Notes: generated by a model not told the origin, from the letters alone. DNA of 64,000 nt from an uncultured Hyphomicrobiales bacterium (GCA_964524325.1 CAZGCT010000001.1:97482-161481), one strand, 5' to 3'; shown: positions 1-64,000, counted from the first letter of the stretch. Translations and numbers: made by a program.

Positions 1-1253
1 TTTGCCAAATGCACTCTTGCTCCGGATTCATCTAGTACATCGATAGCTTTATCTGGGAAATATCTATCTGTAATATACCTATCGGATAAACGAACGCAGG
101 CTTCTATTGCATCGGGCGTGTACTTCACATTGTGGTGCTCTTCGTAACGATCTTTGATTTTTTCAAGAATTTCCTTGGTTTCTTCGAAGGTTGGTGGATC
201 TATCAATACTTTTTGGAATCTTCTTTCAAGTGCACCGTCCTTTTCAATAAATTGGCGATACTCGTCCAAAGTTGTAGCTCCGATGCATTGAATATCACCT
301 CGAGAAAGTGCAGGCTTGAAAATATTAGAAGCATCGAGCGATCCAGATGCACCCCCAGCTCCTACAATTGTATGCAATTCATCAATAAACAATATTACAT
401 CTTTTGCTCTTTCGAGCTCATTTAGAACTGCTTTCATTCTTTCTTCGAATTGTCCACGGTACTTTGTGCCAGCAACAAGCGAAGCTAAATCTAAACTAAC
501 GATACGTTTGTCCAGAAGGGTTCGAGGTACTTTTCTTTGGACAATTCGAAGGGCAAGTCCTTCGACAATTGCAGTTTTGCCAACTCCGGGCTCACCAATT
601 AAAACTGGATTATTTTTTTTGCGACGAGCAAGTATTTGCGAAACTCGCTGAATTTCCTTTTCTCGTCCTATGACTGGGTCTAATTTATCTTCAAAGGCGA
701 GTTTGGTTAAATCTCGCCCGAAGTTGTCTAAAACTGGTGTTTTAACTTTTTCTTTCATAGTGGACCTCGATTGTGATGAACTATAAGATGAACGGCGGGT
801 TGGTTGTTCCCAAGTGCGTCCGCTTAGAATATTATCGAGTTCGTTTTTGACATTGTCGTAGGTTACTCCAAAATTATTTAAAACTTCTTTTGCCAAATTT
901 TTTTGGTCGCGTAGAATTGCAAGAAGTACATGTTCGGTGCCAACGATATCGGTTTTATATATTTTAGCTTCGGTGAAACTCAAATACAAAATTTTTTCTA
1001 ATTGTTTGCTGAAAGGCAATGAGGCACTTGATGTTCCAGATACGGTTCCTTCTAATTTACTGACTATACTTTCGCGGAGTTTTTCAAGGTCTACACCAAG
1101 ATTTCGCAATATTTTGATTGCTATTCCTTCGCCTTCGCGTATCATTCCAAGAATTATGTGTTCTGAACCTATAAAGTCGTTTCCATATTTTAATGCTTCT
1201 TCTTGGCTATACCGAAGTACATCCTTTACTCTATTTGAATATTGTTCTGCCAT
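1..1253 (-). CDS. clpC: ATP-dependent Clp protease ATP-binding subunit ClpC/ClpA-like, N-terminal part (runs off window at position 1). Minus-strand ORF starting ATG at 1253..1251.
   Basis: Manual reverse translation gives [37 protein letters not shown]... with two Clp_N repeats, then Walker [16 protein letters not shown] and [10 protein letters not shown] (AAA+ D1). Absent from the ORF track because it is open at the window edge. Confidence 0.85.
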
Positions 1254-1314
1254 TAATTCCTTAATTTGTACTGCCAAATAGCAAGACGAAACTTAGCTAC
1301 TTTTATTTATTTTG

Positions 1315-2109
1315 CTAAAATTCCATTAGGTATTGCTTTTCTGAATTTGCTAGAGAGATGATGCCAGAAAGCACTAAGTTTTTCCTATAGTATTTTTTTT
1401 CATAATCCCAATTTTGGAATATAATTTTCAGATAACTGAAACCACCTCCAGTAAATATAACTGGTAGCTCTTTTCCCTCAAAATACACTTTCTCGATCTC
1501 ATTAATGATGTAAATGAGCCCTCCCCAAATAGAATTGACGATTCCACTTGTTATGGCTTTTTCGGTCGAAATTTCAAGCGCTTTAAGTGTTTCTTCTTTC
1601 GATAAATTTATTTTTTTTAATAAGGAAGTGTTATTTTGCAAGGCTTTTGCTTGGGTTTCGGGCCCAGGGATTATCACCCCGCCAAGAAAATTTCTGTTAT
1701 CGTCGAGACAATTAACAGTAATTGCTGTACCGATGTCAATTGTTATCAAAGGTGGGCTAAATTCATCTAAAGCACCAATTAGTCCTAGTATCCTATCTGT
1801 TCCTATCCAATAATAATTATATATATTTACCTTTTTCTGTCTTTGAATTATTTCCCTTGTGTTGTAAATATATACGTTAGGTTGGGTAGCGAGGAAATTT
1901 ATTATGCAATTTGATTGTTCGATATTCACACTTGAAAATAAAACTCGCAAAGGAGTATTTATTCTGGTAAAAAAAAAGTTTCGAAACTCGGCTTCGAAAT
2001 TTTCGGTGTATTTAAATGTTTTGTAAATGTTTTGGTAAAGAATTTTTGCACAACTGTTTCCAAAGTCGATAGCAAGGGTCTGCTCGATGAATTTGTTACG
2101 AGAGGTCAT
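1315..2109 (-). CDS. coaX: Type III pantothenate kinase
   Basis: 264 aa. LAIDFGNSCAKI N-terminal motif and IDIGTAITVN core are typical of CoaX/Bvg accessory factor family. Confidence 0.75.
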   Translation of the reverse strand: MTSRNKFIEQTLAIDFGNSCAKILYQNIYKTFKYTENFEAEFRNFFFTRINTPLRVLFSSVNIEQSNCIINFLATQPNVYIYNTREIIQRQKKVNIYNYYWIGTDRILGLIGALDEFSPPLITIDIGTAITVNCLDDNRNFLGGVIIPGPETQAKALQNNTSLLKKINLSKEETLKALEISTEKAITSGIVNSIWGGLIYIINEIEKVYFEGKELPVIFTGGGFSYLKIIFQNWDYEKKYYRKNLVLSGIISLANSEKQYLMEF

Positions 2110-2836
2110 ACCTTATTGTGTCCCCATTACCAATAATAATTATTTGGTTACTTTTTATATCTTTTGCAATAATTTGACCAATTTCATCGAAGTTTTTAAC
2201 TATGCAACGTTGACCAGTATTTATTAATGTGATTTCTTTTTCCAAGATATTGAGCTCTTTGATCCATTGTTCATATATCTCAAATGGAAGCAAGCTTAGT
2301 TTTGCTTCAACACTTTCGATTAATTCATCGATGACTTGTTCAACTTCAAGTTCGCAACCTAAAAGTTTTAGAGAAGTAGCATTATTTTTAATCTCTGAAG
2401 GGAACAATGTTTGTTTGACATTGATACCTATACCTAAAACTGTCGAAATGCAATATTCACCTAAAAATTGGTGTTCTACAAGTATCCCCGAAATTTTTTT
2501 ATATTTGCCATTTCCCAATTTTGCATAGACATCATTTGGGTACTTTAAACGAAACTTCACAGAACAACACAAATTTTGCAAGGCATGTAAAACAGATAGA
2601 GCACCAAGCCATTGAAAATAAGCAACTTCCTCGACCTTTTTGATTTGGTTATGTTTAATTCCAATCGAAATGTAGACATTTTGACCAAATTCACCTAACC
2701 AAGTGTTTTGGTTTCTTCCCCTTCCCTTGGTCTGGAAATCAGCTGTAACTACTACACAATCAGTGCTTTGTACAAGTTCCTTTGCAAAATCATTTGTGGA
2801 TGTAACAGTGTCGAAGTGATATCTTTGGTATTTCAT
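2096..2836 (-). CDS. birA: Biotin--[acetyl-CoA-carboxylase] ligase
   Basis: 246 aa. QTKGRGRNQNTW matches the BirA GRGRxGR(x)W biotin-binding loop. 14-nt overlap with coaX (operon). Confidence 0.75.
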   Translation of the reverse strand: MKYQRYHFDTVTSTNDFAKELVQSTDCVVVTADFQTKGRGRNQNTWLGEFGQNVYISIGIKHNQIKKVEEVAYFQWLGALSVLHALQNLCCSVKFRLKYPNDVYAKLGNGKYKKISGILVEHQFLGEYCISTVLGIGINVKQTLFPSEIKNNATSLKLLGCELEVEQVIDELIESVEAKLSLLPFEIYEQWIKELNILEKEITLINTGQRCIVKNFDEIGQIIAKDIKSNQIIIIGNGDTIRYDLS

Positions 2837-3462
2837 TGTTCAACATTATGTACTATTGCTGACTGTATATCGAAGATAACTTTGTCAATTAAAAGAGATA
2901 AAAGCTTTGAATATCCTTCTACGAATTTAGAATTCTCTCTTTCCGAGATGTCAAATTTTTGAGCATAGGTTTTAGAAAAAACAATTTCTTTTTTCGTTGT
3001 AAGTGGTTTATACTTAACTAAATTAACTAAAATTGACACTTGCACCCAATTCTTCTTTTTGTCCTCTTTCTCGGCATATGATTTAAATTCTAAAATACTT
3101 CCTTCGATAATGTAGTTAGGAACTATTGATGAATTCAATTGATTAACTCCGAACTTAAATGCTTTGGATTGGTTTAGCCGGATAAAAATGAAGCTGTTTA
3201 TTATTTCTGAGTAATCTGCATTAAATCTATGGTAACTGAACTTTTGTACAGTTCCGTCGTCGAACCAAATCATAAAACGATTGTCAAACAACTCTTCAGG
3301 GACGGTAAACTCTTTATAGGCAATATAAGTTTCGAGCTCGGCAATATTTCGAAAGGAGAAAGGTTCTTGATTTAGATAATAATAGTTTACCGGTACGTAG
3401 GGTGTTCGGATTGACAAACAACCCATAAGTAAAATTAAAGAATACAACCAATATTTTTTCAT
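2833..3462 (-). CDS. Hypothetical lipoprotein
   Basis: 209 aa. N-terminal signal with lipobox LLMGC. No recognisable catalytic motif. Confidence 0.45.
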   Translation of the reverse strand: MKKYWLYSLILLMGCLSIRTPYVPVNYYYLNQEPFSFRNIAELETYIAYKEFTVPEELFDNRFMIWFDDGTVQKFSYHRFNADYSEIINSFIFIRLNQSKAFKFGVNQLNSSIVPNYIIEGSILEFKSYAEKEDKKKNWVQVSILVNLVKYKPLTTKKEIVFSKTYAQKFDISERENSKFVEGYSKLLSLLIDKVIFDIQSAIVHNVEQ

Positions 3463-3548
3463 TTTTTTAATAAACTATCTTTGCAAATTTAACCAAATGT
3501 TGATAAAAACACTTAATTTAGTTTTTTGTAAAAAATTTACATTAAACA

Positions 3549-4292
3549 TTGATTTACTTTATTTCGGATGTTCATCTTGGTTATTTTAATCACGAGCGAG
3601 GTAAGCAAGTAGAAAAATTGCTGATTGACCTCTTTGATGCAATTTCAAAAGACTGCAAGGTTCTTGTTATCGTCGGTGATTTATTTGATTTTTGGTTCGA
3701 TTACAAAACTGTCATTCCTAAACATTTCTTCCGTGTTGTTTCCAAACTTGATGAACTCCGAACTCTTGGTATAGAAATAATATATATTATGGGTAATCAC
3801 GACTTTGGGCATTATAAATTCTTCCAGCAAGAGCTTGGTATTGAGGTTTTCGAGTCTGATATAGAAAGGGAATTTTTTGGAAAAAAATTTTACATATCAC
3901 ATGGCGATGGAAAAATTCAAAATGACTTTGGTTACTTGGTTTTAAAGTCAATTCTTCGCAACAAGTTTGCTCGCTTTTTGTTTCGTTTTATTCATCCAGA
4001 TTTGGGAATTTGTGTAGCCAAAAGTTCCTCTAAAAAAAGTAGAAAATATTCTAGTATGCAAAGAAATAATAATTTCGATTCTCTTTTCGAATTCTCTAAG
4101 AAAAAAATAGAACAAGGTTTCGATTTTGTCATTATGGGACATTCCCATAAGTTTGAATTTAAAAAGTATAAAAACGGTTATTACCTAAATCTTGGTGATT
4201 GGTTCAATTCTCCATATGTTGGTATTTTTGATGGTAATGAGCTAACGTTTCAACAAGTTGCAGAATTTATAGAAAATAAAATTAAGGTATAA
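3549..4292 (+). CDS. Calcineurin-like metallophosphoesterase (LpxH-like UDP-2,3-diacylglucosamine hydrolase family)
   Basis: 247 aa. SDVHLG, GDLFD, GNHD, GHSH metallophosphoesterase motifs. Assignment to LpxH is tentative. Confidence 0.5.
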   Translation: MIYFISDVHLGYFNHERGKQVEKLLIDLFDAISKDCKVLVIVGDLFDFWFDYKTVIPKHFFRVVSKLDELRTLGIEIIYIMGNHDFGHYKFFQQELGIEVFESDIEREFFGKKFYISHGDGKIQNDFGYLVLKSILRNKFARFLFRFIHPDLGICVAKSSSKKSRKYSSMQRNNNFDSLFEFSKKKIEQGFDFVIMGHSHKFEFKKYKNGYYLNLGDWFNSPYVGIFDGNELTFQQVAEFIENKIKV

Positions 4293-4294
4293 AG

Positions 4295-4810
4295 ATGGAT
4301 GCTTTGGATGCAATTTTTTCGCGGAAAAGTGTTAGAAATTTCACTGGCGAAAGTGTATCACAAGAAATGTTAGAGACCTTACTTCGTGCTGCTATGGCTG
4401 CACCCTCGGCGGTTAATATGCAACCTTGGGAATTTGTCCTTGTCAAAAATCGCGATAAGTTGCAAGCATTGGCAGACAATCTTCCTTACGCTAAAATGCT
4501 GGATAAAGCTAGTGCTTGCATTATCGTTTGTGCTGTTCCCGAACTTGCCCACAGAAAACTGAAGGACTATGCAGTTATTGATTGCTCTTGTGCAAGCCAA
4601 AATATCTTGATTGCTGCCGAGGCTTTGGGACTGGGTGCTGTTTGGACTGCTGTGTTTCCAAACATTGATAGAATTGAGTTCGTTCGCAGGCTCTTAAATA
4701 TTCCAAAAGATGTAATACCATTAAATGCTATAGCTATTGGAGTGCCTACTGGTGAGGATCAACCAAAGGATAAGTACAAACCCCAAAAAATCCACTTCGA
4801 AAAATGGTGA
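4295..4810 (+). CDS. Nitroreductase family protein
   Basis: 171 aa. RKSVRNF...NMQPWEFVLV nitroreductase signature. Confidence 0.7.
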   Translation: MDALDAIFSRKSVRNFTGESVSQEMLETLLRAAMAAPSAVNMQPWEFVLVKNRDKLQALADNLPYAKMLDKASACIIVCAVPELAHRKLKDYAVIDCSCASQNILIAAEALGLGAVWTAVFPNIDRIEFVRRLLNIPKDVIPLNAIAIGVPTGEDQPKDKYKPQKIHFEKW

Positions 4811-4826
4811 AAGAATAGGAGTTGTC

Positions 4827-6236
4827 ATGAAAAGGTTCGCCCTTATTTTGGTAATCTTTCCATTTCAGATTTTTGCAAACAGCAATTTTATTGTTGGTTG
4901 CTGGATTGGGAAAATTGATGTTGTCCAGCAAATTTTGGCAATTAAGATTTGCTTTAATCTTGATTCAAATCAAAATCTTATAGGGAAGATTGATATTCCC
5001 CAGCAAAATGCCTACCAATTGGGGCTTTCAAATATTCAATCATATAAAGATTCAATTTACTTCGATTTGATTATAAATGTTGTTAATGTTGCGAAATTTG
5101 CTGGAAAAATATTCTATCCTTTTACAGATACCTCGAAAATAATTGGAACATTTCGCCAAATGAGCTTTGTGGGTAATTTTGATCTTGAAAAATATTTTTA
5201 TGAAGACAGCGAAAATGAAGAGGAGTTTAAAGGCTTCCAAGAAGATGTTGAAGTATTCAATCAAGATATTAAACTTTCGGGAACATTCGAAAGACCGCAA
5301 GAAGCAAAAAAATGCCCAGTTGTTATTTTAATCACAGGTAGTGGTCCACAGAATCGTGACGAAGAAATCTTTGGATTCAAAGTTTTTAAAGATTTATCTC
5401 AGCAATTATTGAAACTTGGCTTTGCAACATTACGGATGGACGACCGTGGAGTTGGTGGTTCAACCACTTCAGTTGGTAAATCTTCTACTACTTTCGACTT
5501 TGCTTCAGATGTGGAACAGATGATTAATTATTTAAAAACCCGAGCTGATGTTGACACAAATAAGATTGGACTTCTTGGCCATAGCGAAGGGGCGATTGTT
5601 AGTTTTATTGTGGCGTCCAAAAGAAAAGACGTCAAATTCATTATTAGTGTTGCTGGGCCAATGATTCGAGGTGACAGCATAATTTTAGAACAAATTCGCT
5701 TGCAAATGCAGCAGCAAAATGCTCCTGATTCGTTGATTATAGAAACACTTAGCGACCAAATGGAAATTTACCATATCATCAGAAAATCTAAAGACTACGA
5801 GAGGGCAAAGGAAATTCTACTCAAGCAGGCAAAGAAACAAATGGAATTTTACCCTGAAGAAATGACAACTCAAATTACCACTAGATTTATCGAGAGAAAT
5901 ATTCAAAATCAACTTGAAAAGATGCGTTCCGATTGGTTTACTACTTTTATTGATATAGACCCTTTAGAGTTTTTGAGGGAAATTGATTGTCCAGTCTTAC
6001 TGATTTTTGGTGAGAAAGACCAACAAGTTCCCCCAAAAATAAATATCTCGCGCCTAAGTAGGAATATTAAGAAGAAAAATATTACTATTAAAACTATACC
6101 TTCAGCTAATCATCTATTCCAAAAATGCAAAACTGGACAAATTTTTGAATATGCAATTCTGCCCAAGAAATTCGCTCCTGGATTTATCGAAACGATATCC
6201 GATTGGCTAAAAACAGTTGCCTGGAAGCAAAAATGA
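4827..6236 (+). CDS. Secreted alpha/beta-fold hydrolase
   Basis: ORF track starts at 4737, but the in-frame ATG at 4827 gives MKRFALILVIFPFQIFA signal peptide. GHSEGA nucleophile elbow (GxSxG). Confidence 0.6.
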   Translation: MKRFALILVIFPFQIFANSNFIVGCWIGKIDVVQQILAIKICFNLDSNQNLIGKIDIPQQNAYQLGLSNIQSYKDSIYFDLIINVVNVAKFAGKIFYPFTDTSKIIGTFRQMSFVGNFDLEKYFYEDSENEEEFKGFQEDVEVFNQDIKLSGTFERPQEAKKCPVVILITGSGPQNRDEEIFGFKVFKDLSQQLLKLGFATLRMDDRGVGGSTTSVGKSSTTFDFASDVEQMINYLKTRADVDTNKIGLLGHSEGAIVSFIVASKRKDVKFIISVAGPMIRGDSIILEQIRLQMQQQNAPDSLIIETLSDQMEIYHIIRKSKDYERAKEILLKQAKKQMEFYPEEMTTQITTRFIERNIQNQLEKMRSDWFTTFIDIDPLEFLREIDCPVLLIFGEKDQQVPPKINISRLSRNIKKKNITIKTIPSANHLFQKCKTGQIFEYAILPKKFAPGFIETISDWLKTVAWKQK

Positions 6237-6245
6237 TGTGAGTTT

Positions 6246-7310
6246 ATGAAGCAAATCGCACTGGAAAATATAGTTAAAGTGTTTGGGAATCACAAAGTTT
6301 TGACAAATATTTCATTCGATGTAAATGAAGATGATTTTTGTGTTCTTGTTGGACCATCCGGCTGTGGTAAAACAACAATTCTAAGGATAATTGCAGGTTT
6401 GGAGCAGCCAACTTCTGGAAAAATTTTTTTCGATGGTACAATTTGGAACGATTTTCCCCCTGGGGAAAGAAATGTAGGAATGGTGTTCCAAAATTATGCC
6501 TTGTATCCCCACATGTCTGTTTATGAAAATCTTGCTTTTCCTCTTCTTATAAAAAAAGAAAACAAAAAGAAAATTGAGCAAAGAGTTCTCGAAATTGCTC
6601 AATTATTGAATTTAATAGATAAATTGAACAAAAAACCCAAAGAGCTTTCTGGTGGCGAAAGGCAAAGAGTTGCCTTAGGGCGTGCTATTGTACGACAACC
6701 TAATGTTTTTTTGTTCGATGAACCTTTATCTAATCTTGATGCAAAGCTTCGCGTTGTTATGCGGACTGAAATCGTCCACATCTGCAGGTATCTTCGAGTT
6801 CCTTCCATTTATGTTACCCACGACCAAACTGAAGCTCTAACAATGGGAACTAAAATTGTCATCTTAAAAGATGGGGAAATACAGCAAATTGGTTCTCCCT
6901 TTGATGTGTATCACAAGCCTTCCAATACTTTTGTTGCAACATTTATTGGAGCTCCCCAGATGAACTTGTTCGAGGGTTATGTTGAAAATAAAACATTCTT
7001 TGAAACAAACTCTTTATTTAACATTTACTTACCAAGATTAGATAACTTTTCTGGAAAATTGATTTTGGGAATCAGACCCGAAGATATTTTCTTAACATCA
7101 GGAGAAAATGCTGTTTTTAAAACTATGGTCAAAGCTTGCGAATACATCGGATACGAAACAATAGTGTATTTCGAATATCAGAATAAATTCTGTTCAATTA
7201 TCCTAAAAAAAGGAAGTCCTATTCCTAATACAAATGATAACATAAGCATTTTTTTCAACCCCGATGCTTGTCACTTTTTTGACAAGCATGGAAATCGATT
7301 AGAAACTTAG
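6246..7310 (+). CDS. ABC transporter ATP-binding protein, MalK/UgpC-like with C-terminal TOBE-like domain
   Basis: 354 aa. Walker A GPSGCGKTT, signature LSGGERQRVALGRA, Walker B FLFDEPLSNLD. No cognate permease adjacent. Confidence 0.75.
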   Translation: MKQIALENIVKVFGNHKVLTNISFDVNEDDFCVLVGPSGCGKTTILRIIAGLEQPTSGKIFFDGTIWNDFPPGERNVGMVFQNYALYPHMSVYENLAFPLLIKKENKKKIEQRVLEIAQLLNLIDKLNKKPKELSGGERQRVALGRAIVRQPNVFLFDEPLSNLDAKLRVVMRTEIVHICRYLRVPSIYVTHDQTEALTMGTKIVILKDGEIQQIGSPFDVYHKPSNTFVATFIGAPQMNLFEGYVENKTFFETNSLFNIYLPRLDNFSGKLILGIRPEDIFLTSGENAVFKTMVKACEYIGYETIVYFEYQNKFCSIILKKGSPIPNTNDNISIFFNPDACHFFDKHGNRLET

Positions 7311-7344
7311 CTAGCTTTAGTTTTTTCAAATATTAATTAGGAGT

Positions 7345-7803
7345 TTGAAAATGGAAATCAAAAACATTTTTATTTTGTTTTGTTTTCTGCTGGTTTCTTG
7401 CGGAAGTTATCGGGCAAAACAAGAAATTATCTTTACGGATAATGCTCCAAAACCTATTGGACCTTACAGTCAAGCAGTAAAAGTTGGAAAGTTTATTTTC
7501 ATTTCTGGGCAAATTGGACTTAGTCCCCTCGATAGTAAAATTGAAGATAATTTAGAAACCCAGTTTATTCAAACAATGGAGAATATTAAAAATATTTTGA
7601 AATCTGCAAACTCAGACTTTTCCAAAGTAGTGAAAGTTACAATTTATCTCAAAGACCTCAAGGATTTTGATACTATTAACAAGTTATACGAAAATTATTT
7701 TTCAGCAAATTACCCAGCACGCGAAACCATTGAAGTTTCACGCCTGCCCAAAGACGCGAAAGTCGAAATTTCTGTAATTGCAATTTCCCGGAAAAGAAGA
7801 TAA
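7345..7803 (+). CDS. ridA: RidA/YjgF/TdcF family enamine/imine deaminase with predicted lipoprotein signal
   Basis: 152 aa. NAPKPIGPYSQAVKVGKFIFISGQIGL core of the RidA family. N-terminal MKMEIKNIFILFCFLLVSCGS has lipobox L-V-S-C. Confidence 0.7.
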   Translation: MKMEIKNIFILFCFLLVSCGSYRAKQEIIFTDNAPKPIGPYSQAVKVGKFIFISGQIGLSPLDSKIEDNLETQFIQTMENIKNILKSANSDFSKVVKVTIYLKDLKDFDTINKLYENYFSANYPARETIEVSRLPKDAKVEISVIAISRKRR

Positions 7804-7806
7804 TTA

Positions 7807-9459
7807 TTACATTCTATTTGGAGCGGAAACACCTAAAATCGATAATCCATTTTTCAATACTCTTTGGGTAACTAAAGCAAGTTTGAAACGAGTCGAAAGC
7901 ATAGGTTCATCGCTTCCAATTATTCTGCATTCATGATAAAACGAATGAAAGGAAGTAGCTACATCATAAAGGTAGTCGGCAAGAATCTGTGGTTCGAACT
8001 TATCTGCAGAAACTTCAATTACTTCTGGAAACCGCCTAAGTTGTTTAACCAAGTTTATTTCTTGTGGTTGGTAGAAGCAATCAGCCTTGTGTTTTAGATT
8101 GAAGTCAATTCCACGCTCTTTTGCAGTATCGAAAATTGAGCATATCCTTGCGTGCGCATATTGAAGGTAGAAAACTGGGTTTTTTTCGCTTTGTTCACGA
8201 GCAAGGTTCAAGTCGAACTCGAGATGTGTGGATACGCTTCGCATTAAGAAAAAGAAGCGTACCACATCTGGACCTACCTCGGAAATCAGTTCGTCGAGTG
8301 TGTAACTTCTTCCACTTCGCTTCGACATTTTCACTTGAACACCATTTTCTACTAAAGTCACAAATTGGTGAAATACAACTTTCACTTTATTCCTGTCGAA
8401 CCCAAGGGCTTCTATTCCTGCTAGGACATCTGGTACGGTTGCAATGTGATCCGACCCCAAAATGTCAATAATTAAATCGAATCCTCGAAGAAACTTTTCT
8501 CTATGATATGCAATATCAGGTAATCGATAAGTGGGTTCGTTGGTGGATTTTATGATTACCCTATCCTCTGGCAGACCAAGTTTTGATAATGCAAACCAAA
8601 TAGCTCCATCCTTATTGTAAATTAGGCCTTTTTCTGTTAATATTTCAATGACCTCTTGGATTTTACCTTCTTTGTATAAGGAATCTTCGTTGAAAAAAAT
8701 ATCGTGGTGTATGTTCAATTTTTTCAGTGTCGAATGGATTTTTTCGAAACACCAATTTTCGCCATATTTTTTGCAGAATTCCAAATTGTCTTCTGTTTCC
8801 TCCACAAACCTTGCACCATACTTTTCAGCTATTTCACCTGCAATTTCCTTAATGTATTCTCCGAAATAACCATCTTCGGGGAAGGGATAATTTTCGTCTC
8901 CGTTCAGTTGACGATATCGAGCATAGATTGAACGAGCCAAGTTTTGCATTTGCCGTCCAGCATTGTTAAAGTAGTATTCTCTTGTAACATCGTAACCAAG
9001 CCAAAAAAATAAATTTGCTATGCTATCGCCAATAGACGCATTCCGTCCGTGTCCCAAATGAAGTAGCCCCGTTGGATTTGCACTTACATATTCAACATTT
9101 ACTCTTTTTCCTCTGCCTTTTGTCAACTTACCATAATCGTCCCCAAGCGAAAATATTCTTTCAAGTTCACTTGCAAAGAAGAAATTCGACAATTTTATGT
9201 TAATAAAACCAGGACCATCGATGGTAATTTTCTCAATCAAATTGGAGTCGAAATTTAATCTTTGAAGAATTTCTTCAGCAATTTGCTTGGGATTTTTTTT
9301 TAGTTCCTTTGCAAGCAAAAGTGATATGCTGGTTGCATAATCACCAAATTGCTCGTGTCTTGGCTCCTCGAAGCGAAGCCTTTCTTGTGGGTTTTCTATT
9401 CCTAAACCAACCAATGCTTCATTGAAAGCTTGTAATAAAAAATCGGGACACATTTTCAC
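7807..9459 (-). CDS. argS: Arginine--tRNA ligase
   Basis: 550 aa. ANPTGLLHLGHGRN (HIGH region), KMSKRSG (KMSKS) and a C-terminal DALR anticodon-binding region. Confidence 0.9.
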   Translation of the reverse strand: MKMCPDFLLQAFNEALVGLGIENPQERLRFEEPRHEQFGDYATSISLLLAKELKKNPKQIAEEILQRLNFDSNLIEKITIDGPGFINIKLSNFFFASELERIFSLGDDYGKLTKGRGKRVNVEYVSANPTGLLHLGHGRNASIGDSIANLFFWLGYDVTREYYFNNAGRQMQNLARSIYARYRQLNGDENYPFPEDGYFGEYIKEIAGEIAEKYGARFVEETEDNLEFCKKYGENWCFEKIHSTLKKLNIHHDIFFNEDSLYKEGKIQEVIEILTEKGLIYNKDGAIWFALSKLGLPEDRVIIKSTNEPTYRLPDIAYHREKFLRGFDLIIDILGSDHIATVPDVLAGIEALGFDRNKVKVVFHQFVTLVENGVQVKMSKRSGRSYTLDELISEVGPDVVRFFFLMRSVSTHLEFDLNLAREQSEKNPVFYLQYAHARICSIFDTAKERGIDFNLKHKADCFYQPQEINLVKQLRRFPEVIEVSADKFEPQILADYLYDVATSFHSFYHECRIIGSDEPMLSTRFKLALVTQRVLKNGLSILGVSAPNRM

Positions 9460-9887
9460 TAAACCTCTACTTTGTCCAATTCTAAAAGAAATTTTGCTTT
9501 GTCTCGAATAGGAACAAGTCTGTTTCTTTCGCTTAGTTTGTAGAATGAACCATCACTCCACAATCTTTCAATATTATAGAACTTTCGAGCTTGGTAATGA
9601 AAAATATGGAACACTATGTCGAAGAAATCCAGTAATATCCAATAAGTTGAATTAATTCCTTCTACCTTTGGTTTAGGTTTCCTTTCTTTTTTGCACCTCA
9701 ATTCTATTTCTTCGGCAATTGCCCGCATCTGCACATCAGAATCGCAAGAACAAATAACAAAAAAGTCTGTTGGTGCTGTTTCGATTTTGGTTAAGTCGAT
9801 TATTATGATATCTTTTCCAATTTTATCCAATGCAATTTGTGCTACCCACTTTGCCAGTGCCTTTGGGTTATTTTTCTTAATGCTCAA
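9459..9887 (-). CDS. rsfS: Ribosomal silencing factor RsfS (Iojap family)
   Basis: 142 aa. IIIDLTKIETAPTDFFVICSCDSDVQMRAIAEEI matches RsfS/DUF143. 1-nt stop/start overlap with argS. Confidence 0.65.
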   Translation of the reverse strand: MSIKKNNPKALAKWVAQIALDKIGKDIIIIDLTKIETAPTDFFVICSCDSDVQMRAIAEEIELRCKKERKPKPKVEGINSTYWILLDFFDIVFHIFHYQARKFYNIERLWSDGSFYKLSERNRLVPIRDKAKFLLELDKVEV

Positions 9888-9926
9888 TTCCTTTCCATTA
9901 TATGAAACAAACTAATAATTGACGAA

Positions 9927-10373
9927 CTAATTCTTAAATGGTTTTAATAATTTATAATCGGTACCAAGTATGATTACAATGTCGTTGTCGATTGTATCTG
10001 TTATTGTTATCATTTCAGGTTGGAACTCAATTAATTTTGCTATGTACTCAGCAGTAGAAAAATAATTTGGTTTTGTTAAAAACCTACATCTATCTAACAA
10101 CGTGTCGTAGTTTTCAGTTTGTACCTCCTTTACTTCAAAACTTCGAAGAAACAACTTCAAATCTTTTGCTAAACCACTTACATTTGTGGCATTGTAAATA
10201 ACAATTTTGTTTGTAATTGTTGCAATTTGTTGGCTGTTAGCTATTTTGGGCTCGCTTGAATTGTGAAAGTGTTTAAAATATATTGAAATAGCAAAAGCAA
10301 CAAGAATACTCAATCCTAAAAAAAATATTGAAAAAACAAAAATTTTTTTTATTTTGCAAAACATAAAACTCAA
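9927..10373 (-). CDS. LytR_C (LytR cell-envelope-related C-terminal) domain protein, membrane-anchored
   Basis: 148 aa. N-terminal TM helix, then VIYNATNVSGLAKDLKLFL...ITIILGTDY resembling the LytR_C fold. Confidence 0.4.
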   Translation of the reverse strand: MSFMFCKIKKIFVFSIFFLGLSILVAFAISIYFKHFHNSSEPKIANSQQIATITNKIVIYNATNVSGLAKDLKLFLRSFEVKEVQTENYDTLLDRCRFLTKPNYFSTAEYIAKLIEFQPEMITITDTIDNDIVIILGTDYKLLKPFKN

Positions 10374-10401
10374 ATTTAATCAAATATTTCAAAAGGAAAA
10401 T

Positions 10402-11700
10402 ATGAGTAAAAGGCAACTCGATGGTAGAATTTTAAATCCCAAAGAAAATGGCAATGTCGAATTACTTGAAAATTCCTTCGTTGAATTTGACGAGAAAACA
10501 GGGAAAATTTTATCAATTGGACAAACCAAGAAAAACAAACAAAGCAAACAACAAGATTTTAATGATGTAATAATTATTCCTGGCTTAATTGACTTACATA
10601 ATCACATACCCCAATTACCAGGTGTAGCAAAATTTGCAGATGAACTTTTGCCTTGGTTGAAAAATCACATTTTCCCTCTTGAAATTAAATTTGTTGAGCC
10701 CGTTTACGCTGAAAAGGTTGCTCGCTTTTTTTTTAACGAAGCAATTAGTTTTGGCACAACAACAATCGTTGCTTATTCATCAATTCACAAAGAAGCTACC
10801 GACATTGTTTTCGAAGTGGCCAAAGATATAGGCATACGTGCGTTTATTGGAAAAGTAATGATGGACCGCGATATGAAAAGGTATCCAGAAGAGCTCCCTT
10901 TAATGTCCAGAAATATTAAAGACTCTCTTGATTTAGCTAAAAAATGGCACAACACAAATAATGGTCTTTTGCAATATATATTCTCGCCACGCTTTGCTGC
11001 TTCGTGCACAATGAAACTACTTGAAAAAACGGCTGCTGTTGCAAAAGAAGGTGGCTTCTTCATTCAAACACACCTTGCAGAAAATCAAAGCGAAGTAAAT
11101 TACATCAAATCCCTCTTCGAACGAGAACGTCATCGTGTACCCACAAACACACACATTTTTAAGAAAAGTAACATCTTGGGCGAGAAAACATTACTCGCAC
11201 ACTGTTTGTATCTTTCAACACCAGAATTACAATTGATAAAAGAAAGTGGCTCGAAAGTTGTACATTGTCCAACGTCCAACATCTTTCTTCAAAGTGGGTT
11301 AATGCCCTTACGGCGATATCAAAGTTACGACTTTCCAATTGGGTTAGGAACTGATGTTGCGGGGGGTTATTCGCTTTCGATGTTTAATTGTATGCGCGAC
11401 GCAATAGAAACTTCGAAAATTGTAAATCTTTTTAATGATAACCGGCCTTATCCCTATCTTTGTCCTAAAGAAGTTTTTTGGTTGTCCACACTTGGTAATG
11501 CCAAAATATTGGATTTAGAGCACAGAATTGGTTCCTTAGAAGTTGGCAAAGATGCAGATATTGTTGTAATAAAACCAAAACCCTCTTTTTATTTTTACAA
11601 TAATGCATTTGATGTCCAAGGTCTTTTGGAAAATTTTATTTACTTACCCCATACATATCAAATTGAAAATGTTTTCATTGCTGGTAAGCAAAAACTTTAA
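10402..11700 (+). CDS. Amidohydrolase-family protein (guanine deaminase / chlorohydrolase-like)
   Basis: ORF track starts at 10354, overlapping the upstream gene. ATG at 10402 (MSKRQ...) is more plausible. PGLIDLHNHIPQ metal-binding HxH motif, HLAEN, and GTDVAGG near the C-terminus. Confidence 0.6.
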   Translation: MSKRQLDGRILNPKENGNVELLENSFVEFDEKTGKILSIGQTKKNKQSKQQDFNDVIIIPGLIDLHNHIPQLPGVAKFADELLPWLKNHIFPLEIKFVEPVYAEKVARFFFNEAISFGTTTIVAYSSIHKEATDIVFEVAKDIGIRAFIGKVMMDRDMKRYPEELPLMSRNIKDSLDLAKKWHNTNNGLLQYIFSPRFAASCTMKLLEKTAAVAKEGGFFIQTHLAENQSEVNYIKSLFERERHRVPTNTHIFKKSNILGEKTLLAHCLYLSTPELQLIKESGSKVVHCPTSNIFLQSGLMPLRRYQSYDFPIGLGTDVAGGYSLSMFNCMRDAIETSKIVNLFNDNRPYPYLCPKEVFWLSTLGNAKILDLEHRIGSLEVGKDADIVVIKPKPSFYFYNNAFDVQGLLENFIYLPHTYQIENVFIAGKQKL

Positions 11701-11742
11701 CCCTTTTTCTACTTCTTGGAAAAGGTTATTTAATTTTCTAAA

Positions 11743-12483
11743 TCAAATTAATTTCGAAATACTTGAAATGCCTATTGGTTCAACGCTCAGAAATGCTTCG
11801 GCATATTTGCACCCAACCAATGTTCCAAAATATCTAGCTCTTGCTTCGAGTTCATGAAAAAATTCTGGACGGGACAACCGCGTTGTTGGTTCGTTAAGAT
11901 TGGATTTCCCTTCTACATAAACTTGAGAAACATAGCACTTTATTGCTTCTATTTTAGTTTCATAAACCTCTGAAATATCTACATAAAAGCTTGGCTTTTC
12001 GTGGAAAGGATAGCTTTGCATGTAGCAGTACATTTTTCGAATTCTCCACGGTTCTTGTGGTTTATTGTTTACTAAAGTTTCAATTTTTCTCAATCCACTC
12101 AAAAACATTGCTTTCCGTACAATTTGATTCAACGATTCGTGGTCTGGATGTCTTTCAAATGGTGCACTAATTAAAACCATCTTGGGTTTATATTTTCTTA
12201 GAATTTTTATGGTGGTCAAAATTGCTTCTTTGGTCGGTGTTGTAAAACCATCTGGCAACCTAAGGTTTTCTCGGTAAATTGCACCGAGTATTTTCCGTGC
12301 TTCTTCTGCTTCTTTTTGCCTATCTTCAACTGTTCCACGAGTTCCTAATTCTCCAAGCGACATATCAACAACTGCAACACGGTAACCTTCTCTTACCAAT
12401 TTAATAATAGTACCACCGCATGCAATTTCAACGTCATCGGGGTGAGACCCGAATGCAAGTAAATCAACTTCAAAATTGCTCAT
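11743..12483 (-). CDS. PIG-L/LmbE family N-acetylglucosaminyl deacetylase (BshB-like)
   Basis: 246 aa. AFGSHPDDVEIACGGT motif of the LmbE/PIG-L family. Confidence 0.6.
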   Translation of the reverse strand: MSNFEVDLLAFGSHPDDVEIACGGTIIKLVREGYRVAVVDMSLGELGTRGTVEDRQKEAEEARKILGAIYRENLRLPDGFTTPTKEAILTTIKILRKYKPKMVLISAPFERHPDHESLNQIVRKAMFLSGLRKIETLVNNKPQEPWRIRKMYCYMQSYPFHEKPSFYVDISEVYETKIEAIKCYVSQVYVEGKSNLNEPTTRLSRPEFFHELEARARYFGTLVGCKYAEAFLSVEPIGISSISKLI

Positions 12484-12484
12484 A

Positions 12485-12925
12485 TTAACTACCTGTAAGG
12501 TGGTGGATTTTGCTTATTCTTCGCTCGTGCCTATTCCCTTCGAAATGTTCATTTAAAAATGCATTGACAATTTCTATTCCAAGTTCCAAGGGAATTAACC
12601 GAGCGCCAAGTGTTATTATATTTGAATTATTGTGTTGTCTTGCCAATTTTGCCATTTCGACCGAACAGCAGTTAGCTGCACGAATTCCTTTAACTTTATT
12701 TGCAACTATACTCATACCAATACCAGTTCCGCAAATGAGTATTCCGAATTCGAAGTCACCGTTTGCTACGCTTTTCGCTAAGGGATAAGCATAATCAGGG
12801 TAATCACATGATTCCGAGGAGAAGCAACCAAAGTCGGAAACCTCTTGTCCCAAATGCTCAAAATATTCTTTCAATTTTTCTTTGTATTCGAACCCAGCAT
12901 GGTCCGAACCTATGGCAATCTTCAT
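12485..12925 (-). CDS. rpiB: Ribose-5-phosphate isomerase B
   Basis: 146 aa. MKIAIGSDHAGFEYK...ICGTGIGMSI typical RpiB/LacA/LacB. Confidence 0.8.
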   Translation of the reverse strand: MKIAIGSDHAGFEYKEKLKEYFEHLGQEVSDFGCFSSESCDYPDYAYPLAKSVANGDFEFGILICGTGIGMSIVANKVKGIRAANCCSVEMAKLARQHNNSNIITLGARLIPLELGIEIVNAFLNEHFEGNRHERRISKIHHLTGS

Positions 12926-12932
12926 GTTAAGT

Positions 12933-13487
12933 TCATATTATAATATCAGCCATGGGTGTATGATAATCTTCTTGTTGTGGGGTAGGCGAGATATTCTTCC
13001 CAAAGTTGAACAAATCTGGTTTGTGCTTTTTTTGAATTTTCTCTTGAATGATCATTAGTGCCTTTATAAGTGCTTCAGGGCGCGGCGGACAACCAGATAC
13101 ATAAGCATCAACAGGCAAAAATTGGTCTATGCCCTGAACAACTGGATAACTTCGAAACATACCACCTGTCGAGGCACAAACTCCCATAGAAATAACCCAT
13201 TTTGGGTCTGGCATTTGGTCGTATATCTTTCGAACCACCCAAGCCATTTTATATGTTACAGTTCCAGCAACTATAAGCAAGTCAGATTGTCGCGGTGTCA
13301 TACGAAAAACCTCGGAGCCGAAGCGCGCAACATCGAAGCGGGGAGAGGCAAATGCCATCATTTCGATTGCACAGCAAGAAATTCCCAACGGCATTGGCCA
13401 TACGGAATTTTTTTGTGCCCATTTCAAAACTGCATCGACGGTTGTTGTCACAAAACCGTCGGGACCCAGCAATTTATCTAATCCCAT
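12933..13487 (-). CDS. nuoB: NADH-quinone oxidoreductase subunit B (NuoB, 20 kDa)
   Basis: 184 aa. [15 protein letters not shown] and SGCPPRPE Fe-S cluster N2 ligand motifs. Confidence 0.9.
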
Positions 13488-13834
13488 TGAAATCCTCCTT
13501 TCTTTAGTTCATAATAATAACCAGCAAAGAGAACAATTATGAAGATTATCATTCCCCAGAATCCAGCAGAATCGAGCGATGAAAACGAAACTGCCCATGG
13601 ATAAAGAAATACTACTTCAATATCGAATACAATAAAACTCATAGCCACCAAATAAAACTTAACGGAAAAGCGTTCTCGAGCAGTTCGATAAGGAAGCATT
13701 CCACTTTCGTACGTTGTAGTTTTTTCATGTGTTTCCCGGCGTGCACCCATCCATTCCGATAGTATCAAAAACACAAATGCAAAAGCAAACCCAAGAATCA
13801 CCATTAAAATCAAAGGTATATAACTTTCTAACAT
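13478..13834 (-). CDS. nuoA: NADH-quinone oxidoreductase subunit A (NuoA)
   Basis: 118 aa, 3 TM. ESGMLPY...[12 protein letters not shown] conserved in NuoA/ND3. 10-nt overlap with nuoB. Confidence 0.85.
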
Positions 13835-13963
13835 AGCAAATCCAAAAAAAACAAAAATAAATAGAAATCAAATGTAAAAAAAAGAAACGATAAAAAGCAA
13901 CTTTATTTTATCAATTCAAACTTTTGTTATTTTCTCAAAATTTATTAATTTGCAACTCCTAAT

Positions 13964-14038
13964 GGGCGGATAGCTCAGCTGGTATAGAGCGCCTGCCTTA
14001 CAAGCAGGAGGTCGGGAGTTCGAGTCTCTCTTCGCCCA
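13964..14038 (+). tRNA. tRNA-Val (anticodon TAC)
   Basis: Cloverleaf readable by eye: acceptor GGGCGGA/TTCGCCC, D-arm GCTCAGCTGGTAGAGC, anticodon stem CCTGC/GCAGG with loop CTTACAA, T-arm GGGAGTTCGAGTCTCTC. CCA not encoded. Confidence 0.85.
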
Positions 14039-14047
14039 CGATAGGTT

Positions 14048-14133
14048 GCAGAAGTGGCGGAACTGGCAGACGCGCTGGACTCAAAATCCAGTGGGCTTGA
14101 AAACCCGTGCGGGTTCGACTCCCGCCTTCTGCA
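14048..14133 (+). tRNA. tRNA-Leu (anticodon CAA), class II with long variable arm
   Basis: Acceptor GCAGAAG/CTTCTGC, anticodon stem CTGGA/TCCAG with loop CTCAAAA, long variable arm TGGGCTTGAAAACCCGTG, T-arm GCGGGTTCGACTCCCGC. 9 nt after tRNA-Val. Confidence 0.85.
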
Positions 14134-14206
14134 CAAGCAATTCTACACGGTACATTTTTAAAAAAATTACATTCAAATTATAATTCAAATATGTATTTTG
14201 CTAATT

Positions 14207-16696
14207 TCAATGGCTTTTCTTTTTTCTGACATTAGAGTAAATCCCAAGACCAAGAATTATTATTGTTAAAATATTTGCAAATAAGGATAAATTCTTGCCT
14301 TTTTCGAAGCCAGGGGAATGGTATTTCATCTCTATTGTGTGCTTTCCTGGTGGAACAATAATTCCACGAAAAGCATAATTCGCCTTAATAATTGTGGTTT
14401 CCTTTCCATCGATATAAGCTTTCCAATAGGGGTAATAAATTTCTGAAATGAAAAGGATGGATTTTACATTTGATTCTGTTTCTATTTTGATGTATTCGTT
14501 CCTTTTTTCCAGGAAATTTACTTTGCTGGTCGTATCGTAGCCAAGGTCAGATATGTTTATTGGTTGTTCCACATATAATGTATTAGTAGGATTGAAGTCC
14601 CCTTGCTTTAGATGATTCAAGATTTCGATTGGTTTTTCCACAACTATACTCTTAACAAAGAATGCTCGAGGGTAATAACCAAAGTTTGGGTAAACATATG
14701 CTTGAAAGTTGGCTCCTTGGTAAATTGGTTCAACTCCTTCAAGTTTCCGTGTAAAAACTAAGTATTTTACATTCAGCAAATTCCACAAGAATGGATTGTA
14801 CAACTGCGATGTCGATCCTTCCATTCCTTCCATGTTTGCAACATCTAATAAATCTTGATAAACACGTAGTTTTGCGGCGTGATAGCCGTTAATATTTTCA
14901 ACCAAATAATAAGCAGTTAGATTAGCTGGATTTGCGGAAAAATCGGCAATCCTATAAATTCCAGTATCTCGTTTAATGAAGTCGTAAATGTCTTTTCTTG
15001 ATTCAAAAACTGCTGTAGCGTCTTGCTCTTTTGAATATTCCATTCGTTCAGTATCTATTCTAAATAAGTCGATAATAGTGATTATTCCACTTATAGTTAT
15101 AAGCGTGATGTATTGCAACTTGTTTTGTATATACAAAGCCGAGAAAATACCAAAAGCGACTAAAAACAAGGCATTTATATAAAGGTCCTGTATTGTTTTG
15201 GACCAAACGAATTCTTGAAGTTCCATTACAATTTCGTTTCCGTATGCTTTTCCATAGGATTGGAATGTTTCCGAGCTTCCTGCAGCGGTAATGTAGCTTG
15301 TCTTCATAAAAGCAGAGAAGAAGAAAGCAATAAGTAAGAAAGCGAGTGGAATAATGATAAGCCAAGTAGTAAATTTTTTGAATTGATTTGGCTTTTGTCG
15401 CATTTCTCTTAATGCTTTAAATCCAAAAGCTGCTAAAATCGGAATTGTGAAGTGGAGTAAAACTAATGCCATCGACGGAGCTCGGAACTTACTAAACGAT
15501 GGAAAATAATTGTAGAATAAATTGTAAATAAAAGGCACATTTTTACCAAAAGAAAGGAAAATTCCAATTAAAGAAATTACAATCAAAGATTGTATAAACA
15601 CATTCTTGCGAAAATGTATTAAACCTATGATAGCAAGAGCAAGAACAATAATACCCATATATGGTGGGGAGTCTTCGGATTCTTTAGTTCCCCAGTAGGT
15701 GGAAACCTTTCCCTCTCGGTATTCTCTAACACCAAATCCAAAGTAACTTGGAACAAAGAATGTAATTAATTCTTTTGGATGATACGACCACATTGTTGCA
15801 TATTCGTAATCGCTTTTATCTGATTTTTGAGTTTTATCCATTTGGAGTTTGACTATTGGTGCTGAGCCGCGAACAGAATAGGGAGCATATTCAAAAGTTG
15901 AAAAGTATCTATCGGCGGACATTAAAAAGGCAAGAACTAGTGAAAAAACAACTAAAATTCCCGCTCTTATACGAGGAATTACATTTTCCTTTTTAACTAT
16001 TCCAGCAATAAGGTCATAGATGACATAAATTGCGAGTGCCAGCCCCCCGTAAAAAATCATTTGCAAATGGTTGCCAATGAACATAACTGAAAATGCTATA
16101 ATTAGCAACCCAAGGTTAAGGAAAGAAAACTTTTCTTTTAACTTTTCGAAAAACAAGAAAGTATAGGGAAACATTGCCAAAACAATTGGTTTTGTATTGT
16201 GTCCGATCATAATCCACGTTATTACATAGGTAGAAAATATTGCTGCAAAAGCAGAAAATAGTCCTACTGTACGTTCAAAGTTTTTGTATCTAAGCAACCA
16301 GTAAATGCCAATTCCATAGAGTATATAAAAGAATAGTACACGAGCAACGTCGCTTCCGAATATGCCACCAAATCCCACAGAAATGTTTGTAAACAATTGT
16401 GCTATAATGTCCCAAGTTCGGTTTCCAGTGACTAACAAAGATGCATAGGCGGGCATACCGCTAAAAATAAGAGGTATCCAAAGAGGGAAGTTCCCTACTT
16501 TACTTGCTTGTTCAATAAATGGCCTAAACGCTAGCGATGAGAGATTGTCGAAATCAATAAAACCACCTCCAAATATTGCTCCCCAGAAAAAGGCAAACAA
16601 AAGTACAACCATCGTCAAGATTGCCAAAAGATCTTGGTATTTTGGTGGTATAATTTGTTTCTTTGCTGTTTGCTTCTTTGGTGCCTGCTTACCCAT
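14207..16696 (-). CDS. YfhO-family polytopic membrane protein (putative lipid-linked glycosyltransferase)
   Basis: 829 aa. Many predicted TM helices over the first ~550 aa, then a soluble C-terminal domain, the architecture of the YfhO family. Family call from overall organisation, not a specific motif. Confidence 0.45.
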   Translation of the reverse strand: MGKQAPKKQTAKKQIIPPKYQDLLAILTMVVLLFAFFWGAIFGGGFIDFDNLSSLAFRPFIEQASKVGNFPLWIPLIFSGMPAYASLLVTGNRTWDIIAQLFTNISVGFGGIFGSDVARVLFFYILYGIGIYWLLRYKNFERTVGLFSAFAAIFSTYVITWIMIGHNTKPIVLAMFPYTFLFFEKLKEKFSFLNLGLLIIAFSVMFIGNHLQMIFYGGLALAIYVIYDLIAGIVKKENVIPRIRAGILVVFSLVLAFLMSADRYFSTFEYAPYSVRGSAPIVKLQMDKTQKSDKSDYEYATMWSYHPKELITFFVPSYFGFGVREYREGKVSTYWGTKESEDSPPYMGIIVLALAIIGLIHFRKNVFIQSLIVISLIGIFLSFGKNVPFIYNLFYNYFPSFSKFRAPSMALVLLHFTIPILAAFGFKALREMRQKPNQFKKFTTWLIIIPLAFLLIAFFFSAFMKTSYITAAGSSETFQSYGKAYGNEIVMELQEFVWSKTIQDLYINALFLVAFGIFSALYIQNKLQYITLITISGIITIIDLFRIDTERMEYSKEQDATAVFESRKDIYDFIKRDTGIYRIADFSANPANLTAYYLVENINGYHAAKLRVYQDLLDVANMEGMEGSTSQLYNPFLWNLLNVKYLVFTRKLEGVEPIYQGANFQAYVYPNFGYYPRAFFVKSIVVEKPIEILNHLKQGDFNPTNTLYVEQPINISDLGYDTTSKVNFLEKRNEYIKIETESNVKSILFISEIYYPYWKAYIDGKETTIIKANYAFRGIIVPPGKHTIEMKYHSPGFEKGKNLSLFANILTIIILGLGIYSNVRKKKSH

Positions 16697-16766
16697 CTTT
16701 TCCTCGATTTTTATTAATGTTTTCTATATTTTTGCAAAATATGATTTTTTTATAAAAAAAAGAGAT

Positions 16767-17681
16767 ATGAATAAGGTAGACAAAAGAATTGTGTTTATGG
16801 GAACACCAGAGTTTGCTGTTCCAACTCTCGAGAAACTTAATGAAGAATATGGAGTTGCATTGGTTGTAACAAATCCCGACAAACCTGCTGGTAGAGGCTT
16901 AAATCCAGTACCCTCTCCTGTAAAAATCAAATCTACTGAATTGAATTTGCCCATACTGCAACCAGAAAAAATCAAAAATCCTTTATTTTACAAGCAAATC
17001 CAAGAATTTTCCCCAGACATAATAGTAGTTGTTGCTTTCAAAATTCTACCACCAGAAGTCTTTAAATCAGCGAAAATAGCCAGTTTTAATGTTCACCCAA
17101 GCTTGTTGCCTAAATACCGCGGGCCAGCTCCAATTAATTGGCAAATAATTAACGGTGAGAAGGAAACTGGATTAACGACTTTTATTCTGCAGGAAGAAGT
17201 GGACGCTGGCAACATTATTCTTCAGTGGAAATATCCAATCCCCGAAGGATTTACAGCAGGAGATCTGCACGATTTCTTGGCACCCCTTGCTGGAGACATT
17301 GCTGTGGAAACTTGTAAATTACTTCTTTTGGGTAATTATTCCCTTCAAAGCCAAGACGAGAGTTTATTTACTAAAGCACCAAAAATTTTCCCCGAGCAAT
17401 GCCAAATCGATTGGACTAAGGATTGTATTTCTTTACGCAATTTTATCCACGGAGTCTCGCCTTCGCCTGGGGCTTGGACTTTGATTATGGGTAAAAGGTT
17501 CAAAATTTATCGCTGCAATTTTGAAATCAACACCCACAATGAACAATTAGGCATACCAATTGTAAATGGCAAAAAATTGCTGTTCCCTTGTGCCAATGGC
17601 TTCATAATTCCTTTGGAAGTACAAATGGAAGGCAAAAAGAAGATGAAAACTGAAGAATTTATCAAGGGTTATCGTGCTTGA
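16767..17681 (+). CDS. fmt: Methionyl-tRNA formyltransferase
   Basis: ORF track starts at 16545, but that extension overlaps the divergent YfhO gene. ATG at 16767 gives MNKVDKRIVFMGTPEFAVPTLEKL, a canonical Fmt N-terminus. SLLPKYRG motif present. Confidence 0.85.
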   Translation: MNKVDKRIVFMGTPEFAVPTLEKLNEEYGVALVVTNPDKPAGRGLNPVPSPVKIKSTELNLPILQPEKIKNPLFYKQIQEFSPDIIVVVAFKILPPEVFKSAKIASFNVHPSLLPKYRGPAPINWQIINGEKETGLTTFILQEEVDAGNIILQWKYPIPEGFTAGDLHDFLAPLAGDIAVETCKLLLLGNYSLQSQDESLFTKAPKIFPEQCQIDWTKDCISLRNFIHGVSPSPGAWTLIMGKRFKIYRCNFEINTHNEQLGIPIVNGKKLLFPCANGFIIPLEVQMEGKKKMKTEEFIKGYRA

Positions 17682-17998
17682 AATTCTTTCTTTTTTGTTT
17701 CAACAACTTCTTTTGCTGCTTCATTTTTAATTGAGTCAATCATCTCGGAAAATTTTTTTGAATCTTTCGTTCGCAATTCCCATGAAAAATCAAGAAATTC
17801 GCGAAAAGTAAAGCCGTTTTGCCGCAAAATTTCCATAACCCTCTTGTTTGCTTTCGCAGAGTCCTCAATTGTGTAGCGTGCTAAAAGTATCTCTTTGTAG
17901 GTTTTCATAAATTTTTTTTCAGAGGAGGAAAATTTTTCTTTCTGACAGGAAAAAATAATTATCGATATAAAAAGCAAGAAAATGACTTTTGCTTTCAT
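17669..17998 (-). CDS. Small hypothetical lipoprotein
   Basis: 109 aa. Signal peptide with lipobox IIFSC. Charged helical remainder. Confidence 0.4.
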   Translation of the reverse strand: MKAKVIFLLFISIIIFSCQKEKFSSSEKKFMKTYKEILLARYTIEDSAKANKRVMEILRQNGFTFREFLDFSWELRTKDSKKFSEMIDSIKNEAAKEVVETKKKEFQAR

Positions 17999-17999
17999 G

Positions 18000-18746
18000 T
18001 TATTCAGGTAATCTATTGAAAAAATTATAAACGAGAATATTATCTTTCTTATTTGCTAATTCCGTTGGTTTTCCCGTTGCAATTATTGTTTTTGTCGATT
18101 TGTCCAACATTACAACTCGATGACTAATTCTCATAATACTGGAAAGGTCGTGGGTGACAACGATCATTGTTATTCCAAGCAGTTTGTTTAGATTAATTAT
18201 TAGTTCGTCGAGCGAAGCAGAAGTCACAGGGTCCAATCCAGAAGATGGTTCATCAAAGCAAAGAATCGGTGGATCAAGCGCTAATGCTCGGGCTATTGCT
18301 GCTCGCTTTTTCATTCCACCACTTAGTTGCGATGGAAAAAAATATTCATAACCATCGAGTTGAACTAAATTTAATTTGAATCGAACAATTTGCTCGATTC
18401 GCTCATCAGATAGTTTCGTATGTGCTTTTAATGCTAGTTCGATGTTTTCGTATATTGTCATCGAAGTGAACAAACCACTTGATTGGAAAAGTATCCCAAA
18501 TTTTCTCAAAATAGCATTTCGCTCTTTATCTTTTGCTTTTGTTAAATTTTGTCCGTCTATTAATATTTCCCCATTAGTTGGAGTCTCTAAGCCAATTATT
18601 TGTCTAAGAAGTGTACTTTTTCCGCAACCGCTTCCACCAACAATTACAAAGATTTCGCCTGGGAAAATCTCAAAATTAATATCTTGAAGAATTGTCCTTT
18701 TATCGTAAACAACAGATAAATTTTTTACTTCAACAATTGGGTGCAT
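18000..18746 (-). CDS. ABC transporter ATP-binding protein (MlaF/Mkl-like)
   Basis: 248 aa. Walker A GGSGCGKST, signature LSGGMKKRAAIARA, Walker B LCFDEPSSGLD. Resembles the MlaF phospholipid-ABC ATPase family. Confidence 0.7.
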   Translation of the reverse strand: MHPIVEVKNLSVVYDKRTILQDINFEIFPGEIFVIVGGSGCGKSTLLRQIIGLETPTNGEILIDGQNLTKAKDKERNAILRKFGILFQSSGLFTSMTIYENIELALKAHTKLSDERIEQIVRFKLNLVQLDGYEYFFPSQLSGGMKKRAAIARALALDPPILCFDEPSSGLDPVTSASLDELIINLNKLLGITMIVVTHDLSSIMRISHRVVMLDKSTKTIIATGKPTELANKKDNILVYNFFNRLPE

Positions 18747-19680
18747 TTTTTCCCTTGGCTTTATTAATTGCTATTTTTACAAAACCGTTGGATTCTTCCA
18801 ATAATTTAATTGCTTCTGCCTTACTTACTTTTCCAAGCAAGATAATAAGAGCTACTTTTACTTTTCCATCTGCATCGGATAAAGTCTTTTGAGCAGTTTG
18901 GTAATCTACGTTACATAACTCCATTATTATTTTTTTTGCCCTCTCGCGCAGCTTGTTGTTTGTCAGTTGCAAGTCTACCATGATGTTTTCGTAAGTTTTA
19001 CCTAATTTAATCATTGAAGCAGTCGAAAGCATATTCAAAACAAGTTTTTGTGCAGTACCGCTTTTCATTCTTGTCGAACCAGCAATTACTTCTGGACCAA
19101 CAACAGGGCAAATGTAAATATCTGCATCTACCCCAAGCTCTTTTACCTTTTCAACTGGGGAGGTTGCTATAAAAATGGTTTTAATTCCTCTATTTTTAGC
19201 TTCTAAGATTGCTGCTTTGACAAACGGAGTTCTTCCAGAAGCCGCTATACCGACCACTACATCGGGTGGTTTAATTTGGTATTCCTCAATTACCTTCCTT
19301 CCATTTTCTATATTGTCTTCTGCCCCTTCTTTTGCACGAAAGACTGCATCTTTTCCCCCAGCAATTATTCCTTGAACCATTTCTGGGGGAGTACCAAAAG
19401 TTGGTACGCATTCTACTGCGTCAACTATTCCCAGCCTACCGCTTGTACCAGCACCAATATAAAATAATCTTCCCCCTTGCTTGAATGATTCAACAATCAA
19501 GTCTACTGCTCGAGATATGTTTGGAATTTCTTTTTCTACAGCATAAGGAACAATTTTGTCCTCTTCATTTATCATTTTAAGAATTTCTTCAGTTGAAGCG
19601 ATATCAATTCCCTTTGTCATGTTATTGTTTTGTTCTGTTGTAAGCAAAGAAATTTCGTTGAATAATTCAATTTCGTTCAT
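18730..19680 (-). CDS. murQ: N-acetylmuramic acid 6-phosphate etherase (SIS domain)
   Basis: 316 aa. GRLFYIGAGTSGRLG and TPFVKAAILEAK SIS motifs in a MurQ-length protein. 17-nt overlap with the downstream ABC ATPase. Confidence 0.75.
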   Translation of the reverse strand: MNEIELFNEISLLTTEQNNNMTKGIDIASTEEILKMINEEDKIVPYAVEKEIPNISRAVDLIVESFKQGGRLFYIGAGTSGRLGIVDAVECVPTFGTPPEMVQGIIAGGKDAVFRAKEGAEDNIENGRKVIEEYQIKPPDVVVGIAASGRTPFVKAAILEAKNRGIKTIFIATSPVEKVKELGVDADIYICPVVGPEVIAGSTRMKSGTAQKLVLNMLSTASMIKLGKTYENIMVDLQLTNNKLRERAKKIIMELCNVDYQTAQKTLSDADGKVKVALIILLGKVSKAEAIKLLEESNGFVKIAINKAKGKNAPNC

Positions 19681-19857
19681 AAATCCAATCCGAAGGTAAT
19701 TTCAAATTTAGTAAAAACATTCATAAACTACGATTTCGCTTCGGACTGCTTCAAAAAGGTAAGGGTTGTAATAAATTAATTAAACATCTTTTTAAGCTTA
19801 GATTAAAGACATTTATGAGAAAATAAGTGGATTTTTTTCACCAAAATTCAAATCCTC

Positions 19858-20823
19858 TCATTCCTGTGCGTTTAAAGTTCGGTTCCCTATTAAAATTGCG
19901 CCATCTAATGGGGTTCCTATTGGATCTGTTATTTTAAACCTTTGGTCCTTGGTAACTTCTTCAATTAATTTTCTTCCAAGAAGACTTTTGGACTCGACAA
20001 TACCGCCAACAAGAGCCACTTGTACTTGTTTTGTTTTGAAGTATGGAAATAGAGCCACCAAGAGTTCTATTAAGTGATGTGATGAGCGATTAATAATGTC
20101 CATGCAAATTGGGTCCCCAAGTTCTGCACATCGCATTACTGTAGGTGTAAGCATTTGATATTCAAAGGTTTTTTCGGCATAAGCTTTGACAATAGTTCTC
20201 GGATTTTTTATGTCTATTAGTGGATTAAAATCGGCAAGCATGTCGGTTAAAATTGTTGGTTTGCCTCGACCGTCCAAAGCACGAACCACAGCTGTGAGCC
20301 CTTCGCGCCCAATCCAAGCCCCACTACCTTCGTCGTCAAGTTCAATACCCCATCCTCCGCAACGATAGAACTTATCTTTGCCTGTTTTTCCAATTGCAAT
20401 CGAGCCGGTACCAGCAATAAGTACAATACCATTCCCTCCGTTAAATGCACCTTCGATTGCAATTTCGGCGTCGCTTGTGATTATAATATCGTTTAGAGGT
20501 ATATTTTGTGTTCGTGCAAGCGTTTTTAACAAGTGTGTCGACCGTTGCTTTTCTTCTTCCAGCCAAACTCCCGCAAGTCCAATTACTACAATATCAATTT
20601 CGTTTGTGTCCATTTCTGCTTGGTCGCATAGGTCCAAAATGATTGTTAACAAGCGTTCGCAAGATTCACCCACACCGACTGAACCAACACGAGTTGTTCC
20701 AGCCGTTGTTTGCGATAGTATTTCATTTCCTCGTTTTAAAATTGCCCTTGTTCGCGTTCCCCCACCATCGATTCCGATAATCGTGTACTCATATTTTTTT
20801 TGCATAAATTTCTTTTTTGTCAT
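19858..20823 (-). CDS. BadF/BadG/BcrA/BcrD-type ATPase, likely MurNAc/GlcNAc kinase
   Basis: 321 aa. IIGIDGGGTRTRA N-terminal phosphate-1 motif and LIAGTGS of the ASKHA sugar-kinase fold. Sits upstream of murQ. Confidence 0.6.
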   Translation of the reverse strand: MTKKKFMQKKYEYTIIGIDGGGTRTRAILKRGNEILSQTTAGTTRVGSVGVGESCERLLTIILDLCDQAEMDTNEIDIVVIGLAGVWLEEEKQRSTHLLKTLARTQNIPLNDIIITSDAEIAIEGAFNGGNGIVLIAGTGSIAIGKTGKDKFYRCGGWGIELDDEGSGAWIGREGLTAVVRALDGRGKPTILTDMLADFNPLIDIKNPRTIVKAYAEKTFEYQMLTPTVMRCAELGDPICMDIINRSSHHLIELLVALFPYFKTKQVQVALVGGIVESKSLLGRKLIEEVTKDQRFKITDPIGTPLDGAILIGNRTLNAQE

Positions 20824-20928
20824 TCAAATCTAAAACTTATCTCAAAATTTGTGCCAACAAAAAGCAAAATTAAAAACTAAGTCTATTTTAATCATCTTTG
20901 TTTAATTTTGTTTTTTCAAGTTTTTACC

Positions 20929-22002
20929 ATGATTGCTTATAGATACATAATTCGACTTTATCTTCAGATTTTTATCTTTTCTGTTGTTGCTTTAACTTCG
21001 GTATTTCTTATTGTTAATATGATTGAAAGTTTAGACGAGTTTTTGGATACCAAAGCTACGTCAGAAATAATTTTTAGATATTATCTTCACTTCACCCCTG
21101 AAGTTATTCGATTAGTAACCCCAATTTCAGTTTTGATTGGGATATTGTTTTCACTGGGTCGGCTTTCCACTTTGAATGAAATTACTGCATTGAAATCTGG
21201 CGGTTTTAGCTTATATCAACTTATTATCCCATATCTTATTTTGAACACATTTTTAAGTTTAAGTCTTTTATATTTCAACGGTTGGATTGTTCCTCGTTCT
21301 AACGAAAAACGGTTTGCGATAGAAAGAAAATACCTAAAAAAGGAATTCGAAACTCGTTCCGTTTATAATTTTTTCTTTCGCGATGAGCCAACTCGTAATG
21401 TTTCGTTTCAATATTACGACCCCGACGAACTTCGTGGTCAGTATATATTTGTCGAGGATTTCACTTCTTCAAAAAAACCAAGAATATTTAAACGAATCGA
21501 GGCAAAGAATTTTCGTTGGGATCCCAATCTTCGGTCTTGGGTTTTGTATAACGTCATTGTTCGTGATTTTGAAAATCGGAACCTAAAATTAGAGGACTCA
21601 ATTCGGGTAAACCTAAAAATCCAACATGACCAATTGATGAAGCTTCAAAAAAAAACTGAGGAAATGACTTTCGATGAACTTCGCGAATATCTTAGCTTGC
21701 TTTCGCAAGGTGGGAAAAATGTACGCCGACAAATGATTAAGTACTATGCCGGATATGCTTTTCCCTTTTCATCTTTAATACTTGTTTTTTTTGCTGTACC
21801 TTTTGCTTCTTTAAAACGCCGTGGTGGTATTGCTTTGCAGATTGCTTCTGCTATGACATTTTCTTTCCTTTATCTTTTTTTTACAGAAATCGGACAAATA
21901 CTTGTTTATACAACAAACTTTCACCCTGCCCTTGGCGGTTGGATTGCCAACATTGCTTTCTTTATCTTTGGCATAATAGTTCTACTTAAAACAAGGACTT
22001 AA
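20929..22002 (+). CDS. LptF/LptG-family LPS export ABC permease (YjgP/YjgQ)
   Basis: N-terminal MIAYRYIIRLYLQIF (alternative upstream start at 20908). 3 N-terminal TMs, a periplasmic beta-jellyroll region, then 3 C-terminal TMs, typical of LptF/G. Confidence 0.7.
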   Translation: MIAYRYIIRLYLQIFIFSVVALTSVFLIVNMIESLDEFLDTKATSEIIFRYYLHFTPEVIRLVTPISVLIGILFSLGRLSTLNEITALKSGGFSLYQLIIPYLILNTFLSLSLLYFNGWIVPRSNEKRFAIERKYLKKEFETRSVYNFFFRDEPTRNVSFQYYDPDELRGQYIFVEDFTSSKKPRIFKRIEAKNFRWDPNLRSWVLYNVIVRDFENRNLKLEDSIRVNLKIQHDQLMKLQKKTEEMTFDELREYLSLLSQGGKNVRRQMIKYYAGYAFPFSSLILVFFAVPFASLKRRGGIALQIASAMTFSFLYLFFTEIGQILVYTTNFHPALGGWIANIAFFIFGIIVLLKTRT

Positions 22003-22854
22003 ATGAATAGGCGGGATTTTGTTTCTTTGTCGATTTTGTTTTTTACTTTTGGTAGCCGGCTTTTTCCCCAAACTTCGGCCGATAATTCTGTTTTTTCAAA
22101 AATTATGGAAAAAGCAAATACCAATCAATGGGCCGAAATTCCAATTTCCGAACTTATTTGTAAAATTGCCCTTGAATTCATTGGCTTTGCTTATATAACC
22201 GGTACTCTAGATACTGGGCTCGAGGAACGATGCGTTGTGACTTTCGATGGCTTCGATTGCGTAACTTTTTTCGAGGTATCCCTTTGTTTAGCCAGAATTA
22301 TAAAAAAACAAAAATTTACTTTCAAAGATTTGATAGACGAAGTTACTTTTACTCGTTATAGAAACGGAAAAATAACTGATTACTCTTCTCGATTGCATTA
22401 TTCAGCAGACTGGATTTACGACAATATTAAGAAAGGAGTGGTCAGGGAAATAACTTCAACCCTTGGTGGAGAAATTTTTAGCTTCAATCTAAACTTTATG
22501 TCTGAAAACCCAAATATTTACAAGGCTTTACTAAAAGATACTTCTTTAATTTCCAAGATTCGAAAGATAGAACTTGAAATAAATAATCGAACACATTTTG
22601 TAATTCCAAAAGACCGAATAAAAAACATAGAGAGTAAACTGAAAAATGGAAGTATCATTTTCTTTGCTACAAGCAAAAAAGGTTTGGATTACAGTCACGT
22701 TGGTATATGTTTCATTGAAAACCAAAAGCCAAAACTTTTGCATGCATCGTCCAAACACAAAAAAGTTATTTTGGACAAGGTTATTTCAGATTATGTAAAT
22801 GAAAACAATAAGGTCATTGGTATTACAATAATAGAACCATTGGAAGTGGCTTGA
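22003..22854 (+). CDS. Hypothetical secreted protein (possibly DUF1460-like)
   Basis: 283 aa. N-terminal hydrophobic signal. Start codon abuts the lptF/G stop. No clear catalytic motif. Confidence 0.35.
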   Translation: MNRRDFVSLSILFFTFGSRLFPQTSADNSVFSKIMEKANTNQWAEIPISELICKIALEFIGFAYITGTLDTGLEERCVVTFDGFDCVTFFEVSLCLARIIKKQKFTFKDLIDEVTFTRYRNGKITDYSSRLHYSADWIYDNIKKGVVREITSTLGGEIFSFNLNFMSENPNIYKALLKDTSLISKIRKIELEINNRTHFVIPKDRIKNIESKLKNGSIIFFATSKKGLDYSHVGICFIENQKPKLLHASSKHKKVILDKVISDYVNENNKVIGITIIEPLEVA

Positions 22855-22908
22855 TTTATTTCATTTCGATTGATATTTCACTAATTTTGTAATTTTAATT
22901 TTGGGAAA

Positions 22909-24366
22909 GTGAAACTCAAAATACACCATTGGATAATTTTTGCCTTTTTACTTGGCATTATTGCTGGTATAATTTTCAAAGCTGATGAAAAGGCAATAGT
23001 AGTTGTTGTTGGAGAGGATAGCAAGCAGCAGGCTATTAAAATACCATATTTTGACAAAGCTATGTTAATTGTAAAAAGCCCAGTCGGCTTCGATACAGTA
23101 TATTTCAAAACCAAAGTCAGCTTGATAGGATTTTATCAGAAGGAAGCCCAGAATGTTCAAGCTGTTTACTTCGATGGAAAAAGGTATACAAACATTTTGA
23201 AACTAAGGGGTGATGAGTCCCCCCTTAAGTTCTTTTCCCCAATTGGTTCGCTTTTCCTTCGACTTCTTAGCTTTCTTGCTATTCCTCTTGTTATTTCTTC
23301 AATGATTGTTGGAATTTCAAGCCTTGGTAATATTAAAACTCTTAGTAGAATAGGATTTCGTACTCTTACTTTTTATTTCGTTACCACATCATTTGCGGTT
23401 GTAATTGGATTAATTACCGTTAACGTGATTCAGCCAGGTAAGAAGATTTCCCCCGAGGCCAAAAGTCAAATCGAGTTTGTCGACCAGTCCGCATTGCAAG
23501 AAAAAATGCAGACAAAAAAGTTCGATTTTTTTGAGTTCCTTGTTAATATTGTTCCCTCCAATCCTTTTAAAGCTATGAGCCAAGGGGAAATGTTGCCAAT
23601 CATTTTCTTTGCAATATTCACAGGAATTGGATTAACATTTCTTGAACAGGAAAAAAGTAAGTTGATAGTTAATTTTTTCGATGGAATCTCTCAAATCTTT
23701 ATTCGAATGGTAAAAGTAGTTCTTTGGGTTGCACCTTTTGGTGTTTTTGCTTTAATTTCAGTTGCTGTATCTGAATTTGGTGTTTCGATTTTATCCACGC
23801 TTGGCTTTTATATGTCTGCAGTTATACTCGGACTTTTCTTGCATTTTGTACTTGTTTATTCTATTTTGATTTGGACATTCGCAAAAACAAATCCATTAGT
23901 TTTTTTCAAAGGGATGCGAGAAGCTTTTCTTGTTGCTTTCACCACAAGTTCGAGTGCTGCAACTCTTCCAGTTACTTTTCAATGTGTCGAAGAAAATTTA
24001 AAAGTACCTAACAAAATAGCAAGCTTCGTATTACCACTTGGTGCAACTATAAATATGAATGGAACAGCATTATATCAATGCGTTGCAGCAGTTTTTATTG
24101 CACAATTTTATGGACTTGATTTAAATTTTGCCCAAATGTCCACTATACTTTTAACTTCGATGTTCTCTGCAATCGGAACTGCACCAGTTCCCGGTGTAGG
24201 TATCATAATGTTGATTATGGTTCTTCAATCTGTTGGTATTCCACCCCAAGGTATTGGGCTTATTTTAGGAGTGGACCGAATTCTTGATATGCTACGAACT
24301 ATTCCCAACGTTGGAGGTGATGCTCTGGTTAGTTTCATCGTTTGGAAAATGGAGAAAGAAAAGTAG
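22909..24366 (+). CDS. Dicarboxylate/amino acid:cation symporter (DAACS / GltP family)
   Basis: 485 aa, GTG start. SSAATLPVTF and NMNGTALYQ motifs (HP1/TM7, HP2). Carries an ~80-aa insertion after TM1. Confidence 0.75.
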   Translation: MKLKIHHWIIFAFLLGIIAGIIFKADEKAIVVVVGEDSKQQAIKIPYFDKAMLIVKSPVGFDTVYFKTKVSLIGFYQKEAQNVQAVYFDGKRYTNILKLRGDESPLKFFSPIGSLFLRLLSFLAIPLVISSMIVGISSLGNIKTLSRIGFRTLTFYFVTTSFAVVIGLITVNVIQPGKKISPEAKSQIEFVDQSALQEKMQTKKFDFFEFLVNIVPSNPFKAMSQGEMLPIIFFAIFTGIGLTFLEQEKSKLIVNFFDGISQIFIRMVKVVLWVAPFGVFALISVAVSEFGVSILSTLGFYMSAVILGLFLHFVLVYSILIWTFAKTNPLVFFKGMREAFLVAFTTSSSAATLPVTFQCVEENLKVPNKIASFVLPLGATINMNGTALYQCVAAVFIAQFYGLDLNFAQMSTILLTSMFSAIGTAPVPGVGIIMLIMVLQSVGIPPQGIGLILGVDRILDMLRTIPNVGGDALVSFIVWKMEKEK

Positions 24367-24395
24367 GTAAAAATTATTTGCATTTGACTATTTTT

Positions 24396-25898
24396 ATGAA
24401 GGTTATGAAAGACATTAAAGATCTTGTTTCAATATTAAAACCAAAAACGATTTTGGGCAATGTCGAGGGCTTTATCTCTTCTGTTTGTTACAACTCTTCA
24501 AAATGTATTCCAAATTCTCTTTTTGTAGCAATTTCTGGAACTAAAGTCGATGGGCATTACTTTATCGAAGATGCTTTGAATCGTGGGGCAAAGTATATCA
24601 TTTGTGAGCAACTCCCAAATAATTTATCTAAAGATTGCACTTATTTTCTTGTAGAAAATTCGAGAATTGCCCTTGCTAAAACCTCAAATTTTTGGTTTGA
24701 CTTTCCAACGAAAAACATGTGTGTAGTTGGGGTAACTGGCACCAACGGAAAAACTACAGTTACTTATTTACTGAAAGAAATTATGAAAACTTCTGGAAAG
24801 AAATCAGGTGTGATTGGCACAATTGGTGCCTTTTCCGATGGTTATTCGAAATCTTTGAACAATACTACCCCAGAAAGTTACGAGTTGTTTAATATCTTGA
24901 AAGAATTAAATGATATCGGTGTTGAATTTGTGGCTATCGAGGTATCTTCTCATAGCCTCCACCAAAATAGAGTTTATGGTATAAATTTCTCTGGTGGGAT
25001 ATTTACAAATTTAACCCAAGATCATTTGGATTATCACAAAACTATGGAAGAATATGCCCAAGCAAAGTCCCTTTTATTTAAATCCTTGAATGAAAATTCA
25101 ATTGCAGTTGGTTTTAACGACGATCCATATGTCGGGAAAGTACTTCATGGAACAATGGCAGGAAAAGTAATTTTAGTGGGAAGGAATCCAATTTCGGATG
25201 TTGTAATTTTGAATGAAAATTTAGGTTTAGATTCCTCAGAGTTCGATTTAATATTTAACTCAAGTGTAGCTGATGTAAACGGAATTCATCTTAAATCTAA
25301 GTTAGTTGGTAGATTTAATATTGAAAATCTTGCATTATCGACAACTTTAGCTCTTGCCTTAGGAGTAGACTTAGAAACAATTCAAAAAGTTATTTCAAGT
25401 TTCAGAGGCGTTTACGGTAGGATGCAAAAAATAAGACTTAAAAATGGTGCAATTGGTATTGTAGATTACGCACATACTCCCGATGCTTTGCAAAAAGCCT
25501 TAGAAACCTGTAAAGAAATCCTAAATTTAAATAATATTAATGGTAAACTGATTTGCGTATTTGGCTGTGGGGGAGAACGAGATCCACACAAGAGACCAAT
25601 AATGGGCAAAATTGCTTCTGAAATATCGGATTTCGTTGTCCTAACCAATGATAATCCCCGAAACGAAAACCCCGATGATATTCTGAATCAAATTTTTTCT
25701 GGCATAGCAAGCGATAAAAAGAAAAAAGTTTTCCAAATTCAAGATCGTGAACAGGCTATCGAACATGCCTACAACTTAAGTAAGGAAAACGACATAATTC
25801 TTGTTGCTGGGAAAGGTCATGAAGACTATCAGATAATAGGCGAAATCAAGTATCATTTCAGCGACTTTGAACAATTAATTAAATTTGGAGTAAGCTAA
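24396..25898 (+). CDS. murE: UDP-N-acetylmuramoyl-L-alanyl-D-glutamate--2,6-diaminopimelate ligase
   Basis: ORF track starts at 24342, inside the upstream gene. ATG at 24396 (MKVMKDIKDL) preferred. GVTGTNGKTT P-loop, DYAHTPDAL, and DNPR near the C-terminus (Mur ligase family, MurE-type). Confidence 0.85.
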   Translation: MKVMKDIKDLVSILKPKTILGNVEGFISSVCYNSSKCIPNSLFVAISGTKVDGHYFIEDALNRGAKYIICEQLPNNLSKDCTYFLVENSRIALAKTSNFWFDFPTKNMCVVGVTGTNGKTTVTYLLKEIMKTSGKKSGVIGTIGAFSDGYSKSLNNTTPESYELFNILKELNDIGVEFVAIEVSSHSLHQNRVYGINFSGGIFTNLTQDHLDYHKTMEEYAQAKSLLFKSLNENSIAVGFNDDPYVGKVLHGTMAGKVILVGRNPISDVVILNENLGLDSSEFDLIFNSSVADVNGIHLKSKLVGRFNIENLALSTTLALALGVDLETIQKVISSFRGVYGRMQKIRLKNGAIGIVDYAHTPDALQKALETCKEILNLNNINGKLICVFGCGGERDPHKRPIMGKIASEISDFVVLTNDNPRNENPDDILNQIFSGIASDKKKKVFQIQDREQAIEHAYNLSKENDIILVAGKGHEDYQIIGEIKYHFSDFEQLIKFGVS

Positions 25899-25899
25899 A

Positions 25900-26763
25900 A
25901 TGAAAAAAAACAAATTTACCGAAGAAGAGCTTCACCCAAAACATCCTATAAAAGCTTACGACAACAAAGTATTCATTCATAGCAACGAAGGTCGTATTAT
26001 TCGAATTATCGCAGAATACTTATATCCAGACCAACATTTTAAAAAGCATGGTATAAAAAAGACAATTATTTTCTTTGGTTCAGCAAGGGTTAAGTCCAAA
26101 GAGCAATATCAAAAGGAAATTGAAGATTTGGAAAAGAAAATGTCTACTGTCTCTGAAAAGGATAAAAATCGAATTATGAATAAGATTCGAGAGCTCGAAG
26201 TAAAAACTCAAACGGTGGCTAAATTTTACAACGATGCATATTCTTTATCCAAAATGGTTGCAGAATGGAGCAAAAAATTTCCACCTCGCAATCGTTTCTA
26301 CATTTGCACAGGTGGCGGGCCTGGTATTATGGAAGCAGCAAACAAAGGTGCCCACGATGCTGGGGTAAAAACTATTGGTTTGAATATTAGCCTTCCTTTC
26401 GAACAGGAACCAAATGTTTACATTAGCAAGGAATTGAATTTTGAATTTCACTACTTCTTCATGAGAAAGTTCTGGCTAGTTTATCCAGCCCAAGTTTTGA
26501 TTGTGTTTCCTGGTGGTTACGGGACGATTGACGAAATGATGGAAATTCTCACTTTGCGTCAAACTGGAAAAATGAAAAAGCCTCGGCTAATCATACTTTA
26601 TTGCAGTGCGTATTGGAAAAAAGTAATTAACTTCGAATACTTAAAAGAAATGGGGATGATAGGTAAAAACGATACTAAGATTTTTTCCTTTGCCGATTCC
26701 CCAGAGGAAGCTTTCGAAATTTTACAAAAAGAACTAAATTCTAAGTTTCTCGAAAAAGCATAA
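25900..26763 (+). CDS. LOG-family (TIGR00730-type) Rossmann-fold nucleotide-binding protein
   Basis: 287 aa. TGGGPGIMEAANKGA and PGGYGTIDEMMEILT match the LOG / lysine-decarboxylase-like family. Confidence 0.7.
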   Translation: MKKNKFTEEELHPKHPIKAYDNKVFIHSNEGRIIRIIAEYLYPDQHFKKHGIKKTIIFFGSARVKSKEQYQKEIEDLEKKMSTVSEKDKNRIMNKIRELEVKTQTVAKFYNDAYSLSKMVAEWSKKFPPRNRFYICTGGGPGIMEAANKGAHDAGVKTIGLNISLPFEQEPNVYISKELNFEFHYFFMRKFWLVYPAQVLIVFPGGYGTIDEMMEILTLRQTGKMKKPRLIILYCSAYWKKVINFEYLKEMGMIGKNDTKIFSFADSPEEAFEILQKELNSKFLEKA

Positions 26764-26796
26764 AGTGGAATTAATACCTTATATTTTAATTTTATT

Positions 26797-28488
26797 TTGC
26801 TATTTATGCTCCAAAACAAAATCAATACCCGATTAGATGAACGCAACCAAAATAGATTAACTTTGATATTTATCCTGTTCCTTTTTTTGTTCTCTATTGT
26901 CTTAGTACGTTTGTTTTACATTCAAATTATTCATTCCGACAAATACCGCAGACTTGCGGAAGTCCAGCATATTAAGAAAATGGAAGTAAAAGCCAAACGA
27001 GGTGAAATCTACGACCGCAATGGAATACTCCTTGCTTCCTCGGTACTTTCTAGGTCTTTTGCTATTGACCCATTCTTGGTACAAAAGGATTCGCTTTCTC
27101 GGTTTTATTATTATTCTTTTGGTCAATTATTAGGAATTACCCCGGATAAATTAAAGTCAATACTCAATACATCAAAAAGATTCGTTTGGCTGAAAAGAGG
27201 ACTTTTAATGTATTCTCCAGCCCTTGATACTTTCTCGTTTGCAGGGCACATTCCCCTCGACGAGCCCAAAAGGGTTTATTTGTACGGAAATTCTGCATCC
27301 AATTTTATTGGGTTTACAAACATTGATAATATTGGAGCTTCGGGCTTGGAATACACGTTAGACTCTATTTTAAGGGGTAAAGATGGATTTGTTTACTATT
27401 CAAAAGATGCTCGGGGTGGATTGCATCCAAATTTCGAGATTCCATCGCAACCTGCACAAAATGGCGAAGATATTAAGTTAACAATAGATATTAATCTACA
27501 AAGGTTGGCTAACTTTTATCTTGAAGAAGGAGTCAAAGAAACAAGATCAAATGGTGGATGCATTATTGCAATGAACCCAGAAAATGGCGAGATTTTGGCT
27601 TTAGCAAATTACCCCAATTTTGATCCTAATGATCTTGCCGAAATTGATATTCCAAATTTAGCGCTTTATGCCACTAACTTTGCTTTCGAACCTGGCTCAA
27701 CAATAAAACCTCTAATTGCAGCAATTGCTTACGATCGAGGCTTTGTAAATGAAAATTCACTTTTCAATGGTCACAACGGTAAATTTGTGTATGGGGACGT
27801 TGTGATCACAGATGAGCACCCGTTTCAGAATAAGCTTGGGCTTGCTGATGCTTTAATTTATTCAAGTAATATCGCTTTTGCTCAAATTGCTACTTTGGTG
27901 CCTCCGGAAATTCTCGAAAATGGCCTTCTAAGGCTTGGCTTTGGTAAGAAAACTGGAATTGGGTTGCCAGGAGAATTGAAAGGATATGTAAAAAAAGGAG
28001 ATACTCTAAACTATACCCAACAAATGTTCCTTGGTTACGGATATGGTCTATTTCTGACACCTTTGCAATTAATAGTTGCTTATTCTACTTTAGCAAACAA
28101 TGGACTCATAGTAAAACCAAAAATTCTTTTTAATGATCAATTTAAATTAACTTATGATACTTTGTTTAAGAGGGAAACTGTTGAGAGGATTAAAAGAATA
28201 CTTGTTAAGGTCGTTGACCAAGGAACAGCTACTTCAACCAAAATTCAAGGAATTGAAATTGCCGGTAAAACTGGTACTTCTCAAAAATTTGAGGATGGAA
28301 ATTACTCAAAAACAAATTACATTAATACTTTTGTTGGTTTTCTTCCAGCAAAAAAACCAAAAATGCTAATTTTAATTTTGTTAGATCAACCAAAAACATC
28401 AATTTATGCTAGCTATACAGTAGTGCCAATTTTTAGGAAGTTGGTACTTTCAATATTGAACTCAAAACTTGCAAAATATATTTATTAA
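26797..28488 (+). CDS. ftsI: Penicillin-binding protein (class B transpeptidase, FtsI/PBP2-like)
   Basis: 563 aa. N-terminal TM, then STIKP (SxxK), SSN and KTGT active-site motifs. Confidence 0.8.
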   Translation: MLFMLQNKINTRLDERNQNRLTLIFILFLFLFSIVLVRLFYIQIIHSDKYRRLAEVQHIKKMEVKAKRGEIYDRNGILLASSVLSRSFAIDPFLVQKDSLSRFYYYSFGQLLGITPDKLKSILNTSKRFVWLKRGLLMYSPALDTFSFAGHIPLDEPKRVYLYGNSASNFIGFTNIDNIGASGLEYTLDSILRGKDGFVYYSKDARGGLHPNFEIPSQPAQNGEDIKLTIDINLQRLANFYLEEGVKETRSNGGCIIAMNPENGEILALANYPNFDPNDLAEIDIPNLALYATNFAFEPGSTIKPLIAAIAYDRGFVNENSLFNGHNGKFVYGDVVITDEHPFQNKLGLADALIYSSNIAFAQIATLVPPEILENGLLRLGFGKKTGIGLPGELKGYVKKGDTLNYTQQMFLGYGYGLFLTPLQLIVAYSTLANNGLIVKPKILFNDQFKLTYDTLFKRETVERIKRILVKVVDQGTATSTKIQGIEIAGKTGTSQKFEDGNYSKTNYINTFVGFLPAKKPKMLILILLDQPKTSIYASYTVVPIFRKLVLSILNSKLAKYIY

Positions 28489-28594
28489 ATAAAACAACAC
28501 TCTGCAACAAAATTTCTTTATCTTTCTTTATTTTCTTTTTAATTAATTGAAGTTATGTTAATTTGCATTTTCTTTTATTGTTTACGGAGAAAAA

Positions 28595-28840
28595 ATGGCA
28601 AAAGTCATTGGAGAAATTATTATCGACATTGAAAGGTGCAAAGGTTGTGAACTTTGCATTCAAGCTTGTCCAGAACATACCCTTGCCTTGGGCAAATCTC
28701 TTAATCATAAAGGTTATCAGTATGTTATTAAGGTAAATGACAATTGCACTGGCTGCGTTAATTGTGCTATTATTTGTCCTGATGCAGTTATTACTGTTTA
28801 CCGTAAGATTTACAAAACCAAACAAGAAGTACCAGCATAA
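28595..28840 (+). CDS. 2-oxoacid:ferredoxin oxidoreductase delta subunit (2x[4Fe-4S] ferredoxin)
   Basis: 81 aa. Two CxxCxxCxxxCP motifs: CKGCELCIQACP and CTGCVNCAIICP. Confidence 0.8.
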   Translation: MAKVIGEIIIDIERCKGCELCIQACPEHTLALGKSLNHKGYQYVIKVNDNCTGCVNCAIICPDAVITVYRKIYKTKQEVPA

Positions 28841-28848
28841 AGGAGGAT

Positions 28849-29922
28849 ATGATAATGGGAGAAATTAAGTTAATGAAAGGAAATGAAGCTCTGGCCGAGG
28901 CAGCAATTCGAATTGGTGTTGATGCATATTTTGGTTATCCAATTACCCCACAATCCGAAGTGATTGAGTACCTTTCGCGCGAGGCACCAAATCGTTCTGG
29001 AATGGTTGTACTTCAAGCTGAAAGCGAAATAGGTGCAATTAATATGATTTATGGAGCTGCTGGGTGTGGCAAAAAAGCAATGAGCACTTCCTCTAGTCCC
29101 GGTATTAGTTTAATGCAAGAGGGCCTTTCCTATATTGCAAGTGCTGAACTTCCCTGCTTGCTTGTTAATATTAACCGTGGGGGACCAGGACTTGGAACGA
29201 TTCAGCCAGCTCAAGGTGATTATTTTCAATCTGTGAAAGGCGGTGGCCACGGCGACTATCGCTTACTTGTTTTAGCTCCTTATAATGTTCAAGAAATGGC
29301 CGACTTTGTTAAACTTGGTTTCGAATTAGCATTCAAGTATCGAAATCCAGTAATGATCCTCTCAGATGGTGCTCTTGGGCAAATGATGGAAAAAGTTGAA
29401 TTACCACCCAAGGAACCTAGAGTAGATGTTGAATATCCTTGGGCAACTACCGGAAAACCCAAAAACGGTGAAAGGCGTGTTATTACTTCGTTACATATTG
29501 AACCTGAAAAAATGGAGGAAATCAATCTTCGTTTGCAAGCAAAATATAAACGAATGGAAGAAGAAGAAGTCCGATATCAAACTAAAAGAATAGAAGATGC
29601 AGAATACATTTTTACTGCTTATGGCTTGGTTTCACGTATTGCTCTTAAAGCAATGGAGTTAGGAAGACAAAAGGGGTACAAAATCGGCTGGATTAGACCA
29701 ATTACATTATTCCCATTTCCTAAGATAATTTTTCAAGAGGTTGCTGCTAGGGTAAAGGGAATTCTCGACATTGAAATGAATGCCGGACAAATGGTCGAAG
29801 ACGTCAAACTTTCCGTTTGTGGTAAAACACGAGTAGAATTTTTTGGTAGAATGGGTGGAGTTATTCCTACCCCAGAAGAGATCCTAGATAATTTTGAAAA
29901 GTTGTTTATAAAAGGAGAATAA
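28849..29922 (+). CDS. 2-oxoacid (pyruvate/2-oxoglutarate):ferredoxin oxidoreductase alpha subunit
   Basis: 357 aa. [31 protein letters not shown] is a canonical PorA/KorA N-terminus. Confidence 0.85.
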
Positions 29923-29924
29923 AA

Positions 29925-30719
29925 ATGTCAGTGGAAAGTGCTTATGTTATTGTTGATAATATAATTGCACCAGAAAATCTGGTTTATAAAAGACCTAAAG
30001 CTTTGCTTGATGTTGAGATGCATTATTGTCCTGGCTGTGGTCACAGTACTGTTCATAAGATATTTATGGAAGTTGTCGATGAAATGGGTATACAACACGA
30101 TATTATTGGGGTAGCTCCCGTTGGTTGCTCAGTTTTTGCTTATCAATACATGGATGTGGATATGCAGCAAGCTGCCCATGGTAGAGCTTGTGCAGTTGCC
30201 ACTGGTATCAAACGTGTGCTTCCAAATAAATACGTGTTTACTTACCAAGGGGATGGTGACCTTGCAGCCATTGGTGGGAACGAAACACTACACGCTGCAA
30301 ATCGTGGCGAAAATATTTTGGTTATCTTCATTAACAACGCTGTTTATGGAATGACTAGTGGGCAAATGGCTCCTACTACTATCGAAGGAATGGTTACAAC
30401 AACTTCTCCATATGGACGCGACCCAAAAACAATGGGCTGGCCAATGAAAATTGGCGAGCTTCTTGCACCTCTTCCCGGCGTTGTTTACGTTACTCGTCAG
30501 TCGGTACACACAGTTCAAAATGTTAGAAAGACAAAAAAAGCATTACAAAGGGCATTGGAATATCAAAAAATGGGCTTGGGGTTTTGTTTAGTTGAAATTG
30601 TTTCCAATTGCCCTTCGAATTTGAAGATGACTCCCCTCGAGTCAAATAAATTTGTCCAAAATGTTCTTATTCCTTATTATCCATTAGGTGATATTAAAGT
30701 TCCAGAGGTGAAAAAATGA
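29925..30719 (+). CDS. 2-oxoacid:ferredoxin oxidoreductase beta subunit (TPP-binding)
   Basis: 264 aa. CPGCGH...GDGD TPP/[4Fe-4S]-binding beta-subunit motifs. Confidence 0.85.
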
Positions 30720-31273
30720 CACATGAAGCAGTTTTTTCTGGTTTTGGTGGCCAAGGTGTTCTAACTATGGGAATGATTCTTGGCAATGCAGCTATTTTCG
30801 AAGGCAAAGAAGTAACTTGGATGCCTTCTTACGGACCCGAGATGCGTGGTGGAACCGCAAACTGTATCACTATAATTTCGGACGAAATGATTAGTTCCCC
30901 AATTATTTCCAAATTTGATACTGTTGTTGCTTTGAATCAACCTTCCATCAATAAATTCGAAAAGGCGGTAAAACCAGGTGGCAATTTGATTTACGAATCT
31001 ACCACATCTTTGGCCCCTCCAACTCGAAAAGATATTCATATATACTCTCTTCCAGCTGGGGAAATTACTGTTGAGTTGAAAAATACTAAAGTTCTCAATA
31101 TGGTTATGCTTGGTGCTTTTCTTAAGATTACAAATATTGTAAAAATTGAATCAATTTGGAAAGGTTTGGAAACTATTTTACCCGAGAGATATCATAAACT
31201 TATACCCTTGAATCAGGAAGCATTCATGCGTGGTTATGATGCAATAAAAGTTGACCAAGCAATTTTGATTTAA
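30716..31273 (+). CDS. 2-oxoacid:ferredoxin oxidoreductase gamma subunit
   Basis: 185 aa. [13 protein letters not shown] gamma-subunit signature. 4-nt overlap with the beta subunit. Confidence 0.8.
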
Positions 31274-31300
31274 TCGCTTACGGCAAATTTCTTAATCTTT

Positions 31301-31338
31301 AAATAAACAAAGGGGCATGGTACCCCTTTTGTTTATTT
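31301..31338. terminator. Bidirectional rho-independent terminator between the OFOR operon and convergent nrfA
   Basis: AAACAAAGGGG-catggta-CCCCTTTTGTTT perfect 11-bp stem, flanked by A-run on the left and TTTATTT on the right. Confidence 0.7.
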
Positions 31339-31383
31339 GAAGTAATTGTCAATGAATGAATGCTTTTTATCGTGTTAATCTTG

Positions 31384-32865
31384 TTACTTTTCGATATATT
31401 GATACAGGGTGCCTTGGCGCTTCTTTGCTATTTCGTCCCATTGGGGAATTATCGTTCTAAGAAGTTCTTCTTTATCTTTTTGCATGGCCTCCAAATCTAA
31501 CCCTATATATTTTTGAGCCTTTTCTTTGGTAGAAACGTCTGGAAGCGAAGGATAAACTTGTAGTCCAAGCTTTGTAAATAGGACTGAAAGCAGTCCTCTT
31601 GCTTTTTCTGCTCTTTCGATAGAAGTGCTTAAAACTCGGAGGGCTTCAACGGGAGCATGGAACCCAATACCGTTTGCAGCTGCTACCCAATCCCAACGCC
31701 ACTGAGCAGAACGGATTAATTTTAATATTGGTTCCATATCCTTTTCGCTAGCACCATTCTTCCAAGCAATTTCAGCTTCGAGATGAGCTTTGGCAATAGA
31801 TTTTTCAGCAATTTGCCTCACTTCGCGAACCCTATCTTGGCGATCGTAAACATCTCGAATTAATTCTTCTTCGCTTTGTCGATGGCAAACCTGACATGCA
31901 TTTGCAATATTGGAAAGCGGGCTTCGAATATGATGGTCAGTATATTTTACTCCCCCTTCAACTCTATATGGCATATGACAATCGGCACAAGAAACTCCTC
32001 GTTTTGCATGTATTCCAGTCATATACAACTCGTAATCTGGGTGCTGAGCTTTGAGCATTTTGGCTTTACTGAGCTTGTGGGTCCAGTCTGCAAAGTCGAG
32101 TTCATCGTAATATTTTTCCATTGAATCTGCTGCAAATCCTTTGTCCCAAGGAAAAGTTAAATACTTCCCTTCTCCTTTGAAATAATACTCAACGTGGCAT
32201 TGTGCACAAACCAAGGACCGCATTTCCTGATGTGTAATACTCTCCAATTTTACACCACGTCTTTGCAATGCTTCAATCAATGCTGGTCTGGTTATTCTAA
32301 GTTTCATTGTTTTAGGGTCGTGGCAATCTTGGCAACCAATGGGATTTACCATTTCGTGTCCCATTTCTATCCATTTTTTCTTGTATAATGCCTCGGCACC
32401 TAATTGTGCTACCAAGCGTGGAAAGTCTGTTGTTTTGCAGGACCAGCAAGCTCCAGGTTGTGGACTTTCTTTTATCCCTCCTGTACGTAAGCTTTTTCGT
32501 AAATCGTAAACGGCCCAAGCATGTCCACGCCCTTGCTCATAACTTTTAGAAAAACCATAGCCAGCCCACATAATCACCGATTCAGGGCAATCTTCTAATA
32601 GATCAATATGGCCTGATCCCCCATATTTACTTCTGAATGTAGTGTCGAGTGTCCGCCTATATGATTCGAATTCTCTTGGAAAATTTTCCCCCCAAACCTC
32701 ATTGCGGGGCTCCCATTCTGCAATGGGTTTAACCATTTGCAATCTTGCTATTGATTCGACGCGCCGTTCCATTATTGTTGTTACAAGAATGGCAACTAAT
32801 AGGACAATTATAATAGAACCAAAGAAAACGATAATATGGACTGGTTTGATTTTTTTGTTTTCCAT
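31384..32865 (-). CDS. nrfA: Cytochrome c nitrite reductase, pentahaem catalytic subunit (ammonia-forming)
   Basis: 493 aa. N-terminal TM/signal anchor. Five haem motifs: CWSCK (the NrfA-specific CxxCK active-site haem), CQDCH, CAQCH, CADCH, CQVCH. Confidence 0.9.
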   Translation of the reverse strand: MENKKIKPVHIIVFFGSIIIVLLVAILVTTIMERRVESIARLQMVKPIAEWEPRNEVWGENFPREFESYRRTLDTTFRSKYGGSGHIDLLEDCPESVIMWAGYGFSKSYEQGRGHAWAVYDLRKSLRTGGIKESPQPGACWSCKTTDFPRLVAQLGAEALYKKKWIEMGHEMVNPIGCQDCHDPKTMKLRITRPALIEALQRRGVKLESITHQEMRSLVCAQCHVEYYFKGEGKYLTFPWDKGFAADSMEKYYDELDFADWTHKLSKAKMLKAQHPDYELYMTGIHAKRGVSCADCHMPYRVEGGVKYTDHHIRSPLSNIANACQVCHRQSEEELIRDVYDRQDRVREVRQIAEKSIAKAHLEAEIAWKNGASEKDMEPILKLIRSAQWRWDWVAAANGIGFHAPVEALRVLSTSIERAEKARGLLSVLFTKLGLQVYPSLPDVSTKEKAQKYIGLDLEAMQKDKEELLRTIIPQWDEIAKKRQGTLYQYIEK

Positions 32866-32867
32866 AA

Positions 32868-33443
32868 CTAATCCATTTTATTTAATAAATTAAGTTCTTT
32901 TTTAATCCACAATGGTGTGATGTTCATTTCAATTGGAACAATAGCATTAGGTGTTGATGCTTGGCTTGCGATTCTACCATGTGGAACTTCACGATGACAA
33001 TCCCAACATTGCCTGCCAAATGTTTTTGAAGAATGCCCCCCAGTGTTTTGAAAAATCGAAACAAAGCTTAGTTGATTTGAATGGCAGCGTGTACAATTTT
33101 CTTGCACAACTTTTGCCCCTTCGTCTCGAATCTTAATTACTTGTGGATAGGATGCAACAGTGAAAAGAGTTGAATGTCTTATTCCATCGTTTATTTTGAA
33201 CCAAAGGGCTCTAAGTTTATTGTCTTGCGGGACATGACAGTCATTGCAAGTTGCGCTTTTGCGATGGCTGCTGTGGAACCAGGTTGCAAATTGTGGTGTC
33301 ATAATATGACAATTGATGCAAGCGGCCGGGTCGTCCGATAAGTAGGAGAAAACTTTCGAGATATAAGCCCCATAAGCTACAAGGCCTAAAAATGTCCCAG
33401 CAAGTATGTAATAGAAGGTTTTCAACTTTCCTATTCCTATCAT
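32868..33443 (-). CDS. nrfH: Cytochrome c nitrite reductase small subunit NrfH (NapC/NirT-family tetrahaem quinol dehydrogenase)
   Basis: 191 aa. N-terminal TM helix and four CxxCH motifs (CINCH, CNDCH, CTRCH, CWDCH). Immediately upstream of nrfA. Confidence 0.85.
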   Translation of the reverse strand: MIGIGKLKTFYYILAGTFLGLVAYGAYISKVFSYLSDDPAACINCHIMTPQFATWFHSSHRKSATCNDCHVPQDNKLRALWFKINDGIRHSTLFTVASYPQVIKIRDEGAKVVQENCTRCHSNQLSFVSIFQNTGGHSSKTFGRQCWDCHREVPHGRIASQASTPNAIVPIEMNITPLWIKKELNLLNKMD

Positions 33444-33486
33444 GATATCAATCTAAAAATACAAAAATAAGACTTTTTATTCTTTT

Positions 33487-34362
33487 TTAGGAAAAATCTG
33501 AATTTATGTTTTCAAATGTTGTAAAATTGTTGTTGGGAATATTTTTGTTAAGCAATGCTATTTTAGACATGGCAAGTACTAAGGTTGAATATATTTCATG
33601 AAAATCTTGTTGCAAAGTTTTTATACCTTCGGTATGTTTGGTTAGTGTTAGTTTATCGGAGCGAATAATTGGACCAGTCAAAGGGGTAAATGTAGAATCC
33701 TGGAAATTAATTTTATTGTTAGTAAGAGTTCGCTCAACTAAAGGCAGGAGAATATTAGGCTCCAACTTTGTTTCGGAAATTAGCTTCTTTGCAAAAAGAA
33801 TAATCAAATTAAGAAAATTTGAAGCTACAACAGCAGAAGCGTGATAAATGGCTCGAGTTTTTTCATCGAAGTTTACTTTTATTGGTATTCCACCTATTTC
33901 TTCAAGTATAGGACAAATACTCCCAAAATATTTTGTTTGGACTATCCAAAAAATATTCTCAAAGATATCCGGGGAATATTCATAAAATGTTTGTAAAGGG
34001 TGGGCAGAGGCTGTAAGTGCACCATAATTTTCCAACTCTTTTAAAATCTCATCTGAATTTATTCCGGAACAGTGAATAATGATTTTTCCATTTAAAGATT
34101 TTGCAAAAGAAGAGGATAGTTCAGAGGTTACGTTTGGGATTTCTGAGTCGGTTGTTGTAATAAAAATAATTTCTGGAATATTTGAAATTTGGCTTAAGCT
34201 GTTGAAAATTTTCACTCCATAATTCGAAAAAATATCTGCTTCTTTTGTTCCCAAAAGATGTTTTGAAACCACTAAAGAAAGTTTACCCTTTTCAAGGAGC
34301 TTTTGGCAAAGTGCATTTCCCAATTTCCCAAAACCGATGATGGCAGCTTTCATAATATTCAT
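33487..34362 (-). CDS. Rossmann-fold NAD(P)-binding protein with DUF2520-like C-terminal domain
   Basis: 291 aa. AIIGFGKLGNAL dinucleotide-binding GxGxxG at the N-terminus. Same strand as nrfHA, 43 bp upstream. Confidence 0.45.
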   Translation of the reverse strand: MNIMKAAIIGFGKLGNALCQKLLEKGKLSLVVSKHLLGTKEADIFSNYGVKIFNSLSQISNIPEIIFITTTDSEIPNVTSELSSSFAKSLNGKIIIHCSGINSDEILKELENYGALTASAHPLQTFYEYSPDIFENIFWIVQTKYFGSICPILEEIGGIPIKVNFDEKTRAIYHASAVVASNFLNLIILFAKKLISETKLEPNILLPLVERTLTNNKINFQDSTFTPLTGPIIRSDKLTLTKHTEGIKTLQQDFHEIYSTLVLAMSKIALLNKNIPNNNFTTFENINSDFS

Positions 34363-34395
34363 ATATCTTTCTTAATAAATTGTTAAATTAAAGTT

Positions 34396-35229
34396 TTGTC
34401 AATTAATATCAAAAGAATTATGATTTCGAAAAAAAATAAAGTTAGCTTTTTTGCTTTTTTTATAATGATTGTTTCCTTGCTTTCTTGCGACGACGGAATA
34501 AATGTTTTTTCACCCCAAGATGATGTTCAATTGGGTAACCAGCTGCATCAGGAAATTATCGGGAATCCCAAAGAATACCCTGTTCTGAACAATCCAGATG
34601 TTTCAAGTTATGTTCAAAACATTGTAAATCAAATAATTGCATCCCCAAAAGTAAACTACCGAAACACATTTAATTATCAAGTTACCATTATCAATAGAAA
34701 CGATATTGTAAATGCTTTTGCTACACCAGGGGGACGAATCTACGTATATACAGGTTTACTTAAATTTCTCGACAATGAAGCAACTCTTGCGGGAGTACTA
34801 GCCCACGAAGTTGCCCATTGCGAACGTCGTCACGCAACAAAAAGATTAACAAAAGCCTATGGTGTTTCGCTTTTGTTGGATGTCGTGCTTGGCAAGAATC
34901 CTTCTACCTTGGAAACTATAGCAGCCAATTTGCTTGTCGGGCTTGCTTTTCTAAAGAATAGTCGAGACGATGAATACGAAGCCGACGAATATGCTTACCA
35001 GTACCTAAAAACAACTGTTTGGTATCCCGGTTCTTTAATTTTCTTTTTCGATAAGGTCAAGCAAAACGAAGGGAGCTCTTTTTTGGAAGTCTTGCTTTCA
35101 ACTCATCCGCTCAGTCAGGACAGAATTGATAAGTTGAACAAAAAAATTCAAGAAGATAAGTTACCAGCTCCAACCGAAAATAATCTTTTTCAAACAAGGT
35201 ACCAAAATTTTAAAAAGCTTCTGCCTTAA
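34396..35229 (+). CDS. M48-family zinc metallopeptidase lipoprotein
   Basis: 277 aa. Signal with lipobox LLSC. HEVAHCERRH (HExxH) zinc-binding motif. Confidence 0.7.
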   Translation: MSINIKRIMISKKNKVSFFAFFIMIVSLLSCDDGINVFSPQDDVQLGNQLHQEIIGNPKEYPVLNNPDVSSYVQNIVNQIIASPKVNYRNTFNYQVTIINRNDIVNAFATPGGRIYVYTGLLKFLDNEATLAGVLAHEVAHCERRHATKRLTKAYGVSLLLDVVLGKNPSTLETIAANLLVGLAFLKNSRDDEYEADEYAYQYLKTTVWYPGSLIFFFDKVKQNEGSSFLEVLLSTHPLSQDRIDKLNKKIQEDKLPAPTENNLFQTRYQNFKKLLP

Positions 35230-35245
35230 TTTGAAAAAACTTTTA

Positions 35246-36856
35246 TTAACTTATTTCGATTTGGTTGCTAATTGGTAATTTTACGCTAAATCTTGTATAT
35301 TTATTCAACTCGCTCTCTACTTCAATAGTACCATTGTGAGCTTCTATAATCCATTTAACTATTGATAACCCAAGCCCATAACCTTTAATTCCAGGTTTAA
35401 TTCCTTTATTTGCTCTATACATGCGGTTGAAAATATTATCTAAATCTTCTTTAGGTATACCAATTCCATTGTCTTCTACAACCAATTTAACAACTTCGGT
35501 GTCTTTCTCCAATGATAGTTTAATTTTACCGCCTTCGTTTGTGTATTTTGTGGAATTGTCCATCAGGTTCAAAAGTGCTTGATGAATTCTAATAGCATCT
35601 ATGGGTATAATTACATTTGGTTCTATTGTTTTTTCAATTTGAATATTTTTTTGTTCGGCTATGATAGCAATATCGTCTGCAACTTCTTCTGCTATCTTCG
35701 AAATATTTTCCATCTTCAAGTTAATAGCAATTTGTCCAGTTTCGGCTCTGGAGAGTTCAAGAATCGAGTCCACAACGTTCGACAAGCGGCTTACTTCTTC
35801 CAAAGCACTTATTATCAACTCTTCGTATTCTTCTGGTGTTTTTTGGGTATGCAATGCAATTTCCAATTCGCCTTGTAAAATAGTCAATGGTGTTCGAAGT
35901 TCATGAGATGCGTCGGCTGCAAATTTTTTTACTTGATTGAATGATTCCTCTAATCGTTCTATCATATTATTCAATGTTTTTGTTAAATGTCCAATTTCAT
36001 CCTTTGTTGGAATTTCTGGTAAGCGTCGGCTCAAGTTCTTTGCAGTTATTTCATCTGCGGTTTTAGCAATTATATCGATTGGCTTCAATGATACTGTAGA
36101 CATAATCCAACCACCTACAATTGAAATGAGCAGGATGAAGGGTAGGGCAATTGCTTGAATTGTAAATAATTTTTGCAATGTTGAACCTAAATCATCGAGT
36201 ATGTAGCCCACTGAAATCACCGCTTGATTAGTTTTTTTCACTAATAAACGGACTTCGGTATTCATTACTTTTGTTTTAGTAAGAATTGAATCAATTCGAA
36301 CTGTCTTAGGTATCTCCATAGAAAGCTGTATAACAGAGTCTTTTGTGCGTGACGGAACGTAAATTGTGTCTATTGGGGAGACAGTAGAAAAGCCAAGCAA
36401 TGTTGGTAATGTATCGTTTTGTAAATTCTGTGACCGCCAGATAATATTGTTATTTGTATCAGCAATTTGAACATAAAAATTCTTTGGATTCAGTAATATA
36501 TGCTCGAAAACAGCAGACCAAATATCACCCAAATCTTTTTCTACTAGCTTTTCTCTTTGCACTGTGGGTCGAATTGGACCAACAAATCGCATTTCTTCAA
36601 GTTCTCGAAGGAGAGCGAACTTGTCCAAGTTAAGCTTCCAGCTTTGCCGGTTTTTGATATTTCTAATATTATCCTGATTTCGCGAGATAACAATGTCGAG
36701 CGAGTTGACAACTTTTGAAATAGAGGCGTCCAGATTTCTGTGCAACTCGTTGTAAACAGAAACATAGGTATAAAACCCATACGCTAAGAGTGTTACAGCC
36801 ACAATGGTTCCATACCAAAATGATAACTTTGCTCTTAATGGTAACTTGCCAGCCAA
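35246..36856 (-). CDS. Sensor histidine kinase (two TM segments, large periplasmic domain, HAMP, HisKA, HATPase_c)
   Basis: 536 aa. H-box ADASHELRTPL. N, D/G-box motifs DNGIGIP and GYGLGLSIV. No response regulator adjacent. Confidence 0.8.
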   Translation of the reverse strand: MAGKLPLRAKLSFWYGTIVAVTLLAYGFYTYVSVYNELHRNLDASISKVVNSLDIVISRNQDNIRNIKNRQSWKLNLDKFALLRELEEMRFVGPIRPTVQREKLVEKDLGDIWSAVFEHILLNPKNFYVQIADTNNNIIWRSQNLQNDTLPTLLGFSTVSPIDTIYVPSRTKDSVIQLSMEIPKTVRIDSILTKTKVMNTEVRLLVKKTNQAVISVGYILDDLGSTLQKLFTIQAIALPFILLISIVGGWIMSTVSLKPIDIIAKTADEITAKNLSRRLPEIPTKDEIGHLTKTLNNMIERLEESFNQVKKFAADASHELRTPLTILQGELEIALHTQKTPEEYEELIISALEEVSRLSNVVDSILELSRAETGQIAINLKMENISKIAEEVADDIAIIAEQKNIQIEKTIEPNVIIPIDAIRIHQALLNLMDNSTKYTNEGGKIKLSLEKDTEVVKLVVEDNGIGIPKEDLDNIFNRMYRANKGIKPGIKGYGLGLSIVKWIIEAHNGTIEVESELNKYTRFSVKLPISNQIEIS

Positions 36857-36938
36857 TTTTCAACTCTGCCTAATGCAAAAAAATAAACGGAAAAATAGTA
36901 AATTAATTATTTTATTGATTGGAATTATAGGTTTTAAT

Positions 36939-39900
36939 ATGATTAAAAGACTAATTCTTTTTGCAATTTTTTTGTTTTTTCCATTATTCTTTTTACAAAG
37001 TCAAGCAACTAAAACAACTTCTAAAAAGGAACAAACTGAAATTAATAAACCTAGGTACGATTTTGATAATATTTCACTTCGTTTGCTGGGTCCTGCTGTG
37101 TTTGGGGGAAGAATATCCGACATTGCAGTAAATCCTTATAACAAAAAAGAATACTACGTTGGAGTTGCTTCCGGGGGAGTTTGGAAAACTACAAATTCCG
37201 GTGTAACTTTTATCCCAGTTTTTGACAAATACGGTTCTTTTTCTGTTGGATGTCTTGCCATAGATATTAATAATCCAAACATTGTTTGGGTTGGGACCGG
37301 TGAAAACAATAGCCAAAGGAGCGTTTCTTGGGGTGATGGAGTTTATAAAACAACCGATGCTGGCAAAACTTGGAAAAACATGGGATTGAAACAATCAGAA
37401 CACATTGGAAAAATAATTATCTGCCCAACTAATTCAAATATTGTGTATGTTGCTGCTCAAGGTCCTCTTTGGGGCCCTGGTGGAGATAGGGGATTGTATA
37501 AAACAACTGATGGTGGTAAAAGTTGGAGGCAGATTTTGAGAATTAGCGAAAACACTGGAGTAACAGATTTAGTAATGGATCCAAGAGATCCAAATGTTCT
37601 TTATTGTGCCTCATATCAAAGAAGAAGACATGTATGGACATTGATTAATGGAGGACCAGAAGCTGCTATCTACAAGTCTACCGATGGTGGCGATAATTGG
37701 GAAAAGCTTCAAAATGGTTTGCCTAGTGGTGACCTTGGAAGAATTGGGTTGGGTATTTCTCCAGCAAATCCAGATTATATTTACGCTATTATTGAAGGAA
37801 ATGAAGGGAAAGGTGGTATTTACAGATCTACCGACCGCGGGGCTTCATGGGAAAAGAGAAATTCTTGGTTTTCTGGTTCTGCTCAATATTACCACGAAGT
37901 ATTTTGCGATCCTAAAAACCCAGACCGTGTATTTTTTATTGATACTTACCTTCGTGTGACAGAAGATGGTGGAAAAACACTTAAAATTGTTTCGCACAAG
38001 AACAGACACGTCGATGACCATGTTGTCTGGATAGATCCAGACGATACAAGTCATTTCCTTGTTGGTGGAGATGGTGGTCTTTACGAAACTTTCGACAATG
38101 GAAACACCTGGCGTTTCTTTGCAAATATTCCAACTGCGCAATTCTATCGAATTTCTTGCGACAATTCTGAACCTTTCTATTATGTTTATGGTGGCACGCA
38201 AGATAATAACACTTGGGGTGCTCCTTCGAGAACCAATTCTACCGGTGGTATTACCAACGAAGACTGGTTTCACGTTGTTGGTGGAGATGGTTACAAAGCT
38301 CAAATTGACCCCAAAAATCCTAACATTGTTTATGCTATGTGGCAATATGGAAACCTAGTTCGTTACGATAGAAAAAGTGGTGAAGTTTATTATATCCAAC
38401 CCCAGCCCGAAAAAGAGGAAGCTCTAAGATGGAATTGGGATACTCCGATGCTTTTAAGTCAACATTCCGAAACAAGGATTTATATTTGTGCAAACAAAGT
38501 CTTTAGAAGTGACGACCGTGGCCAAAGTTGGAAAGTAATTAGTCCGGATTTGACAAGACAAATTGATAGAAATAAGTTGCCTGTTATGGGAAAGATTTGG
38601 AGTCCTGAAGCAGTAGCAAAAAACGCTGCCACATCATTCTATGGCAATATTACTTCCTTTGCCGAATCGCCATTAGATGAAAATATTCTGATCGTGGGCA
38701 CCGACGATGGCTTAATACATTTGACAACAAATGGTGGCAACACTTGGGTAAAAATTGATAAATTTCCTACAGTGCCAGAAACAACCTATGTTAGCGATAT
38801 CTTTGCTTCAAATCATAATAAAAATGTCATTTATGCCTCTTTTGATAACCACAAGAATGCAGATTTTAAACCATATGTTTTGATGACTACCGACTTTGGG
38901 AAAACTTGGACTTCAATTAGTTCTAATTTGCCAGATAATGGTTCAGTTTACACTGTGGCCGAAGATTTTGTCGACCCAAGTTTATTATTTGTTGGTACAG
39001 AATTTGGCTTATTTGCAACGACTAACAAAGGCAAGGAATGGGTTCAGCTTAAGGGCAATTTTCCAACTATTGCAGTTCGGGACTTGGAAATCCAAAAAAG
39101 AGAAAACGACTTAATAGTTGGAACTTTTGGGCGAGGAGCTTACATTTTAGACGATTTCTCGTTTATGCGTTTCCTTAATGACTCCATTTTAAAAAAGGAA
39201 GCTATTATTTTTCCAGTAAAACCGGCTTTGATTTACAATCAGGACGAGTCACGAGCAAAAGAAGACCAGGGAAATTCTTTCTGGCGCGCTGAAAATCCTC
39301 CATTTGGAGCTGTCTTTACTTACTTTTTGCGAGAAGAGTATAAGACAAAGAAAGAAATTAGAAAAGAATCTGAAAAAAAACTAGAAGATGAAGGAAAACC
39401 GATTTCATATCCTAGTTTCGAGGATTTAACTGCTGAAGATTTAGAACACAAGCCTTTACTTATCTTTAAAATATTCGATGAATCGGGTAATACAATTCGG
39501 ACTTTAACAGCAAATCCCAAAAAGGGTTTTAACAGAATTGTTTGGGACCTGCGATATCCAGACACATCCCCAGTAAGCGATACCTTGAATATTAACACAG
39601 CTCAAGGTATGCCAGTAGTACCTGGACGCTACAAAGTTCAGCTCTTCAAAAGCATAGATGGTAAAATTTCTGCTGTAACTCAGCCAGTTGAATTTGAGTG
39701 TAAGCTTTTAAACAACCTGACTTTGCCTCCGAAAGATTTTGCCCGCCTAGATAATTTTAGGAAAAAAGTATCAAAACTACAAAATAAAATAATGGGATCG
39801 AACCAACTCTTGAAGGAAGTCACAAACAAAATTAAAGCAATAAAAAATGCCTATTTATTGTCTTTCAATTATGCTGATTCTACTCTTAACTTTATTCGAA

Positions 39901-40214
39901 ATATACAACTATTGCTAGACTCTTTGAATATGAAACTAAATGGGAATAAAACATTGTCACGTTTAAATGAAAATCAGCCACCATCGATTGTTGACAGGTT
40001 GAACTACATTCTTTGGGGGCTCTGGGCTACAACTCAAGAGCCAACCGAGACCCAACATAGAACTTTTGCAATTGCTAAAGAAGAACTTTCATTAATTCTC
40101 GTTAGACTTAGGTATATCGTTGAAAATGATATACCCAGACTTGAGAGTGAGCTTGATAGATTTGGTGCTCCTTGGACTCCAGGTAGAATTCCAATTATCA
40201 ATGACCTAGAATAG
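36939..40214 (+). CDS. Large secreted BNR/Asp-box (sortilin/Vps10-like, GH74-like) repeat protein
   Basis: ORF track starts at 36804, but the ATG at 36939 gives signal peptide MIKRLILFAIFLFFPLFFLQSQA. At least 6 repeats of the form x-Y/W-K/R-S/T-T-D-x-G-x-T/S-W, e.g. VWKTTNSGVTF, VYKTTDAGKTW, LYKTTDGGKSW, IYKSTDGGDNW, IYRSTDRGASW. Mature protein ~1090 aa. Confidence 0.6.
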   Translation: MIKRLILFAIFLFFPLFFLQSQATKTTSKKEQTEINKPRYDFDNISLRLLGPAVFGGRISDIAVNPYNKKEYYVGVASGGVWKTTNSGVTFIPVFDKYGSFSVGCLAIDINNPNIVWVGTGENNSQRSVSWGDGVYKTTDAGKTWKNMGLKQSEHIGKIIICPTNSNIVYVAAQGPLWGPGGDRGLYKTTDGGKSWRQILRISENTGVTDLVMDPRDPNVLYCASYQRRRHVWTLINGGPEAAIYKSTDGGDNWEKLQNGLPSGDLGRIGLGISPANPDYIYAIIEGNEGKGGIYRSTDRGASWEKRNSWFSGSAQYYHEVFCDPKNPDRVFFIDTYLRVTEDGGKTLKIVSHKNRHVDDHVVWIDPDDTSHFLVGGDGGLYETFDNGNTWRFFANIPTAQFYRISCDNSEPFYYVYGGTQDNNTWGAPSRTNSTGGITNEDWFHVVGGDGYKAQIDPKNPNIVYAMWQYGNLVRYDRKSGEVYYIQPQPEKEEALRWNWDTPMLLSQHSETRIYICANKVFRSDDRGQSWKVISPDLTRQIDRNKLPVMGKIWSPEAVAKNAATSFYGNITSFAESPLDENILIVGTDDGLIHLTTNGGNTWVKIDKFPTVPETTYVSDIFASNHNKNVIYASFDNHKNADFKPYVLMTTDFGKTWTSISSNLPDNGSVYTVAEDFVDPSLLFVGTEFGLFATTNKGKEWVQLKGNFPTIAVRDLEIQKRENDLIVGTFGRGAYILDDFSFMRFLNDSILKKEAIIFPVKPALIYNQDESRAKEDQGNSFWRAENPPFGAVFTYFLREEYKTKKEIRKESEKKLEDEGKPISYPSFEDLTAEDLEHKPLLIFKIFDESGNTIRTLTANPKKGFNRIVWDLRYPDTSPVSDTLNINTAQGMPVVPGRYKVQLFKSIDGKISAVTQPVEFECKLLNNLTLPPKDFARLDNFRKKVSKLQNKIMGSNQLLKEVTNKIKAIKNAYLLSFNYADSTLNFIRNIQLLLDSLNMKLNGNKTLSRLNENQPPSIVDRLNYILWGLWATTQEPTETQHRTFAIAKEELSLILVRLRYIVENDIPRLESELDRFGAPWTPGRIPIINDLE

Positions 40215-40248
40215 AAAAATCGGCGGTGGGTTAGACGCCGATTTCATA
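40215..40248. terminator. Bidirectional rho-independent terminator between the BNR protein gene and convergent ahcY
   Basis: AAATCGGCG-gtgggttaga-CGCCGATTT, 9-bp GC-rich stem flanked by A-run and T-run. Confidence 0.65.
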
Positions 40249-40290
40249 AAATATTTAGACCTAGAGCAAAATTGTTTTAAACAAGCAATT

Positions 40291-41646
40291 TCATGTTCCA
40301 GCGAGATAGTCTTTCATATATTTTTCTTGTTCGGGTGTTAACTTATCGATACTTACACCCATGGACTTTAATTTCAAAGTAGCAATATATTCATCCTGCT
40401 CTGGGGGCAAATCCATAACTTCGATTGGAAATTTTTTGCCTTCTTTGTGGGCTTCAACAAAACGTAGTAAAGCCATAAATTGATTTGCGAAGCTCATATC
40501 CATTACTTCCGATGGATGCCCTTCTGCTGCAGCTAAATTAATTAGTCTACCTTGAGCAAGCAAATATATTCTTTTACCATTTTTTAGTGTATATTCTTCA
40601 CAATTTTCTCGAATTAGTCTCTTGGAAACCGACAGTTCTTCGAGCTCCGGAATGTTGATTTCTACATCGTAATGGCCAGTATTGCAAACTATGGCACCGT
40701 CTTTCATTTTTTCAAAATGCCATTTGCGAATAACATCCTTACACCCAGTAGCTGTAATAAAAATATCGCCAATTTCGGCTGCTTGATCCATTGTCATTAC
40801 TTGATGTCCCTCGAGCAAAGCCTTGATAGCTGCTGTGGGTTTTACTTCTGTTATTATTGTGTTTGCACCAAGACCCTTTGCTCGTTTAGCTACACCAGTA
40901 CCGCAATGCCCGTGTCCAGCAACCACAACGGTCTTCCCAGCAATTAGAACCGAGGTTGCACGTATTATGCCATCAAGAGTAGATTGACCAGTTCCATATA
41001 CATTGTCGAAATCCCATTTGGTTTCTGTATCGTTTACAGCAAAAACCGGATAAAGTAGTTTCCCAGCTTCTTGTCGTGAGCGAAGTCTGTGTACTCCAGT
41101 TGTCGTTTCTTCCGTTCCACCAATAATAGAAGTTTTCGCCATTTCTGGATATTTTTCGTGAACTGTGTTGATAAGATCGCAACCATCATCCAAAGTCAAA
41201 TGAGGAGGTATATCTATTGTTCTTTCAATACACCAGTAGAAGTCTTCAAGATTACCGTGCCAAGCAAAAATAGAAATATTTTGCTTCGCAAGAGCTGCAG
41301 CAACAGCGTCGTTGGTTGAGAGTGGATTACATCCGCTCCAAGAAACTTCTGCTCCACAAGCTACAAGAGTACGAATCAAAACAGCAGTTTCTTTTGTAAC
41401 ATGTAGGCACCCGGCAATTTTGTATCCTTTAAATGGTTTGGTTTTGCTGTAAATGTCGCGAAGGTGCATAAGTACAGGCATATTTGATTCTGCCCAATCG
41501 ATTAGTTTTTGCCCTTCTTCTGCAAGAGAAAGGTCTCGAATACAATATTTACCCGGTACTTCATCGAATTTTCCATTTGCTTTTTTGGGGGGATAATTTA
41601 CTACTGTCTCGCTCGAAGTTGCTTTTTTAGGTTTACATCTTGCCAT
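40291..41646 (-). CDS. ahcY: Adenosylhomocysteinase
   Basis: 451 aa. HLRD...CLHVTKETAVL, NAD-binding GHGHCGTGVA, and C-terminal PEQDEYIA..YLAG typical of SAH hydrolase. Has a ~30-aa basic N-terminal extension. Confidence 0.9.
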   Translation of the reverse strand: MARCKPKKATSSETVVNYPPKKANGKFDEVPGKYCIRDLSLAEEGQKLIDWAESNMPVLMHLRDIYSKTKPFKGYKIAGCLHVTKETAVLIRTLVACGAEVSWSGCNPLSTNDAVAAALAKQNISIFAWHGNLEDFYWCIERTIDIPPHLTLDDGCDLINTVHEKYPEMAKTSIIGGTEETTTGVHRLRSRQEAGKLLYPVFAVNDTETKWDFDNVYGTGQSTLDGIIRATSVLIAGKTVVVAGHGHCGTGVAKRAKGLGANTIITEVKPTAAIKALLEGHQVMTMDQAAEIGDIFITATGCKDVIRKWHFEKMKDGAIVCNTGHYDVEINIPELEELSVSKRLIRENCEEYTLKNGKRIYLLAQGRLINLAAAEGHPSEVMDMSFANQFMALLRFVEAHKEGKKFPIEVMDLPPEQDEYIATLKLKSMGVSIDKLTPEQEKYMKDYLAGT

Positions 41647-41669
41647 TTTTGTCTCCTTAAAATTAAAAA

Positions 41670-42827
41670 TTAAAGCAAAGTTTTAAACATTTCGACCAAA
41701 TCAAGTTGTTCCCAAGGGAATTCATCTCTGCCGAAATGACCATAAACAGCTGTTTGTCTATAGATTGGCCTAAGTAATCCGAATCTCTTTATTATGCCTC
41801 TTGGGGTTAAGTCTATATTATCCTTAACAAATTCCTCGATTACTTGTTCGGGGACTTTAGATTTATTGTGTGTATTAATGTGGATAGAAACTGGGTTGGC
41901 TATACCAATAGCATAAGACAATTGAATAGTGCATTCATCTGCGATTCCAGCAGCAACGATATTTTTAGCAATGTGCCGTGCAGCATAAGCAGCAGAGCGG
42001 TCAACTTTGGTGGGATCTTTGCCAGAGAAAGCACCGCCGCCATGTGGAGCTCGTCCCCCATAGGTGTCCACTATAATTTTTCTTCCAGTTAAGCCGGTAT
42101 CACCGTGGGGACCACCAATAACAAATTTGCCAGTTGGATTAACATAATAAAAGGTTTTGTTGTCTAAAAGTTCTTCTGGAATAACTTTTTTTATGACATT
42201 TTCAATGACATCTTCTTTTATTCTGCTCTGGGGAACATCAGGGTCGTGCTGGGTTGAAATGACTACGGTGTCCACTCTAAGTATTTCGCCAGTTTCAGAA
42301 TACTCAATTGTAACTTGCGATTTTGAATCTGGTCTAAGATAGGGCATCAAATTTGGTTCTTTCTTTCGAATGTCTGACAATCTTTTCACTAGTCGATGTG
42401 CATACAAAATTGTGGCAGGCATAAGTTCCGGTGTTTCTCTTATTGCATAGCCAAACATCATACCTTGGTCCCCAGCTCCTCCGGTATCAACTCCTAAAGC
42501 AATATCTTCAGACTGATGATTTATAACATTAATTACTGCACACGAGTTTGCATCAAATCGATAACCGTCTTTATCGTAACCAATTTCTCGTATTACTCCA
42601 CGTACTAATTGCTGAAGGTCCACGTATGTTTTTGTAGTGATTTCGCCACCAACAATAATAAGACCAGTAGTAGCAAAGCATTCACAAGCTACACGACTTT
42701 CGGGGTCCTCGGCAAGCATTGCATCAAGAACAGCATCCGAAACTTGGTCACAGATTTTATCGGGGTGTCCTTCCCCCACAGATTCAGATGTGAACAGATA
42801 TGTTCTTCTTGTACTCATAATTTCCAT
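41670..42827 (-). CDS. metK: S-adenosylmethionine synthetase
   Basis: 385 aa. [50 protein letters not shown] canonical MetK motifs. Confidence 0.9.
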
Positions 42828-42835
42828 ATTTTTGA

Positions 42836-43813
42836 TTAAACACTATTAATTTCACTTGAATTGCCTACATTGATTTTGAAAAATGTGCCTTTTACCACAG
42901 CATTGTTCCCTACAATGGATTGTTCCAACAAGTATGATTCAACTCTTGCTTCGTCGCTAATAATTGAATCTCGTACAACGCTATCTTTTACAATTGCACC
43001 ACAAGCAACAGTTGTGTAAGGTCCTACAACAGAGTTAATTACTTCTGCCTTGTCATCAATAAAAACAGGAGGAATAATCACGCTTCCTTGTATATTTCTA
43101 AAGTATGGGTTTTTCGAAAGTAAAAACCTATTGGTTTGAAGCAATGTTTCGGGTTTCCCACAATCAAACCAACCATCAACCGTAAAAGTCCTAAATTTTT
43201 CTCCTTTATTAAGCATTAATTGTAGTGCATCTGTTAGCTGAAATTCACCTTTGGTTTTTATTTGTCTTTGCAAAAGTTCATCAAGGGATTCTTTTAGTAA
43301 ATTGGAATTCTTTATGTAATAAATACCAACAATTGCCATATCGGAGACGAATGTTTCTGGTTTTTCAACCAATTGACTAATATATCCGTCGGGGTTTGTG
43401 ATTACAACCCCAAATCTTTCGGGATTTGGTACTTGTTTCACACCAAGCGTTGAAATATCAAAATTCATCACTTGGTTAAGGTCAGCATCGAAAATTGTAT
43501 CCCCGAGCACAATAAGCAAAGGGTCGTTTTGAAAGAATTCAGAAGCACACCAAATTGCATGCCCCAAGCCTAAAGGTTCAGTCTGAGATACAAAATTAAT
43601 GTCGAGATTATATTTCGAGCGGACGAACTTCTCTATGTCATCCCCAAGGTGCCCTGTAACAACAACAAATTTGTCGATACCAACGGATATAAGTGAATCA
43701 AGTATGTGTTGTAATATTGGCTTCCCAGCAACATTCAGTAATACTTTGGGAAGAAAATAAGTGTGTGGTCGTAACCTGCTTCCAATGCCTGCAACTGGAA
43801 TTACTGCTAACAT
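42836..43813 (-). CDS. NDP-sugar pyrophosphorylase (nucleotidyltransferase domain plus C-terminal left-handed beta-helix)
   Basis: 325 aa. [24 protein letters not shown] (GxGxRL sugar-1-P nucleotidyltransferase motif). Hexapeptide repeats at the C-terminus. Confidence 0.65.
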
Positions 43814-43965
43814 TTAAAATTGTCAAAATCAAAATTACGAAATTACGAAAAGATAGGGCAACTATTTTATTGTTGTAGCAAAATTTGAGGGAAATTAACT
43901 TTTGTCTCTAATGGTTTTTGAATATTTTAATTATTTTGCATTTTTAAATTCAATTATTTGTCTAT

Positions 43966-45588
43966 ATGAATTTTCAAGAATATGTAGAAACCCTAATCTC
44001 CAATTTCAAAGGTAGAAAAACAATTACAATTGATGACATTAAAAACTCTAACTTTATTCACCCCCAGTATTTTAATTATATTAATAATGAAGTTGGCAAG
44101 CAAATTGACGAGCTATCTTGTGTTCTCCGCAGTTTTAAATTTATTGATCCATCAAGCCAAGATACAAAGAATCTATTTGATTCATTTCTTTACGAATTAC
44201 GTCAAAGAATTGAATTTGATGTTAATATTTTACGACCTCTTTTGCTTTCTGCTTTAAAACTTCATTATAACTACCTTACTAAACCAATTTCAACCTTGCT
44301 TTTCTTTATTTTTGGTAACTCAACTAAGAAAACAAAAAATGATATTATTTTTTTGATTACCTACTTTACTGATTACAAGGAATTCCTTAACAAGATTCAT
44401 AAAGAAATTGAAAAACTTTTTGAAAATGAAATAACCGTTTACGAGTTCAATCATCTTGTTAGAGAAGTTGGTTTTGATTTCTTTAACACTGCAACAACTG
44501 AAGAACTTTTGGTATTTTTCAAACCAATTTTCGATTTCTTCGCTCAGGCAAACAAAAACCTTTTGCCACCAGTTGATTCATTGATTAGTCTTTTCGATGA
44601 TTTTAGGCTCTTGCATTTCTCAAATTTTTTAGAGGATTTTTGCAAAACAAATAACATTCAATACATTGACCTTGAATTACTTAAACACATACTTTTAGAG
44701 TCCTCGATACTTAATTTAAAGTTGTTAGAGATAAAAGAAATGAAGCAGTCTTCTTGTTTCGGAGTGAACAATATATCATTTACTTCAATTGAACCTTTTG
44801 TCTTTACATTACCTTTCGAGATCCCAAAAATCCCAGATGAGTTTCTATATAAATTTGGAGTGGAAGATGAGGTTTTGGTTGCAAAAAAAGAAGAGGTAGA
44901 TGAAATAAAAAATCTTTTGTCGGCGTTTGATTCAAAGGATAGGGGTCAAATCATTGAAAGCTCGGTTGGTTTAGTTGAGAATGTTCAGAATATTAACGAT
45001 TATTTTGGTCAAGAAGAAACAGAAAAAGACAAAGAAATTTCTATGAATTTAGAGTCGGAAACACCATCCGGGATTGAAAATATGGAATACCAAGACATTG
45101 AATTACAAGGAGTTGAATTGCAGGAAGAAGAAAGCACAGAAATTCAAGCTGAAGCATTTACTTTCGAGGTTGAAGATATTGAAATGTCTACCACCCAAGC
45201 AGTGGAGGATGGAATGGATACAATATCTATTGATGAAAGCCGATTTGAACCTGTAGAAAATGCTTTAGAGGTATCAGACAATTTTCAATCAACACCCGAC
45301 GATGCAATAACTTCCGAGCTGGATAACGTACCCTTAAGTTCTTTGTCTTTTAATTTATTAATTGGCGAACAAAAAAGGAAGCAACTCATAGACGAGTTGT
45401 TTTATACTATGGAAGAGGAATATAACAACTTGGTTGATAAAATAGATAGCGCCGATACTTTGGAAAAAGCGATGGAGTTTACTAATTCTTATTTTCAAGA
45501 TTTCGGGATATTTCCAGAAATGCCTATAGCAAAAGAATTTATTGAATTGGTGAAACTAAAGTTCTCTCAATCAAACAAAATAGAGTGA
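43966..45588 (+). CDS. Hypothetical protein with highly acidic, low-complexity C-terminal third
   Basis: 540 aa. No recognisable motifs. Residues ~340-470 are extremely E/D/S/T-rich (EESTEIQAEAFTFEVEDIEMSTTQAVEDGMD...). Confidence 0.4.
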   Translation: MNFQEYVETLISNFKGRKTITIDDIKNSNFIHPQYFNYINNEVGKQIDELSCVLRSFKFIDPSSQDTKNLFDSFLYELRQRIEFDVNILRPLLLSALKLHYNYLTKPISTLLFFIFGNSTKKTKNDIIFLITYFTDYKEFLNKIHKEIEKLFENEITVYEFNHLVREVGFDFFNTATTEELLVFFKPIFDFFAQANKNLLPPVDSLISLFDDFRLLHFSNFLEDFCKTNNIQYIDLELLKHILLESSILNLKLLEIKEMKQSSCFGVNNISFTSIEPFVFTLPFEIPKIPDEFLYKFGVEDEVLVAKKEEVDEIKNLLSAFDSKDRGQIIESSVGLVENVQNINDYFGQEETEKDKEISMNLESETPSGIENMEYQDIELQGVELQEEESTEIQAEAFTFEVEDIEMSTTQAVEDGMDTISIDESRFEPVENALEVSDNFQSTPDDAITSELDNVPLSSLSFNLLIGEQKRKQLIDELFYTMEEEYNNLVDKIDSADTLEKAMEFTNSYFQDFGIFPEMPIAKEFIELVKLKFSQSNKIE

Positions 45589-46913
45589 ATTTTTGTTATA
45601 AGCTCTTTACCTTTTCCTTGCTTTACCAAAAGTACAACTGAGTGGTTTGAAACAAATAAATAAAAAGAGTTTGCAAGTTTATCTGAAAAAGAAGCGACAA
45701 TTTTATTTAGTTTACTAATTGTAGTTATGTTGGCTTTCGACAAATTCGAACCAAAGAGGGCTATGGCATCCAAGACATCAAATTCTATTAATTCTTCGGT
45801 AAGAATATTTTCAATATTCTTTGTTTTACACCCTTTAGCCACTGAGTTGATATTATTTTGATTAAACCCAATGTGAATAATTGTTTCGAAGTTTTCTTCA
45901 ATTTTATTTAAATAGTAAGCGATATCTTTTGAGTAAATATCAATTTTCCTTTTCAAAAAAAAGCAGTCTTCAATTAAATGCAAAGAATTTATTGATGAAT
46001 TGTCTTTGTCCTCTATTTTTTGTAAAATTGTAGTACCTTTGCCGTTTTGGGCAAAAGTATTTAAAACTTTTAGTGGGATATTTTTGCTTACCGCAGGTTT
46101 TATTGTTTCGGGGTGAATAACCTTAGCACCAAAGAAAGAAAGTTCGGCAACTTCTTCAACCGAAATTGTTTCGATAACTTTTGCGTTTTCGACAACTCTT
46201 GGGTCAGCAGTCATAATCCCGTCGACATCAGTCCAGATTTGAATTTCGTCTGCATTAACTGAATAACCAAAAAGAGAAGCAGAGTAATCGCTTCCCCCTC
46301 GACCTAATATTGTAGTCTCCTTTCGCCAATTACCTATAAAACCTTGGGTAACAACAACGTCGTAGGTCTTGAAGATTTTAAGAATTTTTTCTCCGTTTTG
46401 TTTTATTCTATTTAAATTGGGTTTGGCTTTTAAATGGTAGTTGTCTGTTATGATAATTTCACGGGCGTCGAGCAAGAAGGAATTCTCTCCTTGCAAAAGA
46501 GAATAGTGGTAAAATATGTTAGAGGAGAGAATTTCACCATAAGAAAGAATTTCAGCTTTAACTTTTTCTGTCAGTTCTTCGAGTATTATTGCTCCATTTA
46601 TCAATTGCCATAAACTTTGCAAAATGTAGTAAATTGATTTAAAGCAATGAACAGACTTTTCAGCATCCTGAAATAATTCATTAACTAATTTTAAATGATG
46701 GGATTCAATTTCTTCGAATACTTTTTCATACTGTTTACCTTCTTTGCTTAGGCACACTTCAATAATATTAAATAGCTTGTCAGTAATTCCATGTGATGCA
46801 GAAAGTACAACAATTCTTTTTCCTGAGGTCGATTTAACTATGTCGTATACTTTTCTGAATGCATATGAATTCGCTACAGATGTTCCACCAAATTTCTGAA
46901 CTATTATGCTCAT
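45567..46913 (-). CDS. lysC: Aspartate kinase
   Basis: 448 aa. MSIIVQKFGGTSV and ILGRGGSDYSAS of the amino-acid kinase family (aspartokinase type), with C-terminal ACT-like region. 22-nt convergent overlap with the preceding gene. Confidence 0.75.
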   Translation of the reverse strand: MSIIVQKFGGTSVANSYAFRKVYDIVKSTSGKRIVVLSASHGITDKLFNIIEVCLSKEGKQYEKVFEEIESHHLKLVNELFQDAEKSVHCFKSIYYILQSLWQLINGAIILEELTEKVKAEILSYGEILSSNIFYHYSLLQGENSFLLDAREIIITDNYHLKAKPNLNRIKQNGEKILKIFKTYDVVVTQGFIGNWRKETTILGRGGSDYSASLFGYSVNADEIQIWTDVDGIMTADPRVVENAKVIETISVEEVAELSFFGAKVIHPETIKPAVSKNIPLKVLNTFAQNGKGTTILQKIEDKDNSSINSLHLIEDCFFLKRKIDIYSKDIAYYLNKIEENFETIIHIGFNQNNINSVAKGCKTKNIENILTEELIEFDVLDAIALFGSNLSKANITTISKLNKIVASFSDKLANSFYLFVSNHSVVLLVKQGKGKELITKIHSILFD

Positions 46914-47257
46914 TTATGCCTTATAACAATGTTATAAAATTATCCTATCAAAGTTTTTTAAAAATTTGTCTATAACCAATTTGTTTAACCCAACTAAAGA
47001 AAGTTGAAATTAAGACTAAAAAACGAATTCCTGATTAATTGATTCAATGATTCAACTCAAAACACTTACATTTTCAGCTATTTTCCAACAATCATTTATC
47101 TAATTTATTTCTTTAGATAAATTACCATAATTATATAAAGTTAGTCAGTCAAAATTGAGAAACTATTTTCAAACAAATAAAATCAAAATTAACATTTTTA
47201 ACCTCTAATTGAGCTCAATTTGTTATTTTACATTTTTACAACTTTCTGAGAAGTAAT

Positions 47258-48202
47258 ATGCAATCAAAATCAAATAGTTTAAAAATCACAATATCAGAGA
47301 AAACCAAAATCTTACTTTATGAATTAATGAAAAAGCCACTTGAGGTTAAGAAACTCGATCTTCATATGCGCGAGCTCGAAGATATACCAGTTGAAATTTT
47401 TTCCTTTGCAAACCTGCAAGAGCTTAACTTGAAAAACAATTATTTAAAAGATGTTCCTAAGGAAATCCTTGCTTTAAAAAAATTAAAAAAATTGGAATTG
47501 GGAGGTAACAATTTTTCACATTTTCCAGATGTTATTTGTCTTTTAACAAGTTTAGAATACCTTGACTTGAGCTGGAATCAAATTGAGGATGTTCCCTATT
47601 GCATTGGAAACTTGAATAATTTGCATATGCTTAGTCTTAATCATAATAAGATTAAGCTTCTACCAGATTCAATTGGGTTTCTGAGCAATCTTCGTGTTCT
47701 TGCATTAAACAACAACAAAATAGAGTTTCTACCAGGTTCTATCGGCAATCTTCAATTCCTTGAAGAGCTTTATCTTTTTGAAAATGAATTGAAAGAACTA
47801 CCCGAAACCCTAGGTAGATGCCAGAACTTGATTAAATTGGAATTGCAACAAAACCAATTAGAAGAAATCCCTCGTGAAATTGGAAATTTGAATAAACTCG
47901 AAAAGCTTCGACTTTATAAAAATCTTTTGAAGACCATTCCTGATACTATTGGAAACCTACAAAATTTGACCAAATTATTTTTGAATGAAAATCAATTGTT
48001 AGAAATTCCCCAAACAATTGGAAACTTACTTAATCTTCTTGAGCTGGACTTGAGTGGGAACGAGATACGTTCCTTACCCGATTCTCTATTTTCGTTAAAG
48101 CAAATACAAAGATTATCTTTGGAAAAAAATTCTTTTCCTAAAGATTATATTTATCTTTTAAAGGAAAAATTCCCTAAAACTAAAATTGAGTACGACTTTT
48201 AA
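47258..48202 (+). CDS. Leucine-rich repeat (LRR) protein, no signal peptide
   Basis: 314 aa. ~11 consecutive 23-residue repeats LxxLxxLxLxxNxLxxLPxxIGx (e.g. LQELNLKNNYLKDVPKEI, LEYLDLSWNQIEDVPYCI). Confidence 0.7.
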   Translation: MQSKSNSLKITISEKTKILLYELMKKPLEVKKLDLHMRELEDIPVEIFSFANLQELNLKNNYLKDVPKEILALKKLKKLELGGNNFSHFPDVICLLTSLEYLDLSWNQIEDVPYCIGNLNNLHMLSLNHNKIKLLPDSIGFLSNLRVLALNNNKIEFLPGSIGNLQFLEELYLFENELKELPETLGRCQNLIKLELQQNQLEEIPREIGNLNKLEKLRLYKNLLKTIPDTIGNLQNLTKLFLNENQLLEIPQTIGNLLNLLELDLSGNEIRSLPDSLFSLKQIQRLSLEKNSFPKDYIYLLKEKFPKTKIEYDF

Positions 48203-49173
48203 AAGCCAATAGAAATACCTAATCCAAAAATTTCTTTAAATTGGGTTCTTGGTCCGTAAGTATCGAATTTCCCATCACCATCGGTGTCCATAGGGATCTT
48301 TACATTATCATCGTAAATCAATTGTGTAGTTAAATTAATTGAGATAATTTTATTTACCTTAAACAAAATAACATTTTCCCAATTCACATCAATGTTTTGC
48401 GGTTTATTCAGAAAGTCAGAAAACAATTCAATTTTTGAAGTCACCATAATATTTTTAAGTAGCTCTATTTCGAAATCTTTCTTGTTAAAAAAGAACCGAA
48501 GGAAGCCACCAAATTCTTTTTTGAATTTTTCACCTTGTTTTACTAATGTTCCAAGGGTATCATAAACGGCAGGCTTAACCCCAAAGGCACCTTTGTTGGC
48601 AAGTTCTTGATCGTTAACATAGGTTATTCGTCCTGTAAATGGGGCGGCAAACAAGCTTAAAGTTGTATTTGGCTTCCAGTCAATCCCGAGAGCAGTAATT
48701 AAATATGCAGGTGAAAGAAGATTTGAAATTTTCTGAGTATCTTTTGAATAATTCCACCCAACTGTCATTTGTGTTTTGAAGTTCAAAGCACCAGCAACAA
48801 AAAAATTGTTTCTAACTTGAATTCCATATTTTGAGGTTATTTCAAACTTGTCGTCGGTCTTGATAAATCTTTTGCTTTCTCCTTGTTGTAGCAAACCATA
48901 GCCGATGTCTAAGTTGTTATCCCAAACAGAACTTTTGTCTTTGTAACTGGCAAACATACTTAGGAAACCCTGAATTGAAACAGAATTCTGACCACCTGCA
49001 GCCCAATTTGTAAGAGAAGTTTGAGCGAGGTTAACATTGATTAACCCGCCTTTTTTCCAGCCTATGGTGTCTGCTTTTGTCCCTTTCTGAATGATAGCTT
49101 CTGCTTCTTTTACTTGTGAATAAGTAATAGAGGTTAAGAAAATAAAAAACAATGAAAATAAAATCTTTTCCAT
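48199..49173 (-). CDS. Hypothetical outer-membrane beta-barrel protein
   Basis: 324 aa. Signal peptide MEKILFSLFFIFLTSITYSQ. Alternating amphipathic beta-strand pattern and a C-terminal aromatic residue (ISIGF). Confidence 0.4.
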   Translation of the reverse strand: MEKILFSLFFIFLTSITYSQVKEAEAIIQKGTKADTIGWKKGGLINVNLAQTSLTNWAAGGQNSVSIQGFLSMFASYKDKSSVWDNNLDIGYGLLQQGESKRFIKTDDKFEITSKYGIQVRNNFFVAGALNFKTQMTVGWNYSKDTQKISNLLSPAYLITALGIDWKPNTTLSLFAAPFTGRITYVNDQELANKGAFGVKPAVYDTLGTLVKQGEKFKKEFGGFLRFFFNKKDFEIELLKNIMVTSKIELFSDFLNKPQNIDVNWENVILFKVNKIISINLTTQLIYDDNVKIPMDTDGDGKFDTYGPRTQFKEIFGLGISIGF

Positions 49174-49208
49174 TTTTGGACCTTTATTATTGAGAAATAG
49201 TAAATATA

Positions 49209-49991
49209 CTATCTATAAACTCCTCTTGTGGAGCTTTGGATAAAATCAATGCAATATTGAATTTCGGAAAGTATTCCGTCTGGATGGGTTTCAAGGTATT
49301 TTTTTATTCCATCCGAGTTGTTGTAACAAGAATGGAAAATCAAACGATAGAACGAATCAATTTCTTTAATCACTTCAGAAGAAAAGCCTCGGCGTTTTAA
49401 GCCTATTTTATTTATTCCATCTACTTTTGGTGGATTTTCGCCAACAAGAGTAAATGGAGCAATGTCCTTTGTAACTTTTACGTCGCCCCCAACCATTGCA
49501 TGTGACCCGATTTTGCAAAACTGATGAACTTTTACAACTCCACCTAAAATAACCCAATTTTCGATGTGGACATGTCCAGCAAGCTGGACAACATTTGCAA
49601 AAATATTATTGTCACCAATTCTGCAATCGTGGGCAATGTGTGTATAAGCCATAAACAAGTTATTGTTCCCGATTATTGTTAAGCCTGTGGTTTGGGTTCC
49701 TCGGTGAATGGTTGAATATTCTCTAATTTCGTTATTGTTGCCGATAATCACTTTTGTTTGGGAGTTATCGAATTTAATATCTTGTGGTTTAGTTGCAATG
49801 ACAACGCCAGGGTATAAGATACAATTTTTACCTATAATTGCACCATTTGCAAGATAAACATTAGAAATTAATTCGGTTCCTTCGTCGATTTGAACATCAT
49901 CTTCTACAATACAATAAGGTCCAATCTTGACATTATCTGAAATAACCGCTTTTGGGGAAATTATTGCTGTGGGATGTTGTTTTAACGCCAT
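49209..49991 (-). CDS. lpxA: Acyl-ACP--UDP-N-acetylglucosamine O-acyltransferase
   Basis: 260 aa. Hexapeptide repeats throughout and the LpxA-type C-terminal helical domain. Immediately downstream of lpxC-fabZ. Confidence 0.8.
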   Translation of the reverse strand: MALKQHPTAIISPKAVISDNVKIGPYCIVEDDVQIDEGTELISNVYLANGAIIGKNCILYPGVVIATKPQDIKFDNSQTKVIIGNNNEIREYSTIHRGTQTTGLTIIGNNNLFMAYTHIAHDCRIGDNNIFANVVQLAGHVHIENWVILGGVVKVHQFCKIGSHAMVGGDVKVTKDIAPFTLVGENPPKVDGINKIGLKRRGFSSEVIKEIDSFYRLIFHSCYNNSDGIKKYLETHPDGILSEIQYCIDFIQSSTRGVYR

Positions 49992-50000
49992 ATGCTCCCT

Positions 50001-51404
50001 TTATAATTGAATATTTCTATCAACAAGAGCAGCTTGAAGATCCGCTTCGGCTACTACTTGACCATTAACAGTGCTTACACCATGAAATTTGTAGGTATTG
50101 AATTTTTTACTAACGATTTGTACTTTCATAATTAATTGGTCGCCTGGGATAACTGGCTTTCTAAATTTTGCATTGTCAATTCCCATAAACAGAAGAAGTT
50201 TATTAGTGGCATCAACGGAGCTTAAAAGCAATAAACCTCCGGTTTGGGCAAGAGCTTCTATTAGCAACACACCTGGCATTATTGGTTTCTCTGGAAAATG
50301 CCCCATAAAGAAAGGTTCATTTATTGTTACGTTTTTTATGCCAGTAATTGTATTTGTTTCGGTATCAATATCGAGTATTCTATCAATAAGAAGGAAGGGA
50401 TATCTGTGGGGCATAATTTTGAGCAAACTAAAAATGTCCATTAAAGCATCTTTGCCTTTTTTCCCTTGGAGTTTAAGAAAAGGAAGCTTTTTCAAGTATA
50501 GGTTCCTGATTTTCTTAGCAAATTCTATATTGCTAGCATGTCCGGGACGGGCTGCAAGTATTTGTGCTTTAATTGGAACACCAATTAAAGCTAAATCGCC
50601 AAGCATATCGAGCAGCTTGTGCCTTGCTGGTTCATTTTTGAAACGGAGATTTGTTCCGTTTAAAACCCCACCTTTAGGTTCAGGTAGATGTTTGATCCCA
50701 AAAACCTTTTGCAAGTTCTTCAGTTCCTCGTCGTTTAATTCTTTGTCGATGATAACAATAGCGTTGCTAAGGTTTCCCCCCTTAATGAGACCATTTTTGT
50801 ACAATTCTTCAACTTCTGTAAGAAAGCAAAATGTACGAGCAGGGGCAAATTCAGTTAGGAATTCCTTCTCCAAATTAAAAACACCAGTATGTTGGCTTCC
50901 AAGGGTTGGAATATTATAGTCAATCATTACTGTAATTCTATAGTCATCAGTTGGTAGTGCCACTATGTCAACACCTTTTTCTTCGTTTGTATATCGGACC
51001 GTCTCATCTATAACAAAATATTCCCTTTCTGCTTCTTGTTCGACAATTCCTGCTTCGAGTAATTTTTCTGCATAAGGTAAAGCGCTTCCATCAATTACCG
51101 GTGGTTCTTTTCCTTTTAATTCTATTCGACAGTTGTCAATTCTTAGTCCAACCAAAGCTGAAAGCACATGCTCAACCGTTAATACCCGGACATCACCTAT
51201 TCCAAGGGTAGTTCCGCGAGATAAATCAACGACATAGTCAACTAAAGCAGGAATTTCTACGGGAGGGTCGAGGTCGACCCGAACAAAACGATAACCAAAG
51301 TTTTCAGGTGCAGGATGAAAAGTAATTGTCGTTTCTTCGCCAGAATGTATGCCAATACCAATTAGACTAACGGGTTTAGCAATTGTTCGTTGTTTCTTTT
51401 CCAT
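50001..51404 (-). CDS. lpxC-fabZ: Bifunctional UDP-3-O-acyl-GlcNAc deacetylase / 3-hydroxyacyl-ACP dehydratase (LpxC-FabZ fusion)
   Basis: 467 aa. The N-terminal ~300 aa match LpxC (IGIHSGEETT, HTGVFNL...). The C-terminal ~150 aa match FabZ hotdog (NEPFFMGHFPEKPIMPGVLLIEALAQTGG). Confidence 0.85.
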   Translation of the reverse strand: MEKKQRTIAKPVSLIGIGIHSGEETTITFHPAPENFGYRFVRVDLDPPVEIPALVDYVVDLSRGTTLGIGDVRVLTVEHVLSALVGLRIDNCRIELKGKEPPVIDGSALPYAEKLLEAGIVEQEAEREYFVIDETVRYTNEEKGVDIVALPTDDYRITVMIDYNIPTLGSQHTGVFNLEKEFLTEFAPARTFCFLTEVEELYKNGLIKGGNLSNAIVIIDKELNDEELKNLQKVFGIKHLPEPKGGVLNGTNLRFKNEPARHKLLDMLGDLALIGVPIKAQILAARPGHASNIEFAKKIRNLYLKKLPFLKLQGKKGKDALMDIFSLLKIMPHRYPFLLIDRILDIDTETNTITGIKNVTINEPFFMGHFPEKPIMPGVLLIEALAQTGGLLLLSSVDATNKLLLFMGIDNAKFRKPVIPGDQLIMKVQIVSKKFNTYKFHGVSTVNGQVVAEADLQAALVDRNIQL

Positions 51405-51474
51405 AAAATGAAAAGTAAAAATTAAAAAGAAACAAATTTAAGAAAATAAATTCTAAAATTGTAAGATCGAAAAT

Positions 51475-51501
51475 TAAAGTTTTCAAAAAACCAGTCGATA
51501 A
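51475..51501 (+). promoter_or_regulatory. Sigma-28 (FliA)-type class III flagellar promoter upstream of fliC
   Basis: TAAAGTTT (51475-51482), 11-nt spacer, GTCGATAA (51494-51501). Consensus is TAAAGTTT-N11-GCCGATAA. ~74 nt upstream of the fliC ATG, with GGAGG RBS at 51566-51570. Confidence 0.65.
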
Positions 51502-51575
51502 TTATAGTGAATTAGGAATTGTAGTGATCGGCAGGATGCCCAAGAATATTATTAACAAAAACATGGAGGTACACT

Positions 51576-52532
51576 ATGCCAACAGCAATTGCACAAGGTT
51601 CGAGGATACGAACCAACACACCTGCCGAAAACGCATATAATGCGTTGCAGGCCGCAAGCAATAACATTGCTCTTCGCCAGTTGCGATTGTCAACTGGAAA
51701 GCGAATCAACACGGCTGCTGATGATGTGGCTGGCTACATCACAAGTCGCGCGTTACAAGCTCGAAATGGTGCTTTGAAGAAAGCACTTCTCGCTGCAGGT
51801 GAAGCTATGAATGTAACATCTATTGCTCAAGATGCTCTTGATAACATTACTAATTTGTTGACCCAAATTAAAGATGCTGCGTCCCAAGCTTCCACTGGTG
51901 CTTTAGGTACTGCCGAAAAAGTTGCTCTTGCAAAAGCATCCTATCGACTAGCCCAACAAATTCAATTTGTTGTTGATTCAACAGTTTTTGGTGGGAAACA
52001 GCTCCTCTGGGGTGATTACTCTGGGACTTGGGCGATTGGTTTCTACGCCGATAACTCAATCTTGTCGATAGGGGTGGACTTGACAACTGGCAATACTGAT
52101 TTCAACGTTGCATCCAATAACTTTAATCTTAATGCAACAACAGCTGCAATTTCTCCTGCTGGATTTACAACCGATTTCGCTGGAGTTTCTGGACTTAGCC
52201 TGCAAAGCTTGGACACTGTTTCCGAATCCGACCTTGGTATTTTTGCAACTTCCGTGATTGCAACCACATTGACCAGCCTTGCTTATGCGATTGACAATGT
52301 TAATAAAGTTGCATCATACCTTGGAGCTATTCAAAACAGAATTAATTCTCACGAGGAATTGTTGAAATCCCAGATAACAAACTACAATGCAGCAATTTCC
52401 CGTATCGAAGATGCTGATGTTGCACAAGAGCAACTTGAATTGATTAAACAACAATTCTTGCTACAAGCTTCGCTGATTTCATTAACACAAGCAAATCAGC
52501 AACCGCAAGCATTCTTACAGCTTTTTAGGTAA
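51576..52532 (+). CDS. fliC: Flagellin
   Basis: 318 aa. Conserved flagellin N-terminus (ALQAASNNIALRQLRLSTGKRINTAADDVAGY) and C-terminus (NAAISRIEDADVAQEQLELIKQQFLLQASLISLTQANQQPQAFLQLFR). Short Ser/Thr-rich central region. Confidence 0.85.
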   Translation: MPTAIAQGSRIRTNTPAENAYNALQAASNNIALRQLRLSTGKRINTAADDVAGYITSRALQARNGALKKALLAAGEAMNVTSIAQDALDNITNLLTQIKDAASQASTGALGTAEKVALAKASYRLAQQIQFVVDSTVFGGKQLLWGDYSGTWAIGFYADNSILSIGVDLTTGNTDFNVASNNFNLNATTAAISPAGFTTDFAGVSGLSLQSLDTVSESDLGIFATSVIATTLTSLAYAIDNVNKVASYLGAIQNRINSHEELLKSQITNYNAAISRIEDADVAQEQLELIKQQFLLQASLISLTQANQQPQAFLQLFR

Positions 52533-52582
52533 TAGCCTAAATTGATATGCGTTTATCACCTAAACATATAGTTTTTCTACCG

Positions 52583-52620
52583 AAGGGATTCCAAGGAGGG
52601 GATCCCTTTGGTTTTGGTAT
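52583..52620 (+). terminator. Rho-independent terminator after fliC
   Basis: AAGGGATTCC-aaggag-GGGGATCCCTT hairpin (10-bp stem with one G.U), followed by TTGGTTTTGGTAT. Confidence 0.6.
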
Positions 52621-52657
52621 AAAATTTGCTTTTATTGATTTTTATCGTAGGTGAAAT

Positions 52658-53014
52658 ATGTCTCTTGCTACGCCTAACCCCGCAGTTTCCAAAGCTTATG
52701 GACTAAAGAAAGACGTGGGTATTCCTCAATATCTTGAACAAGAGGTTTTGTCGTGGTCGAAAGAAAAAGTTATTTTGAAAATGTACGATCTTTTTGTTGT
52801 AAGTGCTAAGAAAAAAGATATTAGTAAAATGAACCGAGTCCTTGCAGAGTTGATGGCTTCTTTGAATTTTGACTACGAAGATACTGCTACCAGACTCTAT
52901 AGACTTTACGAATATGTGCAAAGATTGGTTTTTCAGAAGAGATACGATGATGCAGCTTTTATCATACAAGAACTTCGCAGTGCTTGGAATCAAGCGTTCG
53001 AAATTGAAAAATAA
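52658..53014 (+). CDS. fliS: Flagellar export chaperone FliS
   Basis: 118 aa, all-helical. ILKMYDL...LNFDYEDTATRLYRLYEYVQRLVFQ...ELRSAWNQA follows the FliS four-helix pattern. Position matches the usual fliC-proximal location. Confidence 0.75.
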   Translation: MSLATPNPAVSKAYGLKKDVGIPQYLEQEVLSWSKEKVILKMYDLFVVSAKKKDISKMNRVLAELMASLNFDYEDTATRLYRLYEYVQRLVFQKRYDDAAFIIQELRSAWNQAFEIEK

Positions 53015-53026
53015 TTTAGGTTCACT

Positions 53027-54496
53027 ATGGCAGATTTAACTTCTAGTTTAGATTCCCTTAGTAATGCATTGGGTTCGTTGACACAAACTTCCGCTTCAAG
53101 CCAAACCCAGGCTGATTTGCTTGTTGAGGCATACAAAAGGACTCAAGCTGGAAAGTTAAATCAATTGAAAGATAAAAAAAGTTCCCTTGAAAAAAAGAGC
53201 TCATTTTTTTCTTCGTTAAGGTCCAAAATTAATACTCTTGTCTCTCAAATCGATAAATTTAACACTACAGAATCCTCGAGTTTATTTATTGCACGAAAAG
53301 TAACTTCATCTGATTCTTCTATTGTCAATGCTACAGCAACCGGAGATGCTTTGCTTGGAATAAATTCGATAAAAGTTAACCGGCTTGCTTCAAATGATTT
53401 GTTGATTTCAGCACAGCTCAATGCCTCCCAGAATTTCTCTGTTTCTGGCTCAAATTTAACTTTTAAAATAAATAATAAAAATATTACTGTATCGATTGAT
53501 CCTGGTAAAACAAATGAAGAGGCTCTGAAACTTATTGCTAGTGCAATTAACAATACGTCAGATGTTAATGCAACTGCTTCTGTTGTTAAAGATACAAATT
53601 CTACTGTTAGGTTGACAATTACTGCAAAAAATTCAGGCTCGGAGAATAAATTAATTTTTGATGATAATGGTAGTGATGTCCTAAATGCCTTAGGTTTTAA
53701 TAATTTAGACCCAAACGCAACCGTTCGAACACCTGTTAACAGTGGGAATCAATATGCTCATTTCAAAATTGCTAACTCCTCAGAGTTGGATTCCGAGGCT
53801 GAAGTAAATGGAATTATTGTTGTCAAAAGTTCCAATAGTTTTTCTGACGTTCTTCAAGGTGTTACAATTAATATGCTTAAATCGCAGGGTATTAATGACC
53901 AACCTGTTACCCTGACAACCGAAGTGGACTCGAGTGCAGTACAAAATGTGATTAATCCGTTATTAAGTGCTTACAATGATATTCTTCGATTTATTAATAA
54001 TAATAAAAGTCTACTGCGCGATGAGCCATTGCTTAGAAATTTGGCTTCTAATTTACGGGCTATGGTTTCACAACCCGTGACCTCGACTCAACCCGGGAAT
54101 CCACAATTTTTAAGTGAAATTGGAATCAAAGTCAATTCTGATGGGACCCTTTCAATTTCCGATACCTCAAAGTTGCAAAAAGTTTTAGAATCTGATTACA
54201 AAAAGGTTTCAGATTTGTTCGTTTCAAGTGATAGTTTTGTAAACAAGTTAAATAATTTAATTGGATCTCTTTCAGGCGATTCTAGTTACATTACAAACAA
54301 GACCAGATTGGTCCAGCAACAAATCTACCAAATGCAGAAAAGGATAACTGAATTCGAATCGAAAATTGAAATTCAGGCGGAGAATTACAAAAATGATTAC
54401 TTTAGGAGTCTAGAAGCGTATTTAAAAGCACAATCACAATTTAATAGTTTTTCCAACACAGCAAGCACTTTACTAAATAGATATTATTCATATTAA
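53027..54496 (+). CDS. fliD: Flagellar filament capping protein FliD (HAP2)
   Basis: 489 aa. N- and C-terminal heptad/coiled-coil segments (KINTLVSQIDKF; QQQIYQMQKRITEFESKIEIQAENYKNDYFRSLEAYLKAQSQFNS) and a central beta-rich domain. Lies between fliS and flaG. Confidence 0.6.
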   Translation: MADLTSSLDSLSNALGSLTQTSASSQTQADLLVEAYKRTQAGKLNQLKDKKSSLEKKSSFFSSLRSKINTLVSQIDKFNTTESSSLFIARKVTSSDSSIVNATATGDALLGINSIKVNRLASNDLLISAQLNASQNFSVSGSNLTFKINNKNITVSIDPGKTNEEALKLIASAINNTSDVNATASVVKDTNSTVRLTITAKNSGSENKLIFDDNGSDVLNALGFNNLDPNATVRTPVNSGNQYAHFKIANSSELDSEAEVNGIIVVKSSNSFSDVLQGVTINMLKSQGINDQPVTLTTEVDSSAVQNVINPLLSAYNDILRFINNNKSLLRDEPLLRNLASNLRAMVSQPVTSTQPGNPQFLSEIGIKVNSDGTLSISDTSKLQKVLESDYKKVSDLFVSSDSFVNKLNNLIGSLSGDSSYITNKTRLVQQQIYQMQKRITEFESKIEIQAENYKNDYFRSLEAYLKAQSQFNSFSNTASTLLNRYYSY

Positions 54497-54513
54497 TTAT
54501 TTGGGGAGGAGAT

Positions 54514-54930
54514 ATGATAACCCCAATTGAAGGAACGCCAATTAATGAATTGCAAATAAACTTGCCCGAGTTTAGAACTTCACGCATTTCTTCTAACTTT
54601 AATGAATCAATTGAACAAGGGGGCAATCAAGGTAAAGGTTTAGAAAATTTAAACAATTTTGTGAAGAATATTAGCCAAGAGGAGACAAGGAAGCCCTATA
54701 AAGTTATTGATTACGACAAGATTGCAAAAAAGTTAGAAGAAATTATTAATGACAAAAGTTTAATGATTCAATTTACTCTGGATGATCAAACAAAAAAAAT
54801 GATTTTTAAACTTATCAATTCCGAGACAAAAGAAGTTGTTCAGCAAATTCCCCCAGAAGTTGCATTGAAAATTGCACGATATATTGCATCTACACTTGAG
54901 GATAAAAATGTTGCTAACGCTACAATATAA
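54514..54930 (+). CDS. flaG: Flagellar protein FlaG
   Basis: 138 aa. C-terminal MIQFTLDDQTKKMIFKLINSETKEVVQQIPPEVALKIARYIA matches the FlaG signature. Confidence 0.65.
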   Translation: MITPIEGTPINELQINLPEFRTSRISSNFNESIEQGGNQGKGLENLNNFVKNISQEETRKPYKVIDYDKIAKKLEEIINDKSLMIQFTLDDQTKKMIFKLINSETKEVVQQIPPEVALKIARYIASTLEDKNVANATI

Positions 54931-55279
54931 CCCTGAAGCCGTTGAAATACTAATTTCAAAAATAGAAAATTCTTCGAAAGAACTTAATGATTTGCTTTCT
55001 TCGTGTGATGATTTTTCATCGATCATCAACAAATTATTAGATATTCTTAATAATAGAGACATTTATTTCGAGGAGTTTCAAAATTTGTTAAATGAGGAAA
55101 ATTTAGGTGTTTACTTTCGAAACAATCATAACAAATGGCTCAGCAGAATAAAGAAAATAATGGAGCTGGAAAAAATTAATTTGGATATTATTGAAAAAAA
55201 TATGATATTGCAGAGTGATAAAGTTAAAGATTTAAATAGACAAAAACAGTTACTTTTGTATTTGAAGAGGCAAGTATGA
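54908..55279 (+). CDS. Small helical protein, possible FliT/FlgN-like flagellar chaperone
   Basis: ORF track starts at 54872. The in-frame ATG at 54908 (MLLTLQYNPEAVE...) overlaps the flaG end by 23 nt. ~124 aa, predicted all-alpha. Assignment is from position and size only. Confidence 0.3.
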   Translation: MLLTLQYNPEAVEILISKIENSSKELNDLLSSCDDFSSIINKLLDILNNRDIYFEEFQNLLNEENLGVYFRNNHNKWLSRIKKIMELEKINLDIIEKNMILQSDKVKDLNRQKQLLLYLKRQV

Positions 55280-55524
55280 ATGTAAAGAAAATCGGCAGTG
55301 AAGGTTCTGGTGTTTTCTCCGACATTAATTCACAGAATAAAAGAATCGGTGGTAATGCACAAAGCAATGCTCCTAAAATTACCGGCTCTTCCGATAAATT
55401 AGAGATCTCTACTGAAGCAAAAAAGCTACAAATTATCAAAAATAATATTGAAACTGGTTATTACAATCGAGAAGATATTGTCAAAAAAACTGCTTCGTAT
55501 ATTCTTTCTAAAACGCAACTTTAA
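55276..55524 (+). CDS. flgM: Anti-sigma-28 factor FlgM
   Basis: 82 aa. Disordered Gly/Ser/Asn-rich N-terminus, then a C-terminal helix SSDKLEISTEAKKLQIIKNNIETGYYNREDIVKKTASYIL resembling the FlgM sigma-28-binding domain. Confidence 0.6.
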   Translation: MNVKKIGSEGSGVFSDINSQNKRIGGNAQSNAPKITGSSDKLEISTEAKKLQIIKNNIETGYYNREDIVKKTASYILSKTQL

Positions 55525-55633
55525 TCATCTTTCAGTTTTTGGCATAAATTTTGACCTACCTTAATTTATTTCTTAGATTGTTCTTATTGTTTTAAGAATT
55601 TATTATTATTAAAGTATTACATAAGTAAATCAA

Positions 55634-57697
55634 ATGGTTAAAATAGTTGAAATTTTAACATTTTATCCTGAATATCTAGAATTTTTCTATGATAAGTATG
55701 ATTTTGCATATCAGCTTCCCTATAATAATCAAATCGATTTGTTAATAAATGATGGTTTTGGTGCGGGTATTATCTTCACTCCATATCTGAAAGATTTCGG
55801 ATTTGAAAGTTATACCATTATTGCCAACAATTTTTTTTCGCAAAAAGCGTGGGCAAAAGAAAATAATCATTCTACTCCTAGTTTTTGTGATAGACCATTT
55901 GATTTTGAAAACATAGACTATACCCTGTTAAAGAGGCAAATTGAAAAACTTCAACCGGAAGTTATTTTTTTTGCGGATACAATTCACTTTCACCAACCGT
56001 TTATTGAAAGTTTAACCCATAAAGCTAAACTTATTGTTGGTTGGGGGACTGATAAAATACCTCGTGGTTTAAATTGGTCTTGTTACGATGTAATTATCTC
56101 GATGATTGATCAATGTCTGGAAAAAGCTAAATCACTTGGCGCAAAAAATACATATTATTTTGAGCCTGGTGCACCTGATTTTGTTTATGAAATTTTAAAA
56201 CATGAATCCAAAATATATGATGTTACATTTGTTGGTCAAGTTACAGAAGTACACAGCAAAACGGCCAGAATACTAAACCATTTATCCCAAAAGATTCATT
56301 TCTTTCAATCAGAATTCCCAAACATAAATATTGCCTATTATATCTTAAGTTATCCAAATCACCATTTACCACCCGGTATTGCTAATTTAAATAAAGGGAA
56401 GGTATTTGGCTTAGATATGTTGAAAGTTCATAGACAATCTAAGATTTGCTTAAACACTATAAATTTTGAAGAAGGGGCCAATTTCAGGTTGCTTGAAGTC
56501 ACTTGTGTAGGCAGTTTCTTACTTACAAACCATAATCAAAATGTAAACAGATATTTTACTCCTGGTGTAGAAATAGGGGTTTTTGAAAATGAGGATGAGT
56601 TAATTGAAAAAGTAATCTTTTACTTGAAAAACGAAGAAATCAGAGAAAATATAGCGAAAAATGGCTTTGAGAAACTCAAAAAAAAATTCTCTTTGCAAAA
56701 GCGGGCAGAAGAATTTTCTTATTTGGTCAAAAAATATATTGATGATAAAAAAGAAAATAAAAGACCAATTTCTAAACAAGCAATAGAAAAAAATCATACA
56801 TTTGTGGGTTCACCTATAGATGAATCCTTTAGTCCTCTGACTGGAGAACCATCAAAATTGATAACAACCTTTAGCAGTGAATCTATTATCGAAGGTTATG
56901 AAAAAGCATATAGTATGGACGTTGGTTACCTTTTTAAAAATCATTCAGAGGTAAGACTTTATCAATGTCCAATCACTAAATTACAGTTTTTTAGACCAAA
57001 GGAAATTTGCGGTGATGGGTATTTTTATAGCAAATTAAGTAGATTTCCTTGGTATTATAAACCCGATAAATGGGAACATAGAATTGCATATGATTTTATT
57101 AAACCCAATTCAAGTGTTTTAGAAATTGGTTGTGGACAAGGGTCTTTTTTAAAAAAATTAACTCAAAAAAATTGTTTTGCCGTGGGTTTGGAATTGGATA
57201 AAGGAATTTCTGAAGATTTAATTTATGACAAAATATATTTCGAATCAATTCAGGATCACAGCCGAAATAATTTAAAAGTTTATGATTACGTTTGTATGTT
57301 TCAAGTCCTTGAACACATACCAGATTTGAAAAATTTTTTGTTGTCAGCCATTTCGGTTACTAAAGATAATGGATACCTGATTGTTAGTGTCCCTAATCAA
57401 GACTCTTTTATAGCACTGGACAAATTTAACTTATTGGACTTGCCTCCTCACCATATGACAAGGTGGAAACCAGAAACCTTTCTTGCTCTCGAAAAAATAT
57501 TTCCTCTAAAGCTTATGGAAGTTAAGGTAGAGCCTCTTCAAAACATTCACTTTGAGTGGTTTAAAAATATTATGGCTTTATATGTTATGGATTCCAAAAT
57601 TTTGGACCAAATAGTTAAGATTTCGCAAGAAAAGCCATATTTAATCAAAGGCCATACATTTATTGGGTTTTTTAAAAAATTAAGTTATGAACCATAG
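55634..57697 (+). CDS. Two-domain enzyme: N-terminal CgeB-like/GT1-like glycosyltransferase domain plus C-terminal class I SAM-dependent methyltransferase
   Basis: 687 aa. Residues ~290-370 (LLEVTCVGSFLLTNHNQNVNRYFTPGVEIGVFENEDELIEKVIFYLKNEEIRENIAKNGFEKLKKKFS) match the C-terminal GT1/CgeB (Glyco_trans_1_2) region. Residues ~480-600 carry SAM motif I VLEIGCGQGSF and post-I/II motifs DYVCMFQVLEHIPD and NGYLIVSVPN. Confidence 0.6.
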   Translation: MVKIVEILTFYPEYLEFFYDKYDFAYQLPYNNQIDLLINDGFGAGIIFTPYLKDFGFESYTIIANNFFSQKAWAKENNHSTPSFCDRPFDFENIDYTLLKRQIEKLQPEVIFFADTIHFHQPFIESLTHKAKLIVGWGTDKIPRGLNWSCYDVIISMIDQCLEKAKSLGAKNTYYFEPGAPDFVYEILKHESKIYDVTFVGQVTEVHSKTARILNHLSQKIHFFQSEFPNINIAYYILSYPNHHLPPGIANLNKGKVFGLDMLKVHRQSKICLNTINFEEGANFRLLEVTCVGSFLLTNHNQNVNRYFTPGVEIGVFENEDELIEKVIFYLKNEEIRENIAKNGFEKLKKKFSLQKRAEEFSYLVKKYIDDKKENKRPISKQAIEKNHTFVGSPIDESFSPLTGEPSKLITTFSSESIIEGYEKAYSMDVGYLFKNHSEVRLYQCPITKLQFFRPKEICGDGYFYSKLSRFPWYYKPDKWEHRIAYDFIKPNSSVLEIGCGQGSFLKKLTQKNCFAVGLELDKGISEDLIYDKIYFESIQDHSRNNLKVYDYVCMFQVLEHIPDLKNFLLSAISVTKDNGYLIVSVPNQDSFIALDKFNLLDLPPHHMTRWKPETFLALEKIFPLKLMEVKVEPLQNIHFEWFKNIMALYVMDSKILDQIVKISQEKPYLIKGHTFIGFFKKLSYEP

Positions 57698-60600
57698 TAT
57701 TCAAAACATTCTGAAAAATATTCAAGATGAAAATCTTTTCGATGCGTACGACGCCCTAAGATATTTACAAAAAAAGTACACCGAGGACGACATTCTTAAA
57801 ATTTTCAATTTAATCTTTAATTTTCAGTATGCTAAGCAAAAAGTTCCAAATTTGAAACTTCTAAACCTCGGTTGTGGATACAATTACCATCCCGATTGGA
57901 CAAACGTTGATTTTATCCAAACAGGAGAAAATGTAATTCAATTCGATTTGACCAAAGGAATACCTTTCGAGGATAATTTATTTGATGTTGTTTACCATTC
58001 CCATCTCTTAGAACATTTTCCTAAAAGGTTTGCTCCTGTTTTTATCAAAGAATGCTATAGAGTTTTAAAACCAGGAGGGGTTATTAGGGTAGTTGTTCCT
58101 GACCTTGAACAAATAGCAAAATTATACCTCGAGAACCTTCAAATGGCTATAAAAGGAGATGAGTCGGCAAAAGTAAAATACGAATGGATTTTACTTGAAT
58201 TATTTGACCAAATGGTCCGAAATGTTTCCGGTGGAGAGATGTATGAATTCTGGCGACAGTATCCTTTGCCGTGCGAAGATTTCATATACCAACGTTTTGG
58301 ATTCGAAGCTAAAAAAGCAATAGAGGAAATTAGAAAATATGGAAATATTATCTCACCAAAAGACTATAAGTCAAGACAACCGGTATTTGAGACAAATCCT
58401 TTAACAATTGGCAGATTTCGACTTTCTGGAGAAGTGCATCAATGGATGTATGATAGATTTTCCCTTAAGGAATTACTAAGTCAGGCTGGTTTTGTGGAAA
58501 TCGAAGTTGTAAGTGCCCAAGTTTCTCGGATTCCTAATTTCGAAAAATATTTTCTTGATACAAACCCAGATGGAAGTATTCGTAAGCCAGATTCATTATT
58601 TATGGAAGCAGTTAAACCAAAAGACTTTGATGATAATACAAGTTTCTTTTTGAGTTCTAAAACAGAAAGTCCAAAAATTACTTCAACCTGCCTTCCCAAG
58701 GTAGTTCATCTTTCGGTCTGGGATAAGGGAGGCGCTGGACTTTCTGCTTTGAGACTTCATTTAGGATTGTTAAGATTTGGGGTGGATAGTAAATTTTTGA
58801 CTTTACATAAACATACTGATTCCCCTTCGGTATATCAAGTTGAAAAAAAGTCCTTTGCAAAAGACTGGGATTGGAATAGCTATATTTCAATATGGTATCA
58901 AAATTTAGATAAACAATATCCCAATCGTCTAACAGATTCTGAAATCTTTTCTTCAATTAAAGGTATTGCTGAGTTAAAAAATAATGAATTTATCAGAAAT
59001 GCGGATATTATTAATTTCCATTGGGTCTCTTCCCTTGTAGATTTCGAGGAAGATTTAGAAATTTTCAAAGGTAAAAAAATAGTTTGGACATTGCACGATG
59101 AGAATCCATTTACAGGGGGGTGCCATTACACATCTGGTTGCAATAATTTTGAAATTCAATGTAAATTATGTCCACAACTTAATTCTATTGTTGAAAAAGA
59201 CTTAAGTTTCGTTCAATTTTTTTTAAAATCAAATTTTATTGATAAAAACGATATTACAATAATCACACCCAGCAGATGGTTGCTTGAAAGAGTAAAAAAA
59301 AGTAAGCTTCTGAAAAATAAACCTGTGTTTAACATTCAATATGGTATCCCAACGGGCATCTTTCATGTCTATAATAAAGAAACATCAAGGAAGTTGTTAA
59401 ACCTACCTAGGGAAAGTTTTTTGATTTTGTTTGGTGCTGAGTATCAAAATAAAAGAAAAGGATTTCATTTTTTGAATGAAATATTAGCCAAATTGCCCGA
59501 AACAATAAATGGGCGAAAGGTTGAGCTTTTAGTTTTTGGTAACGTAGCATCCCCAATCAAACAAAGCAAAATACCAATTAATTATCTTGGTTTTATTGGT
59601 AATCAAACTGTGCTTGCGATGCTTTATTCAGCGGCCGATGCTTTTTTGATGCTTACTATGGAGGATAATTTGCCAAATACTGCCATTGAATCAATTTGTT
59701 GTGGTACTCCTGTTGTTGTTTTTGATGTTGGTGGTTTAAGTGATATTGTTGACCATAAAATAAATGGTTGGCTTGCAAAACCATTTTCTTTTGATGAAAT
59801 TGTTAAGGGAATAATATTTACGCATAATATTGATGATAATTCTAGGATATGTTTTTCTAAGGAAGCGCAGGTAAAATTTGGTGATTTAACCCAAGCTTCG
59901 AACTATACTGAGTTATATAAATCTCTTATGTCGAGTTCCAAATTTCAAATGATTGGAACCCGTGCTTTAAATGATAATTTTAATTTTGATAAAATATCAG
60001 ATGACAATCAAATAATTTTAGCTTTTAAGAATTATCTTCAAAATTTCTCTGGTTTAGATATTAACACCTTTAAAGAAATTATCTCCTTTCGTAGGTTGTC
60101 AATTTCCACATACGTGAGCCTTTTTATTAGTAGGATTTTTTTCACATTTAATTTTGGAATTTCGAATATCTGCCTCGTTACTTCATTTGAAAGTCCCTTG
60201 AAACTTAAAATTTCTGATTCATTTTTCATGATATTTATTAACTCTACCAAAACTAATTTTGTTGAAGAGAAAAATGGCCAAAACTCTTCAATTATTGAAT
60301 GTAGTTTCGATAAAGTTCATGAGGTAATTACTAATTTACATCCATATGCGGTCTTTTTCTATCTCAATTTCGATGAATTCCTTTTATATCAGAACAAGTC
60401 GGAAAATAATTTAAGCGTTTTACTTAACCTTTTTGCAGATTTTCTAGTTTTCATTTTTTTAAAAATAAATTTGAAAAGCATTGATATGCTTAAAAATATT
60501 TTGCTTTACAGTCACCTTTTTTCGAGCGAAGAAGTCGATAATGCATTTGACCAGTTGGAAAATGACGACGACGAGTTATTAGTTGAAACAGAAGATTCCG

Positions 60601-61610
60601 AAAAATTTACCCTAATTACTCTGAAGTATGCTCCAAAAAATGTTTACCTGAGAAGGTTTAAAAATATTAATATTATTAAGAATTATCAGTATGAACTACC
60701 TAAGATTTCAATTGTAACACCAAATTATAACCACGGAAAGTATCTAGAAGAAAGTATTAACAGCGTGATTAACCAGAACTATCCTAACCTCGAGTATGTT
60801 ATTATTGATGGAGGTAGTTCTGACAACAGTCTTGAAATAATAAAAAAATACCAAAATTATCTTAGTCATTGGGTTAGTGAAAATGACAATGGTAACTATG
60901 ATGCGATAAATAAAGGGTTTAGCTTTGTATCCGGAGATATTTTGGCTTGGATTAATGCAGACGATTTCTATCTACCCGGTGCCTTTTATTTTGTTGCGGA
61001 ATTTTTTAATACTTTTAGTAAATCCAGTTGGGTTACAACATCAAATATTACTACAGTAACTAACTCGGAAATTCAACCAAATTGGGGAAATAAAAAGTAC
61101 AATTTAGATAAAATTATTTCTGGAAACTTTGACAAACCTTTTATACAACAAGAGTCGACATTTTGGACTAAGGAAATTTGGTCGAAAACCGGTGGTTATC
61201 TTAACACTAACTATAAAATGGCAGCCGATCTTGAACTTTGGATTCGATTTTTCCAAGCAACAAATCTCTACGTTCTTGCATGTCCGTTGGCTATATTTCG
61301 TATTCATTTTAATTCGAAAACTGGAAAAGATTTTGAAAAATATATGTTGGAAGGTTATCGGCTTATTGAAGAAAAGAAATCTTCAGTTAAAATTGATAGA
61401 GAATCTAATCAAGTAGGTAATGGCATTAACATTTCTTTTTTTGATTTTTGTGAAAAGAGTGGGTTGAAGATAATTGGACCACAACTTGGGAAAATAATTA
61501 ATGATTACGAAAATCTTCCTTATTATCCTAGAAACACTTTCGACAAAAGGAAAGTAGATAATTGGGTACAATTATTAAAATCATTGCATGAAATTTGGAA
61601 TCAAAAATAG
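57687..61610 (+). CDS. Giant multidomain methyltransferase-glycosyltransferase: SAM-MTase, GT4 (GT-B), ~230-aa uncharacterised hydrophobic linker, GT2 (GT-A)
   Basis: 1307 aa. MTase motifs LLNLGCGYNY, VVYHSHLLEHF, LKPGGVIRVVVPD (aa ~55-140). GT4: VVHLSVWDKGGAGLSALRLHLGLLRFG and EDNLPNTAIESICCGTPVVVFDVGGLSDIVDHKINGWL (ExFG-type). GT2: ISIVTPNYNHGKYLEESINSVINQNYPNLEYVIIDGGSSDNS...INADD (DxD). Starts 11 nt before the preceding stop. Confidence 0.65.
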   Translation: MNHSIQNILKNIQDENLFDAYDALRYLQKKYTEDDILKIFNLIFNFQYAKQKVPNLKLLNLGCGYNYHPDWTNVDFIQTGENVIQFDLTKGIPFEDNLFDVVYHSHLLEHFPKRFAPVFIKECYRVLKPGGVIRVVVPDLEQIAKLYLENLQMAIKGDESAKVKYEWILLELFDQMVRNVSGGEMYEFWRQYPLPCEDFIYQRFGFEAKKAIEEIRKYGNIISPKDYKSRQPVFETNPLTIGRFRLSGEVHQWMYDRFSLKELLSQAGFVEIEVVSAQVSRIPNFEKYFLDTNPDGSIRKPDSLFMEAVKPKDFDDNTSFFLSSKTESPKITSTCLPKVVHLSVWDKGGAGLSALRLHLGLLRFGVDSKFLTLHKHTDSPSVYQVEKKSFAKDWDWNSYISIWYQNLDKQYPNRLTDSEIFSSIKGIAELKNNEFIRNADIINFHWVSSLVDFEEDLEIFKGKKIVWTLHDENPFTGGCHYTSGCNNFEIQCKLCPQLNSIVEKDLSFVQFFLKSNFIDKNDITIITPSRWLLERVKKSKLLKNKPVFNIQYGIPTGIFHVYNKETSRKLLNLPRESFLILFGAEYQNKRKGFHFLNEILAKLPETINGRKVELLVFGNVASPIKQSKIPINYLGFIGNQTVLAMLYSAADAFLMLTMEDNLPNTAIESICCGTPVVVFDVGGLSDIVDHKINGWLAKPFSFDEIVKGIIFTHNIDDNSRICFSKEAQVKFGDLTQASNYTELYKSLMSSSKFQMIGTRALNDNFNFDKISDDNQIILAFKNYLQNFSGLDINTFKEIISFRRLSISTYVSLFISRIFFTFNFGISNICLVTSFESPLKLKISDSFFMIFINSTKTNFVEEKNGQNSSIIECSFDKVHEVITNLHPYAVFFYLNFDEFLLYQNKSENNLSVLLNLFADFLVFIFLKINLKSIDMLKNILLYSHLFSSEEVDNAFDQLENDDDELLVETEDSEKFTLITLKYAPKNVYLRRFKNINIIKNYQYELPKISIVTPNYNHGKYLEESINSVINQNYPNLEYVIIDGGSSDNSLEIIKKYQNYLSHWVSENDNGNYDAINKGFSFVSGDILAWINADDFYLPGAFYFVAEFFNTFSKSSWVTTSNITTVTNSEIQPNWGNKKYNLDKIISGNFDKPFIQQESTFWTKEIWSKTGGYLNTNYKMAADLELWIRFFQATNLYVLACPLAIFRIHFNSKTGKDFEKYMLEGYRLIEEKKSSVKIDRESNQVGNGINISFFDFCEKSGLKIIGPQLGKIINDYENLPYYPRNTFDKRKVDNWVQLLKSLHEIWNQK

Positions 61611-61619
61611 CACGCAAAA

Positions 61620-64000
61620 TGAATGATATTTTGGTTTCTGCATTGGTTTCGACTTACAATTCAGAGATATTCATTAAAGGATGTTTGGAGGACCTTGTAA
61701 ATCAAACTTTGTTTTCCAAAAGCCAATTAGAAATCATTGTTATTGATGCTGGATCCCAACAAAATGAAAGGCAAATTGTTGAAGATTATATTGCAAAGTA
61801 TCCAAATATTGTTTATTTAAGAACTCAAGACAGAATTCCACTTTATGCTGCTTGGAATCATGGCTTGAAAGTTGCAAAAGGAAAGTATATTACAAATGCA
61901 AACACCGATGACCGACATCATCCCGAAGCTTTAGAAATTTTAGCCAGTGAACTGGAGGATTTTTCTGAAGTTGCTCTTGTTTACCCCAATCAAATTATTA
62001 CAAGCAGTGAAAACCAGACTTTTGACAATGTAAAAGCCGAAGGCTATACCATTTATCCCCATTTTGATAGGCAGCACTTACTTCACACCACTTTCATTGG
62101 GCACCAACCAATGTGGCGAAAAGCTTTGCACGATGAATTTGGATTCTTTCGAGAAGATTTAAAAATAGCAGGGGATTATGAGTGGTGGTTGCGGATTTCT
62201 GAAAAATATCTTTTCAAACATATTCCACTTCTGTTGGGCATCTATTATTACAATTCTCAAGGGCTTGAACGCGAAAATTCAGATCTTTGCAGAATTGAAA
62301 CTTCACATGTGCGGACATTTTACCAATTGAAATCAAACAAGCTTGGCCTACAAAATTACTATAAGACTGTTTACTATGTTAGTAATTACATTGATTATTC
62401 TTCTATTTCCATACCTAATCCTGTGGTATCATTTATATTTATAGATGCCGACTATTCAGAAAATACTATAACAACGATTAATACTATATTGAATCAGACA
62501 TTCAACAATTTCGAAATCAAACTTATTTCCGATTCTAAATCTGAAATGAAATTAACAAATTACTTTAGGTACGACAAAAGGGTCGAAGTTGCCTCTTTTG
62601 GCGGGCATCCAAATATTGTGGAAAAAGCTTTTTTTGGATTAGGAAAGTCGAAGGGTAAATATATTTGTTTCCTTACTAAGTTTAATAGATTGTTTCCTAG
62701 GTTTTTAGAATTTAATATACAGCCATTTTTCTCTAACAATCATTTAAAGATCGTTTTTTTCAATTTTTTCAATGTTTTTCAAGGAATCCAAGACAAGAGA
62801 AATTATGAATTTGGTCGCAAACTAGTTGCAGTAAATGAATATTTTAAAGAGACTCATTCAGAAAAATTTAAATCGGGGGTATTTCCATTTGTGGCTCGAA
62901 AGGAAATTTTGACAAAAGAATTATTAACAACACTTTTTTCAAAACCAAAGGAAGCAATAAGTAGTTTCCCAAATTTTTATGTTGAACAAGCTTTACTTGA
63001 ACATTACAATTTTATAGAGGATCCAAAAAGTTCGATAAGGAAAAGTAGCTTCATTTATAGTAGTAACTCACCAAAAGTATCTGTGATAATCCCTTGTTAT
63101 AATCAAGGTTCCTTTTTAAATGAAGCAATTGAAAGCGTTGTCTGGCAAACTTATCAAGATTGGGAATGTATTATTGTTAATGATGGAAGCACCGACAATA
63201 CTCGGGATGTAGCATTATCTTTAATCGAAAAATACCCAGATAAAAGAATTTACTACCTCGAGAAAGAGAATGAAGGGGTAGCAATTGCTAGAAATTTTGG
63301 TATTTCCAAATCTAAGGGTAAATATATTTTACCTTTAGACGCCGATGATTTAATCCATCCTCTTTTCATTGAGAAAACTTCAACAGTCCTGGAAAACAAC
63401 CCCACAATTCACATTGTTTATACAGATGTAAAGCATTTTGGTGATCAAGATCGTTTTGTTCCTTCGCAGGGTTGGAACTTGTCTAATGAGTTATTTTTCA
63501 ATTACATTGGGATAACTTCTCTTTTTCGTAAGGAACTTTGGGATAAAGTAAAAGGTTATAAATCGGGGATTGGATTTGAAGATTGGGAATTTTGGATTAA
63601 TGCAATTGAAAATGGTTTTGTAGGTTACCACCTCCCCGAGCCTTTGTTTTATTATAGAGTTAAGCAGAAGAGTCGTTATAGAAATGATCTTTTAGAGGAT
63701 TCTGTAAATAAAGCCAAAATTGTCTTGCTCCACCCAAGGCTTTTTTCACAACAACAAGTAAATTGGGCAAATTTTGTTGTTTCAGAGCAATCTTACAACT
63801 TCCCATATAAGAATATACCAAACTTTGTTCCTCAATTCATTATGAGAAATTATAAAAAAAGCCTTTCAAATTTTAGGATACTTGCTTTGGTTGCTACTTT
63901 CAATGATGCAGATATTATCGAAAGTGTATTGAAAGATTTAATATCGAATGGTATTGATGTATTCATTATAGATAACGATTCAAATGACGATACTTTGAAG
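61620..64000 (+). CDS. Multi-GT2 glycosyltransferase, at least 3-4 tandem GT-A domains, 5' part (runs off window end)
   Basis: Not in the ORF track because it is open-ended. Manual translation from ATG 61620: MNDILVSALVSTYNSEIFIKGCLEDLVNQT...IIVIDAGSQ...NADD (GT2 #1, aa ~5-110). VSFIFIDADYSENTITTINTILNQTFNNFEIKLISD (degenerate GT2 #2, aa ~275-310). VSVIIPCYNQGSFLNEAIESVVWQTYQDWECIIVNDGSTDNT...LDADD (GT2 #3, aa ~505-600). ILALVATFNDADIIESVLKDLISNGIDVFIIDNDSNDDT (GT2 #4 begins at aa ~750). No in-frame stop through 64000. Confidence 0.65.

Follow-up and report, generated by a model that had tools for sequence, protein, structure and literature searches.

Genetic organization of the locus

The analyzed window is a 64,000-nt stretch of DNA from an uncultured Bacteroidota-related bacterium in which a cluster of flagellar genes is followed by three large ORFs (g1, g2 and g3), which constitute the island described below. 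The features of this region are as follows.

51475–51501, + strand: sigma-28 (FliA)-type promoter, TAAAGTTT-N11-GTCGATAA, about 75 nt 5′ of the flagellin ATG
51576–52532, + strand: flagellin, 318 aa, with Pfam Flagellin_N and Flagellin_C domains (the proposed acceptor)
52579–52612, + strand: terminator-like hairpin with a 14-bp stem, 3′ of the flagellin gene (terminator scan)
52658–53014, + strand: fliS (FliS domain)
53027–54496, + strand: fliD (FliD domain)
54514–54930, + strand: flaG (FlaG domain)
about 54908–55279, + strand: small ORF matching no family
55276–55524, + strand: FlgM-like ORF (Pfam FlgM, E=0.032)
55634–57697, + strand: g1, ORF of 687 aa
57687–61610, + strand: g2, ORF of 1307 aa (stop codon TAG, 61608–61610)
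61619 to beyond 64000, + strand: g3, ORF of >793 aa (ATG, 61619–61621), open at the end of the window

The promoter is the sole site in the window with zero mismatches to the sequence which we take to be the sigma-28 (FliA) consensus. The genes from fliS to the FlgM-like ORF (52658–55524) all share the orientation of the island and are closely packed with it; its first gene starts 109 nt 3′ of the FlgM-like ORF and 3.1 kb 3′ of the flagellin gene. After the flagellin hairpin, no further terminator was predicted in the scan, which ended at position 58000. The island is probably co-transcribed with fliS, fliD, flaG and the flgM-like ORF, as judged from this gene arrangement. The lipid A genes lpxA and lpxC-fabZ are located just 5′ of the flagellin gene.

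The original prediction had placed three contiguous genes for proteins of 687, 1307 and >793 aa, packed as in an operon, directly after a fliC-fliS-fliD-flaG-flgM cluster. The ORF coordinates agree with this, including the start of g2 11 nt inside the end of g1 (overlap 57687–57697). The spacing between g2 and g3, given as 9 nt (61611–61619), is in fact 8 nt (61611–61618), since the latter position is the first base of the g3 start codon. Among the upstream genes, the domain matches bear out flagellin, FliS, FliD and FlaG. The FlgM identity of ORF 55276–55524 is only suggestive: the Pfam match is weak, comparison with PDB profiles gave no significant match, and a DKLEIS...G.YN motif is conserved in four orthologs.

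The GC content of the island is 0.31–0.33, compared to 0.37–0.38 for the flagellar genes. Given the presence of ORFs of 2–4 kb at 31–33% GC, domain matches with E<1e-17 and dozens of homologs, g1–g3 are real genes rather than chance ORFs.

Modular structure of the g1–g3 proteins

An HMM (Pfam) search, together with structure prediction for g2, divided the island (all + strand) into the following modules.

55634–56749: g1, CgeB-like GT-B module (Glyco_trans_1_2, aa 240–361, E 2.8e-21)
56834–57697: g1, C-terminal class I SAM methyltransferase (MTase) module (Methyltransf_23, aa 483–594, E 1.2e-17)
57687–58646: g2 module 1, SAM MTase, aa 1–320 (Methyltransf_11, E 2.5e-10)
58698–59936: g2 module 2, GT4 (GT-B), aa 338–750 (Glycos_transf_1, aa 564–711, E 1.1e-17)
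59937–60695: g2 module 3, alpha/beta spacer, predicted MTase-like Rossmann fold, poorly conserved
60696–61610: g2 module 4, GT2 (GT-A) and C-terminal tail (Glycos_transf_2, aa 1008–1116, E 1.7e-24)
61619–62338: g3 GT2 domain a (aa 7–158, E 1.5e-24; NTDD motif)
62402–63058: g3 GT2 domain b, degenerate (sub-threshold, about aa 285–400, E 2e-3)
63065–63793: g3 GT2 domain c (aa 488–622, E 4.9e-36; DADD motif)
63881–64000: start of g3 GT2 domain d (Glyco_tranf_2_4 type, aa 757–793, E 3e-3), cut by the window end

In total, g1–g3 contain seven glycosyltransferase (GT) folds (the fourth GT2 of g3 being incomplete in the window), two MTases and one MTase-like spacer. The modules are those that had been expected, i.e. 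at least two MTases, one CgeB-like GT, one GT4 and at least five GT2 domains; the last count is right because both weak GT2 domains of g3 exceed the Pfam cutoff (31 and 37 bits) in the ortholog from L081, a relative showing 87–88% identity. In that ortholog g3 encodes 1240 aa, and the island closes right after it. A C-terminal TPR domain of g3 (TPR_19, 30.7 bits) is seen in orthologs only, at a position lying beyond the window end.

The catalytic motifs are unevenly preserved. The GT2 of g2 retains an intact NADD motif, its GT4 module carries an invariant four-cysteine motif (C479, C485, C492, C495), and domain c of g3 shows the highest conservation of any module with Flavobacteriia (47%). Domain b of g3 has TKFN where DADD is expected, and since the DxD is lost, it is probably an inactive, structural pseudo-glycosyltransferase. 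The spacer accounts for the only long stretch of g2 without a domain assignment (aa 735–1004). Inspection by eye of its sequence and alignment recognized no SAM motif, so this region, too, is probably non-catalytic. The spacer contains the single hydrophobic stretch of g2 (aa 909–927), which on topological grounds would make an implausible membrane span; no such segment occurs in g1 or g3.

The MTase module of g1 contains the motif VLEIGCGQG, and stand-alone MTases encoded in L082, L001 and the Tamlana locus L008 are homologs of the C-terminal half of g1. Module 1 of g2 shares 45–60% identity with many metagenomic homologs. Since methylation of flagellins is known and the flagellin gene adjoins a pair of SAM MTase domains, these modules might methylate flagellin itself (FliB-like lysine methylation), the GTs having an unrelated role. 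We regard this as very improbable. The central segment of the flagellin (aa 147–236), composed of 27.8% Ser+Thr, contains zero Lys, making lysine methylation a less likely role for the MTases. Moreover, both are covalently fused to GTs, their homologs co-occur with TylF-type sugar O-methyltransferases, and for the equivalent fusion in Clostridioides difficile, rhamnose methylation has been proposed on the basis of the glycan masses of mutants and of the Pfam domain of the protein (PMC5207246).

Orthologous islands and related genes beside flagellin

Gene-neighborhood comparison revealed five orthologous island loci (L001 and L081–L084), and in four loci of Kapaibacteriota/Ignavibacteria the island follows the flagellar genes. 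In L001, L082 and L083 the g1-g2-g3 island (43–56% identity) again comes after flaG and a pair of small ORFs, filling the same slot from the flgM-like ORF to a TMEM260-like gene in convergent orientation. The L081 and L084 loci are truncated on their upstream side and share the distal boundary of the other orthologous loci. The flagellin of L082 is 96% identical to that of the window. Some of these islands have acquired lineage-specific inserts encoding DegT aminotransferases, a formyltransferase, ATP-grasp, AsnB and an epimerase, all of them sugar-tailoring functions.

According to Pfam searches, neither the window island nor those of L001 and L081–L084 encode Wzx/Wzy, Wzm/Wzt, a priming phosphoglycosyltransferase or a ligase/oligosaccharyltransferase, and Wzm/Wzt, Wzx/Wzy, the priming transferase and ligase are likewise absent within 10 kb on either side of the orthologous islands.

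Association with flagellin recurs outside this group. GT/MT/TPR mega-genes (862–2260 aa), non-orthologous to g1–g3, are located directly 5′ of flagellin in Ignavibacteriaceae (L007), Melioribacter (L036) and Ignavibacteria (L170). The SunS-like GT2-TPR proteins encoded beside flagellin in L007 and L036 show no significant similarity to g1–g3, and the match to GmaR (E 1.7e-6) does not go beyond generic GT2 similarity. An MT-GT4-TPR homolog of g2 (43% identity) adjoins FlaF-FlbT and two flagellins in L088, and a g1-type Glyco_trans_1_2+MTase fusion (660 aa) adjoins FlbT and two flagellins in L113; both of these FlbT/FlaF-bearing MAGs are probably proteobacterial. The conserved slot, the recurrent mega-genes and the lack of export and priming genes in the islands make the link with flagellin stronger than mere adjacency.

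In each of the five orthologous loci, g3 faces the convergently oriented TMEM260-like (protein O-mannosyltransferase-like) gene, and metaproteomics has assigned oligosaccharides to multiple proteins from Ignavibacteria strains (bioRxiv 10.1101/2020.12.03.409086). Both observations would fit general protein O-glycosylation of the Bacteroidota type, in which a glycan, after assembly on a lipid carrier and flipping, is attached to many periplasmic target proteins, possibly by this TMEM260-like GT-C enzyme. We consider such a role improbable: the island contains no flippase or priming transferase, and the recurrence beside flagellin in the FlbT/FlaF-bearing MAGs would be left unexplained. The TMEM260-like gene itself belongs to the conserved backbone (59–65% identity, followed by PTPS and QueF) and lies on the opposite strand, so its position next to g3 may signify no more than the boundary of the island.

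Homologs in polysaccharide loci and comparison with lipid-linked glycan systems

The island modules are not flagellum-specific, judging from their homologs, which argues against a role in flagellin modification. Non-flagellated Tamlana carries a homologous collinear MT-GT4-GT2-GT2 block, as separate genes, in a polysaccharide locus with sulfotransferase, NeuB and pyruvyltransferase genes. Flavobacteriia hold most of the g3 relatives, MT-GT4 homologs are common in non-flagellated cyanobacteria, and a g2 homolog of L171 lies within a teichoic-acid-like cluster. Among ten g2-homologous proteins whose contigs were read, four have no flagellin within 10 kb. Such placement of homologs in polysaccharide clusters goes partway toward the pattern that the original prediction had named as speaking against itself.

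Together with the nearby lpx genes, the homologs in Tamlana, Flavobacteriia and L171 raise the possibility of a surface-polysaccharide module (O-antigen, EPS or capsule-like), which would use a lipid carrier to build a methyl-capped glycan and depend on priming and export genes located elsewhere, the flagellar adjacency being a lineage accident. The original prediction had likewise noted a resemblance to polymerizing O-antigen or S-layer glycan synthases. This holds for the multi-module make-up: WsaE (Geobacillus stearothermophilus S-layer glycan), Klebsiella pneumoniae O7 ORF6 and Escherichia coli O9a WbdA/WbdD act on undecaprenyl-linked glycans, the first two as polymerases/terminators (PMC2943079, PMC11231755). 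Like the island proteins, they are soluble and multi-module, combining an N-terminal SAM MTase with at least two GT modules; they use one module per linkage and a methyl cap, as is proposed for the island. The trait of ABC-dependent polymerase/terminators, a SAM MTase plus at least two GT modules in one protein, is matched by g2 (MT + GT4 + GT2); g1 joins GT-B and MT.

The resemblance does not extend further. The genes of these systems accompany wzm/wzt as well as genes for a priming transferase and for a ligase or oligosaccharyltransferase, and the O-antigen terminators WbdD and O7 ORF6 contain a coiled-coil ruler (PMC2943079, PMC11231755). The island lacks the linked genes, and the g2 spacer, the region modelled in search of a ruler, is predicted to adopt an MTase-like alpha/beta fold rather than an extended coiled coil. 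Although exporters could be encoded elsewhere in the genome, a polysaccharide role appears rather unlikely to us, considering also that flagellin adjacency recurs in lineages without common backbone synteny and that the enzymes are fused to TPR protein-interaction domains.

Proposed role and comparison with flagellin glycosylation systems

We consider it moderately probable that g1–g3 form a flagellin glycosylation island, directing the synthesis of a Ser/Thr-linked methylated oligosaccharide. This reading, put forward in the original prediction as enzymes that build and methylate a flagellin-linked glycan, is the best supported of those considered: the slot is conserved, and what speaks against it includes the Tamlana polysaccharide locus. 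The soluble g1–g3 products would act in the cytoplasm, before flagellin leaves through the type III channel of the flagellum. About six competent GT modules (one CgeB-like GT-B, one GT4 and four GT2) may form one linkage apiece of an O-linked oligosaccharide on Ser/Thr residues in the central, surface-exposed region of flagellin. The two SAM MTase modules would O-methylate particular sugars, as a decoration or chain cap. The TPR domain of the g3 orthologs might dock the enzyme complex onto flagellin, with the degenerate GT2 of g3 and the MTase-like spacer of g2 serving as scaffolds. Pfam searches recognized no flagellin-directed transferase in g1–g3; as regards systems of the Pse/Leg-Maf type, Maf and NeuB/PseB-type domains are absent from these proteins, NeuB being seen only in the distant loci L113 and L172.

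Fusions of this kind had been called unusual and less like the small single-domain flagellin GTs known so far. Such enzymes do have precedents, and the island appears to represent an already known type of system, though with an unusual degree of fusion. In C. difficile type B, fliC is followed by three GT2-family genes (GT1, GT2 and GT3; CDR20291_0241–0243), whose products assemble the glycan step by step on flagellin itself, in the cytoplasm; one of them, a fusion with Methyltransf_11, attaches two rhamnoses and has been proposed to methylate them (PMC5207246). The island likewise comprises co-directional GT2-family genes after filament genes, and g2, whose likeness to CDR20291_0242 is one of domain content, combines PF08241 with PF00535 in a single protein. 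In C. difficile type B, as in L083, ATP-grasp and aminotransferase tailoring genes follow. The host phylum differs, however, and the three C. difficile enzymes are mostly single-domain, whereas the island encodes multi-module polypeptides (687, 1307 and about 1240 aa) that include GT-B modules and TPR.

FlmG of Caulobacter crescentus, in which a flagellin-binding TPR domain is fused to a GT-B, transfers pseudaminic acid (PMC7591256). The likeness, which rests on domain logic, lies in a TPR recognition domain, a soluble cytoplasmic flagellin GT and linkage to flagellar genes. The TPR of FlmG is N-terminal to a single GT-B, whereas that of the island orthologs is C-terminal to a GT-A array, and, unlike the FlmG system, the island lacks nonulosonic acid genes.

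Flagellin glycosylation islands often include genes for MTases and formyltransferases (PMC5109656). The islands of Pseudomonas syringae and P. aeruginosa (fgt1, fgt2, vioM), which vary in content by strain, direct the synthesis of an O-linked Rha-Rha-modified viosamine oligosaccharide, the modified viosamine requiring viosamine-island genes including vioM (PMC3927599). They, too, adjoin flagellin genes, but employ separate enzymes and a dedicated dTDP-viosamine pathway, in contrast to the extensive fusion and lack of sugar-nucleotide pathway genes in the window island. Its donors would be common nucleotide sugars supplied by genes elsewhere in the genome. It had been suggested that such genes are missing from the window and might lie beyond 64 kb. 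The latter is unlikely, since the L081 island stops directly after g3. As to the former, the annotated part of the window does contain an NTP_transferase-family (sugar nucleotidyltransferase-family) gene (42836–43813, − strand), 12 kb upstream of the island, which adjoins the genes for SAM synthetase and SAH hydrolase.

Gene and domain layout of the island

The island consists of three co-directional genes (g1, g2 and g3) encoding fused glycosyltransferase (GT) and methyltransferase (MTase) proteins at the 3′ end of the window. ORF analysis bore out the three long reading frames and the 11-nt overlap between g1 and g2 of the original prediction. The start of g3, previously placed at 61620 behind a 9-nt gap, had to be corrected to an ATG at 61619, so that g2 and g3 are separated by 8 nt. 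The only antisense ORFs within the g1–g3 region are short (62–95 aa). A Pfam HMM search showed the proposed inventory of MTase, CgeB-like GT, GT4 and GT2 domains to be essentially right.

Genes of the island and their Pfam domains
55634–57697, plus strand: g1, ORF of 687 aa
g1, aa 240–361: Glyco_trans_1_2 (2.8e-21)
g1, aa 483–594: Methyltransf_23 (1.2e-17)
57687–61610, plus strand: g2, ORF of 1307 aa, overlapping g1 by 11 nt
g2, aa 15–152: Methyltransf_11/25
g2, aa 564–711: Glycos_transf_1 (1.1e-17)
g2, aa 1008–1116: Glycos_transf_2 (1.7e-24)
61619 (ATG), open to the window end, plus strand: g3, ORF
g3, aa 7–158 and aa 488–622: GT2, firm matches
g3, approximately aa 285–400: GT2, weak match
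g3, window edge: fourth GT2, first 40 residues only

Alignment of the five GT2 folds revealed an intact DxD motif in four of them (NADD, NTDD, DADD and DADE). In the second GT2 domain of g3 this motif is replaced by TKFN, and the domain is therefore probably a pseudo-enzyme. The segment of g2 between aa 735 and 1004, the least conserved stretch of this protein, gave no Pfam match, and inspection of the sequence and alignment did not reveal a recognizable SAM motif in it; it is read as a degenerate MTase-like spacer and not as a coiled-coil ruler. No hydrophobic 19-mers are present in g1 or g3. The single one in g2 (aa 909–927) was rejected as a membrane anchor or transmembrane helix, since it lies between two cytoplasmic-type GT domains, inside the predicted globular fold of the spacer.

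The N-lobe of the GT4 module of g2 carries a four-cysteine motif, GGCHYTSGC-x6-C-x2-CP (aa 479–495, window 59121–59171; C479, C485, C492 and C495), invariant across nine homologues of 40–88% identity, which may constitute a zinc-binding insertion. PDB sequence searches with the island proteins returned only generic GT2, GT4 and MTase matches (e.g. chondroitin synthase).

Extent of the island

The sequence past 64 kb was inferred from Logan contig L081, an orthologous locus that is 87–88% identical (g2 88%, g3 87%). In this contig g3 encodes 1240 aa, with four GT2 folds that all pass the Pfam threshold and a TPR_19 domain (30.7 bits) at the C-terminus. It is directly followed by a convergent TMEM260-like gene, and the island therefore comprises three genes only. 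The sugar-pathway genes that had been envisaged beyond 64 kb are thus unlikely to be there in the source genome. The accompanying claim that the window lacks nucleotide-sugar genes is contradicted by an NTP_transferase-family gene clustered with SAH hydrolase and SAM synthetase genes at 40291–43813 (minus strand), 12 kb upstream of the island. This gene is of the sugar-1-phosphate nucleotidylyltransferase type. The cluster covers functions of the SAM cycle and of sugar activation, on both of which the island would draw.

Orthologous loci

The common backbone was pieced together from five orthologous loci (L082, L083, L084, L001 and L081), most of which span only part of it. It is composed of DUF3078-lpxA-lpxC/fabZ (leftward), flagellin-fliS-fliD-flaG-ORF-ORF (rightward), the island, and TMEM260-like-PTPS-queF (leftward). 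The closest named relatives of g2 are encoded by MAGs labelled Candidatus Kapaibacteriota (51%) and Ignavibacteria bacterium (48%).

The g1 gene of L082 is divided in two, with a non-homologous 428-aa gene in place of the GT-B half. The island of L083 additionally encodes an oxidoreductase, an ATP-grasp enzyme, a HAD hydrolase, an epimerase/dehydratase, DegT and AsnB, while that of L001 contains GT56, a formyltransferase, DegT and an additional MTase, with the modules split differently. No flippase, polymerase, ABC exporter or priming transferase was found in the islands of L001 and L081–L084.

The TMEM260-like gene (protein O-mannosyltransferase-like, GT-C) is convergent with g3 and followed by PTPS and QueF genes in all orthologous loci.

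Positions of the TMEM260-like gene
L081: 8515–10365
L082: 17752–19593
L083: 17662–19524
L084: 8348–10198
L001: 12619–14502

Oligosaccharides have been reported on multiple proteins of Ignavibacteria strains (10.1101/2020.12.03.409086). The island might supply glycan to a general system of protein O-glycosylation, perhaps one involving this adjoining GT-C enzyme. We regard this as very unlikely; the TMEM260-like gene is probably just a marker of the island boundary. T9SS-tailed proteins are also present in the orthologous loci and, along with the LpxC-FabZ fusion and the DUF3078 protein near the flagellar genes of the window, indicate that the source belongs to the FCB group.

Comparison with L082, from a Kapaibacteriota MAG, showed that the flagellins are 96% identical (window 51576–52532; L082 3736–4692), whereas identity is 77% for LpxA, 70% for DUF3078, 76% for FliD, 67% for FlaG and approximately 50% for g2 and g3. 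It is unusual for the filament protein to be better conserved than adjoining housekeeping genes, and surface variation might be carried by the glycan. This gradient was rejected as evidence for horizontal replacement of the island: because the background identity to L082 is only 70–89%, the values for g2 and g3 indicate faster divergence and no clear replacement. The exception is the N-terminal module of g1, for which no homologue was detectable in L082.

Flagellin and adjacent genes

The identities predicted for flagellin, FliS, FliD and FlaG upstream of the island were confirmed, but the 82-aa ORF called flgM can only be termed FlgM-like. Its Pfam FlgM match is at E 0.032, and a four-sequence profile searched against PDB gave nothing significant (FlgM at E 5.7), so the firm identity was dropped. 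A DKLEIS...G.YN motif is common to four orthologues of this ORF.

The central segment of the 318-aa flagellin (aa 147–236) contains 27.8% Ser+Thr and no lysine. The Ser/Thr-rich centre fits O-glycosylation, and the lack of lysine speaks against the MTases acting in lysine methylation of the FliB type. Direct methylation of flagellin is extremely improbable.

Related enzymes in other lineages

GT2/GT4/MTase/TPR proteins of 862–2260 aa are encoded directly upstream of flagellin in L007 (Ignavibacteriaceae), L036 (Melioribacter) and L170 (Ignavibacteria MAG). In L088 (MAG labelled Deltaproteobacteria) an MTase-GT4-TPR homologue of g2 (43%) lies beside FlaF-FlbT and two flagellins, and in L113 a g1-type Glyco_trans_1_2+MTase fusion of 660 aa adjoins FlbT and two flagellins.

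GT2-TPR proteins (approximately 500 aa) encoded immediately upstream of flagellin
L007: 20279–21781
L036: 12578–14071
L170: 24163–25644

These GT2-TPR proteins are good candidates for the flagellin-directed transferase of their lineages. In NCBIfam, those in L007 and L036 match the SunS family of peptide S-glycosyltransferases best, with scores below the cutoff (E 1e-25 to 1e-27). The C-terminal module of g3 was rejected as their orthologue, since the generic GT2 N-terminus alone aligns (E 0.001–0.02); they have only their architecture in common. Similarity between the GT-B module of g1 and the Melioribacter TPR-GT was not significant. Word-indexed homologue searches gave only three matches for g1 and four, none informative, for the C-terminal GT2-TPR module of g3, so the taxonomic spread of both is poorly sampled.

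The neighbourhood comparison showed flagellin adjacency to recur in several lineages. For four of the ten g2-homologue proteins whose contigs were inspected, no flagellin was seen within 10 kb. Among representative genomes, the majority of g3 relatives occur in non-flagellated Flavobacteriia, and MTase-GT4 homologues are frequent in cyanobacteria. Tamlana (L008) carries a collinear MTase-GT4-GT2-GT2 block as separate genes, embedded in a surface-polysaccharide locus among sulfotransferases, NeuB, cytidylyltransferase and pyruvyl transferase. On this evidence the enzyme families are generic glycan-building modules, and the acceptor is assigned by genomic context only. A lipid-linked surface polysaccharide module with exporters encoded elsewhere is rather unlikely.

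A g2-type MTase-GT4 protein (P0015, 1056 aa) was also observed in L172 (1–16435), where it belongs to a complete cluster of nonulosonic-acid type (dehydratase, DegT, NeuB, cytidylyltransferase and a PseG/PseH-like fusion); flagellin is absent within 10 kb of P0015.

Proposed function and known systems

Flagellin glycosylation, as originally proposed, is the best explanation of the island as judged from its sequence and context, and a probable one, although its modules are not flagellum-specific. A soluble cytoplasmic enzyme complex would act on flagellin before export: about six active GT modules would each form one linkage of an O-linked oligosaccharide, and the two SAM MTases would O-methylate its sugars. 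The TPR domain of g3 would dock the substrate, by analogy with FlmG, for which binding of flagellins by the TPR domain has been shown (PMC7591256).

The closest characterized parallel is flagellin glycosylation of C. difficile type B, in which three GT2 genes follow fliC; the enzyme named GT2 (PF00535 + PF08241) adds two rhamnoses and has been proposed to methylate them as well (PMC5207246). Flagellin glycosylation islands often carry methyltransferases and formyltransferases (PMC5109656). The suggested likeness to polymerizing glycan synthases holds for architecture, which is similar to that of WsaE and K. pneumoniae O7 ORF6 (PMC2943079, PMC11231755), but the island proteins lack the coiled-coil ruler and wzm/wzt linkage of those systems.

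It is quite unlikely that g1–g3 form a protein-primed assembly line building a long or repeating methyl-capped chain on cytoplasmic flagellin, in which the TPR domain would clamp the acceptor and the pseudo-GT and pseudo-MTase would be spacers that determine chain length. Such a line would be the counterpart of the soluble polymerase/terminator complexes in ABC-transporter-dependent O-antigen synthesis, with flagellin itself as the direct substrate. Kapaibacteriota/Ignavibacteria would then vary the filament surface through glycan and not protein, which would agree with a flagellin conserved at 96% next to enzymes conserved at only about 50%.

The literature search found no paper dealing with glycosylation of flagellin by Ignavibacteria or Kapaibacteria. 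If flagellin is the acceptor, this would be the first such system reported from the Kapaibacteriota/Ignavibacteria branch within the Bacteroidota-Chlorobiota group and the most heavily fused one (approximately 3,230 aa in three chains); single chains reach 2,260 aa in related loci. It is no new category of biology, since flagellin glycosylation islands, GT-MTase fusions and TPR-guided flagellin transferases are established; the island is a heavily fused form of a known system type in an unstudied lineage. Natural fusions, in which the GT and MTase modules have a fixed order and stoichiometry, are therefore convenient for dissecting linkage-by-linkage logic and for glyco-engineering. The lineages also offer a clean natural experiment, with backbone and flagellin nearly identical and island content diverged or swapped.

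Transcription and sequence composition

51475–51501: perfect sigma-28-type promoter upstream of flagellin
52579–52612: strong terminator hairpin (14-bp stem) after flagellin

Given these two signals, the flagellin transcript looks monocistronic. No terminator was predicted from fliS to position 58000, where the scan ended, which is compatible with, but no proof of, a fliS-to-g3 operon. A sigma-28-like site within the FlgM-like ORF (TAAA-N14-CCGATAA, 55374–55397) was rejected as a g1 promoter because its spacer is too short.

The GC content is 0.31–0.33 at 54001–64000 (island and preceding small ORFs) compared to 0.37–0.38 at 50001–54000 (flagellin-fliD); low GC is a frequent trait of horizontally exchanged glycan loci. 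The flagellar genes are flanked at 47258–51404 by genes for a leucine-rich-repeat protein (314 aa), a DUF3078 protein, LpxA and an LpxC-FabZ fusion.
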